Below, one piece after another: positions 1 through 24,000 of a DNA stretch of 24,000 nucleotides. The notes under the pieces are model-generated. The model searched no databases and was not told where the DNA came from. It saw only the letters and a program-made list of their open reading frames with translations. The position numbers were made by a program, and so were the translations under genes. This DNA comes from Agarilytica rhodophyticola (GTDB lineage Bacteria > Pseudomonadota > Gammaproteobacteria > Pseudomonadales > Cellvibrionaceae), in the NCBI RefSeq assembly GCF_002157225.2, contig NZ_CP020038.1, positions 6,010,991 to 6,034,990 of the forward strand, given 5' to 3'. Position 1 is the stretch's first letter. Each line of letters begins with the position of its first letter.

Positions 1-187
1 GTAATTCTTTTAGCCCCATACTGACATTGCCTCTCGATATGCTCAGCGCAGCCCCTAGCTCCTCTGCGTTAAGAGGTTCTTCGTGGATAACGAGCAAGGC
101 GAATAATTGACCAACAGTACGATTAATCCCCCAACGGGAGCCCATCTCTCCGAAATGCATAACAAAAGATTGCACTTTTGGCGTCAT
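1..187 (-). CDS. GbsR/MarR-type winged-helix transcriptional regulator, N-terminal part (gene runs off the left edge)
   Basis: Open-ended, so absent from the ORF track. Reverse complement from the ATG at 187-185 reads MTPKVQSFVMHFGEMGSRWGINRTVGQLFALLVIHEEPLNAEELGAALSISRGNVSMGLKEL. This fits the wHTH pattern (G.sR..gqi.alL....epl.aeEL...L.iSrgnvS) that I associate with GbsR/MarR regulators. The + strand ORF 107..355 is its shadow. Confidence 0.7.
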   Translation of the reverse strand, partial: MTPKVQSFVMHFGEMGSRWGINRTVGQLFALLVIHEEPLNAEELGAALSISRGNVSMGLKEL

Positions 188-288
188 TTGCATAAAAACC
201 CCTTCTGTAAGGTAGTCACAATATTTTTTGAATTTTCAATATTTTTTGAAAGTTTAGAACAAAAATTAGATCTAAGTCAACTAATGCG

Positions 289-519
289 TCAATTTGTCAC
301 ACAAATCGAGCCAATAGACAGATTCAATAGAACAGAAACAATTGCTAAACCATAGCCGGCATGTGACACACTCAGAAGAGGTATGAAAAACACGACAGCT
401 AAGACTTCTAAGAAAGGAAACACGAGAAAGAGTGTGTAAACAAACACGAATGCAAAAGCGGATGACTGAAACAGTGCACAGCGCCGTAATTGGCCGATTT
501 TTATTAGTAAGCGCTGCAA
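289..519 (-). CDS. possible small two-TM membrane protein (hypothetical)
   Basis: 76-codon ORF lying between the LOG gene and the regulator on the same strand. It has two long hydrophobic stretches (FAFVFVYTLFLVFPFLEVLAVVFFIPLL and GLAIVSVLLNLSIGSI). It has a TTG start only, no internal ATG, and no family recognised. Confidence 0.3.
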   Translation of the reverse strand: MQRLLIKIGQLRRCALFQSSAFAFVFVYTLFLVFPFLEVLAVVFFIPLLSVSHAGYGLAIVSVLLNLSIGSICVTN

Positions 520-567
520 ATAAATCGGCGCAAGATTCTATAGTTTCGTAGAAAAAGGAGTTAGCCT

Positions 568-1149
568 CTATGTCTCATCCCGCCCAATCCACTTATGATC
601 CGATGGCGCTTGATACTCAAACATACGATCCAACAAGCTCTGTGCATCATTATCCACAAGCAAACTATTGCGATGTATATCTTTCACAAATTCTTCTCGT
701 ACAGCATGATCAAGAAATGCTGCAAGTTTGTCATAATAGCCTGCGGCATTGAATAACGCGCAAGGCTTAGAGTGGAATCCCAGTTGGGCCCATGTAAGAA
801 CTTCAAATATCTCTTCTAAAGTACCTAAGCCCCCAGGTAAAGCGATAAAGCCATCGGCAATGTCCGCCATGATAGTCTTACGCTCATGCATCGAATTAAC
901 AACTTTCAATTCTGTCAAACCTGGATGCGATAATTCCTTTTCAGCTAAAGCATGGGGGATGACACCAATAACTTCTCCTCCAAAAGCGAGGACCTTATCA
1001 GCAATTTTTCCCATTAAACCAACGCTAGCACCACCATACACTAAACCAATACCACGCTTAATAAACTCCTCGGCTAATATATTTGCAGCGTCTAAATACT
1101 CCGGTTTGCCGCCAGAACTAGAACCGCAATATACGCATATTTTTTTCAT
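568..1149 (-). CDS. LOG-family protein (cytokinin riboside 5'-monophosphate phosphoribohydrolase / TIGR00730-type nucleotide hydrolase)
   Basis: 193 aa. Has an N-terminal VYCGSS.G motif, GLVYGGASVGLMG, and the family-defining PGGLGTLEE motif. Length is typical. The + strand ORFs 570..752 and 749..1180 are shadows. Confidence 0.93.
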   Translation of the reverse strand: MKKICVYCGSSSGGKPEYLDAANILAEEFIKRGIGLVYGGASVGLMGKIADKVLAFGGEVIGVIPHALAEKELSHPGLTELKVVNSMHERKTIMADIADGFIALPGGLGTLEEIFEVLTWAQLGFHSKPCALFNAAGYYDKLAAFLDHAVREEFVKDIHRNSLLVDNDAQSLLDRMFEYQAPSDHKWIGRDET

Positions 1150-1431
1150 GTTTTTAAACCATCCATTCAGTTGTTATTGAACTTTACTCCAAAGAGACGA
1201 ACAGCTAGAATCTATTACTCTTGGTAAACAAGAGACAAGAATCTCATCTGACGTCATACATTGTACAACAGTCATCGCTCAATAAAAATTATCACTAGTT
1301 GAATGGCTGAAACTAGCATTAAAGAAACTATAATATTTAAAACGCCCAACTTTCGGTCAACGATTTAGGTTGATTTATTAATTAATACAATAAAGCTGAT
1401 CGGCTTTAAGTAAAAGTTGAGTGACATCACT

Positions 1432-2664
1432 ATGAGAATACCTGTAAGAAATTCATTGTATGGCATACTTGTTTTTATTTTTTCGTGCTCGCTAACTATA
1501 TTTTCAGATGCCAAACCCTACAAAGCAGCTGAAATACTAACGAAACAGCAAAATAAATATGGTAAATATGTAGTTCGCATGCGTGCAGCTAAAGGCAGCG
1601 GTATTATATCGAATTTTTTTACCTATAAAAATGGCTCAGAAAAAGCAGATGTATTTTGGGAAGAAATAGATGTTGAAGTCTTCGGTAAAAATAATTCAAT
1701 GTCTTGGCAAAGCAATATTATTACGGGCTTAGGCAGCAGAGATACATCAGAAGGAGTACACAATGGAGAAAACTTCGCAGATGGATATAATACTTTTACT
1801 ATGGAATGGACGCCAACATACGTAAGATGGTTAGTTAATGGCGTTGAGAAACGTCGAACAAATGGAGGGCAAGCGCGCCAATTAAGTAATGCAGCATCAT
1901 TCCGCTTCAATATCTGGAACCCTAATATTCCTCAGTGGGTTGGCCCATGGAATCCCAATATATTACCAGTACACATGTTTGTTAATTGGGTGGAATACCA
2001 CAGCTGGAATGGCAATGGGTTCACCCTAAAATGGCGGGATAATTTTGATAGTTTTAATTCTAATCGTTGGGGTAAAGCCAACCATACTTTTGCCGAAAAC
2101 CAAGCAGATTTTATTCCTCAGAATGCTAATGTAAAAAATGGCTACCTAGTTCTATCGTTAACTCGTGAAGGCCAAGAAGGATATAACGGTAATCCACCAA
2201 TGGATAGTGGCAGTAGCAATAATAACACAACGATACCACCAACAGGTTGGACTAACTTACAAGTCCAACACAGCAGTCGTTGCCTCGACGTAAAAGGAGG
2301 ACGTAAAGATAACACCAGTACTTACCAGCAATGGGCTTGTGATACTAATAATATTAACCAAAGATTTAAGTTCGAAGGCATAGGCTCAGGTTTCTACAAT
2401 ATACGTGCACAAGTAAGCAATAAATGTATCGACAATTCTTCTGGCAGTAGAGCCAATGGTAATAAAATACAACAATATGCGTGTTCTTTAGATAATGACA
2501 ATCAAGCTTGGCGACTAGAAAACAAAGGTAATGGTTGGTTTGAAATTCGCAATAAAAGAACTAATAAATGCTTAGATATTGCTGAATTTTCTCAGAAAAA
2601 CGGTGGCGTAATACATCAATGGCAATGTTTAGCAGGAAACAATCAACTCTTCCGATTTAAGTAA
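1432..2664 (+). CDS. secreted GH16 beta-glucanase (lichenase/laminarinase-like) with C-terminal ricin-B (CBM13) lectin domain
   Basis: GH16 catalytic motif E-I-D-V-E within FFTYKNGSEKADVFWEEIDVEVFGK. N-terminal signal-like hydrophobic segment. A Ser/Asn-rich linker is followed by three ricin-B repeats, each with a CxD...(Q/H)Q(W/Y)xC signature (QQWAC, QQYAC, HQWQC). I prefer the ATG at 1432 over the track's TTG at 1417. Confidence 0.9.
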   Translation: MRIPVRNSLYGILVFIFSCSLTIFSDAKPYKAAEILTKQQNKYGKYVVRMRAAKGSGIISNFFTYKNGSEKADVFWEEIDVEVFGKNNSMSWQSNIITGLGSRDTSEGVHNGENFADGYNTFTMEWTPTYVRWLVNGVEKRRTNGGQARQLSNAASFRFNIWNPNIPQWVGPWNPNILPVHMFVNWVEYHSWNGNGFTLKWRDNFDSFNSNRWGKANHTFAENQADFIPQNANVKNGYLVLSLTREGQEGYNGNPPMDSGSSNNNTTIPPTGWTNLQVQHSSRCLDVKGGRKDNTSTYQQWACDTNNINQRFKFEGIGSGFYNIRAQVSNKCIDNSSGSRANGNKIQQYACSLDNDNQAWRLENKGNGWFEIRNKRTNKCLDIAEFSQKNGGVIHQWQCLAGNNQLFRFK

Positions 2665-2689
2665 ACTAACATAAAAAGCAACTTATAAT

Positions 2690-2724
2690 AGTGTAGAGAG
2701 CTAACAATAAATGCTCTCTACACT
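2690..2724. terminator. hairpin between convergent genes (likely bidirectional intrinsic terminator)
   Basis: Perfect 12-bp stem agtgtagagagc (2690-2701) / gctctctacact (2713-2724) with an 11-nt loop. It lies between the GH16 stop (2664) and the stop of the minus-strand gene (2734). A T-rich tract follows only in the minus direction. Confidence 0.6.
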
Positions 2725-2733
2725 CCCTAGCCT

Positions 2734-3372
2734 CTAACGCTTAAATGTAACAATCAACTCAGGAGGAAAGTCACTTTCCAAAGATGCAAAGGCAATTCCA
2801 TCTCCCCCCTCATCCATTTCCAGTAATAATGATATTTCACCGTTATCACTTAGCAACGATCCGATATCCAGAAGATAAGATTTTCCAGACTTCCACTTAC
2901 CATTCCTGCTACCAATTAGCCCTCCTTTAATTGGTGCGCTAGAGGCCGTCAAATCACCTTCACTCCAATTATTACCCACGCCCCGGTATGCTTTTATCAT
3001 ACCTTTACCGGCATTAGTAATATGTACTTTTAGTTTTACTCCCGAAACAACACCGTCAATATTTTTGACATCGAATTTCAAATAAGCAACATCCTGACCA
3101 TCTTTAACCTGTAAGTTATCTGTATTTCGCCCAAAATCACGCTCTAAATAAGCGTCCTCTGTAGGTTGAAAACGCAATACTTTTTCATTTCTTTCGACGC
3201 TGGGGTATGTTTTATCACGATAAGCTTTAGGTAAAATATTCGCAGCTAAAACTATGGAAGACTGATTAACGTTTCTCTCATTAATTCCGCCAAAAGATAT
3301 ATTGCTATATCCATATGTAACAATTACAAGAAGAGTATTAAATAAACGTTTATTAGAAATAAAACTTTTCAT
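2734..3372 (-). CDS. secreted DNRLRE / CBM96-like domain protein
   Basis: 212 aa with an N-terminal signal-like segment. The body matches the pattern I recall for DNRLRE-type domains: EDAYLERDFGRNTDNLQV....VAYLKFDV......V.GVKLKVH......G.IKAYRGVGNNWSEGDLT. This corresponds to the 'a.lkFDl ... W.E..lT' signature. Confidence 0.65.
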   Translation of the reverse strand: MKSFISNKRLFNTLLVIVTYGYSNISFGGINERNVNQSSIVLAANILPKAYRDKTYPSVERNEKVLRFQPTEDAYLERDFGRNTDNLQVKDGQDVAYLKFDVKNIDGVVSGVKLKVHITNAGKGMIKAYRGVGNNWSEGDLTASSAPIKGGLIGSRNGKWKSGKSYLLDIGSLLSDNGEISLLLEMDEGGDGIAFASLESDFPPELIVTFKR

Positions 3373-3602
3373 TTTCTTAGTTTTACCTTCACTTTTAAAC
3401 CAAACAATTGCCCTAAAAGCGACAAGGGGAAAACATCTAACTCATAAGATGATCCACAAAATCACTTTTATCCACCTAAACACTAAAGCAAAGGCCCCAG
3501 CTTAAAGTAGAACTTGATCACAATTTGGTTAAAGACTATAGAGCCATGAGGCTAGAAAGGTATTTTTTGGCGAGAGAAATGCTTTAAATATTGATAACAA
3601 AT

Positions 3603-4406
3603 TTAAACACCGCAACCAATACGCTTTGAATCGACAGCTATATTGTCCATCCATCCAGACATTCCTTCATTACTTTGATAAGTCTGTAAACCAAACTTAA
3701 TCCAAGTAAATATACTTGGAATAGAATTTTCTGAAGGAAATTTTACTTTATGAGATATTTGGTCAATACGAGAGCCATTTCTAAAAAACTCGTAACTTTG
3801 CGACTTGTGATCTATATACCATTCAACACAAACCCATTCATTAGAGAAATGCCAATTATAGTCAGAAGCTACACCACCTTCAGCGTCATTATCAATTTGA
3901 ACGTTGTAAAGATATTGATGCTGCTTTGATATATTATTTTGCACAGTATCCACTACTCGAACTTCATAGTTTGCGCCCCTAAGAGCAACTAGAGTCCCAT
4001 GCAATACTGTATGATTATCAGCTATCGGCGTAGGTGTTTCGATCTTATAAAAGATACGTCCCCAGTGGCTACCGGGTATATTCTCCTTAGTGATATAAGA
4101 CTGATGATACGCCTGGGTTCCCTTTGAAGAAAAATAAAGCGCCCCTTTACTCTGATAAGCTTCTTCATTTTTAACAATTTTTATATTTTTACCCACATCA
4201 AACTGATGAGAAAAATTTTCAGGTATACTCTCCTCAAAATCTAAGCATATATAGTAATCTTTATTCAAACATGTTTCAGCAGGCATACCGGAAGTATTAG
4301 AACCTATTAGTCGACGATTAAGCTTATCGACAGATAGGATGAAAATTAAAAGTAGTAAGAAACAAAAAATAATAATACTAGCTTTCTTGTTATAAAGAGC
4401 CTTCAT
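3603..4406 (-). CDS. hypothetical membrane-anchored or secreted protein, possibly a concanavalin/LamG-like beta-sandwich (function unknown)
   Basis: 267 aa. N-terminal hydrophobic anchor (IIIFCFLLLLIFILSV), beta-rich composition, and W/Y/H-rich segments (HWGRIFYKI, WVCVEWYIDH). It ends 6 nt upstream of the RNase Z stop-side neighbour, so it is probably co-transcribed. No family confidently recognised. Confidence 0.6.
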   Translation of the reverse strand: MKALYNKKASIIIFCFLLLLIFILSVDKLNRRLIGSNTSGMPAETCLNKDYYICLDFEESIPENFSHQFDVGKNIKIVKNEEAYQSKGALYFSSKGTQAYHQSYITKENIPGSHWGRIFYKIETPTPIADNHTVLHGTLVALRGANYEVRVVDTVQNNISKQHQYLYNVQIDNDAEGGVASDYNWHFSNEWVCVEWYIDHKSQSYEFFRNGSRIDQISHKVKFPSENSIPSIFTWIKFGLQTYQSNEGMSGWMDNIAVDSKRIGCGV

Positions 4407-4412
4407 TTTTAT

Positions 4413-5384
4413 TTACTCAATTAGGAAAAGCTTACCATTGTTATCAAGGCTAAAATGATCAAAGTCCTTTGCTAAAAATAATGGGCCATGATAGTGTTTT
4501 TTTGCGTCTTTTTCTAAATTATCTATTGCGTTCACGGTTGTGTTTGTAGACTTATGATAGCGCGCACTAAAGTGTGTCAAAATAAGGTTTTTTATTTTGG
4601 CACTATTAGCAAACTTTGCTACCCTAGCAGCATCACTGTGTTGAGACTTCGGCCCAACCTTAAGGTGGACATCCTGGCAATAAGTCGCCTCGTGTATCAA
4701 CACTTCGATATTGCTTGCAGATTCATTTAATAATTCAGGAGTGTCATTATCGCCGCCAACAATAACCCCCAAAGGCTTCCTAGGCTTTAGAATATAATCA
4801 CTAGATTTTAACTCACTACCATTTTCAAGTTTTATAATATCTTCTTTTACAATTCGTCCCCATAAAGGCCCCTGTGGAATCTTATCTTCTATCAGTTTAT
4901 TTACGTCCAACTTAGCCTCATTGACGATTTCCTTAAATTGATAACCATAACTTGGAACTCGATGGGACAGAGTACATGGGGTTACTTCGAAATTACTATC
5001 AACAAGAATATTTTTACTTTCTTCACTACTAATAAACTCTACATCATATGAAATATGCATATCTGTATATTTCATAGCATTTAAGAGAAACTCTTTAACG
5101 CCATAAGGCGCAACAATTCGTAAAGGTTCGGTTCGACCTGTCATAGCTGTCGTCGCTACCAGTCCAGGCAGGCCATAGCAGTGATCACCATGAACATGGG
5201 AAATAAAAATAGTGTCAAGATGAGTAAGAGAGTAAGAAGTGCGTAATAGTTGCTGCTGAGTGCCTTCGCCACAATCCACGAGGCACCATGACTTTGTGCC
5301 CTTACGTTTAATGGCTAAAGCAGAGACGTTTCTTTGAAGAGTAGGAATTCCAGATGAAGTACCTAAAAACGTAAACTCAAGCAA
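4413..5384 (-). CDS. rnz: ribonuclease Z / RNase BN (MBL-fold tRNA 3' processing nuclease)
   Basis: 323 aa. N-terminus LEFTFLGTSSGIPTLQRNVSALAI and CLVDCGEGTQQQLL align in my memory with E. coli RNase BN (ELIFLGTSAGVPT..RNV; LFDCGEGTQHQLL). HxHxDH motif present (ISHVHGDHCYGLPGL), plus C-terminal LTHFSARY. TTG start. Confidence 0.9.
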   Translation of the reverse strand: MLEFTFLGTSSGIPTLQRNVSALAIKRKGTKSWCLVDCGEGTQQQLLRTSYSLTHLDTIFISHVHGDHCYGLPGLVATTAMTGRTEPLRIVAPYGVKEFLLNAMKYTDMHISYDVEFISSEESKNILVDSNFEVTPCTLSHRVPSYGYQFKEIVNEAKLDVNKLIEDKIPQGPLWGRIVKEDIIKLENGSELKSSDYILKPRKPLGVIVGGDNDTPELLNESASNIEVLIHEATYCQDVHLKVGPKSQHSDAARVAKFANSAKIKNLILTHFSARYHKSTNTTVNAIDNLEKDAKKHYHGPLFLAKDFDHFSLDNNGKLFLIE

Positions 5385-5472
5385 AGTATATTCCTTAGTA
5401 GAATCAGTTGATGGTCATCCAAAGACAAAGGCGCTGTATTTGTTCCAGATATCGAGCATAACAATGCAATTT

Positions 5473-6834
5473 TCAGCCTACGTATACTCGATTTCGACCA
5501 TACTGTTTAGCTTTGTACATCGCAACATCTGCTTTGCGAATAATATCATCAACTGAGCAATCTTTTTCGTTTATGAGATGGATACCTATACTACCACTAA
5601 TCTTGACCAGATGATTAGAAACATCTATAGGTTGGGATATAACACTGAGCATCTTTTCTGCAAGCAACTTACTTTCCAAGATATTATGGGTTAAATCATT
5701 ATCATCTGTAATTAAGATGATGAATTCATCACCACCGATTCTTGCCACAATATCTTCTTGCCTCACTGAAGCCTTAAGTCTACGTGCAGCTTCCTTCAAG
5801 ACTTCATCACCAGCAGCATGTCCATAGGAGTCATTAACTTCTTTGAATTCGTCAAGATCGATAAAAAATATAACGGCAGTTCCTCCATGCCGTTTAAACT
5901 TTGCAATCTGCTCCCGCACCCTTTCAAATAAGTACCGTCTGTTAGGTAAATCTGTCAGCGAGTCTATATGAGCAAACTCGATCATTCTATCCTCATATAG
6001 TTTCGTCTCTGTTATATCATGGGCAGATACAACAGCTCCTAAAACATTCCCCATACCATCAAGACAGGGGGTTAGATTAACATCAAAAAAAATTCGTTTA
6101 CTATTCTCGAAAGCTAACCAGTACTTTGCATTTACCTCATTGCCGGACAAACAAAAGTCTATTTCTTTTCTGACGGTGTTATTAAAGTTCTCTTGTCCTA
6201 ATAATTCCCCAACTTTACTGCCAATAATTTTTTCTCTAGCTGTTTTAAAAAAGTTTTCATAACCTTTGGAAACCATACGATATGTATAGTTTTTATCTAC
6301 AAAAGCCATCATATGGCTTGTGCTTTCGACCATTTTCAAACTTAGTATTGCTTCATGAGTTTTAAAATGCTGATATTCAAGACTTATTCTTTGTGAGAGC
6401 CTATGAAAGAAGTGTTTATCTTCATCATGTTGCTTAATTTTTTCATTATGTAATGTTGCAATATGCCCTAAAGGACGGCCTTGGCTATCAAAGAATAACT
6501 GCGACTGATAGGTGCAAGCATTCTCTAACGGCGTACCAACGAAGAATTCAGTATTGTGAGAAAAGCAATATGTATTTGTTTTTTCATTTATATCGAGATA
6601 CATACTGACCCAGGGAGTATCAGCCAATGATAAATTGAATGGTGCCTCGCATTTATTGTCTTTTCTATAAGCTTTTGCCTTTAATGTATTCGTATCTCGA
6701 GAATAAATAAACAGCACAGCCCATTTATGTCGAGTAAGCAATGACAAAGCTTTAACTGCTTTATTATAGAAATCCTCTTCAGAAGAAGTAAAAGCTAATA
6801 CTTCTAATGCTTTTTTATGATGTGAGGATATCAT
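5473..6834 (-). CDS. diguanylate cyclase with N-terminal sensor (GAF-like), PAS and GGDEF domains
   Basis: GGDEF active site in ARIGGDEFIIL. An RxxD I-site lies five residues upstream (RQED-IVARI-GGDEF). HIDSLTDLPNRR marks the start of the GGDEF domain, and a PAS-like region is present (MMAFVDKNYTYRMVSKGYENFF...HDITE). I prefer the ATG at 6834, preceded by AGGAG with a 5-nt spacer, over the GTG at 6852. Confidence 0.9.
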   Translation of the reverse strand: MISSHHKKALEVLAFTSSEEDFYNKAVKALSLLTRHKWAVLFIYSRDTNTLKAKAYRKDNKCEAPFNLSLADTPWVSMYLDINEKTNTYCFSHNTEFFVGTPLENACTYQSQLFFDSQGRPLGHIATLHNEKIKQHDEDKHFFHRLSQRISLEYQHFKTHEAILSLKMVESTSHMMAFVDKNYTYRMVSKGYENFFKTAREKIIGSKVGELLGQENFNNTVRKEIDFCLSGNEVNAKYWLAFENSKRIFFDVNLTPCLDGMGNVLGAVVSAHDITETKLYEDRMIEFAHIDSLTDLPNRRYLFERVREQIAKFKRHGGTAVIFFIDLDEFKEVNDSYGHAAGDEVLKEAARRLKASVRQEDIVARIGGDEFIILITDDNDLTHNILESKLLAEKMLSVISQPIDVSNHLVKISGSIGIHLINEKDCSVDDIIRKADVAMYKAKQYGRNRVYVG

Positions 6835-7370
6835 GTTTACTCCTAACAACACTTAGAAGCCATTTCATAACTGCTGCACTTACCGATACGGCGTTAAAAA
6901 TACTCTCAAAATGCTCATTTACTTCGTGTAAACTCCGCTTTTTCGGTTATTTTTGCCTTGTCTCGCCTGCGTTCGCGAGTTATGAAACAGCTTCTAGTCA
7001 TTTATTATTCAATACAGCTATACTAAACAGCTAAATAAAAAAAAAACAAGAAATATCATTAAATTTAAACTTAAAAAACTGGTTTAAATGTTAATTGAAC
7101 AAGCAGAGATAGTTAATATATTAAAATTGTTATAAAAAATTATATTTTATAATAAAAGCATAAGAACTAATGACTATTTAAATCTAACACTATTAGGGTT
7201 CATGACATATTTTGTGTAGTCTAAATATATCAATATAGATAGTAAGAAGTACTACAATACGGGAAGCTCGAGCTTTCAACGCTAGAATATAAAGAAAAAG
7301 CTTATTGGTTTTAAGGATTTTAAAGGTTTTAGGATAGATGTATTAGTAGACTAGAAAGGAAATAGTTCTT

Positions 7371-7401
7371 AAAAGCGAAAGAGCCTGCGTCGGCAGGCTC
7401 T
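7371..7401 (-). terminator. rho-independent terminator of the PPIase gene
   Basis: On the minus strand: agagcctgc-cgac-gcaggctct (9-bp GC-rich stem, 4-nt loop) followed by ttcgctttt. It lies 30 nt after the stop at 7431. Confidence 0.75.
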
Positions 7402-7430
7402 TATCATAAACCAATAGAGTCGATCATTTA

Positions 7431-8261
7431 TTAATGAGGAGACTTTTTAGAGGCCGCTTTTTTAGGTTCAGCTTTTTCTGGTTCAGCTACAACTTCCAGT
7501 AACTCAACATCGAATAAAAGTACTGAGTTACCAGGAATTTGTGGGCGAGAAACAGCACCGTAGGCAAGTTCAGCAGGAATAAAGAGTTGCCATTTTGCAC
7601 CTTCTTTCATTAGCTGAAGCGCTTCAGTCCAGCCTTTGATCACTTGGCCAACACCAAACGTAGCAGGCTCGCCACGGTCGTAGGAAGAGTCAAACTGAGT
7701 ACCGTCAATTAAAGTCCCTTTGTAATGTACTTTAACACGATCAGTAGCCGCTGGTGACTTACCCTTACCTTCAGTAACGACTTTATATTGCAAACCAGAT
7801 TCAAGTGCAACAATGCCTTCTTTCGCTTTGTTTTCATCTAGGAAAGCAGCACCTTTGGTTTTATTTTCTTCAGCAATTTTAGCCTGCTCTTCTTGTTCAA
7901 TCTTTCGCTTTTCCTGCATCGCAGTATTAACACGCTCACGGAACTCATTCATTACCGTTTGTAAGCTTTCATCATCTAACTTAGAAGAGTCTTCCAAACC
8001 GTCAACATAGGCTCTAGCAAGTGTCTTCTTATCGATAACAATACCTGTACCATCAAGGTTTGCAATATTGCTAGACATGTTTTTGCCAGCAGAAACGCCA
8101 ATAGCATAGGCAACTTTAGTATCAGAGTCTTCGAGGTTGATGGGCTCTTCTTTCTTTGCTTGCTCTGCAGGTTGATTACAAGCAGCAAGTAATGCACCTG
8201 TCGCTATGAGGGTCACAAGCTTGAGAGTCGATTGATGTTTCAAAATAGTTTCCTTATACAT
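7431..8261 (-). CDS. fkpA: FKBP-type peptidyl-prolyl cis-trans isomerase, FkpA/Mip-like, probable lipoprotein
   Basis: 276 aa. Lipobox LLAAC after a signal-like segment, helical Mip/FKBP_N-type N-domain, and C-terminal FKBP domain (VKVHYKGTLIDGTQFDSSYDRGEPATFGVGQVIKGWTEALQLM..GAKW.LFIP..LAYG). The symbol reflects family resemblance, not proven orthology. ORFs 7813..8010(+) and 7976..8197(-) are shadows. Confidence 0.9.
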   Translation of the reverse strand: MYKETILKHQSTLKLVTLIATGALLAACNQPAEQAKKEEPINLEDSDTKVAYAIGVSAGKNMSSNIANLDGTGIVIDKKTLARAYVDGLEDSSKLDDESLQTVMNEFRERVNTAMQEKRKIEQEEQAKIAEENKTKGAAFLDENKAKEGIVALESGLQYKVVTEGKGKSPAATDRVKVHYKGTLIDGTQFDSSYDRGEPATFGVGQVIKGWTEALQLMKEGAKWQLFIPAELAYGAVSRPQIPGNSVLLFDVELLEVVAEPEKAEPKKAASKKSPH

Positions 8262-10358
8262 AGGATTATTAATTGTTAAACCACTATCATGTAGCAGTCA
8301 CGAAAAGTTATAAATTTCAATGGTGTATAATACTTACCGCCACTGTCGGCCTCGACCGCAAATGTAAGGCATATATAACTTATGTGACACCTCCATCATT
8401 CCAAGACAGACAACTGATGTCCCTGCACCTACATTTTCTTCTAACAGCACGTTTAGGTGTTACAACACCCTTATAAATCACATTGTTATCCTGCATTTTT
8501 TACCAGGCTCACAACCGACTTACTTGTCTTTGTATTAGGCTGATATTAGAAGTCATCAGCCTAATTAAGGCTATCCGTACTGTTTAGCGCGTTACCGTAA
8601 CATTTCACACATGACTGGCGCCGATAATCAGTTCACGCTTATCATGCATTCCCTCTATTACCGGGGGTATGCTACACAGGCTAACAATGTGCCATTGTTG
8701 GCTTGTATAATACTTCGTAGAAATACAAAGAGCACATTTTCTTCTTAATATTTGCACATTTCAACGGCATTGTCGCTTTTTTCAACATCAATTTCGCACA
8801 ATTCTAAACGGATCTAGCGTTCAGTAGACCGCTTACAGATACACCACCTTCCCCTCACATTATTCAAACAACAAGGTAAAGATGATTAAAAAAACAAATA
8901 GATTGATTTTTAACCAGAAAATATAAGTGAATATCACGATAAAACTATCACTCAAAAAAATCGCGAAATATAGAGGCCATATTTATATTACTTAAATAAC
9001 GATATTTACCCTGTAAACTGTCTTCTAAACATACAAACGAAAATGTGCGCACCAATATTGCTCATATATTTTCCAATAAAACACCAAGTATCTCAAAGAC
9101 TGTGTGGGGACGAGTGTTTAAGAAATTTGTTTGTTTTTCAAACTAATGTTTGCATGCTAGATTGCGTTCTCTGTGACTCGTTATCCACTTTAATGTAAGT
9201 CATTAAGATTTGAGGACTGATTCAAGATCTCGTCCTGAGTCCATTCTTTTATAAAGCTATATCTAAGGGAAATAGTTTTTTGCAACGAAAAGCTAAGCAA
9301 CAAGTAGCTGAAGAGATACAGGGAGGTTGCTATTGAGAAAGCCAAGAAATTGCCAGTCTTCGCTCATCCACGAGTCAATTTTTGCTTTGGCGTTCTTCTA
9401 TAAGGACAAGTGCCCAAGCCAAGCATTATAGCTAGTCAAAAATCAACATAATATTAATAAACACGTTAATTATTTAACCCCTTTACTGATTAGTAATATG
9501 AGTTACTAACTCCTTTACATTACACTGTAGGTATTATGTAATGACTTGTAATTTAAGTTTTAATCAGGATCAGGTATTTTCATTGTGAAACTCAACAAGT
9601 GAATCTAAGCTGGCACAATTTGCTTCATCATTGAAGCAAAAAAGTACAAATGGCATAGAAATCACATAATTATTTATCACTTAAACTTAGATAGTTTTTA
9701 AGAAAATAAAAAAATACACATTGGAATTTTTATGTAAGTTTTTATTCAATATAGTTTTTTAAAAGCATGTAGAAAGCACCCACTGAGCACTGGAGCTATC
9801 TTAACATACAAATGTAGCACTACAATCGATTGCAGTAAGCTATTGATTGGCTAGGAAAAATAAATCTTATATTTTTATTTTTCATAAGGAAGTTAATTTA
9901 TAAATGGATTATTTAGGTTTTCTACAACTACAGAAATCGAGCCTCAACTCATCTCAAAAAAAAATTACGTCACTTCCATTTAAACGTGACCAACCTTTCC
10001 AGTTGAAAATTTAATTTGTAAAAAATTATTCAATAACATGCAAATTAAAATTTCACAATTATTGAACTTATCAAACTAGTTATATTTCCATTTCAATAAC
10101 TAAGCATATGTGATGACGCATAACTCTCTTTAATTTTGTAAGAACATAAAAAAAACCGTATAGGCAATGAATTAACCCTATAAAAAACTTTTCGTCCCGC
10201 CTAATTTAAACATTCAAAAACCACGTAGGCTAAGTGGGGCCAGTGGCGACTATACCTCTAACGCATCTTAAGAAAATAGGTGCCAAATAAATTAGAAAGC
10301 TCGCCAAAAATGAAATTAGCATCGCTTAGGTAAGCTATTATTTTTTAAGGAATCAGAA

Positions 10359-11831
10359 ATGAAAATTTTCTCAGATACTAATAACTACAAAGCTAATAAT
10401 ATCCAGAGTACCAAAAATCACTATCAGCTACAGTTTTGCCTCACCAAAATATTAGATAGAGCTAACCTCAAGAATGGCGCCATATACTTCTACAAAACAA
10501 ACCAAATTGATGCGCCAAAAAAACCACTAGAACTCTCATTTAACTTTGGAAAAGTTCCTGCTGAACAATGTACTAGCTATCCAATTCTTTACCAAAGAAA
10601 AAAGATTGGGGACTTACTTTTAGATAAAGATCAAGAATCTCAAGAGCAGATCTATAACTTGTCCGAGATAACAAAAAGCATGGCACTATTATTTAAACGT
10701 TTCAAAACTAATGAATGTGCTGACCAAGCAGGTAGTGAATATCCTGTTCTTGTTGGGTTTAGCGAACAATCATTGGCCTTGGAAAGTTTTATAGAAAAAT
10801 CATCCGATAGCATCTCCCCTGTCATTATCGAAGGTGACCACGGAAATGAAATGTCAGCAATTGCAAGAGCAATACACGATAATAGCCACCTGATTAAAAA
10901 GAAATATAGAGAGATAGATTGCTCAACCAGTAGCAATATAGACGAGAGAATAAAGCAAGCATGGAAAGAAAGTATAGGTGGTAGCCTTTATCTACACGAG
11001 ATCAATGAATTATCCCTAGAGTTACAATGTCATTTAATACAGCTATTACATGGCGACGTAAAAATTATAGCATCATCAACTCGACCACTAGAACAGTTGG
11101 TACACGAAGGGAAATTTTATCGTCAATTATATACCGCACTGAATTTTCTCAAAATACATATCCCTCCACTAAGAGAGCGAAAAGAAGACATCCCATATAT
11201 GCTGAATCAACTGATTCTAAAATATAGATGCTACGATAACCAAACATTAACTGAAGAAACAAAGCAAGCTTTGTATAATTTTGATTGGCCTGAAAATTAT
11301 ATGCAACTCGAACGAGTAATGGCTAAGCTGCTAGCCCTATCAAATAGTAATCCTATAGAACTTCACGAACTAAAACTGGTACTACCTACCATATGCTCAA
11401 ATATTAAAAACAACGAAAATCTATATCCTATACCAACAAAAATAGATTTACTAGGTTGCTTAATAAATAAAGATTATCGTGAACTATCAGGGTTACACAT
11501 TGCATTGAGAAGGTCTCTGCAATACCTAGCCGAAAATTACTCTGAAAGCATTACCCTAGAGAAGCTCTCCATGAAAGCGCATGTTAGTTCATCACACTTA
11601 TCCTTTCTATTTAAATATCACTTAAATAAGAGCTTCAAAAAAGTTCTTGCAGAACTTCGAATAGAACAAGCCAAAAGACTATTCGAAAACTACCCTTACA
11701 AACGGGTTACCGACATATGTCTTGAAGTGGGTTTCGGGGATCTCAGTCATTTCGAGAAAATATTCAAACGCTATACAAAAATGACACCAAGAAGCTATAA
11801 AGATAGTTTCCATAGAAAATGTTTCTATTGA
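10359..11831 (+). CDS. transcriptional regulator: GAF-like N-domain + degenerate sigma-54-activator-type AAA+ domain + AraC-type HTH
   Basis: Central region aligns to the bEBP core (LVGFSEQSLALESFIEKSSDSISPVIIEG..., GGSLYLHEINELSLELQCHLIQLL, EGKFYRQLYTALN...IHIPPLRERKEDIPYML, FDWPENYMQL). The C-terminus is a typical AraC/XylS double HTH (ITLEKLSMKAHVSSSHLSFLFKYHLNKSFKKVLAELRIEQAKRLF....VTDICLEVGFGDLSHFEKIFKRYTKMTPRSY). Confidence 0.85.
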   Translation: MKIFSDTNNYKANNIQSTKNHYQLQFCLTKILDRANLKNGAIYFYKTNQIDAPKKPLELSFNFGKVPAEQCTSYPILYQRKKIGDLLLDKDQESQEQIYNLSEITKSMALLFKRFKTNECADQAGSEYPVLVGFSEQSLALESFIEKSSDSISPVIIEGDHGNEMSAIARAIHDNSHLIKKKYREIDCSTSSNIDERIKQAWKESIGGSLYLHEINELSLELQCHLIQLLHGDVKIIASSTRPLEQLVHEGKFYRQLYTALNFLKIHIPPLRERKEDIPYMLNQLILKYRCYDNQTLTEETKQALYNFDWPENYMQLERVMAKLLALSNSNPIELHELKLVLPTICSNIKNNENLYPIPTKIDLLGCLINKDYRELSGLHIALRRSLQYLAENYSESITLEKLSMKAHVSSSHLSFLFKYHLNKSFKKVLAELRIEQAKRLFENYPYKRVTDICLEVGFGDLSHFEKIFKRYTKMTPRSYKDSFHRKCFY

Positions 11832-11929
11832 AAGAAGTTCACTAATTTAACTGATTTATTCATATATTAGTCCAATTAAGCCTAATCAAATGGACTTATT
11901 ATTTACACAAATAAAAAATAGGAAAAGAT

Positions 11930-12148
11930 ATGAGTAACTCAACACCACAAGAGATATGTAATACTTTAATTAAGGAATATGATCCAAAAATTTCAAGTTT
12001 AATGTTAGTTCAAGTGGTAGCTCAGTCACTGGGAAATGCAGCACAAAATGCTACTTTTTCGCAACAGCAGCAAAACATAATAATAAATACGAATACAGCT
12101 ATAAGTGCAAGCCTTCTCCACTCTATAGGTTCTGCATATTCACAATAG
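11930..12148 (+). CDS. Reb-like small protein, short subfamily (B1)
   Basis: 72 aa with AGGA RBS at a 6-nt spacer. Carries the core VAQSLGNAAQNATFSQQQQN shared with the RebB-like paralogs downstream, but lacks their N-terminal VNEQxTDSVTQ motif. Confidence 0.65.
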   Translation: MSNSTPQEICNTLIKEYDPKISSLMLVQVVAQSLGNAAQNATFSQQQQNIIINTNTAISASLLHSIGSAYSQ

Positions 12149-12231
12149 TGATTTCGTTCTTCGCCAAATTTAAAAGGGACACGTAAAACGAAGTCAAATA
12201 GATTTCATTAATATATAACAGAGGTAATAGT

Positions 12232-12492
12232 ATGCCAGTAAATGAACAAGTTACAGATTCAGTCACACAAGTAAACTCAAAAGTTGTTGGCGAAACGCCG
12301 GCTATGACAATGGGCAATATAATTTTATCATCAGGGCAAGCACTAAGCACGTCAGCTTTAAATGTTGCCAGTGGGCTAAACCATGGAAGCATTACAATGC
12401 AAGCCGCAACTATACAAGGTATTAACTCTCTAGTAGCGACTGGCACATCAGTGCTAGGTCGTGTGTCTGAGGAAGTTGTTGAAAAAGGTTAA
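12232..12492 (+). CDS. RebB / 'killing trait' family R-body subunit paralog (A1, divergent centre)
   Basis: 86 aa with GAGG RBS at a 7-nt spacer. N-terminus is MPVNEQVTDSVTQVNSKVVGETPAMTMG, C-terminus ITMQAATIQGINSL...GRVSEEVVEKG. It is paralogous to 12671 and 14311. The antisense ORF 12123..12446 is a shadow. Confidence 0.88.
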   Translation: MPVNEQVTDSVTQVNSKVVGETPAMTMGNIILSSGQALSTSALNVASGLNHGSITMQAATIQGINSLVATGTSVLGRVSEEVVEKG

Positions 12493-12670
12493 TTTTATAA
12501 TGAGAGGAATTAGCTCTACAAAATTACTTTATTTCGGTAGTCTTTTAGAGCATTGATTCGCTTATACTTATTAGTTTGTTAACTAATAATATGATCGAAA
12601 GGGCTAGTACAGCCAATTAAAACGATGTTTTATTACATCATGTTAAACTATTTAAATTAGGATTTTAATT

Positions 12671-12934
12671 ATGCCAGTAAATGAACAAGTTACAGATTCG
12701 GTTACACAAGTAAATACTAAAGTTGTCGGTGAAACACCAGCGATGGCAATGGGTAATTTACTTATGTCAACAAGCCAAGCTTTAGGTAACGCTGCACATA
12801 ACGCTACTGCAGCACAACAACAAGCACAAATAACAATGCAGGCTGCCACAGTACAAGGTGTTAATTCACTAATGTCTATTGGTAGCTCCGTTATCGGGCG
12901 TAGTGCAGAAGGAATTATTGAGAAAGACGGTTAG
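12671..12934 (+). CDS. RebB / 'killing trait' family R-body subunit paralog (A2)
   Basis: 87 aa: MPVNEQVTDSVTQVNTKVVGETPAMAMGNLLMSTSQALGNAAHNATAAQQQAQITMQAATVQGVNSL. This matches my recollection of the PF11747 RebB signature (INSQITDSVTQ...LG..PA.AMG.LYQ...hs.GLAMQNAV..QQ). A strong terminator follows. Confidence 0.9.
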   Translation: MPVNEQVTDSVTQVNTKVVGETPAMAMGNLLMSTSQALGNAAHNATAAQQQAQITMQAATVQGVNSLMSIGSSVIGRSAEGIIEKDG

Positions 12935-12952
12935 TAAGTTGCATTAGATTTT

Positions 12953-12990
12953 AACCTTCATTACGTGAGAAAACGTAATGAAGGTTTTAA
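12953..12990 (+). terminator. rho-independent terminator after reb paralog A2
   Basis: Perfect 13-bp stem aaccttcattacg (12953-12965) / cgtaatgaaggtt (12974-12986), with 8-nt loop tgagaaaa, followed by tt. It lies 19 nt after the stop. Confidence 0.75.
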
Positions 12991-13046
12991 TAGTTCCCTC
13001 CTACTATTAGACTGTTCACTCTTTTATAACTAACGGCAGAAAAGCA

Positions 13047-13358
13047 ATGTCAAATATCAATCAACCCCCAGAGCCAAGCTATACAGCAGTTGCAAATGCG
13101 CAACAATCAATCGCACAATCTACAGCCTTAGCGTTAGCAGATGCTACAGATAATTTAAGAAACCTTAATACATTAAGCACCACAGCCATAGGCGTAGCAT
13201 TATCACAATATATAGAAACAGGTGACGAAAAATTTAGCTCAATTATTGAAGAGGCACAGCAAGTCGTAACTAGAGGCACAGAAAACTTTAGCGCTGTAGG
13301 CGAGAAAATTGCTGTTGTATTACATGAAAAAAATGACTCAGAAAAAACTGAAAAATAA
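13047..13358 (+). CDS. Reb-associated small protein, subfamily C (C1)
   Basis: 103 aa. Clear paralog of 14948..15214 (compare AQQSIAQSTALALADATDNLRNLNTLSTTAIGVALSQYIETGDEKF with AQQAVAQTTAIAVQDAADNLRNISTVTSTAIGVALAQLLATGDEKY). Ala/Thr/Gln-rich helical, with a distant resemblance to the Reb core. The antisense ORF 13079..13375 is a shadow. Confidence 0.75.
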   Translation: MSNINQPPEPSYTAVANAQQSIAQSTALALADATDNLRNLNTLSTTAIGVALSQYIETGDEKFSSIIEEAQQVVTRGTENFSAVGEKIAVVLHEKNDSEKTEK

Positions 13359-13573
13359 AAATTTACCAATTTCATTTACTTTTAAACATTAAAATGATCT
13401 TTCTATGCTCTATAGCATATTGGTATTAAAACAAGCATATAACGTAAACAGAGATAAACTTATCATCATTTTACCCGATTATTTACTATATTCATCGAAT
13501 ATTCTTTGCTTTATAAATAGTACCTTTTAGTTTTTGTTAAGAATAACCCAAAACAAACATGATAGGAAACAAC

Positions 13574-14023
13574 ATGAATGAAACTGAAAGTAAAGGCACA
13601 GAATCCGAGAGCACACCTGAAGAAATAAATCCTTTTTCAAGTCAAGCTACAGGTTTGGTGGAGACAACTTTCGCCGAAACTCTAGGCCTGGCTATGCACA
13701 ACGCAGTGACAAATCAACAAAACTCTCAAATGACAGCTTCGGCTTCTATAACAAATGCTTGTGCTCGTTTATTGCAATCGCCTACTCCTAAAAAACCAAA
13801 GCCAAAATCAAAGGCGCTTAATGATAATGAATCAAGTAAGGAAATTGATTCGGAAGATGGAAAGGATGATAAGAATGCATTATCGAAGAAACCGAAGTCT
13901 TGGTTAAACGTTAAAAATTTTATGAAGCGAAAACCAAAAGATGAAACTCCAGCACCGGATGAATCGGATGATGATCATCTAGAAAGTAAACAACAGTCCA
14001 CGGCACCAAAGAATGAAGAATAA
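13574..14023 (+). CDS. Reb-like short-subfamily core (B2) fused to a long charged low-complexity tail
   Basis: I prefer the ATG at 13574 (AGGA with 7-nt spacer) over 13559. Core is AETLGLAMHNAVTNQQNSQMTASASITNACARLL, followed by about 85 aa rich in K/P/D/E/S (PTPKKPKPKSK...DDKNALSKKPKSW...KRKPKDETPAPDESDDD). Confidence 0.75.
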   Translation: MNETESKGTESESTPEEINPFSSQATGLVETTFAETLGLAMHNAVTNQQNSQMTASASITNACARLLQSPTPKKPKPKSKALNDNESSKEIDSEDGKDDKNALSKKPKSWLNVKNFMKRKPKDETPAPDESDDDHLESKQQSTAPKNEE

Positions 14024-14277
14024 TGACAGACCTACAAAAGATAATGAATGATATAGATGATCATATCAAGTCTATTTCTGATTTGAATAAAAACCAAATG
14101 AATTTAGTTGATGAATTGGTAAGTAAGAATGAAAAGGATATCGAAGCCTATCAAGCTTTTAATGACGCAGATGAGATCAATGAAAAAGTGGCAAGTATGA
14201 TACAAAAAGTCACAGATGAACTTGATTCGGCAGTAAAAGATATTAAGGATAGAATAAAGGTAGGCGACATGAAATAG
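14023..14277 (+). CDS. small acidic coiled-coil protein (hypothetical, reb-cluster associated)
   Basis: 84 aa. Its start overlaps the previous stop (TAATG at 14021-14025), suggesting translational coupling. Heptad-like, D/E/K-rich sequence with no Reb motif. Confidence 0.6.
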   Translation: MTDLQKIMNDIDDHIKSISDLNKNQMNLVDELVSKNEKDIEAYQAFNDADEINEKVASMIQKVTDELDSAVKDIKDRIKVGDMK

Positions 14278-14310
14278 CAAAGAAAGAAAAATAAATTATG
14301 AGGAAAAATA

Positions 14311-14574
14311 ATGGCAACAGTTAATGAGCAGATTACAGATTCAGTTACTCAAGTGAATACAAAAACACTAGGTGATGCACCCGCGATGGCGATGGGCAGC
14401 CTATTTACCGCCACGAGCCAAGCATTATCAAATGCTGGGTTAAACTCCACCACGTCTCAGCAACATGCGGGAATTACCATGCAGGCAGCTACTGTTCAAG
14501 GAGTCAATTCTTTAGGCGCTATAGGAAGTGCTGTATTAGGAAGGGCAGCGGAAGCTGTTGTTGAAAAAGGATAG
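14311..14574 (+). CDS. RebB / 'killing trait' family R-body subunit paralog (A3)
   Basis: 87 aa with GAGGA RBS at a 6-nt spacer. Sequence MATVNEQITDSVTQVNTKTLGDAPAMAMGSLFTATSQALSNAGLNSTTSQQHAGITMQAATVQGVNSL. This is the closest of the three to the canonical RebB N-terminal motif as I remember it. Confidence 0.9.
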   Translation: MATVNEQITDSVTQVNTKTLGDAPAMAMGSLFTATSQALSNAGLNSTTSQQHAGITMQAATVQGVNSLGAIGSAVLGRAAEAVVEKG

Positions 14575-14585
14575 AACTTAGTTCT

Positions 14586-14611
14586 AGGCCTACTTATAGG
14601 TAGGCCTTTTA
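14586..14611 (+). terminator. rho-independent terminator after reb paralog A3
   Basis: Stem aggcctac (14586-14593) / gtaggcct (14600-14607), 6-nt loop, followed by tttt. It lies 12 nt after the stop. Confidence 0.7.
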
Positions 14612-14724
14612 TGAAGCACTAGAATCGTGAAGCTAAAATATTAAATAATTTAGTAATAGTCTTTTAAAACCTCAAATATAGAATATTCTTCATCCCTTCC
14701 TATCGTCAAATATTCGGGTGTATC

Positions 14725-14907
14725 ATGGCACAAGAAGAGACAGAAAAAATAAGTAATATAATAAACGAATTAAGCGAGGCTACTTTAGCCGATACTATCG
14801 GGTTAATGATGGAAAATGCTGTAACCATACAACAAGGGATGCAAACAGTAACTAATGCTTCAATATCTTCATCTTGTGCTTTAATACTGGCGCAAGGTGG
14901 TGGCTAA
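14725..14907 (+). CDS. Reb-like small protein, short subfamily (B3)
   Basis: 60 aa. Core LADTIGLMMENAVTIQQGMQTVTNASISSSCALILAQG is collinear with B2 (FAETLGLAMHNAVTNQQNSQMTASASITNACARLLQS). The RBS is weak. Confidence 0.65.
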   Translation: MAQEETEKISNIINELSEATLADTIGLMMENAVTIQQGMQTVTNASISSSCALILAQGGG

Positions 14908-14947
14908 TATGTATCTCATAACAATCATAGTTTTTCCTAAATAAACC

Positions 14948-15214
14948 ATGTCAGATAACTCAGCAAAACTCAAAGCTCAACAAGCAGTTGCACAAACAAC
15001 GGCAATCGCTGTGCAAGATGCGGCTGATAATTTACGAAATATTAGCACAGTTACCAGTACAGCAATTGGTGTCGCTTTAGCTCAACTACTCGCTACAGGA
15101 GATGAAAAATACATTAAAGTGATAGATGAGGCAGAAAAAGCTTTGGCGAGTGCTGTTGAAAATTTTGCCACCGTAGGTGAAAAGGCGGCAAAAATATTAG
15201 AAGGATTTTCTTAA
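14948..15214 (+). CDS. Reb-associated small protein, subfamily C (C2)
   Basis: 88 aa. Paralog of 13047..13358 along its whole length (also ENFATVGEKAAKIL versus ENFSAVGEKIAVVL). No obvious SD, but the paralogy supports it as a real gene. Confidence 0.75.
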   Translation: MSDNSAKLKAQQAVAQTTAIAVQDAADNLRNISTVTSTAIGVALAQLLATGDEKYIKVIDEAEKALASAVENFATVGEKAAKILEGFS

Positions 15215-15242
15215 CAAACATAATAATTCTAGAAAGAAAAAT

Positions 15243-15869
15243 TTACACATCATATGCAACCACACATAAACGCTCTCCCCCATTTCTCTTGATTTGACTT
15301 AGACGTGCGATACTGGTGCTGCCATTCAAACTTGTGTCAAGAACATACGAGCACCTCTTATTATTATCTAGAGGTTTCAGTAGATTAATATCTTTGTTTT
15401 CAAAATTTCCATTAAATACAAATATAGTATTAATAGACAAAGATGGATTTTCTTTCTTTAGATGTTCAACTCTTATCATATCATTTTCAAATATTGCAAG
15501 CTGTCTATTACTCTTTAATGAAATTGAGTCACTACATCTAACCTCAAAATGTTGAGTCTTTCCATCACACTCAAAACTGAAGTCACTTCTAGACGCACGC
15601 CTTTTTTCCATTACTTTAGTTACACCAGTTTTAGCATGGTAGTGCAAAAAACGGGCACTGCTATTTTCATCATTATCAACTCCAGATGCACAATAATAGT
15701 CTTCGACACTAATTTTATCACTTAATTTTTCACAAGAAAAAAGTAGCGCCATTTCAGTTGTAAACCATTGTTTCCAGGACTTACTAAGATAATCATTTTT
15801 AAAAACATCATAAGCTTTAGAGAAGTTATAGTTCTTTTGAATTATTGAAAGTAATAATTGTGAGTTCAT
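15243..15869 (-). CDS. hypothetical protein (no confident family; weak PD-(D/E)xK-like strand pattern)
   Basis: 208-aa ORF with ATG start, convergent with the reb cluster. It is the last of three co-oriented genes with short gaps. The SDFSFECDGKTQHFEVRC segment is only loosely nuclease-like. ORF 15316..15555(+) is a shadow. Confidence 0.65.
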   Translation of the reverse strand: MNSQLLLSIIQKNYNFSKAYDVFKNDYLSKSWKQWFTTEMALLFSCEKLSDKISVEDYYCASGVDNDENSSARFLHYHAKTGVTKVMEKRRASRSDFSFECDGKTQHFEVRCSDSISLKSNRQLAIFENDMIRVEHLKKENPSLSINTIFVFNGNFENKDINLLKPLDNNKRCSYVLDTSLNGSTSIARLSQIKRNGGERLCVVAYDV

Positions 15870-15921
15870 AGTTATTTTTCATCTTGTTTTTAATAGTAAT
15901 TTATTTATTAATAATATTTAT

Positions 15922-16230
15922 TTAGATTATTTTAAGTGCGGTATCCGTTAAGCGAGACATCGCTGAATTTACCGCCTTTTGTACAGTAGATCGACCTATA
16001 ATTTCCAATGTTATAATTTCGGCCTCGATAATATCCCTCTCCCTTTCCAATTCGAATGCAACATCATCTTTACTTATATCGCCATTTTTATATGCTACAA
16101 TCAAATCACCAAATAGTTGATTGCGACTAATCAAAGCAGTGGAAAACTCATTTTTTATGGCGTCCTCATAAGAACTCAAAGAATCCAAAGCATCATCTGA
16201 CATTTTCTTTATAATATCTGAAACATTCAT
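15922..16230 (-). CDS. hypothetical small helical acidic protein
   Basis: 102 aa with ATG start and AAGG upstream. It lies 28 nt downstream of the previous minus-strand gene and 52 nt upstream of the next. No family recognised. Confidence 0.6.
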   Translation of the reverse strand: MNVSDIIKKMSDDALDSLSSYEDAIKNEFSTALISRNQLFGDLIVAYKNGDISKDDVAFELERERDIIEAEIITLEIIGRSTVQKAVNSAMSRLTDTALKII

Positions 16231-16258
16231 ATTTATAACCTTACTGTTAATTTCTAAC

Positions 16259-16699
16259 TTAATTTTTTGAGGGTTTAGATGATTCTCCGCGAATCATTGC
16301 TCTAAATAGCCTTTTATAATTGTCACGGCCACGCTTTATAAAAAAATCACCTAATTCAACTTTATTTTTATGTCTTTCTATATCTGAATTCCAGGAGTTA
16401 ATTACTATATCTACTTGTTTTAATGTTAATTCATTAAACGGTCTACTTTCCTGCCTAGACTTCAGCCTATTTAAGCCTGCAGCCACATTAATGTAGTAGT
16501 CTTTAAAATTTATAAATGTTCGTTCACTTCTATCGACGTGACTCATATGGATGTACATACGATCAATATTTTCTGCTATTTGCTCCATTTGAAAAAGTGA
16601 CTCTTCATCATAGTCTGAAATAACATTCAACAAACAACCATATTGGAGAGCTAAAGCTAAATACACACTACACTTGAAGTACTTATAAAATAAAAACAT
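16259..16699 (-). CDS. hypothetical protein with hydrophobic N-terminus
   Basis: The track gives a TTG start at 16714. I prefer the ATG at 16699, preceded by GAGGGA (the spacer from GAGG is 5 nt). N-terminus MFLFYKYFKCSVYLALALQYGC could be a signal or anchor, although the lipobox is non-canonical. The rest is a charged helical region. Confidence 0.6.
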   Translation of the reverse strand: MFLFYKYFKCSVYLALALQYGCLLNVISDYDEESLFQMEQIAENIDRMYIHMSHVDRSERTFINFKDYYINVAAGLNRLKSRQESRPFNELTLKQVDIVINSWNSDIERHKNKVELGDFFIKRGRDNYKRLFRAMIRGESSKPSKN

Positions 16700-16902
16700 A
16701 GATCCCTCATTCAAGATTTTACGATTTTGACATTATGGTTTTATATTCAATAAAAACTACGCACAATCCACTAAAAATTGAACAAATTATTTATAAAAAA
16801 TAATTAATAGTAAATTTAAACGAATTTACGGTTGTTTATTTTTAGTTTTGGAACTGTCAAATTGACATTATTCGATAACATACTGTGACGGGGATAGAAT
16901 AA

Positions 16903-17535
16903 ATGAGCATTAAACTAACGAATGATGATTTGAAAAATATAATGCCAAAATCTTCATTAGATAATATCGAGTTTTACCTACCATCTCTAAATAGGAAAAC
17001 ATCAGAATTTGGCATATTAAGCCCACTTCAATTAGCACATTTTATCGCTCAAATAGCGCATGAAAGCGGTAGTTTTAATTATAAAGTTGAAAACTTGAAT
17101 TATAGCACCGGAGCTCTAAGAGCTGTTTTTGGAAAATACTTCGAAGATGAATCTACCGCAGAAGAATATGCGCGCAAACCGGAGAAGATCGCCAACGTAG
17201 TATACGCAAATCGTATGGGCAATGGTGATACAGCGTCTGGAGACGGATGGCGTTATCGAGGGCGGGGTTTAATTCAGTTAACAGGGCGAGATAACTATGC
17301 TTCTTGCAGTAAAGCAATAGGTGTTGACGTAGAAAAAAACCCAGATTTATTAGCTGGCGATGCAGACGTAATTGTAGCTGCAGCTTGCTGGTTTTGGCAA
17401 TCGAGAGGGCTCAACCAACTAGCGGAGCAAGATGATATTAAGCAGATAACTAAGAAAATAAATGGTGGTTATAATGGTTTAGATGATCGCAAAGAATATT
17501 TGGTAAGAGCAAAGAAAACTTTTCATATAAAATAG
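16903..17535 (+). CDS. glycoside hydrolase family 19 protein (phage/pyocin-type endolysin-like muramidase, 'putative chitinase')
   Basis: 210 aa, no signal peptide. Motifs LAHFIAQIAHESGSFNYKVENLNYS (catalytic Glu pair) and YRGRGLIQLTGRDNY, plus INGGYNGLDDR, are typical of small GH19 lytic enzymes such as the P. aeruginosa pyocin lysis enzyme family. Confidence 0.88.
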   Translation: MSIKLTNDDLKNIMPKSSLDNIEFYLPSLNRKTSEFGILSPLQLAHFIAQIAHESGSFNYKVENLNYSTGALRAVFGKYFEDESTAEEYARKPEKIANVVYANRMGNGDTASGDGWRYRGRGLIQLTGRDNYASCSKAIGVDVEKNPDLLAGDADVIVAAACWFWQSRGLNQLAEQDDIKQITKKINGGYNGLDDRKEYLVRAKKTFHIK

Positions 17536-17550
17536 AAAGAGGATAAAATC

Positions 17551-18390
17551 TTGAAAAACAAAAAAGAGTTCTATGATTTACTGGAATCATTCAATAGCTC
17601 GGATGACATTTTTAAAATATTTCAGAGTATAGAAAACAATATCAATCACTACGCAAAGAAAATATATTCAGATAGAATAAAATCTAAAAAAACTGGTGTT
17701 CCTTTATTAGATTGGTGGATTGCATGTAGCACTCTACTTATTAATAAACAGTTAATCATAAGTGATGTTAACTTTGATGATAAATCTGATAAAGGTAAAG
17801 AATTTATAGAGATATATAACCGTGGCCCCCTCATTGTCGATATCTCTCAATTCTCTATTAATGCTGGCGACCAGGGACAGGATTTTACATTCCCCGACCA
17901 CCTCATTATGTATCCGGGACAAAGGATTAAGGTTCACACATATGTCGGCGAGGGTTTCAATTTCAACAGCAAGCGGCCTATATGGAATAATAAAGGAGAC
18001 GTAGCTTTCCTTTATGATAATCAAGGTGATCTTATTTCATCCTGGGCATATGGTATGGCAGCACAAAATCATATCAAAATTAAATATATAAATTATGACG
18101 GCGAAGAGAAATATACAGAAGGTGATGAGTATGTCGAGATAGAAAATAACAGTACTCATCAAATAGATATATCGGGATGGCAATTGCAGTCAAATAAAAA
18201 TCAAGTTTTCACTTTTCCTAATAACACAAGTATTTCACCATCTGCTGTTATACGTATTTATACGAATTTTGTGGATACCATCACTGGTGGTTTTTCTTTT
18301 AATAGTGCAACCGCCATATGGAATAACAAGGGTGACAAAGGGACACTTATAGATGCTCAAGGCAAAACCGTAGACGAATACTTATATTAG
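17551..18390 (+). CDS. protein with two lamin-tail (LTD) domains and a helical N-terminal region
   Basis: 279 aa, TTG start with AGAGGA at a 7-nt spacer, 15 nt after the GH19 stop. Two repeats carry the LTD signature: GKEFIEIYNRGPLIVDISQFSI....DFTFP....PGQRIKVHT....FNFNSKRPIWNNKGDVAFLYDNQGDLIS, and GDEYVEIENNSTHQIDISGWQLQ....VFTFP....PSAVIRIYT....FSFNSATAIWNNKGDKGTLIDAQGKTVD. Confidence 0.82.
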   Translation: MKNKKEFYDLLESFNSSDDIFKIFQSIENNINHYAKKIYSDRIKSKKTGVPLLDWWIACSTLLINKQLIISDVNFDDKSDKGKEFIEIYNRGPLIVDISQFSINAGDQGQDFTFPDHLIMYPGQRIKVHTYVGEGFNFNSKRPIWNNKGDVAFLYDNQGDLISSWAYGMAAQNHIKIKYINYDGEEKYTEGDEYVEIENNSTHQIDISGWQLQSNKNQVFTFPNNTSISPSAVIRIYTNFVDTITGGFSFNSATAIWNNKGDKGTLIDAQGKTVDEYLY

Positions 18391-18405
18391 AGGCTATTCA
18401 GGCTT

Positions 18406-19503
18406 ATGTTGAAAGATAAAGATGCGGAAAATGGCAATATATCCTTAGATATTATAAAAATTGTTGATGATAGCCAACGATTGATTTCATACATAGCCAA
18501 AAATGGTGATATTGAGCTTGATCCTGATGTCACAAATATTATTGTACAAGCCAAATACAAAATATCAGAAAACCAATGGGGCTCCGAAGATGAAGTAATT
18601 TTTTTATCTAACTATGACAAACTTGCAAAGATAATATACCCGGTTACAGTCGAAAGCTTAAATGCAATCATTCCTACTTATGAAGGAAAAAGAAGGAAAA
18701 AAACTAATGCTGAAAAGGCTGTATCCTGGTATAGGAGAAATACAATATTCGCTTTAATATTTCTTTTGACTATACAAGCATACTGGCTTTTCGGTCACCA
18801 GATAAGAGCAAATTTAATAGAAAATATATCTGAGAGGAAAATTATAAGTGAAGAAATAGAAGATTTATCTCCAGGTGACAAAAAACTAAAAAGACTAAAA
18901 AGTGATCTCAACTTACAAAACCAAGAGTTTGATGCTAATAATAGTTTACTGAATAGGTGGAATAAAGTGTGGTCGTTCGGTGCTGAATTCAAAGGTACGA
19001 TGCCAAAATATTTTCAAACAGTCTATGAAGGTAAGAAATCTGAGATAGAAAGCTATGCAGATGCTAATAACCAAGCATTAGTTGAATTAGAACAGTCTCA
19101 TATTTTACATACAGAAAGGATTAAGTTATTTGAAAACATTCTCTCATCAGGTTTTGTTTTAGATACATTTCAAGGATATTTTTTACCACTACTTTATGGT
19201 TTACTAGGAGCATTTATTTTTATTTTGCGAACACTCATGATGGAAATAAAATCTATGACATACACAATGAATTCAGAAATAAAATTTCGCCTTCGTTTAA
19301 CACTGGGAGCTCTGGGTGGAATGATTATAGGATGGTTTCTAAAGCCCGATAACACAGATGCTCTTGCATCTTTGTCTCCTATGGCTCTTGCCTTCTTAAT
19401 GGGCTATAACGTAGATGTATTATTTTCAATAATGGATCGAATTGTTGATAACATAAGTCAGAGTATTAACAAAAATGAAAGTAATCTACATCAAAGCAAG
19501 TAA
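18406..19503 (+). CDS. membrane protein: soluble N-domain, TM1, long coiled-coil, three C-terminal TM helices (hypothetical)
   Basis: 365 aa, 15 nt after the LTD gene stop. Hydrophobic helices lie at about residues 113-130 (IFALIFLLTIQAYWLFG), 256-276 (FLPLLYGLLGAFIFILRTL), 297-312 (LTLGALGGMIIGWFL) and 322-342 (LSPMALAFLMGYNVDVLFSIM). ORF 18795..18992(-) is a shadow. Confidence 0.8.
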   Translation: MLKDKDAENGNISLDIIKIVDDSQRLISYIAKNGDIELDPDVTNIIVQAKYKISENQWGSEDEVIFLSNYDKLAKIIYPVTVESLNAIIPTYEGKRRKKTNAEKAVSWYRRNTIFALIFLLTIQAYWLFGHQIRANLIENISERKIISEEIEDLSPGDKKLKRLKSDLNLQNQEFDANNSLLNRWNKVWSFGAEFKGTMPKYFQTVYEGKKSEIESYADANNQALVELEQSHILHTERIKLFENILSSGFVLDTFQGYFLPLLYGLLGAFIFILRTLMMEIKSMTYTMNSEIKFRLRLTLGALGGMIIGWFLKPDNTDALASLSPMALAFLMGYNVDVLFSIMDRIVDNISQSINKNESNLHQSK

Positions 19504-19590
19504 AAATGTTGCTAATCTATGATGCGAATCAATGTAATAACCTTTTATTTCAATTGTATGAATTTGGGCATTTAATATAATTAGGATTTG

Positions 19591-19620
19591 ATAGATATCA
19601 TACATGATATCTATTTTTTA
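19591..19620 (+). terminator. rho-independent terminator of the GH19/LTD/4TM operon
   Basis: Perfect 10-bp stem atagatatca (19591-19600) / tgatatctat (19605-19614), 4-nt loop, followed by tttttt. The stem is AT-rich, so stability is modest. Confidence 0.6.
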
Positions 19621-20449
19621 AGTTGTCATTTAAAATTTGTGTCTATATGTGTAACTACAAAGCTTCTCAGCAGCATTGTAGTTTCACCGCTTGTAGGACA
19701 CATCATTAGTCATTTGATATTGGCAAACCAATCTATCAGTAGCTCTATAAAGATAACGAGATAAATTACTAAATTAAAGTCATTACCAAAATATTAATTC
19801 GTACAATGCAAAAAAATTAACTCAATATAACTCAAATGATATATTTCGCGACAACTTCTTAAAATCGAAATGAATTGTCTGTTTTATTTTCTTTAATATG
19901 TTAGCCATGTTAGTTAAATTAATCTTATAAAAAACCTATATACACTTTTTATTACCCATCACCTGTTAATTATTATTTTAAGGTGAACAAAAATCAATCT
20001 AAAAAATAACACGTTAATCAAATTATTAATTTACAAACATTAACAATGTGTCGTCTAAAATTCTTTTTGCTGTAATAGCTGCTCTATTTAGTGTCGGCTT
20101 TCTTAGCACTCTTATACATTTACTGGCGCCAAAACAACATATTGGCGCAACAATCTTTTTTGGTGATATAAAACTGTATTGCTAGTTCATCCAGAATCTA
20201 TACAATAATGCCGAAACGGGAAAAGCATTTATTATTTAATATATTAAGAAGCCTCTCACCTCAAATAATAACCCGGCCAAAATTAAATTTATTTCCAGAC
20301 TCTAGAATGATGCATCGATGTAATTGAATATATTTTATAAATAATTTTTCAACGCAGCATTGACCTACCTACAAGGTGGCATGATTCGGTGCGGTCACCA
20401 TTGTCTGATTTACTTATTCATTACTTATTATTGTTATTACTCGGGAGAA

Positions 20450-23209
20450 ATGCAGTTGAAAAATCAGCAACTACACCAACCATTTTGTAAAACTCTGCTC
20501 GCTATAGCAGTGGCATCATTTATGCCAAATGCCTTCGCTCAAGATGTTGATTTTACACTTGAACAAATCGAGATTACCGGTACTCGTATTCTAGGCACAG
20601 ATAATGATGTATCAGTTCAACCTGTAACTGTTCTTGATGGTGATTATTTGCGCGCTTCTGGTCGTCTAACTGCCGGAGATATACTTAACGAGTTACCTAT
20701 GTTTGGTGATGGCCAACCAGGTGGTTCCAGTATTAATTCATTAAATGGTGGTTTCAGCGCTGATGCTCGAACGATCAACTTACGTAACTTGGGTGATAAT
20801 CGTAGCTTGGTTTTAGTTAATGGTAGACGCCATGTTGGTGGAGATGTAGGCACATCTTCGGTTGATTTAAATAGTATACCTGTAGGCCTTATAGAGCGTG
20901 TAGAAATATTAACCGGTGGTGCCTCAGCAGTATATGGTGCTGACGCAGTAACGGGTGTAGTTAACGTTATTTTAAAAACAGATTTTGTAGGTAATGAATT
21001 CACCATTCGCGGCGGCGCCTCAGGCGAGGACGATGCCGAAGAAACAGCACTAAGTTTTACCCATGGTGGGGAATTTAAGTCTGGCGGTTATCAATTTTCA
21101 TTGGAGTATTCAGATCAACAACCAGTGTTCGGTCGTGATAGAGACTTCGCCCAATTCGATGGTAGCGCAGCCACAGGCTTAAGCGCCGCCGCCAATGGTT
21201 CTGGTGTGACCCCCCAAGGTTCTTACATAAGTGCAGATTTGGGTAACGGTCGCTTTGATACCGATGGCAGCTATGTTCCAGGTTTAGCTTTGGAGAGATT
21301 TCAACGCGCGCCTACTCGCTCTTTGCTTAATGAAACAGAAAGATTTTTGATTTCTGGTCGAGTGGATTTCCAAGTGAGCGATAGTTCCGAGTTTTTTATT
21401 GAAGGAACTTATAATAATACTGAAACTGAAATTCAGTTCGATCCTCAATTGGCTATTTTTAGCGACGCAGGCTTTGCTTCTTCAGGCACCGCCGGCTTCC
21501 GCTTTCCCACTGCACCAACAGTAAACGTAGATGGCGTAAATACAACCAATAATTTGGGTGGAAATTTACGTGTATCTAACAGAAGGCTCGATGAGTACGG
21601 CCCACGTCGCGCTCAAGTTGAGCGTGAATTGACCCGTTTCGTATTTGGTCTTGAGGGCAACATTGGTAATGCAAATTATGAACTGTTTTATCAGTACGGG
21701 CAGGTTGATGCTACTCAAACAGACTTCGATACAATTGATAAGCAACGATTTATTACTGCAATAAATCCGCAAGAATGTGCTGCGACATCAGGCTGTGTAT
21801 TTGCTGATATATATGGCCGCGGTACAATTGACCGAGCATCATTAGCCTATGTGGCGGATGATTTGGAAAGTGATAGTGAGAGTACTCAACATGTATTCGG
21901 TGGCTACGTTACAGGAGACGCATTTAAAATTGGCGGACGCAATGCTGCTTATGTTATCGGCTTTGAGTATAGAGACGAGTCTGCCACTATAGAACCAAAT
22001 AGTGGTTTGCTTGCAGTGACTGACCCTGAAACAGGCTCTGGTAATCTCGTTGGTTTAAAGGGTACACGTACCTTCTTCGGTACCACCGATAGCAGCTACG
22101 ATGTTTCTGAAGTTTTCGGTGAACTTAAATTACCACTAACAGCATTATTTGATGTTGGTGTATCAGCAAGGTTCTCAGATTATAGCTCTGTAGGTTCAGA
22201 GTTTACTGCAGGCCTCACAGCTGACTTAGCAGTAAATGAATATTTACGTTTCCGCAGCAGTGTTGGTTCGGCAACTCGTGCGCCAAATATTTTAGAGCTA
22301 GCCTCACCTGATGCTAGTATTACATCTGGTATCGCAGATCCATGTGACACGCTTGCCGATGACGGCTCGGCACTGACACCTTCAGCTAACTGTAGTCAAT
22401 TGGTTGCCGCAAATTATAATCCTAGTGACTTGGATCAACAGATTCGAAGTGTTACTGGTGGTAATGAGAACCTGGATTCTGAAACAGCTATAACAGCTAC
22501 CTTAGGTGCCGTACTTACTTTCAATTCAACCGTTATCTCTTTAGATTATTATCAAATATCTATGGAAGATGTATTGGCTGATGCATTTAGCCCTCAGGCA
22601 ACTCTAAATCGTTGTGTTGACACATTAGATCCATTTTTCTGTAACAACATTACGCGAGATTCAACTTCAGGCTTCATTACTTCAATACGTAGTGAGCAAA
22701 CTAACCTAGCAGAAGAAGATGTATCTGGTATAGAACTGTCGTTCAATCACGCATGGATACTGGGCGAAGGTGAATTAGAATGGTCAGGTGTTTACACTCA
22801 CTTACTTGAGCATACAAGAAAAGTAAATGACTTAGCACAAGAGCAAGATCTTGCTGGCCGTGTAGACAATATTGAAAATAGAATCAACACTACTCTCCAG
22901 CTTACTCAGTCAAACTGGTATATCGGAATGACAGTGCGTCATTTAGATGATGCTGTACAAAGTATTGATGCTGATCCAACTATTGCACTGGGTAATGATA
23001 TCGATGCCGTTACCTATCTCGATCTTTTTGCTGGCTACCAAGCGACACCTAAATTACTCATTAGTGCTGGCGTAGAAAACGTCACCGATGAGGAATCACC
23101 TATCGTAACACAGCTATACGAGAATAATGGTAGTGCCGATACAACTGCCCCTGGTATTTACGACGTGCGTGGTCTTTTTGGATATGTACAAGCATCTTAT
23201 AAGTTCTAG
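20450..23209 (+). CDS. TonB-dependent outer-membrane receptor
   Basis: Signal peptide MQLKNQQLHQPFCKTLLAIAVASFMPNAFAQ. Plug-domain motifs are present (IEITGTR, NLRNLG.NRSLVLVNGRR, IERVEILTGGASAVYGADAVTGVVNVILK), followed by a long beta-barrel ending in the terminal aromatic YVQASYKF. I prefer the ATG at 20450, because the track's start at 20360 adds 30 non-signal-like residues. Confidence 0.93.
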   Translation: MQLKNQQLHQPFCKTLLAIAVASFMPNAFAQDVDFTLEQIEITGTRILGTDNDVSVQPVTVLDGDYLRASGRLTAGDILNELPMFGDGQPGGSSINSLNGGFSADARTINLRNLGDNRSLVLVNGRRHVGGDVGTSSVDLNSIPVGLIERVEILTGGASAVYGADAVTGVVNVILKTDFVGNEFTIRGGASGEDDAEETALSFTHGGEFKSGGYQFSLEYSDQQPVFGRDRDFAQFDGSAATGLSAAANGSGVTPQGSYISADLGNGRFDTDGSYVPGLALERFQRAPTRSLLNETERFLISGRVDFQVSDSSEFFIEGTYNNTETEIQFDPQLAIFSDAGFASSGTAGFRFPTAPTVNVDGVNTTNNLGGNLRVSNRRLDEYGPRRAQVERELTRFVFGLEGNIGNANYELFYQYGQVDATQTDFDTIDKQRFITAINPQECAATSGCVFADIYGRGTIDRASLAYVADDLESDSESTQHVFGGYVTGDAFKIGGRNAAYVIGFEYRDESATIEPNSGLLAVTDPETGSGNLVGLKGTRTFFGTTDSSYDVSEVFGELKLPLTALFDVGVSARFSDYSSVGSEFTAGLTADLAVNEYLRFRSSVGSATRAPNILELASPDASITSGIADPCDTLADDGSALTPSANCSQLVAANYNPSDLDQQIRSVTGGNENLDSETAITATLGAVLTFNSTVISLDYYQISMEDVLADAFSPQATLNRCVDTLDPFFCNNITRDSTSGFITSIRSEQTNLAEEDVSGIELSFNHAWILGEGELEWSGVYTHLLEHTRKVNDLAQEQDLAGRVDNIENRINTTLQLTQSNWYIGMTVRHLDDAVQSIDADPTIALGNDIDAVTYLDLFAGYQATPKLLISAGVENVTDEESPIVTQLYENNGSADTTAPGIYDVRGLFGYVQASYKF

Positions 23210-23498
23210 AACATTATAAGGCTTCATTACAATGCCAAGGATGGCAGATCGAGGGAACTGTAGACCATACACTTGTCTATATTTATTAGCAGGTTTAGTA
23301 TAAAGGGTATGAAGGGCTTGTCCCTAATTACTGATGCCTCATATAGCGCCCAATATATTGTACCTATTATATTGAAGCTATTTTGTTTGCACCGGGAGTG
23401 TATCTATTAATCCGGCGAGTATTCGTTCCACATTAATGGATAGATTTTAGTTAAGAGTATGTCTGTCTACCATTTAATATGAGGCATTTTAGCTTAAC

Positions 23499-24000
23499 AT
23501 GATAAAAAAAATTGAAACATTTTGTTTTTGTTTGTTTATTTTCATTGCCGCTGTTCCCACTTATGCCAATGAAGAAGCAACTGAAGCGTTAAACCCTCTG
23601 TTTGAGGTGATGGCAAAACGACTTTCAATAATGAAAGACGTGGCGTTATATAAATGGCACAATCACTTACAAGTAGAAGACCTATATCGTGAAGAGCGCA
23701 TATTAGAAAGAACTACAGAAAAGGCCATATCACTAGGTTTGCAGCCAGCTTCCTCTCGCAACTTTTTCCAAATGCAAATGGATGCAGCTAAGGCTATTCA
23801 AATAGCATGGCATGAAAAATGGCGTAAGATGGATAATATCCAATTACCTGAAGGGCCCAATCTTAAAACTGAAATACGCCCTAGCCTCAATAGTTTAGGT
23901 GAAGAGATTATGCATTTGTTAGCTGCCGATTCAATTTGGCTAGCACAGTTGTCAAGCAAACAACTTTGTGATGCACTTATCCCCAAACTTGACGTGGAAT
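23499..24000 (+). CDS. periplasmic (signal-peptide-bearing, AroQ gamma-type) chorismate mutase, runs off the right edge
   Basis: Open-ended, so absent from the ORF track. Translation: MIKKIETFCFCLFIFIAAVPTYANEEATEALNPLFEVMAKRLSIMKDVALYKWHNHLQVEDLYREERILERTTEKAISLGLQPASSRNFFQMQMDAAKAIQIAWHEKW. This shows a signal peptide plus the AroQ pattern (R....vA..K......i.D..RE..vL........gl......FF..Q..A.K.iQ). ORF 23798..23986(-) is its shadow. Confidence 0.78.
   Translation, partial: MIKKIETFCFCLFIFIAAVPTYANEEATEALNPLFEVMAKRLSIMKDVALYKWHNHLQVEDLYREERILERTTEKAISLGLQPASSRNFFQMQMDAAKAIQIAWHEKWRKMDNIQLPEGPNLKTEIRPSLNSLGEEIMHLLAADSIWLAQLSSKQLCDALIPKLDVE

Follow-up and report, generated by a model that had tools for sequence, protein, structure and literature searches.

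A degenerate enhancer-binding protein AAA+ domain fused to an AraC-type DNA-binding domain in a probable sigma-54-independent regulator of R-body loci

Introduction

R-bodies are pH-triggered protein pistons that have been implicated in the killing of eukaryotic cells by Caedibacter, P. aeruginosa and A. caulinodans. In the known reb systems, expression occurs stochastically or in a subpopulation only (PMC8322103, PMC5527310), and regulators are known only for loci with the 'Group 2' synteny, which holds the RcgA/FecI2 and PraR/RebR loci (PMC3583457). The reb loci of Xanthomonas, Stenotrophomonas maltophilia, Vibrio coralliilyticus and V. nigripulchritudo, Azospirillum, Ralstonia syzygii and many marine bacteria have no known regulator. 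In the literature, we found an AraC-enhancer-binding protein (EBP) fusion or a Group 1 reb regulator only as a table row, an 'AraC/AtoC' gene listed at the end of the reb cluster of V. coralliilyticus RE22 (PMC7457808), passing mention elsewhere being possible. Among EBPs, VpsR, a class II activator that works with sigma-70, has its site immediately 5' of the -35 position (PMC6158489), and TyrR, DhaR and HupR are further GAFTGA-less members that act with sigma-70 (PMC3162934).

Here we analyse a window of 24,000 nucleotides from Agarilytica rhodophyticola (contig NZ_CP020038.1, positions 6,010,991 to 6,034,990), in which a gene for a protein combining EBP-type and AraC-type domains lies directly upstream of a reb cluster. 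Coordinates are those of the window, and features are on its + strand unless stated otherwise. On balance, the gene appears to encode an activator of the class II AraC type that works independently of sigma-54, probably activates its own expression and is dedicated to a Group 1-type reb locus, a reading in which we place reasonable though not high confidence.

Domain architecture of the regulator

The regulator gene (10359..11831; ATG at 10359, stop codon ending at 11831) is an intact open reading frame of 490 aa, preceded by an AAGGA ribosome-binding site 7 nt 5' of the start. Its product comprises, in order, a GAF-like N-terminal domain, an EBP-type AAA+ domain, a lid and an AraC double helix-turn-helix (HTH). 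A Pfam search, which the first-pass annotation had proposed, recovered both halves of the suspected fusion and no GAF domain. Sigma54_activ_2 (PF14532) matched residues 132-271 (E = 5e-18), Sigma54_activat (PF00158) matched in two separate stretches (E = 4e-13), and AAA_lid_14 matched residues 272-340 within a lid subdomain (residues 271-345; 11169..11393) that carries invariant R274, D277 and W310. The AF2 model of the protein (pLDDT 90) keeps all five AAA+ core strands, and its AAA+ domain superposes on those of NtrC1, FleQ and PspF in Foldseek with a TM of ~0.75 and an rmsd of 2.5-3 A, so the domain is of the PF00158 type by fold as well as by sequence homology.

The C-terminal region (11499..11828) has the ~100-aa domain with two HTH motifs found in the AraC/XylS family, with matches to HTH_18 (residues 405-481, E = 1e-18) and, in two stretches, to HTH_AraC (E = 9e-18), PF12833 and PF00165 both being present. 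Its sequence matches in the PDB are the DNA-binding domains of AraC, RamA and YesN, and nine of the 12 invariant columns of the family fall within it. The Fis-type HTH (HTH_8, PF02954), which canonical bEBPs among the homologue matches do carry, had no Pfam match in the regulator, in line with the earlier reading that it has been replaced by a complete AraC/XylS double HTH. Pfam likewise found no Crp-Fnr or ECF sigma domains in the protein.

The N-terminal domain (residues ~15-124; 10401..10730) may be a GAF-like sensor or dimerisation domain. All of the top 50 Foldseek PDB matches of a separate AF2 model of residues 1-130 (pLDDT 76) are GAF domains, the best being the GAF domain of the bEBP Nlh1 (4g3k), a weak match at E = 0.013 and TM 0.53; the model has four strands compared with the usual five to six of GAF. 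Pfam searches with the N-terminal domains of 26 family members gave nothing significant, GAF matching one of the 26 at E = 0.08. The initial suggestion of a GAF domain is weakly favoured by structural comparison and finds no counterpart in Pfam. The domain also contains a conserved YPILYQRKxIGxL hairpin, and Y78 and R114 are invariant.

Loss of the ATPase and sigma-54 contact motifs

The states of the AAA+ motifs were read from alignments to NtrC1 and 10 canonical bEBPs. Within the alpha/beta subdomain (residues 125-270; 10731..11168), the Walker A motif reads GDHGNEMS (residues 159-166; 10833..10856) where the canonical sequence is GESGxGKE, with Met in place of the lysine and Glu in place of the last P-loop glycine. 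The Walker B motif reads GGSLYLHEI (residues 207-215; 10977..11003), in which D has become H and E is kept. These same-residue comparisons bear out the first-pass annotation on both the missing P-loop lysine and the DE-to-HE change. Three further replacements, absent from that annotation, were observed: N to T at sensor I, R to A at the arginine finger, where both canonical arginines of the region are replaced (FYRQLYTAL, residues 253-261; 11115..11141), and R to M at sensor II in the lid (WPENYMQLERV, nt 11286-11318). All five motifs of a functional bEBP ATPase (Walker A, Walker B, sensor I, arginine finger and sensor II) are therefore altered, and we infer that the ATPase is dead.

The sigma-54-contacting GAFTGA/L1 loop is deleted, leaving a 15-column gap relative to canonical bEBPs. 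This deletion had been recognised from the spacing between YREIDC and GGSLYLHE, first estimated as ~24 versus ~41 residues; the values were slightly off and measure 18 residues in the regulator and ~35 in canonical bEBPs. The FxRVGG insertion before sensor I is also missing, as had been claimed, over 14-19 alignment columns.

A conserved and anciently degenerate family

A first homologue search returned ~90 clusters with the same architecture as the regulator, and at E ≤ 1e-30 the architecture is common to 187 clusters (at 50% identity). A GAFTGA-like motif is present in none of 219 aligned family members, and Walker B DE is present in one; the arginine-finger R is kept in nine and the sensor II R in 11, while the last P-loop G is changed to E in 174. 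The degenerate AAA+ state is ancestral to the whole family rather than peculiar to the window gene, whose immediate clade is distinctive solely in having lost the Walker A lysine and the pre-sensor-I insertion. Values of dN across the regulator domains range from 0.05 for the AraC HTH to 0.24 for the AAA+ domain, with saturated dS, and indicate that all domains are under purifying selection.

The Walker A lysine is kept in 54 of 91 members in the first alignment and in 132 of 219 in the larger one, with an intact GK (GxxGxGK) in 14 of the 219, so residual binding of a nucleotide or other ligand is possible in some members. These counts favour a reading in which the AAA+ domain still depends on nucleotide through a deviant P-loop, or binds a ligand such as c-di-GMP, and that ligand, rather than one at the N-terminal domain, is the real signal. 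FleQ and VpsR bind c-di-GMP via the AAA+ domain, and the window has a PAS-GGDEF gene 3.5 kb upstream. We nevertheless regard this reading as very unlikely for the window regulator, given the replacement of the lysine, P-loop Gly, Walker B D, sensor I, arginine finger and sensor II; moreover, the FleQ post-Walker-A Arg/Asn is unconserved in our reading of the family consensus (KLAVAxAIH), and the GGDEF gene has no synteny in two of the loci compared, L081 and L082.

Loss of all catalytic motifs could also resemble the decay of a bEBP pseudogene, or the fusion could be an accident unrelated to reb. The reading frame is intact, however, at least 187 diverged clusters share the architecture, each domain shows purifying selection, the predicted fold is confident, and linkage to reb genes recurs across alpha-, beta- and gammaproteobacteria, Acidobacteria, Myxococcota and SAR324. 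Because of this linkage, the family size, the conserved degeneracy and the selection, the pseudogene or accident reading is effectively refuted and we assign it a negligible probability.

Linkage to reb genes

Directly 3' of the regulator gene lies a reb cluster of nine small genes (11930..15214), identified by Pfam RebB matches and synteny. Six are RebB-family genes above the Pfam threshold (11930-12148, 12232-12492, 12671-12934, 13559-14023, 14311-14574 and 14725-14907) and three are non-Pfam partner genes (13047-13358, 14023-14277 and 14948-15214). The gene order is shared with loci L081, L082 and L083, and matches that of the reb cluster in V. coralliilyticus RE22 (PMC7457808, Table 2). 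The window locus fits a 'Group 1' type, as the gene sizes of loci with the regulator family fit the 'Group 1' synteny. Two hairpins occur within the cluster. A strong one followed by a U-tract, 3' of the third reb gene (12948..12991; -21.6 kcal/mol, z = -6.9), is a likely terminator or attenuator, and a GC-rich one followed by UUUUAU, 3' of the gene at 14311-14574 (14586..14607), is conserved in L081 and is a likely intrinsic terminator.

A search for the same fusion beside reb genes in other genomes, also proposed at the outset, uncovered a conserved association, with RebB genes within 10 kb of the regulator in 68 of 80 loci that had themselves been found via the regulator. In the reverse direction, all three inspected loci found via RebB (Azospirillum, Eleftheria and Ralstonia plasmids) have a member of the regulator family within ~6 kb. 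Linkage in both search directions supports the earlier view that the regulator is placed to control R-body genes.

Promoters and putative operators

Sigma-54 promoters were sought with TGGCAC-N5-TTGCW, allowing up to three mismatches. The + strand of the reb intergenic regions contained no -24/-12 element with two or fewer mismatches, which agrees with the first-pass annotation that no correctly spaced -24/-12 promoter lies 5' of the reb genes. Loose matches across the window were at chance level (103 versus 90 ± 9), and a candidate at 9611, TGGCACAATTTGC, was rejected for wrong spacing. The -24 GG and -12 GC of bEBP target promoters are missing at the reb genes, where a -10-like TAnnnT is found instead.

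This element belongs to a layout of helically phased boxes that end in CCNAKY at the -35 position, followed after 19 nt by the -10-like TAnnnT. Of 68 loci, 50 have the pattern CC[AGT]A[TG][TC]-N19-TAnnnT 5' of the first reb gene, compared with 1.56 expected, and none has it on the opposite strand; the strict pattern is missing in the other 18. It is kept in low-GC marine genomes and in the high-GC genomes of Xanthomonadales and Burkholderiales. Conservation extends outside the search pattern with a periodicity of ~10.5 bp: of 24 sequences, 23 have T at -9, 18 have C at -11, and 19 and 18 have the two T of TT at -5/-4, respectively. Relative to the presumed start site, the phased conserved boxes span about -70 to -31.

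In the window, the putative promoter of the first reb operon, P(reb1) (11860..11902), consists of the operator TCATATATTAGTCCAATTA (11860-11878), 18 nt and the -10 element TATTAT (11897-11902), with further CYRATT boxes at 11842 and 11852; its footprint is conserved across four close loci and in distant loci. A second putative promoter within the cluster (13463..13505; operator TCATCATTTTACCCGATTA at 13463-13481, -10 element TATTCT at 13500-13505) precedes a 154-aa Reb-like gene; its box is conserved in L081 and L082, and the site was recovered both by the regular-expression scan and by the exact operator pattern. Of the three regions that had been proposed for reporter fusions, 11832-11929 and 13359-13573 thus hold a conserved promoter, while 12493-12670 holds a partial box only (CCAATTA at 12612-12618); it was rejected as a third regulated promoter, having no correctly spaced TAnnnT and no upstream phased positions.

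A block at 10165..10207, which lies 5' of the regulator gene and is conserved in L081, L082 and L001, combines the operator CAATGAATTAACCCTATAA (10165-10183), 18 nt and the -10-like TAATTT (10202-10207), and is likely an autoregulated promoter. Of 80 loci, 30 have the box/-10 layout 5' of the regulator gene, a feature of the marine clade, compared with 1.7 expected and none on the opposite strand; the window copy is a weaker one (box CCTATAA, -10 TAATTT). In Xanthomonadales and Vibrio, the region 5' of the regulator gene yielded no copy, and autoregulation may therefore be confined to one clade. A copy of the box at the regulator's own promoter is compatible with activation and with repression.

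Several other candidates were set aside. The sequence CTAATTTAA, with three exact copies that all lie in intergenic DNA of the reb region, was rejected as an operator since it is unconserved at the reb1 site in L081, and is reinterpreted as being, in part, the putative -10 region of the promoter that drives the regulator gene. Matches to the operator pattern at 998, 2900 and 3964 lie inside open reading frames, those at 8642 and 23351 have no -10 element, and these, together with one on the - strand at 14296, were treated as probable chance matches.

A box at this position could also serve a repressor that sits over -35 and keeps reb silent until the GAF-like domain senses a signal. The R-body genes of A. 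caulinodans are dominantly repressed by PraR (PMC5527310), and the atypical EBPs TyrR and NtrX are able to repress (PMC6158489, PMC3162934). A recognisable -35 hexamer is, however, missing from the reb promoters (CCAATTAAG is an example), as is typical where a promoter depends on an activator, and the phased direct repeats reach ~-70, as in class II AraC/XylS promoters. AraC-family proteins are, furthermore, overwhelmingly activators, and we consider repression an unlikely account.

It is also conceivable that an alternative sigma factor, its gene lying elsewhere, uses CCNAKY-N19-TAnnnT as its promoter, with the regulator binding other sites or acting indirectly. The fixed spacing between box and -10 resembles a two-block sigma promoter, and GCCGATAA-like boxes recall the sigma-28 -10 element; a sigma-28 promoter was rejected, as there is no TAAA -35 element at the sigma-28 spacing. 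Group 2 reb loci, moreover, need the ECF sigma FecI2 (PMC8322103). Against such a factor, no sigma gene is present in the window or in syntenic loci, the box varies by clade together with the regulator (CCGATTA, CCAAGTT or CCAATYY), the phased boxes continue ~35 bp further upstream of -35, beyond the reading of a sigma factor, and the element stays with the regulator gene in loci that have no reb genes nearby. Taken together, these observations make an alternative sigma factor distinctly improbable.

Proposed mechanism and significance

The first-pass annotation had proposed that a bEBP scaffold now serves as an AraC-type regulator independent of sigma-54, and the conserved loss of GAFTGA, the reb linkage and the conserved box with its sigma-70-like -10 element support this proposal. 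On the favoured reading of a class II activator, the family would descend from a GAF-AAA+-HTH enhancer-binding protein that lost the GAFTGA loop and essentially every residue for ATP binding and hydrolysis, and exchanged its Fis-type HTH for an AraC/XylS domain. That domain would read helically phased boxes (yCAT-N3-TT-N3-CCnATwA in the window, CCGTCGnTTnnnCCAAKTY in the family), the promoter-proximal one lying at the -35 position, 18 nt 5' of a sigma-70-type -10 (TAnnnT). From this class II position, it could recruit or activate sigma-70 RNA polymerase at promoters lacking a usable -35 hexamer, the predicted targets in the window being P(reb1) (11860-11902) and the promoter at 13463-13505. 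DNA binding and activation are what we infer from the sequence comparisons. The pseudo-AAA+ core and lid may serve as an oligomerisation and signal-relay scaffold, with no motor, between GAF-like sensor and DNA-binding heads. In the clade of the window gene, the regulator would activate its own promoter (10165-10207), and such positive feedback would suit a costly or lethal structure that is expressed all-or-none in a subpopulation.

The family is probably the long-missing reb switch, operating at ordinary sigma-70-type promoters. A bolder version, which we offer tentatively and consider doubtful, is that the pseudo-AAA+ is a nucleotide-independent cooperative assembly switch in which the P-loop Glu fills the former phosphate site and locks the fold; signal-dependent oligomerisation on phased boxes together with autoactivation would then produce a bistable R-body decision, with the family as Group 1 master switch in alpha-, beta- and gammaproteobacteria, S. 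maltophilia, Xanthomonas and V. coralliilyticus among them. For the reb loci that have had no known regulator, the analysis supplies a candidate regulator, operator and promoter, each with coordinates, making the timing and cell-specificity of R-body production directly testable. It would also extend the atypical EBP class by a head swap to AraC and by a completely and anciently dead ATPase that is still under selection, offering a natural test of how an AAA+ scaffold is used without nucleotide.

Comparison with known systems

The regulator shares with canonical GAF bEBPs (NifA, Nlh1, FhlA and NorR) the domain order sensor-AAA+-lid-DNA-binding, and differs from them in having no GAFTGA, Walker A/B, arginine finger, Fis HTH or sigma-54 target promoter. 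With its EBP-homologous AAA+ domain and lost GAFTGA loop, it falls among the atypical EBPs (VpsR, TyrR/PhhR, DhaR, HupR, HsfA and NtrX), which have an EBP-type AAA+ domain without GAFTGA contact, often degenerate Walker motifs and, as here, promoters without -24/-12 elements. All described members of this class keep a Fis-type HTH, whereas the regulator family has the AraC double HTH, and most keep nucleotide binding, whereas the window regulator has lost every catalytic residue and carries a conserved Glu at the P-loop glycine. The reb genes would be a new target for the class.

DhaR resembles the regulator in its FSRQLY.AL replacement at the arginine finger and in a GAF-type sensor, putative in the regulator, and is its top NCBIfam match (E = 7.5e-29; 28% identity over 233 aa), with a score for the DhaR equivalog NF008485 of 100.5 bits, below the curated cut-off of 551. 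The family AAA+ profile gives DhaR 132 bits, compared with 153-185 bits for canonical bEBPs, and because DhaR scores below the best of these, specific descent from DhaR was rejected and no such ancestry is claimed.

The C-terminal double HTH is common to the regulator and the AraC/XylS class II activators (XylS, RhaS and the MarA/SoxS type), and the putative operator likewise consists of phased direct repeats with the proximal box over a sigma-70-type -35. The N-terminal partner is a GAF-like domain plus pseudo-AAA+ of ~380 aa, and not of the cupin/arabinose-binding type. RcgA with the ECF sigma FecI2 (P. aeruginosa PA14) and PraR with RebR (A. caulinodans) are likewise transcription factors encoded at their reb loci; these known regulators, of which RebR and RcgA are of the Crp-Fnr type and FecI2 is an ECF sigma, are unrelated to the present family and belong to 'Group 2' loci.

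Domain architecture and fold

The open reading frame at 10359-11831 (plus strand), which is preceded by a ribosome-binding site, encodes a 490-aa regulator with an AAA+ domain of the enhancer-binding protein (EBP) type and, as proposed in the first-pass annotation, a C-terminal AraC double helix-turn-helix (HTH). Pfam matched HTH_18 (residues 405-481, E = 1e-18) and, over two stretches, HTH_AraC, and through its DNA-binding domain the regulator is a bona fide AraC/XylS-family member. Among AAA+ models, the variant Sigma54_activ_2 matched best (residues 132-271, E = 5e-18), followed by an AAA_lid_14 lid (residues 272-340), and the classical Sigma54_activat model matched in two separate pieces only. 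The protein was under the NCBIfam threshold for every bacterial EBP (bEBP) equivalog, the top one being that of the atypical EBP DhaR (100 bits versus a cut-off of 551).

A residue-level alignment against NtrC1 structures and ten canonical bEBPs bore out the motif losses described previously: Walker A reads GDHGNEMS, Walker B reads LYLHE, the GAFTGA loop is absent through a ~15-residue deletion exactly at the ESELFGHEKGAFTGA position, and the pre-sensor-I FxRVGG hairpin is missing in a second deletion of 14-19 columns. Three further losses were found, namely sensor I Asn to Thr, arginine finger to Ala (FYRQLYTAL) and sensor II Arg to Met (WPENYMQL). An AlphaFold model obtained with a family alignment of 71 sequences (pLDDT 90) keeps all five parallel AAA+ core strands and superposes on the AAA+ domains of NtrC1, FleQ, ZraR, FlrC and PspF (TM ~0.75, rmsd 2.5-3 Å); as modelled, the fold of the domain is preserved and its chemistry lost.

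Residues 15-124 were modelled as a helix, four antiparallel strands and a long helix. A Pfam search with this N-terminal domain gave no significant match, and its top 50 PDB matches in Foldseek were all GAF domains, the best, though weak, being that of the bEBP Nlh1 (E = 0.013, TM 0.53). The domain appears GAF-like from these models and may have a ligand-sensing or partner-binding role.

Family conservation and selection

A search of 5.8 billion proteins recovered ~90 clusters that share this Pfam architecture; they include marine gammaproteobacteria but are not confined to them, and existing annotations read only 'AraC family' or 'sigma 54-interacting' regulator. Exhaustive HMMER searching of 1.84 billion representatives yielded full-length matches to 187 clusters at E <= 1e-30. 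Among 219 aligned family members, none has a GAFTGA-like motif, and the Walker B DE (1), arginine finger Arg (9), sensor II Arg (11) and an intact Walker A GK (14) are rare; the predicted loss of ATPase activity is, on this alignment, ancestral to the family. The Walker A lysine, kept by 54 of 91 aligned members, is additionally gone in the query and the five other members of its clade (P0001-P0005), and the deletion of the pre-sensor-I insertion is peculiar to this immediate clade. In 174 of the 219 members, Glu takes the place of the last P-loop glycine (column 6 of Walker A, giving GxxGxEKL). An acidic residue conserved in what was once the phosphate-binding loop points to a new structural role, possibly self-occupation of the nucleotide site, rather than to random decay. 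That residual nucleotide or c-di-GMP binding is the real signal is very improbable. The window also carries a gene for a PAS-GGDEF diguanylate cyclase (5473-6852, minus strand), 3.5 kb upstream of the regulator; as it is not syntenic in the related loci L081 or L082, a c-di-GMP link is speculation.

Synonymous sites are saturated between the query and its 77%-identical L081 orthologue, with dN rising from 0.05 in the AraC domain to 0.10 in the lid, 0.15 in the N-terminal domain and 0.24 in the AAA+ core. Twelve alignment columns are invariant, comprising R274, W310 and ten in or just before the AraC HTH region, and D277 is nearly so. Judged by these comparisons the gene is not decaying, and decay or coincidence as an explanation is effectively refuted.

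Linkage to reb genes

Directly downstream of the regulator are nine small ORFs (11930-15214), six of which exceed the RebB Pfam threshold. Scanning one genome per species turned up 327 relatives, of which the best 80 loci were analysed; these include Alteromonadaceae, Colwellia, Pseudoalteromonas, Marinomonas, Photobacterium, Vibrio coralliilyticus, V. nigripulchritudo, V. penaeicida, Xanthomonas, Stenotrophomonas maltophilia, Albitalea, Pelomonas, Acidobacteria, Myxococcota and SAR324. With an HMM of the Reb proteins encoded in the window, RebB-like ORFs were detected within 10 kb in 68 of the 80. Several of the remaining 12 loci have incomplete flanks, and one is the second paralogue of a genome. 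In the reverse direction, RebB tblastn against plasmids identified reb loci in three species, Azospirillum brasilense, Eleftheria terrae and Ralstonia syzygii, each with a family member within ~6 kb (HMM E = 1e-113 to 1e-130); both annotated members have the regulator's Pfam architecture. Marinomonas sp. MED121 has two paralogous family members 18 kb apart on the same contig; six reb genes directly follow one of them and none lies within 10 kb of the other, a hint of a regulatory pair or of further targets.

The entire gene order is common to the window and its closest loci, L081 (77% identity), L001 (61%), and L082 and L083 (57%). The same order is tabulated for the V. coralliilyticus RE22 reb cluster, whose last gene, a 403-aa 'AraC transcriptional reg. 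(AtoC domain)', is undiscussed by the authors (PMC7457808). Raymann et al. 2013 (PMC3583457) define 'Group 1' synteny by the set HP1.1-HP1.4 and mention no regulator for it. Gene sizes of 365, 103, 154 and 60-72 aa agree with that set, and the window cluster fits Group 1 on gene size and position only. The flanking region (15243-19503) encodes a 208-aa protein without Pfam match (15243-15869, minus strand; conserved in L081, L082 and L083) and three products conserved in L081: a GH19 lysozyme/chitinase-like protein (16903-17535), a lamin-tail-domain protein (17551-18390), and a 365-aa protein without Pfam match (18406-19503), of a size fitting HP1.1. The GH19 protein could serve in cell lysis or in releasing R-bodies.

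Individual reb genes are followed by stable hairpins at 12505-12560 (-15.1 kcal/mol, z = -4.4), 12948-12991 (-21.6 kcal/mol, z = -6.9, then UUUUAAU) and 14586-14607 (-14.4 kcal/mol, then UUUUAU), the latter two conserved in L081. These are probably terminators or attenuators dividing the cluster into units and setting Reb stoichiometry.

A conserved sigma-70-like promoter

A whole-window scan for TGGCAC-N5-TTGCW, allowing three mismatches at most, gave 103 matches versus 90 ± 9 by chance, and no -24/-12 match with two or fewer mismatches on the plus strand of the reb intergenic regions, in agreement with the earlier failure to find a correctly spaced sigma-54 promoter there. The sequence TGGCACAATTTGC (9611-9623, ~750 nt upstream of the regulator) resembles a -24/-12 element; its GG-to-GC spacing is 8, not 10, and it is probably non-functional.

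Alignment of four close loci revealed conserved blocks in the spacer between the regulator and the first reb gene (reb1), and distant loci have a single common layout of a box, an 18-nt spacer and a -10 element: CCAATTA and TATTAT in the window, CCGATTA with TACTAT (locus L009), TAATAT (P. phenolica group) or TAAACT (P. luteoviolacea), CCAAGTT and TAATAT in Vibrio, CCAATTY and TAYTGT in Xanthomonas, CCAATCC and TACTCT in S. maltophilia, and CCAAGTG and TAGCAT in Albitalea. Within 600 nt around the reb1 start, the pattern CC[AGT]A[TG][TC]-N19-TAnnnT is present on the reb strand in 50 of 68 loci and on the opposite strand in none (shuffle expectation 1.56); it also occurs in Azospirillum and Eleftheria. 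When 24 non-redundant instances were anchored on the box, positions outside the search pattern were conserved as well, including T(-9) in 23, C(-11) in 18, G(-10) in 14, and TT at -5/-4 in 19 and 18, with more CC and TT pairs near -21/-15 and -32/-25. The composite CCGTCGnTTnnnCCAAKTY is common to Vibrio, Xanthomonas, Stenotrophomonas, Eleftheria and marine gammaproteobacteria. At class II AraC/XylS-type sites, a monomer reads two major grooves, sites are in tandem, and the proximal one overlaps the -35. The boxes here are about one helical turn apart, span ~-70 to -31 as counted from the inferred start site and accompany promoters with no usable -35 hexamer of their own; they have the look of a class II site. 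With a fixed 18-nt spacer, the box might instead be the -35 element of an alternative sigma factor, which is quite unlikely alongside the phased upstream positions.

Full elements occur at 11860-11902 (putative reb1 promoter) and 13463-13505 (upstream of the 154-aa Reb-like gene), and a weaker one at 10165-10207 upstream of the regulator is conserved in L081, L082 and L001. Such an element precedes the regulator gene in 30 of 80 loci (opposite strand 0; expected 1.7), all in the marine Alteromonadales/Oceanospirillales clade, and seven of these have no reb genes nearby. Because the element travels with the regulator gene, which is the best available argument, it is predicted to be the regulator's own operator and the gene to be autoregulated in this clade. 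Repression from the same site is unlikely. The intergenic stretch of ~2.1 kb (8262-10358) that separates the regulator from the FKBP/Mip-like gene (7431-8261, minus strand) contains no ORF of at least 100 aa, and its last ~200 nt alone are conserved in relatives, corresponding to the putative autoregulated promoter and a ~145-nt 5' UTR.

A further CCAATTA box (12612-12618), upstream of the third reb gene and behind a small conserved GGCT...AGCC hairpin, is also found in L081; it has neither a TAnnnT element nor phased upstream positions and could be a weak or different promoter. Six more one-mismatch matches to the window's operator pattern, YCATN3TTN3CCNATWA, occur in the window (998, 2900, 3964, 8642, 14296 on the minus strand, and 23351), where 0.8 are expected for all matches. 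The first three are within ORFs, and those at 8642 and 23351 are intergenic without a -10 at the right spacing; the excess may reflect AT-rich composition.

Proposed mechanism

Direct support exists for the domain architecture, for the absence of every sigma-54 and ATPase determinant, for family conservation, for the reb linkage and for the conserved sigma-70-like promoter with phased boxes; all functional claims are predictions from sequence. The AraC domain would bind the phased boxes and, as a class II activator, stimulate sigma-70 RNA polymerase, and the pseudo-AAA+ module would be a scaffold for oligomerisation and for relay between the GAF-like sensor and the DNA-binding heads. Positive feedback by autoactivation would suit stochastic subpopulation expression, which for R-body genes of other bacteria is reported in 0.26% of PA14 cells (PMC8322103) and, in a praR mutant of A. 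caulinodans, in up to 10% of cells (PMC5527310). Taken as a whole, an autoactivating, class II, sigma-70 AraC-type activator of reb with a pseudo-AAA+ scaffold is the probable reading. The original observation is real, and its interpretation as a repurposed, sigma-54-independent bEBP scaffold placed to control reb, a predicted function, is supported and extended by the family conservation, reb linkage and promoter.

Comparison with known regulators

Four defining bEBP features were looked for and not found, and for this reason the regulator is not functionally a bEBP. EBP homologues lacking GAFTGA and working with sigma-70 are a recognised small class including TyrR, PhhR, DhaR, HupR, HsfA, NtrX and VpsR (PMC6158489, PMC3162934), of which VpsR is described as activating in class II fashion from a site immediately upstream of the -35 (PMC6158489). 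The regulator shares their core property, an EBP-type AAA+ domain without GAFTGA, and is predicted to work alike, but differs in its AraC rather than Fis-type HTH, the complete loss of catalytic residues and its predicted target, reb. E. coli DhaR, like the family, has FSRQLY.AL in place of FRxDLYYRL (window residues 253-261) and has lost the sensor II arginine (residues 310-320), which could reflect convergence or shared ancestry among atypical EBPs; since the family profile scores DhaR lower than the best canonical bEBPs, no special kinship is claimed.

Known R-body regulators, RcgA with FecI2 and PraR with the Crp-Fnr-type RebR, are unrelated proteins, and a 2026 survey of Reb proteins expressly left co-localised regulators aside (PMC13430693). 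The searchable literature, with EBP reviews only partly covered, holds no description of the family beyond one table row in PMC7457808. What is new, though not categorically so, is that an AraC-headed atypical EBP is the predicted regulator of Group 1 reb loci. R-body biology thereby gains a concrete, widely conserved candidate regulator, operator and promoter to test, and the AAA+ field a scaffold that is predicted to be anciently dead yet is under selection.

What the first reader, a model, noticed from the sequence alone, without database searches (positions are those of the whole stretch)
11930..15214. Expanded R-body (reb / 'killing trait') locus: nine co-oriented small genes, eight Reb-like
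Seen in sequence:
- Three ~86-aa ORFs (12232, 12671, 14311) start M(P/AT)VNEQ(V/I)TDSVTQVN(S/T)K..G(E/D)(T/A)PAM(A/T)MG and end ITMQAAT(V/I)QG(V/I)NSL...G..(V/I)(L/I)GR..E..(V/I)EK.
- Five more small ORFs on the same strand share the central A-x-(S/T)-(L/I)-G-x-x-x-x-N-A-(V/T)-x-x-Q-Q-like core or a derivative of it.

From memory, the N-terminal motif is the hallmark of RebB-family proteins (Pfam PF11747). These polymerise into R-bodies, coiled protein ribbons that extend at low pH and rupture membranes. They are known from Caedibacter endosymbionts of Paramecium, with functional homologues reported in Azorhizobium and Pseudomonas aeruginosa.

The reference operon has four genes (rebABCD). Here 3.3 kb carries eight Reb-like genes plus one coiled-coil gene, in what looks like a free-living marine gammaproteobacterial chromosome. 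The number and diversity of paralogs suggest a more elaborate or heteropolymeric ribbon than the characterised systems.
Basis: partly seen in the sequence, partly recalled or inferred. Interest (0 to 1): 0.85.

Follow-up and report, generated by a model that had tools for sequence, protein, structure and literature searches.

The report
Standard marine R-body (reb) gene cluster
This is a real R-body (coiled protein ribbon) gene cluster in the marine bacterium Agarilytica rhodophyticola, but it is the standard layout already catalogued in many marine bacteria, and it has the fewest genes of the about 30 such clusters compared here.

Summary
Nine co-oriented small ORFs lie exactly at 11930-15214. 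Six pass Pfam's RebB/PF11747 threshold (33-105 bits; cut-off 24). Two (13047, 14948) are 54%-identical paralogs of a separate Reb-associated family with only marginal Reb similarity. One (14023) is an unrelated coiled-coil protein.

The "expanded" reading does not hold. The order regulator–short Reb–core Reb copies–C–long-tailed Reb–coiled coil–core Reb–short Reb–C recurs gene for gene in about 30 loci. These include Marinomonas mediterranea, a documented R-body producer, and Vibrio coralliilyticus, where the same gene list is published. Those loci carry 3-6 core copies before the first C gene; this window carries 2. The cluster is bigger than Caedibacter rebABCD but the smallest of its own class. 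It corresponds to Raymann's "Group 1" synteny and Dorr's groups 1+S1/S2/S3.

The source is Agarilytica rhodophyticola (Cellvibrionaceae), for which I found no R-body report.

Additional points:
- The conserved upstream regulator is an enhancer-binding-protein core that has lost the GAFTGA loop and carries an AraC DNA-binding domain.
- A strong hairpin follows the core-Reb block.
- An endolysin-like GH19/LTD/membrane-protein island often, but not always, accompanies these clusters.

Verdict: new member of a known kind; modest interest.

The parts
10359..11831 (+). Reb-linked transcriptional regulator (490 aa): unknown N-terminal domain, degenerate enhancer-binding-protein AAA+ core, AraC-type HTH
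   Evidence: Pfam Sigma54_activ_2, AAA_lid_14, HTH_18/HTH_AraC. An ortholog sits next to the reb genes in 32 loci. The GAFTGA loop is deleted in all reb-linked orthologs; here Walker A reads GDHGNEMS and Walker B DE is HE.
11930..12148 (+). O1, short Reb-like protein (72 aa; has the NA-x-x-QQQQ core, lacks the QVTD N-terminus)
   Evidence: PF11747 39.9 bits. Positional orthologs of 66-83 aa come first in most loci. The short-Reb profile matches the core-Reb profile at 96%, E 3e-9.
12232..12492 (+). O2, core Reb, divergent first copy (86 aa; QVTD N-terminus, lacks the NA..QQQ motif)
   Evidence: PF11747 66.5 bits. In other loci the first core copy is likewise the divergent one, 62-80% identical to O3 versus 88-99% for later copies.
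12671..12934 (+). O3, canonical core Reb (87 aa), presumed major ribbon subunit; this is the gene amplified to 2-5 copies in related loci
   Evidence: PF11747 104.8 bits. 47% identical to Caedibacter RebB, 43% to RebA, 38% to RebD.
12948..12991 (+). Strong stem-loop just after the core-Reb block (terminator, attenuator or mRNA stabiliser)
   Evidence: 19-nt arms; MFE -21.6 kcal/mol, z -6.9. A comparable hairpin follows the last core gene before O4 in 86% of the locus records scored (near-identical Pseudoalteromonas and Marinomonas records not collapsed); median -22.8 versus -6.5 to -13.5 kcal/mol after the other genes.
13047..13358 (+). O4, C-type Reb-associated protein (103 aa); probably Dorr group S3 / Raymann HP1.2
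   Evidence: PF11747 16.2 bits, below cut-off. 54% identical to O9. The family has 264 near relatives and 360 50%-identity clusters. 23 of 36 members give weak RebB hits, best E 6e-4.
13559..14023 (+). O5, Reb domain plus a long charged Pro/Lys/Asp/Glu-rich tail (154 aa; possibly starts at the second ATG, 13574); probably group S2 / HP1.3
   Evidence: PF11747 48.2 bits at residues 28-76. Family present in 36 loci. Its profile matches the short-Reb profile at 97.5%, E 5e-12.
14023..14277 (+). O6, conserved non-Reb coiled-coil protein (84 aa); its start overlaps the O5 stop (TAATG)
   Evidence: No family hit above threshold. A positional ortholog of about 81-116 aa (mostly ~85-91) lies between O5 and O7 in every two-module locus that retains the O5 gene. 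Unrelated to all Reb profiles and to Caedibacter RebC.
14311..14574 (+). O7, core Reb, third subclass (87 aa)
   Evidence: PF11747 89.1 bits. Positional orthologs in most two-module loci.
14587..14606 (+). GC-rich stem-loop followed by UUUUAU after O7 (terminator-like)
   Evidence: MFE -17.1 kcal/mol, z -3.4.
14725..14907 (+). O8, short Reb-like protein (60 aa); probably group S1 / HP1.4
   Evidence: PF11747 32.8 bits. Positional orthologs in all loci.
14948..15214 (+). O9, second C-type protein (88 aa); the terminal gene, as in all related loci
   Evidence: No RebB hit. 54% identical to O4. Identical to an Agarilytica rhodophyticola protein, P0013.
15243..15869 (-). D208, conserved neighbour of unknown function (208 aa; invariant E39, D96, E109-V-R111)
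   Evidence: Family present in 13 reb loci. AF2 pLDDT 75; no significant PDB fold match, only a weak nuclease-flavoured list.
15922..16714 (-). D102 (15922-16230) and D151 (16259-16714), a conserved gene pair of unknown function
   Evidence: The pair is found in 7 reb loci, and in L046, L047, L049 and L053. No Pfam, PADLOC or PHROG hits.
16903..19503 (+). Triad: GH19 endolysin-like hydrolase (16903-17535), double lamin-tail-domain protein (17551-18390), 365-aa helical membrane protein (18406-19503); a frequent but optional companion of the cluster
   Evidence: Glyco_hydro_19 and LTD by Pfam; phrog_181 endolysin E 2e-84. The triad lies beside reb clusters in other genera. It also occurs without reb. 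The membrane protein has no fold match.

Best explanation
The region is the chromosomal R-body (reb) locus of Agarilytica rhodophyticola, of the two-module 'Group 1' type common in marine Gammaproteobacteria.

Shown:
- Six genes encode RebB-domain proteins in four conserved positional classes: short (O1, O8), core (O2, O3, O7) and long-tailed (O5).
- Two genes encode a Reb-associated C-type family (O4, O9), and one encodes a conserved coiled-coil protein (O6).
- Each class keeps its position across genera, and only the O3 class varies in copy number.

Inferred mechanism:
- The upstream regulator derives from an enhancer-binding protein but lacks the sigma-54 contact loop and has an AraC HTH. 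It therefore probably acts at sigma-70 promoters and switches the cluster on in a subpopulation.
- The core Reb proteins, with O3 as the major one, polymerise in the cytoplasm into a coiled ribbon. The hairpin after the core block keeps them in excess over downstream products.
- The short, long-tailed and C-type proteins are probably minor components or nucleation, edge or termination factors.
- O6 is probably a non-incorporated assembly factor, analogous to but not homologous with Caedibacter RebC.
- After ingestion by a grazer or host cell, the ribbon extends and ruptures membranes. The trigger is low pH in type 51 R-bodies and is unknown for this class.
For: - RebB HMM hits above threshold for six ORFs.
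- O3 is 47%, 43% and 38% identical to Caedibacter RebB, RebA and RebD.
- The gene order is conserved in about 30 loci. One is M. mediterranea, whose R-bodies are linked to its Reb homologs in PMC3583457.
- The same gene list is published for V. coralliilyticus RE22.
- The orthologous genes are transcribed and induced on chitin in V. coralliilyticus S2052.
- PMC7457808 cites EM of recombinant V. nigripulchritudo Reb proteins.
- Profile comparisons link core, short and long-tailed classes.
- The regulator is adjacent in 32 loci and always lacks GAFTGA. No -24/-12 promoter lies in the reb region.
- A hairpin follows the core block in 86% of the locus records scored, duplicates not collapsed.
- In type 51 R-bodies, RebC is not incorporated and RebC/RebD steer assembly (bioRxiv 10.64898/2026.05.21.725848).
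- The ORFs are intact and 98-100% identical in an independent Tara Oceans scaffold.
Against: - No R-body has been reported in Agarilytica in the literature I could search.
- Nothing here shows expression or assembly in this organism.
- The roles assigned to the six non-core classes are guesses from position and conservation.
- The C-type proteins fail the RebB threshold and have no profile match to core Reb.
- O6 has no detectable similarity to RebC, so the analogy rests only on size, position and non-homology.
- The window has only two core copies before O4, against 3-6 elsewhere, so dosage could be limiting.
- No Reb structure is solved.
- pH triggering is documented for type 51 and is only assumed here.
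Confidence: 0.82

Rival explanations
1. The reb cluster is only one module of a larger 'R-body plus release/toxin' island. The neighbouring GH19 endolysin-like enzyme, LTD protein and 365-aa membrane protein would lyse the producer or deliver damage. D208 (possibly nuclease-like) and the D102/D151 pair would be cargo, toxin or immunity functions that work together with the ribbon.
For: - All six accessory families lie within 4.3 kb of the cluster here.
- They flank reb clusters in other genera in different arrangements.
- The peptidoglycan hydrolase of the triad is swapped for an unrelated muramidase (PF11860) in Vibrio. This suggests the hydrolase activity itself is selected.
- GH19 matches phage endolysin phrog_181 at E 2e-84.
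- A muramidase also lies in the V. coralliilyticus reb island.
Against: - Of eight membrane-protein homologs sampled without regard to reb, only three have reb genes within 10 kb.
- One locus (L053) has all six accessory families but no regulator or reb genes. Three loci have the membrane protein alone.
- The V. coralliilyticus, V. nigripulchritudo and V. mexicanus loci lack these genes within 10 kb.
- Neither D208 nor the membrane protein has a significant fold match.
- There are no PADLOC or PHROG assignments beyond GH19 and LTD.
Confidence: 0.2
2. The cluster makes a cytoplasmic polymer or inclusion other than a classical R-body. Examples would be a phasin-like coat or a different filament. 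In that case the Reb domains are a structural scaffold reused for another purpose.
For: - One C-type relative is labelled 'Phasin domain-containing' by a source database.
- Three of the nine genes are not RebB-domain proteins.
- No structure or assembly data exist for this class.
Against: - M. mediterranea carries the same locus, and PMC3583457 links its observed R-bodies to its Reb homologs.
- Core Reb proteins are 38-47% identical to the Caedibacter R-body proteins, with the full QVTD and QQQ signatures.
- No phasin Pfam hit was found for any ORF.
Confidence: 0.06
3. The locus is a decaying or silent remnant. It has fewer core copies than relatives and a regulator with a dead ATPase site.
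For: - There are only two core copies before O4, against 3-6 elsewhere.
- The regulator's Walker A lysine is lost and Walker B is altered.
- A 2.1-kb ORF-free stretch lies upstream of the regulator.
Against: - All nine ORFs and the regulator are intact.
- An independent Tara Oceans scaffold is 99.55% identical over 10.9 kb, with the same ORFs.
- The degenerate Walker A is shared by the whole two-module clade, including M. mediterranea-type loci. It is therefore an old, tolerated state and not recent decay.
Confidence: 0.07

Closest known systems
Marinomonas mediterranea reb locus (L055; Raymann et al. 2013 'Group 1' synteny; documented R-body producer)
   Same: The order is the same: AraC-type/AAA+ regulator, short Reb, core Reb copies, C-type, long-tailed Reb, coiled coil, core Reb, short Reb, C-type. 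The C-type proteins are about 65% identical.
   Different: M. mediterranea has four core copies before the first C gene; this window has two. The regulators are 397 aa and 490 aa. The flanking genes differ. The hosts belong to different orders.
Vibrio coralliilyticus RE22 reb region (AXN33740-AXN33750; PMC7457808 Table 2) and V. nigripulchritudo
   Same: The eleven-gene list is identical in kind and order, including the 87-aa coiled-coil 'hypothetical' and the 403-aa AraC/AtoC-like regulator. The V. coralliilyticus genes are expressed on chitin.
   Different: The Vibrio loci have three core copies. No GH19-LTD-membrane triad lies within 10 kb; a PF11860 muramidase lies elsewhere in the ~30-kb island.
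Compact Group 1 clusters (Shewanella, second V. ostreicida locus, Polyangia, Acidobacteria, Bacteroidota). These probably match the Hydrogenophaga taeniospiralis seeds of Dorr et al. 2026: group 1, S1 (65 aa), S2 (184 aa), S3 (113 aa).
   Same: The protein classes are the same: core Reb, short Reb, long-tailed Reb and a terminal C-type protein. The GAFTGA-less regulator family is also the same.
   Different: The compact loci have one of each accessory class, ordered short, long-tailed, C. Their C protein is 110-138 aa, and they have no coiled-coil gene. A ~355-aa gene follows (probably Raymann's HP1.1); it is absent from this window and unrelated to the 365-aa membrane protein here. The regulator's Walker A is intact there.
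Caedibacter taeniospiralis rebABCD (type 51 R-body, plasmid pKAP298)
   Same: RebA, RebB and RebD are homologous to O2, O3 and O7 (38-47% identity). Both have small clustered genes and one non-Reb small protein in the cluster.
   Different: Caedibacter has four genes against nine here, and its genes are plasmid-borne against chromosomal here. RebC has no detectable similarity to any protein here. Caedibacter has no short, long-tailed or C-type classes and no linked AAA+/AraC regulator.
Pseudomonas aeruginosa PA14 and Azorhizobium caulinodans reb clusters (Raymann 'Group 2')
   Same: All have RebB-domain structural genes, accessory non-Reb genes and a dedicated linked regulator. R-bodies are experimentally shown in these two (PMC8322103, PMC5527310).
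   Different: The accessory proteins differ (HP2.1/2.2, S4). The regulators differ: a sigma factor plus a Crp/Fnr-type RebR, with PraR repression. There are no S1/S2/S3 classes.

Membership tests
RebB / 'killing trait' family (Pfam PF11747) | Score at or above Pfam's gathering cut-off (24 bits) | tested here: met
   Met by six ORFs: 11930 (39.9), 12232 (66.5), 12671 (104.8), 13559 (48.2), 14311 (89.1), 14725 (32.8). Not met by 13047 (16.2), 14948 (no hit) or 14023 (no hit).
RebB / 'killing trait' family (Pfam PF11747) | N-terminal Q(I/V)TD signature flanked by prolines, with K-x3-D/E (domain 1 of Dorr et al. 2026) | tested here: met
   Read directly in O2, O3 and O7 (P-VNEQVTDSVTQVNTKVVGE-TP). 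Absent from O1, O5, O8, O4 and O9, as the paper describes for its 'secondary' groups.
RebB / 'killing trait' family (Pfam PF11747) | NA(V/T)..QQ(Q) motif (domain 3) | tested here: met
   Present in O1, O3, O5 and O8. Weakened in O7 (NSTTSQQH). Absent in O2, O4 and O9.
RebB / 'killing trait' family (Pfam PF11747) | Direct similarity to experimentally defined R-body proteins (Caedibacter RebA/B/D) | tested here: met
   O3 versus RebB: 47% over 68 aa, E 3e-19. Versus RebA: 43%, E 1e-17. Versus RebD: 38%, E 9e-9.
RebB / 'killing trait' family (Pfam PF11747) | Products assemble into a refractile coiled ribbon that extends on a trigger | not testable with these tools
   Needs expression and microscopy. 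The only indirect support is the orthologous locus in the R-body producer M. mediterranea.
C-type proteins (O4, O9) as members of the Reb family | Significant sequence or profile similarity to Reb proteins | tested here: inconclusive
   Sub-threshold Pfam hits in 23 of 36 family members, best E 6e-4. hhalign to the short-Reb profile gives 72%, E 3.5e-5, but nothing to the core profile. Seven of ten wider relatives had no RebB hit. In the other three the RebB hit lies in a separate region from the C-type domain, and only one of them reaches the 24-bit cut-off.
Group 1 reb synteny (Raymann et al. 2013) | Distant Reb homologs HP1.4 (60-80 aa) and HP1.3 (~170 aa) next to core reb genes | tested here: met
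   O1 and O8 (72 and 60 aa) and O5 (154 aa) fit by size, RebB hits and profile links.
Group 1 reb synteny (Raymann et al. 2013) | HP1.2 (~110-120 aa, no known domain) in the locus | tested here: met
   O4 and O9 (103 and 88 aa) are 44-59% identical to the 110-138-aa proteins at the terminal position of compact loci. The equivalence to HP1.2/S3 is inferred from size, position and description.
Group 1 reb synteny (Raymann et al. 2013) | HP1.1 (~360 aa) adjacent to the cluster | tested here: not met
   The ~355-aa family that follows the C gene in 14 compact loci is absent from the window and from all two-module loci. The 365-aa membrane protein at 18406 is unrelated to it (hhalign probability 0.1%). 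That this 355-aa family is HP1.1 is my inference.
Caedibacter type 51 rebABCD operon | RebC homolog present | tested here: not met
   RebC (114 aa, reconstructed across the origin of pKAP298) has no significant match to any window protein or family profile. The best is the C-type profile at E 0.079.
Sigma-54-dependent enhancer-binding proteins (for the regulator at 10359-11831) | GAFTGA loop, intact Walker A/B, and a -24/-12 promoter at the target | tested here: not met
   The loop region carries a 15-residue deletion in all reb-linked orthologs. Walker A reads GDHGNEMS and Walker B reads HE. No TGGCAC-N5-TTGCW site lies upstream of any reb gene; 13 window-wide hits with up to 2 mismatches compare with 10.9 expected. 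It is an EBP-derived regulator, not a working sigma-54 activator.

The most novel reading that the evidence does not exclude
The six conserved neighbours are the 208-aa possibly nuclease-like protein, the 102/151-aa pair, and the endolysin-like hydrolase/LTD/membrane-protein triad. They may be the functional partners of Group 1 R-bodies: a programmed-lysis and toxin module that turns the ribbon into a killing device. That would give candidates for the still unidentified 'killer' factor that reb genes alone do not supply.
Probability: 0.15. Interest if true: 0.6.

Novelty: new member of a known kind. Interest (0 to 1): 0.27.

Why it matters
It adds Agarilytica rhodophyticola (Cellvibrionaceae), an agar-degrading bacterium from red algae, to the list of likely R-body producers. 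It also provides the most compact natural example found here of the marine two-module reb cluster: nine genes, one per conserved class plus a single extra core copy. That makes it a convenient minimal construct for asking which of the eight conserved protein classes are built into the ribbon and which only guide assembly.

The comparative work also yields leads that apply to the whole class:
- a conserved coiled-coil gene that the surveys read here do not single out;
- a regulator family derived from sigma-54 activators that can no longer contact sigma-54;
- a conserved hairpin that probably sets subunit ratios;
- a recurrent but optional lysis-like gene island.

None of this changes what R-bodies are understood to be.

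Tried and rejected
- **Sigma-54 control.** The regulator's Pfam hits suggested it, but the GAFTGA loop is deleted and no -24/-12 site lies in the reb region.
- **365-aa membrane protein as Raymann's HP1.1.** The ~355-aa family of compact loci is unrelated to it.
- **O6 or the C-type proteins as RebC homologs.** RebC was reconstructed from pKAP298. It shows no significant similarity to either.
- **Shared operator upstream of O1.** The top 7-mers across 21 loci do not exceed shuffled controls.
- **Phage origin.** No tblastn hit for O3 in 50,697 phage records.
- **Solved structures.** None exist for O3 relatives.
- **RNA families.** No Rfam family anywhere in the window.
- **Promoter and terminator scans.** They gave no more sites than shuffles. 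The two hairpins were found by repeat search and folding instead.
- **Antisense ORFs.** Those overlapping the reb genes (12123-12446, 12652-12849, 13079-13375) look 'conserved' across loci only because they shadow conserved genes.
- **Goudenège et al. 2013 (V. nigripulchritudo recombinant Reb EM).** The paper could not be read. It is cited only through PMC7457808.

Full report
**Observation.** I call them O1 to O9:

| Name | Coordinates | Length |
|---|---|---|
| O1 | 11930-12148 | 72 aa |
| O2 | 12232-12492 | 86 aa |
| O3 | 12671-12934 | 87 aa |
| O4 | 13047-13358 | 103 aa |
| O5 | 13559-14023 | 154 aa |
| O6 | 14023-14277 | 84 aa |
| O7 | 14311-14574 | 87 aa |
| O8 | 14725-14907 | 60 aa |
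| O9 | 14948-15214 | 88 aa |

The quoted sequence strings are correct. Pfam's RebB model (PF11747, cut-off 24 bits) is passed by six ORFs: O3 (104.8 bits), O7 (89.1), O2 (66.5), O5 (48.2), O1 (39.9) and O8 (32.8). O4 reaches only 16.2 bits, O9 has no hit, and O6 gives only scattered sub-threshold coiled-coil matches. O3 is 47% identical to Caedibacter RebB over 68 residues, 43% to RebA and 38% to RebD.

**How many genes are "Reb-like".** Profile-profile comparison used alignments built from about 30 related loci. Three classes are linked:
- core class (O2, O3, O7) to the short class (O1, O8): 96%, E 3e-9;
- short class to the long-tailed class (O5): 97.5%, E 5e-12.

O4 and O9 are 54% identical to each other and form a separate family. 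It links only weakly to the short class (72%, E 3.5e-5) and not at all to the core class. Of 36 family members, 23 give weak RebB hits, none convincing (best E 6e-4).

A profile of this family finds 360 clusters at 50% identity. I scanned ten of these wider relatives against Pfam. Seven had no RebB hit. In the other three, the RebB hit lies in a different part of the protein from the C-type domain. Only P0351 clearly passes (RebB at residues 47-102, 49 bits; C-type domain at 174-256); P0378 scores 23.7 bits and P0270 18.8 bits, both below the 24-bit cut-off. These look like natural fusions. They argue for a functional link between the two domains and for the C-type domain being its own unit.

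The count is therefore six RebB-domain proteins, two Reb-associated C-type proteins of marginal homology, and one unrelated coiled-coil protein.

**Source.** The 208-aa and 365-aa proteins downstream are 100% identical to Agarilytica rhodophyticola proteins on a 6,878,829-bp contig. O9 is identical to a protein of the same species. A. rhodophyticola belongs to Cellvibrionaceae, Gammaproteobacteria. A Tara Oceans scaffold is 99.55% identical over 10.9 kb with the same ORFs. The window also carries GH16/ricin-lectin and CBM96 proteins, which fits an agar degrader. The papers I could search mention no R-bodies in this genus.

**Is the cluster expanded?** No. A scan of one genome per species with the C-type family returned 43 loci. 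I assigned their ORFs by BLASTP to the window's proteins. About 27 loci share the window's order. Two more were reached by other routes (L046; L055). The order is:

regulator – short Reb – core Reb copies – C-type – long-tailed Reb – coiled coil – core Reb – short Reb – C-type.

The genera are Pseudoalteromonas, Thalassomonas, Algicola, Marinomonas, Vibrio (coralliilyticus, nigripulchritudo, ostreicida, mexicanus), Photobacterium, Grimontia, Celerinatantimonas, Oceanospirillum and Paraneptunicella.

- The coiled-coil gene was missed by BLASTP in most loci. It is nevertheless present as an ORF of about 81-116 aa (mostly ~85-91) that abuts or overlaps the stop of the long-tailed gene in every two-module locus that retains that gene.
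- Marinomonas mediterranea has this order with four core copies before the first C gene. Raymann et al. link its observed R-bodies to its nine Reb homologs (PMC3583457).
- Table 2 of PMC7457808 prints the same eleven-gene list for V. coralliilyticus RE22, including the AraC/AtoC-type regulator.
- The other loci have 3-6 core copies before the first C gene; the window has 2.

The cluster is thus larger than Caedibacter's rebABCD but the smallest of its own class.

The published surveys already cover this ground:
- They report 1-9 Reb homologs per genome and a "Group 1" synteny with distant Reb homologs of 60-80 aa and ~170 aa plus a 110-120-aa protein.
- They find 471 taxa with at least three clustered reb genes.
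- They state that groups 1 and S3 are typical of Vibrionales and Alteromonadales.

I infer the mapping O1/O8 ≈ S1/HP1.4, O5 ≈ S2/HP1.3 and O4/O9 ≈ S3/HP1.2.

**A second, compact layout.** Shewanella, a second V. ostreicida locus, Polyangia, Acidobacteria, Bacteroidota and a cyanobacterium show a different order. It runs core copies, short, long-tailed, a longer C-type (110-138 aa), then a ~355-aa gene. That 355-aa family is probably Raymann's HP1.1. It is absent from the window and unrelated to the window's 365-aa membrane protein.

**Regulation.** The 490-aa protein at 10359-11831 combines a sigma-54-activator-type AAA+ core with an AraC HTH. An ortholog lies next to the reb genes in 32 loci.
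- Aligned to E. coli NtrC, every reb-linked ortholog lacks the 15 residues that contain GAFTGA, the loop that contacts sigma-54.
- In the two-module clade Walker A is degenerate (here GDHGNEMS, lysine lost) and Walker B is altered (here HE). In compact loci Walker A is intact.
- No -24/-12 promoter lies in the reb region.

It is therefore an enhancer-binding-protein derivative that most likely activates sigma-70 promoters. What it senses is unknown. I found no shared operator word upstream of the first gene.

**Hairpins.** Two strong stem-loops follow core genes. One lies after O3 (12948-12991; -21.6 kcal/mol, z -6.9). The other lies after O7 (14587-14606; -17.1 kcal/mol, followed by UUUUAU). 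Across the locus records scored (near-identical records were not collapsed), the last core gene before the first C gene is followed by a hairpin of -12 kcal/mol or stronger in 86% of cases. The median is -22.8 kcal/mol, against -6.5 to -13.5 after the other genes. I read this as a conserved terminator, attenuator or stabiliser that keeps the core subunits in excess. That reading is inference.

**Mechanism.**
- *Shown:* homology to R-body structural proteins; conservation of eight positional classes across genera; copy-number variation confined to the O3 class; translational overlap of O5 and O6 (TAATG).
- *Taken from other systems:* RebA and RebB are the major type 51 components. RebD is a minor component. 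RebC is not incorporated, but RebC and RebD keep assembly on pathway. R-bodies of P. aeruginosa and A. caulinodans need accessory non-Reb genes and dedicated regulators.
- *Inferred here:* O3, with O2 and O7, builds the ribbon. The short, long-tailed and C-type proteins are minor or nucleating, edge or terminating components. O6 is an assembly factor analogous to RebC, although RebC shows no similarity to it or to anything else here. The extension trigger is unknown for this class.

**Neighbours.** Six genes follow the cluster:
- three on the minus strand: 208, 102 and 151 aa;
- a plus-strand triad: a GH19 hydrolase (phage endolysin phrog_181, E 2e-84), a double lamin-tail-domain protein, and a 365-aa helical membrane protein.

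All six families recur near two-module reb clusters in other genera, in other arrangements. In Paraneptunicella they lie on the other side of the cluster. In a Vibrio the GH19 is replaced by an unrelated muramidase within the same triad.

The link is not obligatory. I sampled eight membrane-protein homologs without regard to reb:
- three have reb genes within 10 kb;
- two have the accessory genes without reb, and one of these (L053) has all six families;
- three have the membrane protein alone.

Structure models of the 208-aa protein and the membrane protein were of fair confidence (pLDDT 75 and 74) but matched no solved fold significantly. A lysis or toxin role for this island is an attractive but weakly supported idea.

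**Verdict.** The finding is real and correctly named, but it is an ordinary, already-surveyed type of reb locus in a host not previously noted for it. It is a new member of a known kind.

Noticed in passing
window 8262-10358: A 2.1-kb stretch between the FKBP isomerase gene and the reb regulator has no ORF of 70 aa or more on either strand. It has no Rfam match and no nucleotide or translated similarity to the other reb loci. The same gap exists in the Tara Oceans scaffold (L001 2901-4999).
   Followed up: partly
window 15243-19503; L046 8387-12651; L049 8236-12054; L053 8475-18839: Six conserved families recur around reb clusters in varying arrangements: 208 aa; the 102/151-aa pair; GH19 endolysin-like; double LTD; a 365-aa membrane protein. 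In Vibrio L049 the GH19 is replaced by a PF11860 muramidase in the same triad. L053 carries all six families but has no regulator or reb genes.
   Followed up: partly
window 10359-11831 and orthologs in L002-L041: The reb-linked regulator family is a sigma-54-activator AAA+ core with the GAFTGA loop deleted, fused to an AraC HTH. Walker A is intact in compact loci and degenerate in two-module loci. I found no description of this family's properties in the papers read.
   Followed up: yes
proteins P0351, P0378, P0270: These look like natural fusions: a RebB-like region (significant only in P0351; 23.7 and 18.8 bits in the other two), a long linker and a C-terminal C-type (O4/O9-like) domain. 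They tie the long-tailed Reb class to the C-type family.
   Followed up: partly
window 12671-12934: O3 matches PHROG family phrog_32040 (unknown function) at E 1.3e-17. A tblastn search of 50,697 deposited phage genomes found nothing. The origin of that phage family's members was not traced.
   Followed up: partly
L022 and L030 (Vibrio ostreicida PP-203): One genome carries both locus types on different contigs: the two-module and the compact reb locus. This agrees with the published remark that marine gammaproteobacteria often have two different Group 1 clusters.
   Followed up: no
L045 1-70 with L054 2313-2613 (pKAP298, across the record origin): The Caedibacter RebC gene (114 aa) spans the start of the circular plasmid record, so it is missing from the PLSDB gene table. 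It had to be reconstructed by joining the record ends.
   Followed up: yes
window 1417-4406: A GH16 hydrolase with three ricin-type lectin repeats, a CBM96 protein, and a 267-aa protein with no family hit. This is polysaccharide-degradation gear consistent with an agar-degrading host, and it is unrelated to the reb locus.
   Followed up: no

What the first reader, a model, noticed from the sequence alone, without database searches (positions are those of the whole stretch)
16903..19503. GH19 muramidase - tandem-LTD protein - 4TM protein operon next to the R-body genes: candidate lysis/release or payload module
Three tightly spaced genes (15-nt gaps) end in a terminator at 19591-19620.
- The first is a signal-peptide-less GH19 lytic enzyme, of the kind used as an endolysin in phage and pyocin lysis cassettes.
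- The third is a multi-TM protein that could serve as a holin-like or pore-forming partner.
- The middle gene is a double lamin-tail-domain protein with no export signal.

No phage structural, tail or integrase genes occur anywhere in the window, so this is an orphan lysis-like cassette. Its position beside the reb cluster suggests two hypotheses. (a) Programmed autolysis of a subpopulation releases R-bodies. (b) These proteins are the so-far-unidentified toxic cargo delivered when the R-body ruptures a predator's phagosome. Either would be a new functional linkage for R-bodies.
Basis: inference. Interest (0 to 1): 0.7.

Follow-up and report, generated by a model that had tools for sequence, protein, structure and literature searches.

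The report
Wall-breaching gene module tied to R-bodies
Three co-transcribed genes beside the R-body genes (a phage-type cell-wall-cutting enzyme, a double lamin-tail-domain protein and a four-helix membrane protein) belong to a gene set that travels with R-body genes in many marine bacteria and probably helps the R-body burst its own cell, which would explain how these protein springs get out.

Summary
Three ORFs lie at 16903-17535, 17551-18390 and 18406-19503, separated by 15-nt gaps and followed by a hairpin plus U-run at 19590-19620. They encode a signal-less GH19 endolysin-type enzyme, a signal-less 2xLTD protein and a 4-TM protein with no known family.

The source is Agarilytica rhodophyticola.

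The key test, neighbourhood conservation, is positive.
- Of 80 genome loci with a homologue of the 4-TM protein, 38 carry the LTD gene beside it.
- Of those 38, about 35 also carry a signal-less peptidoglycan hydrolase, either GH19 or the unrelated PF11860 muramidase.
- 30 carry the lipoprotein/small-protein pair that sits on the opposite strand here (15922-16714).
- Reb clusters lie from 59 bp to about 32 kb away, in at least six different arrangements.
- Every module-bearing taxon I could check also has reb genes.
- The converse fails: some reb clusters lack the module.

Only GH19 is phage-related. The LTD and 4-TM proteins have no phage matches, and there is no canonical holin or spanin.

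Best reading (about 0.5): an R-body accessory module that breaches the producer's wall. This fits published data that R-bodies rupture lysozyme spheroplasts but not walled E. coli. The roles of the LTD and 4-TM proteins are inferred.

The cargo hypothesis is disfavoured. Co-regulation in this genome is not shown.

The parts
16903..17535 (+). GH19 endolysin-type peptidoglycan hydrolase, 210 aa, no signal peptide
   Evidence: Pfam PF00182 2.5e-13 and PHROG 181 endolysin 2e-84. PDB relatives are the PWe1 endolysin (6e-44) and the SPN1S endolysin 4ok7. 1312 phage records carry homologues, up to 58.7% identity. The AHES...ENLNYS catalytic motif is conserved in all 23 family members.
17551..18390 (+). 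Cytoplasmic protein of 279 aa: an N-terminal helical region of about 70 aa plus two lamin-tail domains
   Evidence: Pfam LTD 7.9e-39, two stretches. No signal peptide in any of 39 orthologues. No match in 50,697 phage genomes. Adjacent to the 4-TM gene in 38 of 80 loci.
18406..19503 (+). Inner-membrane protein of 365 aa with no described family. Predicted layout: cytoplasmic N-domain, TM1, periplasmic four-helix insert, TM2-4.
   Evidence: No hit in four HMM libraries. Hydropathy and positive-inside charges. AlphaFold2 pLDDT 83.6, pTM 0.71. No significant fold match in PDB or BFVD. 185 homologues, with 28 invariant columns in the 87-sequence alignment.
19590..19620 (+). Intrinsic-terminator-like hairpin (11-bp stem) plus U-run that ends the operon
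   Evidence: RNA fold -12.2 kcal/mol, z = -2.59 against shuffles.
16715..16902 (.). 188-bp divergent intergenic region between the GH19 operon and the m151 operon. It presumably holds both promoters.
   Evidence: Sequence. Only weak sigma-70-like matches. The best match to the reb-type upstream motif is 5.0 bits, at 16808-16825.
16259..16714 (-). Probable lipoprotein ('m151'; the likely true start is the ATG at 16699). It belongs to the same conserved module.
   Evidence: Orthologues directly follow the 4-TM gene on the same strand in 30 of the 38 LTD-bearing loci (32 loci in all). The family alignment shows a signal peptide and an invariant Cys in an L-[SA]-[GA]-C lipobox. The window's version (Q-Y-G-C) is atypical.
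15922..16230 (-). Small soluble helical protein ('m102'), always paired with the lipoprotein gene
   Evidence: Found in 32 loci, immediately downstream of m151. No family hit.
15243..15869 (-). 208-aa conserved protein ('m208'), function unknown, part of the reb-associated accessory set
   Evidence: Homologues lie at the end of the module operon in Vibrio, Marinomonas and Grimontia, and next to the reb genes in L001 and Thalassomonas. The only family-library hit is a marginal PADLOC match (PtuB, E = 0.0098). The single-sequence structure model is unusable.
11930..15214 (+). reb (R-body) gene cluster: six RebB-family genes plus three non-Pfam small genes
   Evidence: Pfam RebB hits. The same gene order is seen in relatives.
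10359..11831 (+). Regulator: a sigma-54-activator-type AAA+ domain (no GAFTGA loop, degenerate Walker A) fused to an AraC-type HTH
   Evidence: Pfam. The sequence was read directly. Orthologues flank reb clusters in relatives.

Best explanation
The GH19-LTD-4TM operon, together with the divergently transcribed lipoprotein/m102/m208 genes, is an accessory module of the 'marine gammaproteobacterial' type of R-body cluster. Its most likely job is to breach the producer cell's own envelope when the R-body is deployed.

**Shown**
- Gene 1 is an intact phage-endolysin-family peptidoglycan hydrolase with no export signal.
- The hydrolase-LTD-4TM triad is conserved. The hydrolase is either GH19 or the unrelated PF11860 muramidase.
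- The triad is usually followed by an outer-membrane-type lipoprotein gene.
- The module occurs only in reb-carrying genomes (all those checked), from 59 bp to about 32 kb from the reb genes.

**Inferred**
- The hydrolase accumulates in the cytoplasm of R-body-forming cells.
- It reaches the murein either through the 4-TM protein, acting in place of a holin, or when the extending R-body tears the inner membrane.
- Wall degradation then lets the extending R-body burst the cell, releasing itself and the cell contents.
- The 4-TM protein (periplasmic helical domain) and the lipoprotein may act on the periplasm and outer membrane in the way spanins do.
- The LTD protein may be an adaptor or regulator that ties the hydrolase or the R-body to the 4-TM protein. 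Its role is the least constrained step.
For: **Enzyme identity**
- Endolysin identity and a conserved catalytic motif.
- No signal peptides in GH19, LTD or the PF11860 proteins.

**Conserved gene order**
- 38 of 80 loci have LTD next to the 4-TM gene. 33 of these have a peptidoglycan hydrolase in the flank (20 GH19, 13 PF11860), mostly directly upstream.
- The two V. coralliilyticus-type loci carry PF11860 about 6 kb upstream (PMC7457808 Table 2), raising the total to about 35.
- The hydrolase type follows the 4-TM phylogeny, which indicates one non-orthologous displacement followed by co-inheritance.
- The lipoprotein and m102 follow in 30 of the 38.

**Linkage to reb**
- Reb clusters lie within the fetched flank in nine LTD-bearing loci plus L030 and this window, in differing arrangements.
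- Distances elsewhere: about 12 kb in Vibrio THAF64, 20 kb in P. luteoviolacea and about 32 kb in Thalassomonas.
- A reb-cluster-specific protein family has only 85 clusters among 5.8 billion proteins. Those clusters cover the same taxa and often the same contigs as the 4-TM family.

**Published experiments**
- R-body extension ruptured lysozyme-made E. coli spheroplasts (36% stayed intact). 95% of walled cells stayed intact (bioRxiv 10.1101/029587).
- The PA14 model leaves open how the producer's wall is breached (PMC8322103).

**Regulation in relatives**
- A motif trained only on reb and regulator upstream regions is enriched, strand-specific and position-specific upstream of module genes.
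Against: - There is no canonical holin or spanin. The 4-TM protein resembles no holin in sequence or fold and is about three times the usual size.
- The LTD protein and several further conserved cytoplasmic proteins of the set (m102, m208; c4, c13/c27 and c10/c19 in relatives) have no role in a simple lysis scheme.
- Thalassomonas and Gammaproteobacterium 45_16_T64 keep LTD-4TM without an adjacent hydrolase.
- A few 4-TM homologues inside the clade lack LTD, hydrolase and reb in their flanks.
- Some reb clusters lack the module: V. aquimaris, Photobacterium GJ3 and Caedibacter pKAP298. It is therefore not needed to make R-bodies.
- In this window the shared upstream motif is essentially absent before GH19 (5.0 bits) and before m151 (1.8 bits).
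- No expression or phenotype data exist.
Confidence: 0.5

Rival explanations
1. The module serves R-body biogenesis or positioning rather than lysis. LTD and the 4-TM protein would anchor or organise the R-body at the inner membrane. The hydrolase would only remodel the wall locally, as dedicated lytic enzymes do for flagella and secretion systems.
For: - LTD-4TM is the most constant pair and persists without an adjacent hydrolase in some genomes.
- The LTD protein is cytoplasmic, as the R-body is.
- Many extra conserved cytoplasmic partners exist.
- In L030 and L051 the 4-TM gene abuts the reb genes directly.
Against: - Reb clusters without the module exist.
- Reb genes alone make R-bodies in E. 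coli (PMC3583457; bioRxiv 10.1101/029587).
- Machine-associated wall-remodelling enzymes are normally exported, whereas both hydrolase types here lack signals.
- GH19 of this type is a whole-cell lysis enzyme in phages.
Confidence: 0.2
2. A general programmed-autolysis or envelope module (for example for DNA, vesicle or other weapon release) that merely shares an island and perhaps a regulator with the reb genes, without acting on R-body function.
For: - In P. luteoviolacea and Thalassomonas the module sits 20-32 kb from the reb genes, among unrelated genes.
- 4-TM homologues occur in other contexts.
- A GH19 endolysin drives explosive cell lysis in P. aeruginosa (own knowledge, not checked here).
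Against: - Every module-bearing taxon checked has reb genes.
- Linkage is kept through at least six different rearrangements.
- A shared upstream motif is found in relatives.
Confidence: 0.12
3. The three proteins, or the LTD protein alone, are the toxic cargo delivered to a predator when the R-body ruptures the phagosome.
For: - The toxin of R-body systems is unidentified (PMC3583457).
- The island genes correlate with oyster-larva killing in V. coralliilyticus (PMC7457808).
- The LTD protein has no assigned function.
Against: - The hydrolase slot is filled by two unrelated enzymes whose common substrate is bacterial peptidoglycan.
- Gene 3 is a polytopic membrane protein.
- No toxin domain was found in any library.
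- The correlation in Vibrio applies to the whole island and does not single out these genes.
Confidence: 0.08
4. A decayed prophage or pyocin lysis cassette that lies beside the reb genes by chance.
For: GH19 has abundant phage homologues annotated as endolysins, often next to holins.
Against: - LTD and the 4-TM protein have no match in 50,697 phage genomes.
- No phage genes occur in the window or in the related loci inspected.
- The gene set is conserved with reb genes across many genera.
- Raymann et al. found no prophage link for reb loci.
Confidence: 0.03

Closest known systems
Type 10 secretion systems / domesticated lysis cassettes (Yersinia entomophaga YenLC releasing Tc toxin; Serratia ChiWXYZ; Salmonella TtsA)
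   Same: - A signal-less, phage-derived peptidoglycan hydrolase is encoded next to a large cytoplasmic weapon.
- Release occurs by lysis of a specialised subpopulation (PMC10847048).
- Here too the enzyme is endolysin-family and the 'cargo' is cytoplasmic.
   Different: - T10SS membrane parts are recognisable phage holins and spanins. Here they are replaced by a 365-aa 4-TM protein, a tandem-LTD protein and a helical lipoprotein of about 125 aa, none with phage relatives.
- The cargo is an R-body that can itself generate force.
Phage holin-endolysin-spanin cassettes and the P. aeruginosa pyocin Hol/Lys (PA0629) lysis genes
   Same: - The GH19 protein is 45-59% identical to phage endolysins and similar to a solved 'putative lytic enzyme'.
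- The operon contains parts addressed to all three envelope layers: a cytoplasmic enzyme, an inner-membrane protein with a periplasmic helical domain, and a lipoprotein.
   Different: - No small holin, no embedded Rz1-type gene and no phage or tailocin structural genes.
- Gene order and protein sizes differ.
- Extra conserved cytoplasmic proteins are present.
Group 1 reb synteny partners HP1.1-HP1.4 of Raymann et al. 2013
   Same: - Conserved hypothetical proteins found only near reb loci and proposed as functional partners or toxin candidates.
- The window's 13047, 13559 and 14725 genes fit HP1.2, HP1.3 and HP1.4 by size and order.
   Different: - The hydrolase, LTD, 4-TM and lipoprotein genes were not described there.
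- HP1.1 (~360 aa) has the size of the 4-TM protein. However, the Azospirillum plasmids that carry reb genes (Raymann et al. report all four HP proteins on the A. brasilense Sp245 plasmid) give no 4-TM match, so identity is unlikely.
- A 2026 survey explicitly ignored non-Reb neighbours.
Vibrio coralliilyticus RE22 reb island (Kehlet-Delgado et al. 2020, Table 2)
   Same: It lists the orthologous genes: muramidase PF11860, LTD protein, 320-aa, 140-aa and 99-aa hypotheticals, Reb proteins and an AraC-type regulator. I found the same order in Vibrio THAF64.
   Different: That paper treats them as island genes correlated with virulence and gives no functional reading. The hydrolase there is PF11860 rather than GH19, and it is separated from LTD by four inserted genes.

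Membership tests
GH19 endolysin-type peptidoglycan hydrolases | Sequence match to the GH19 family above the curated threshold | tested here: met
   PF00182, 50.8 bits against a cutoff of 25.5. PHROG 181, 2e-84.
GH19 endolysin-type peptidoglycan hydrolases | Catalytic Glu pair in the HES...EN motif | tested here: met
   IAHESGSFNYKVENLNYS aligns with the same motif of a solved endolysin. It is invariant in 23 orthologues.
GH19 endolysin-type peptidoglycan hydrolases | Muralytic activity on peptidoglycan | not testable with these tools
   Needs a zymogram or turbidity assay.
Canonical phage-type lysis cassette / T10SS | A holin: a small membrane protein related to phage holin families | tested here: not met
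   The 4-TM protein is 365 aa. It has no meaningful PHROG, Pfam or NCBIfam hit, no tblastn match in 50,697 phages, and no fold match in BFVD or PDB. No small TM ORF lies in or beside the operon.
Canonical phage-type lysis cassette / T10SS | A cytoplasmic endolysin without a signal peptide | tested here: met
Canonical phage-type lysis cassette / T10SS | Spanins: an inner-membrane coiled-coil protein plus a small outer-membrane lipoprotein, or a unimolecular spanin | tested here: inconclusive
   A lipoprotein (m151) and an inner-membrane protein with a periplasmic helical insert exist. Neither resembles known spanins in size or sequence.
reb (R-body) accessory gene set | Conserved physical linkage to reb clusters in several genera and arrangements | tested here: met
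   Distances range from 59 bp to about 32 kb.
reb (R-body) accessory gene set | Presence only in reb-carrying genomes | tested here: met
   All named taxa with the LTD-4TM module also appear in the Reb or orf_13047 hit lists, often on the same contig. This was not checked for the few MAGs whose 4-TM gene lacks LTD.
reb (R-body) accessory gene set | Co-regulation with the reb genes | tested here: inconclusive
   A motif trained on reb/regulator upstream regions is enriched upstream of module genes in relatives (21/52 against 13/152 at >=9 bits; Fisher p = 8e-7). It scores only 5.0 bits before GH19 in this window. No transcript data are available.
Lamin-tail-domain (LTD) proteins | Match to Pfam LTD above threshold | tested here: met
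   132.8 bits against a cutoff of 34.3, two domains.
Known anti-phage defence systems (PADLOC) | Match of the components to a defence-system model set | tested here: not met
   Only a domain-level LTD match to a candidate 'SNc+LTD' protein. GH19 and the 4-TM protein give no match.

The most novel reading that the evidence does not exclude
The LTD protein, the 4-TM protein and the lipoprotein form a previously undescribed, non-phage envelope-breaching device. It couples a mechanical actuator, the extending R-body, to enzymatic wall destruction. In this reading the R-body itself acts as the membrane-opening step (a 'mechanical holin') that lets the stored muramidase reach the wall. LTD and the 4-TM protein position or gate this event. 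This would be a new class of programmed lysis and would supply the missing partner machinery of R-body killing.
Probability: 0.22. Interest if true: 0.85.

Novelty: new variant of a known kind. Interest (0 to 1): 0.68.

Why it matters
R-bodies have been studied since the 1930s, yet two questions remain open: which partner proteins make them harmful, and how the producing cell is opened. Surveys of reb loci either listed unnamed 'hypothetical' partners or ignored non-Reb neighbours. In the library searched, the only paper that mentions both a lamin tail domain and R-bodies merely tabulates the genes.

This work shows that a wall-cutting enzyme travels with reb genes. Two unrelated enzyme families fill the same slot, and each comes with the same LTD, 4-TM and lipoprotein partners. 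That yields a concrete hypothesis testable by deletion or reconstitution for how R-body cells burst. It also explains why R-bodies alone could not rupture walled E. coli.

Three further points follow.
- The work defines a new membrane-protein family.
- It assigns a cytoplasmic context to a bacterial LTD protein.
- It offers parts for engineered R-body 'pistons' that work in intact cells.

Tried and rejected
**No result for the source locus**
- An exact-sequence look-up of the window's 4-TM protein found no contig on record.

**4-TM protein**

**Ideas that proved wrong or unsupported**
- I thought Pseudoalteromonas contigs break upstream of GH19 because of reb repeats. This is wrong: the neighbour is tuf.
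- I guessed that a 198-aa ORF in L001 was a third lysozyme type. Neither Pfam nor PDB sequence search confirmed it.
- The 112-aa ORF upstream of GH19 in P. luteoviolacea, considered as a holin, is a secreted soluble protein.
- HP1.1 of Raymann et al. as the 4-TM protein is unsupported. The reb-carrying Azospirillum plasmids give no match, and the supplement has no accessions.

**m208**

**Regulation**
- No sigma-54 promoter or shared repeats link the window's reb and GH19 promoter regions. Repeats were at chance level.

**Wider comparisons**
- A search for a peptidoglycan hydrolase near the reb genes on Caedibacter pKAP298 found none.
- The Ralstonia megaplasmid hits to the C-terminal TM module are unlinked to reb genes.
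- The V. coralliilyticus chitin transcriptome supplement lists only the top-10 genes. TW71_18840 (50-fold up) may lie in the island, but I could not map the locus tag.


Full report
**1. Observation**

They lie at 16903-17535 (210 aa), 17551-18390 (279 aa, TTG start) and 18406-19503 (365 aa), with 15-nt gaps. An 11-bp hairpin plus U-run at 19590-19620 ends the unit. The generic scan missed this hairpin because the stem is AT-rich.

- Gene 1 matches Pfam GH19 above threshold and PHROG 181 'endolysin' at 2e-84. Its closest solved relatives are phage endolysins (6e-44), with the HES...EN catalytic motif aligned.
- Gene 2 has two lamin-tail domains.
- Gene 3 matches nothing in Pfam, NCBIfam, PADLOC or PHROGs.
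- None of the three has a signal peptide.

The rest of the window holds ordinary chromosomal genes and no phage genes. An identical 4-TM protein is on record from Agarilytica rhodophyticola.

**2. The decisive test: neighbourhoods**

I aligned 22 homologues of the 4-TM protein and fetched 80 genome loci with 10-kb flanks. I then searched their six-frame ORFs with all window proteins and clustered the neighbours without prior labels.

- In 38 loci an LTD gene directly precedes the 4-TM gene.
- In 33 of these a signal-less peptidoglycan hydrolase lies in the flank, nearly always immediately upstream.
- In 20 loci the hydrolase is GH19. In 13 it is a 296-aa protein that Pfam identifies as N-acetylmuramidase PF11860 (1.5e-65).
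- The two V. coralliilyticus-type loci carry the same muramidase about 6 kb upstream, behind four inserted genes (PMC7457808 Table 2).

A neighbour-joining tree of the 4-TM proteins puts all LTD-linked members in one clade, with a GH19 sub-clade and a PF11860 sub-clade. So the enzyme was swapped once for a non-homologous enzyme of the same activity, while the partners stayed. That is the strongest argument that peptidoglycan cleavage is integral to the module.

**3. The module is larger than three genes**

In 30 of the 38 loci the 4-TM gene is followed on the same strand by homologues of the window's minus-strand ORFs 16259-16714 and 15922-16230. In Agarilytica this pair, together with 15243-15869, has been inverted. 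It now forms a divergent operon that shares the 188-bp region 16715-16902 with GH19.

- The 151-aa family has a signal peptide and an invariant Cys in an L-[SA]-[GA]-C lipobox, so it is a lipoprotein. The window's lipobox is atypical.
- Relatives add further conserved proteins of unknown function: c4, c13/c27, c10/c19 (DUF6765), c20, and a partial paralogue of the 4-TM protein, c7. None of these is in the window.

**4. Link to R-bodies**

Complete reb clusters lie inside the fetched flanks in loci from Gammaproteobacterium 45_16_T64, Photobacterium (two species), Celerinatantimonas, Marinomonas (two), Grimontia, Vibrio (two) and Oceanospirillum. There are at least six different arrangements. 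In two loci the reb genes abut the 4-TM gene directly: 59 bp in L051 and 488 bp in L030.

Where no reb gene was in the flank, it was further along:

| Genome | Distance from module to reb |
|---|---|
| Vibrio THAF64 | about 12 kb |
| P. luteoviolacea CPMOR-2 | 20 kb, same contig |
| Thalassomonas RHCl1 | about 32 kb, same contig |

A reb-cluster-specific non-Reb protein (13047-13358) has only 85 clusters among 5.8 billion proteins. The Reb hit list shows the same overlap.

The converse does not hold. V. aquimaris, Photobacterium GJ3 and Caedibacter pKAP298 have reb genes without the module nearby. M. mediterranea keeps only a c4 homologue within 10 kb. The module therefore depends on reb genes, but reb genes do not depend on the module.

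**5. Not a prophage remnant**

- GH19 has homologues in 1312 phage records, up to 58.7% identity.
- The LTD and 4-TM proteins have none in 50,697 phage genomes.
- The related loci I inspected gene by gene contain housekeeping genes, not phage genes.
- Raymann et al. also found no prophage association for reb loci.

**6. The 4-TM protein**

Hydropathy and charge distribution predict this layout: a cytoplasmic N-domain (1-110, preceded by KRRKK...RR), TM1, a periplasmic region of about 110 aa, TM2, a basic cytoplasmic loop, TM3, a short loop, TM4 and a cytoplasmic tail.

AlphaFold2 with 87 sequences gives a confident all-helical model (pLDDT 83.6, pTM 0.71). Long helices run through TM1 and TM2 into a four-helix periplasmic bundle. 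Foldseek finds no significant match in PDB or in viral models.

More distant homologues (about 30% identity; Burkholderiales, Thiotrichales, Desulfobacterota, Cytophagales) pair instead with a secreted DUF2914-like protein of about 190 aa. They show no hydrolase, LTD or reb genes. The family is therefore older than its R-body association.

**7. Regulation**

The regulator at 10359-11831 has a sigma-54-activator-type AAA+ domain. It lacks the GAFTGA loop and the Walker A lysine, and it carries an AraC-type HTH (sequence). It probably works with sigma-70.

I trained an expectation-maximisation motif only on upstream regions of reb and regulator genes from 20 loci, which gave CCATTAATTAAGCCGATT. 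The motif scores higher upstream of module genes than upstream of control genes:

- Mann-Whitney p = 2e-5.
- 21 of 52 module upstream regions against 13 of 152 controls reach 9 bits or more (Fisher p = 8e-7).
- The sites favour the coding strand and start about 70-95 nt before the start codon.

Related genomes are not independent, so these p-values are optimistic.

In the window the motif sits before reb genes at 11839, 11860, 12601, 13463 (17 bits) and 14925. It reaches only 5.0 bits before GH19 and 1.8 bits before m151. Co-regulation is therefore plausible in relatives and unproven here.

**8. Mechanism**

Published work supplies the rationale. R-body extension ruptured E. coli only after lysozyme treatment: 36% of spheroplasts stayed intact against 95% of walled cells (bioRxiv 10.1101/029587). 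The current model for P. aeruginosa invokes 'kamikaze' cells and leaves open how the bacterial wall is breached (PMC8322103).

A cytoplasmic muramidase stored in R-body cells would solve this problem. I therefore favour a wall-breaching accessory module. How the enzyme crosses the inner membrane is inferred. It could pass through the 4-TM protein, or through the tear made by the R-body. The lipoprotein and the periplasmic domain of the 4-TM protein could handle the outer layers. The LTD protein has no assigned step.

**9. Rivals**

An anchoring or biogenesis role for LTD-4TM is the main alternative. It is compatible with genomes that keep the pair without an adjacent hydrolase. A general autolysis module, a toxic cargo and a prophage remnant are progressively less likely, for the reasons given under each rival.

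**10. Comparison and novelty**

The closest known systems are type 10 secretion systems and pyocin or phage lysis cassettes. The endolysin requirement is met. The holin requirement was tested and not met. The spanin requirement is inconclusive. So the module works like these systems, but I do not file it as a member.

In the searchable literature, only one paper mentions both a lamin tail domain and R-bodies, and it merely tabulates the genes. The 2026 reb survey ignored non-Reb neighbours. I rate the finding a new variant of a known kind, with real potential to make the R-body release and partner question testable.

Noticed in passing
window 15243-16714 (- strand): Three unannotated-looking ORFs between the reb genes and GH19 are conserved members of the same reb-associated set. 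16259-16714 is a probable lipoprotein, 15922-16230 a small helical protein and 15243-15869 a 208-aa protein with invariant D/E/R residues. In most relatives they are co-oriented with the 4-TM gene; here they are inverted.
   Followed up: yes
window 8262-10358: About 2.1 kb upstream of the regulator gene has no ORF of 70 aa or more, low GC (0.30-0.36), no Rfam family and no tRNA. It may be a long regulatory region, decayed genes or an unknown RNA.
   Followed up: partly
window 10359-11831: The regulator has a sigma-54-activator-type AAA+ domain without the GAFTGA loop and with a degenerate Walker A (GDHGNEMS), fused to an AraC-type HTH. Thalassomonas carries two tandem copies (L088/L089).
   Followed up: partly
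window 11839-11877, 12601-12618, 13463-13480, 14925-14942: A candidate cis-element (consensus about TCATTAATTAAGCCGATT, with a CCGAT core) recurs upstream of reb genes in the coding orientation. It also occurs upstream of reb and module genes in other genera.
   Followed up: partly
window 12671-12934 and relatives: This 87-aa Reb protein is 90-100% identical across Agarilytica, Saccharobesus, Thalassomonas, Vibrio, Marinomonas and Celerinatantimonas. The accessory proteins of the same loci are only 35-60% identical. This reflects either extreme constraint or recent transfer of the structural genes.
   Followed up: no
window 13047-13358 and 14948-15214: These two small non-Pfam genes inside the reb cluster are paralogues of each other: iterative searches with either one find both in every locus. 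The family has only 85 clusters in the 5.8-billion-protein collection.
   Followed up: partly
L052-L080 (e.g. L066 9274-9856, L053, L071): Distant homologues of the 4-TM protein in Burkholderiales, Thiotrichales, Desulfobacterota and others are preceded in 17 loci by a secreted protein of about 190 aa with a weak DUF2914 match. This is a different two-gene pairing of unknown function.
   Followed up: partly
L078 9944-12269: In a Methylococcaceae MAG a distant 4-TM homologue is followed directly by a GH19 enzyme that carries what looks, by eye, like an N-terminal peptidoglycan-binding domain. A gene that reads as an anhydro-MurNAc kinase follows. There are no LTD or reb genes.
   Followed up: no
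L090 13203-15098; L094 15046-16853: TIR-domain genes (with a SLATT gene in L090) sit right after the reb cluster in a Thalassomonas-like metagenome contig and in Colwellia. These may be defence genes sharing the island.
   Followed up: no
L083 5902-8504 and the ends of L014-L028, L049: Many Pseudoalteromonas assemblies break 0.1-1.2 kb upstream of the GH19 gene. In the one contiguous assembly the neighbour is the elongation factor Tu gene (tuf), so the breaks probably reflect the duplicated tuf gene, not reb repeats.
   Followed up: yes
V. coralliilyticus S2052 (PMC5209532, Table S3): TW71_18840, a 'hypothetical protein' 50-fold up on chitin, lies 24 locus tags from the induced reb genes (TW71_18705-18720). 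By gene count it could fall at the muramidase end of the reb island. I could not map the tag to a sequence.
   Followed up: partly
window 1417-3372: A GH16 enzyme with ricin-type lectin domains and a CBM96 protein are ordinary algal-polysaccharide genes, consistent with an agarolytic host and unrelated to the finding.
   Followed up: no
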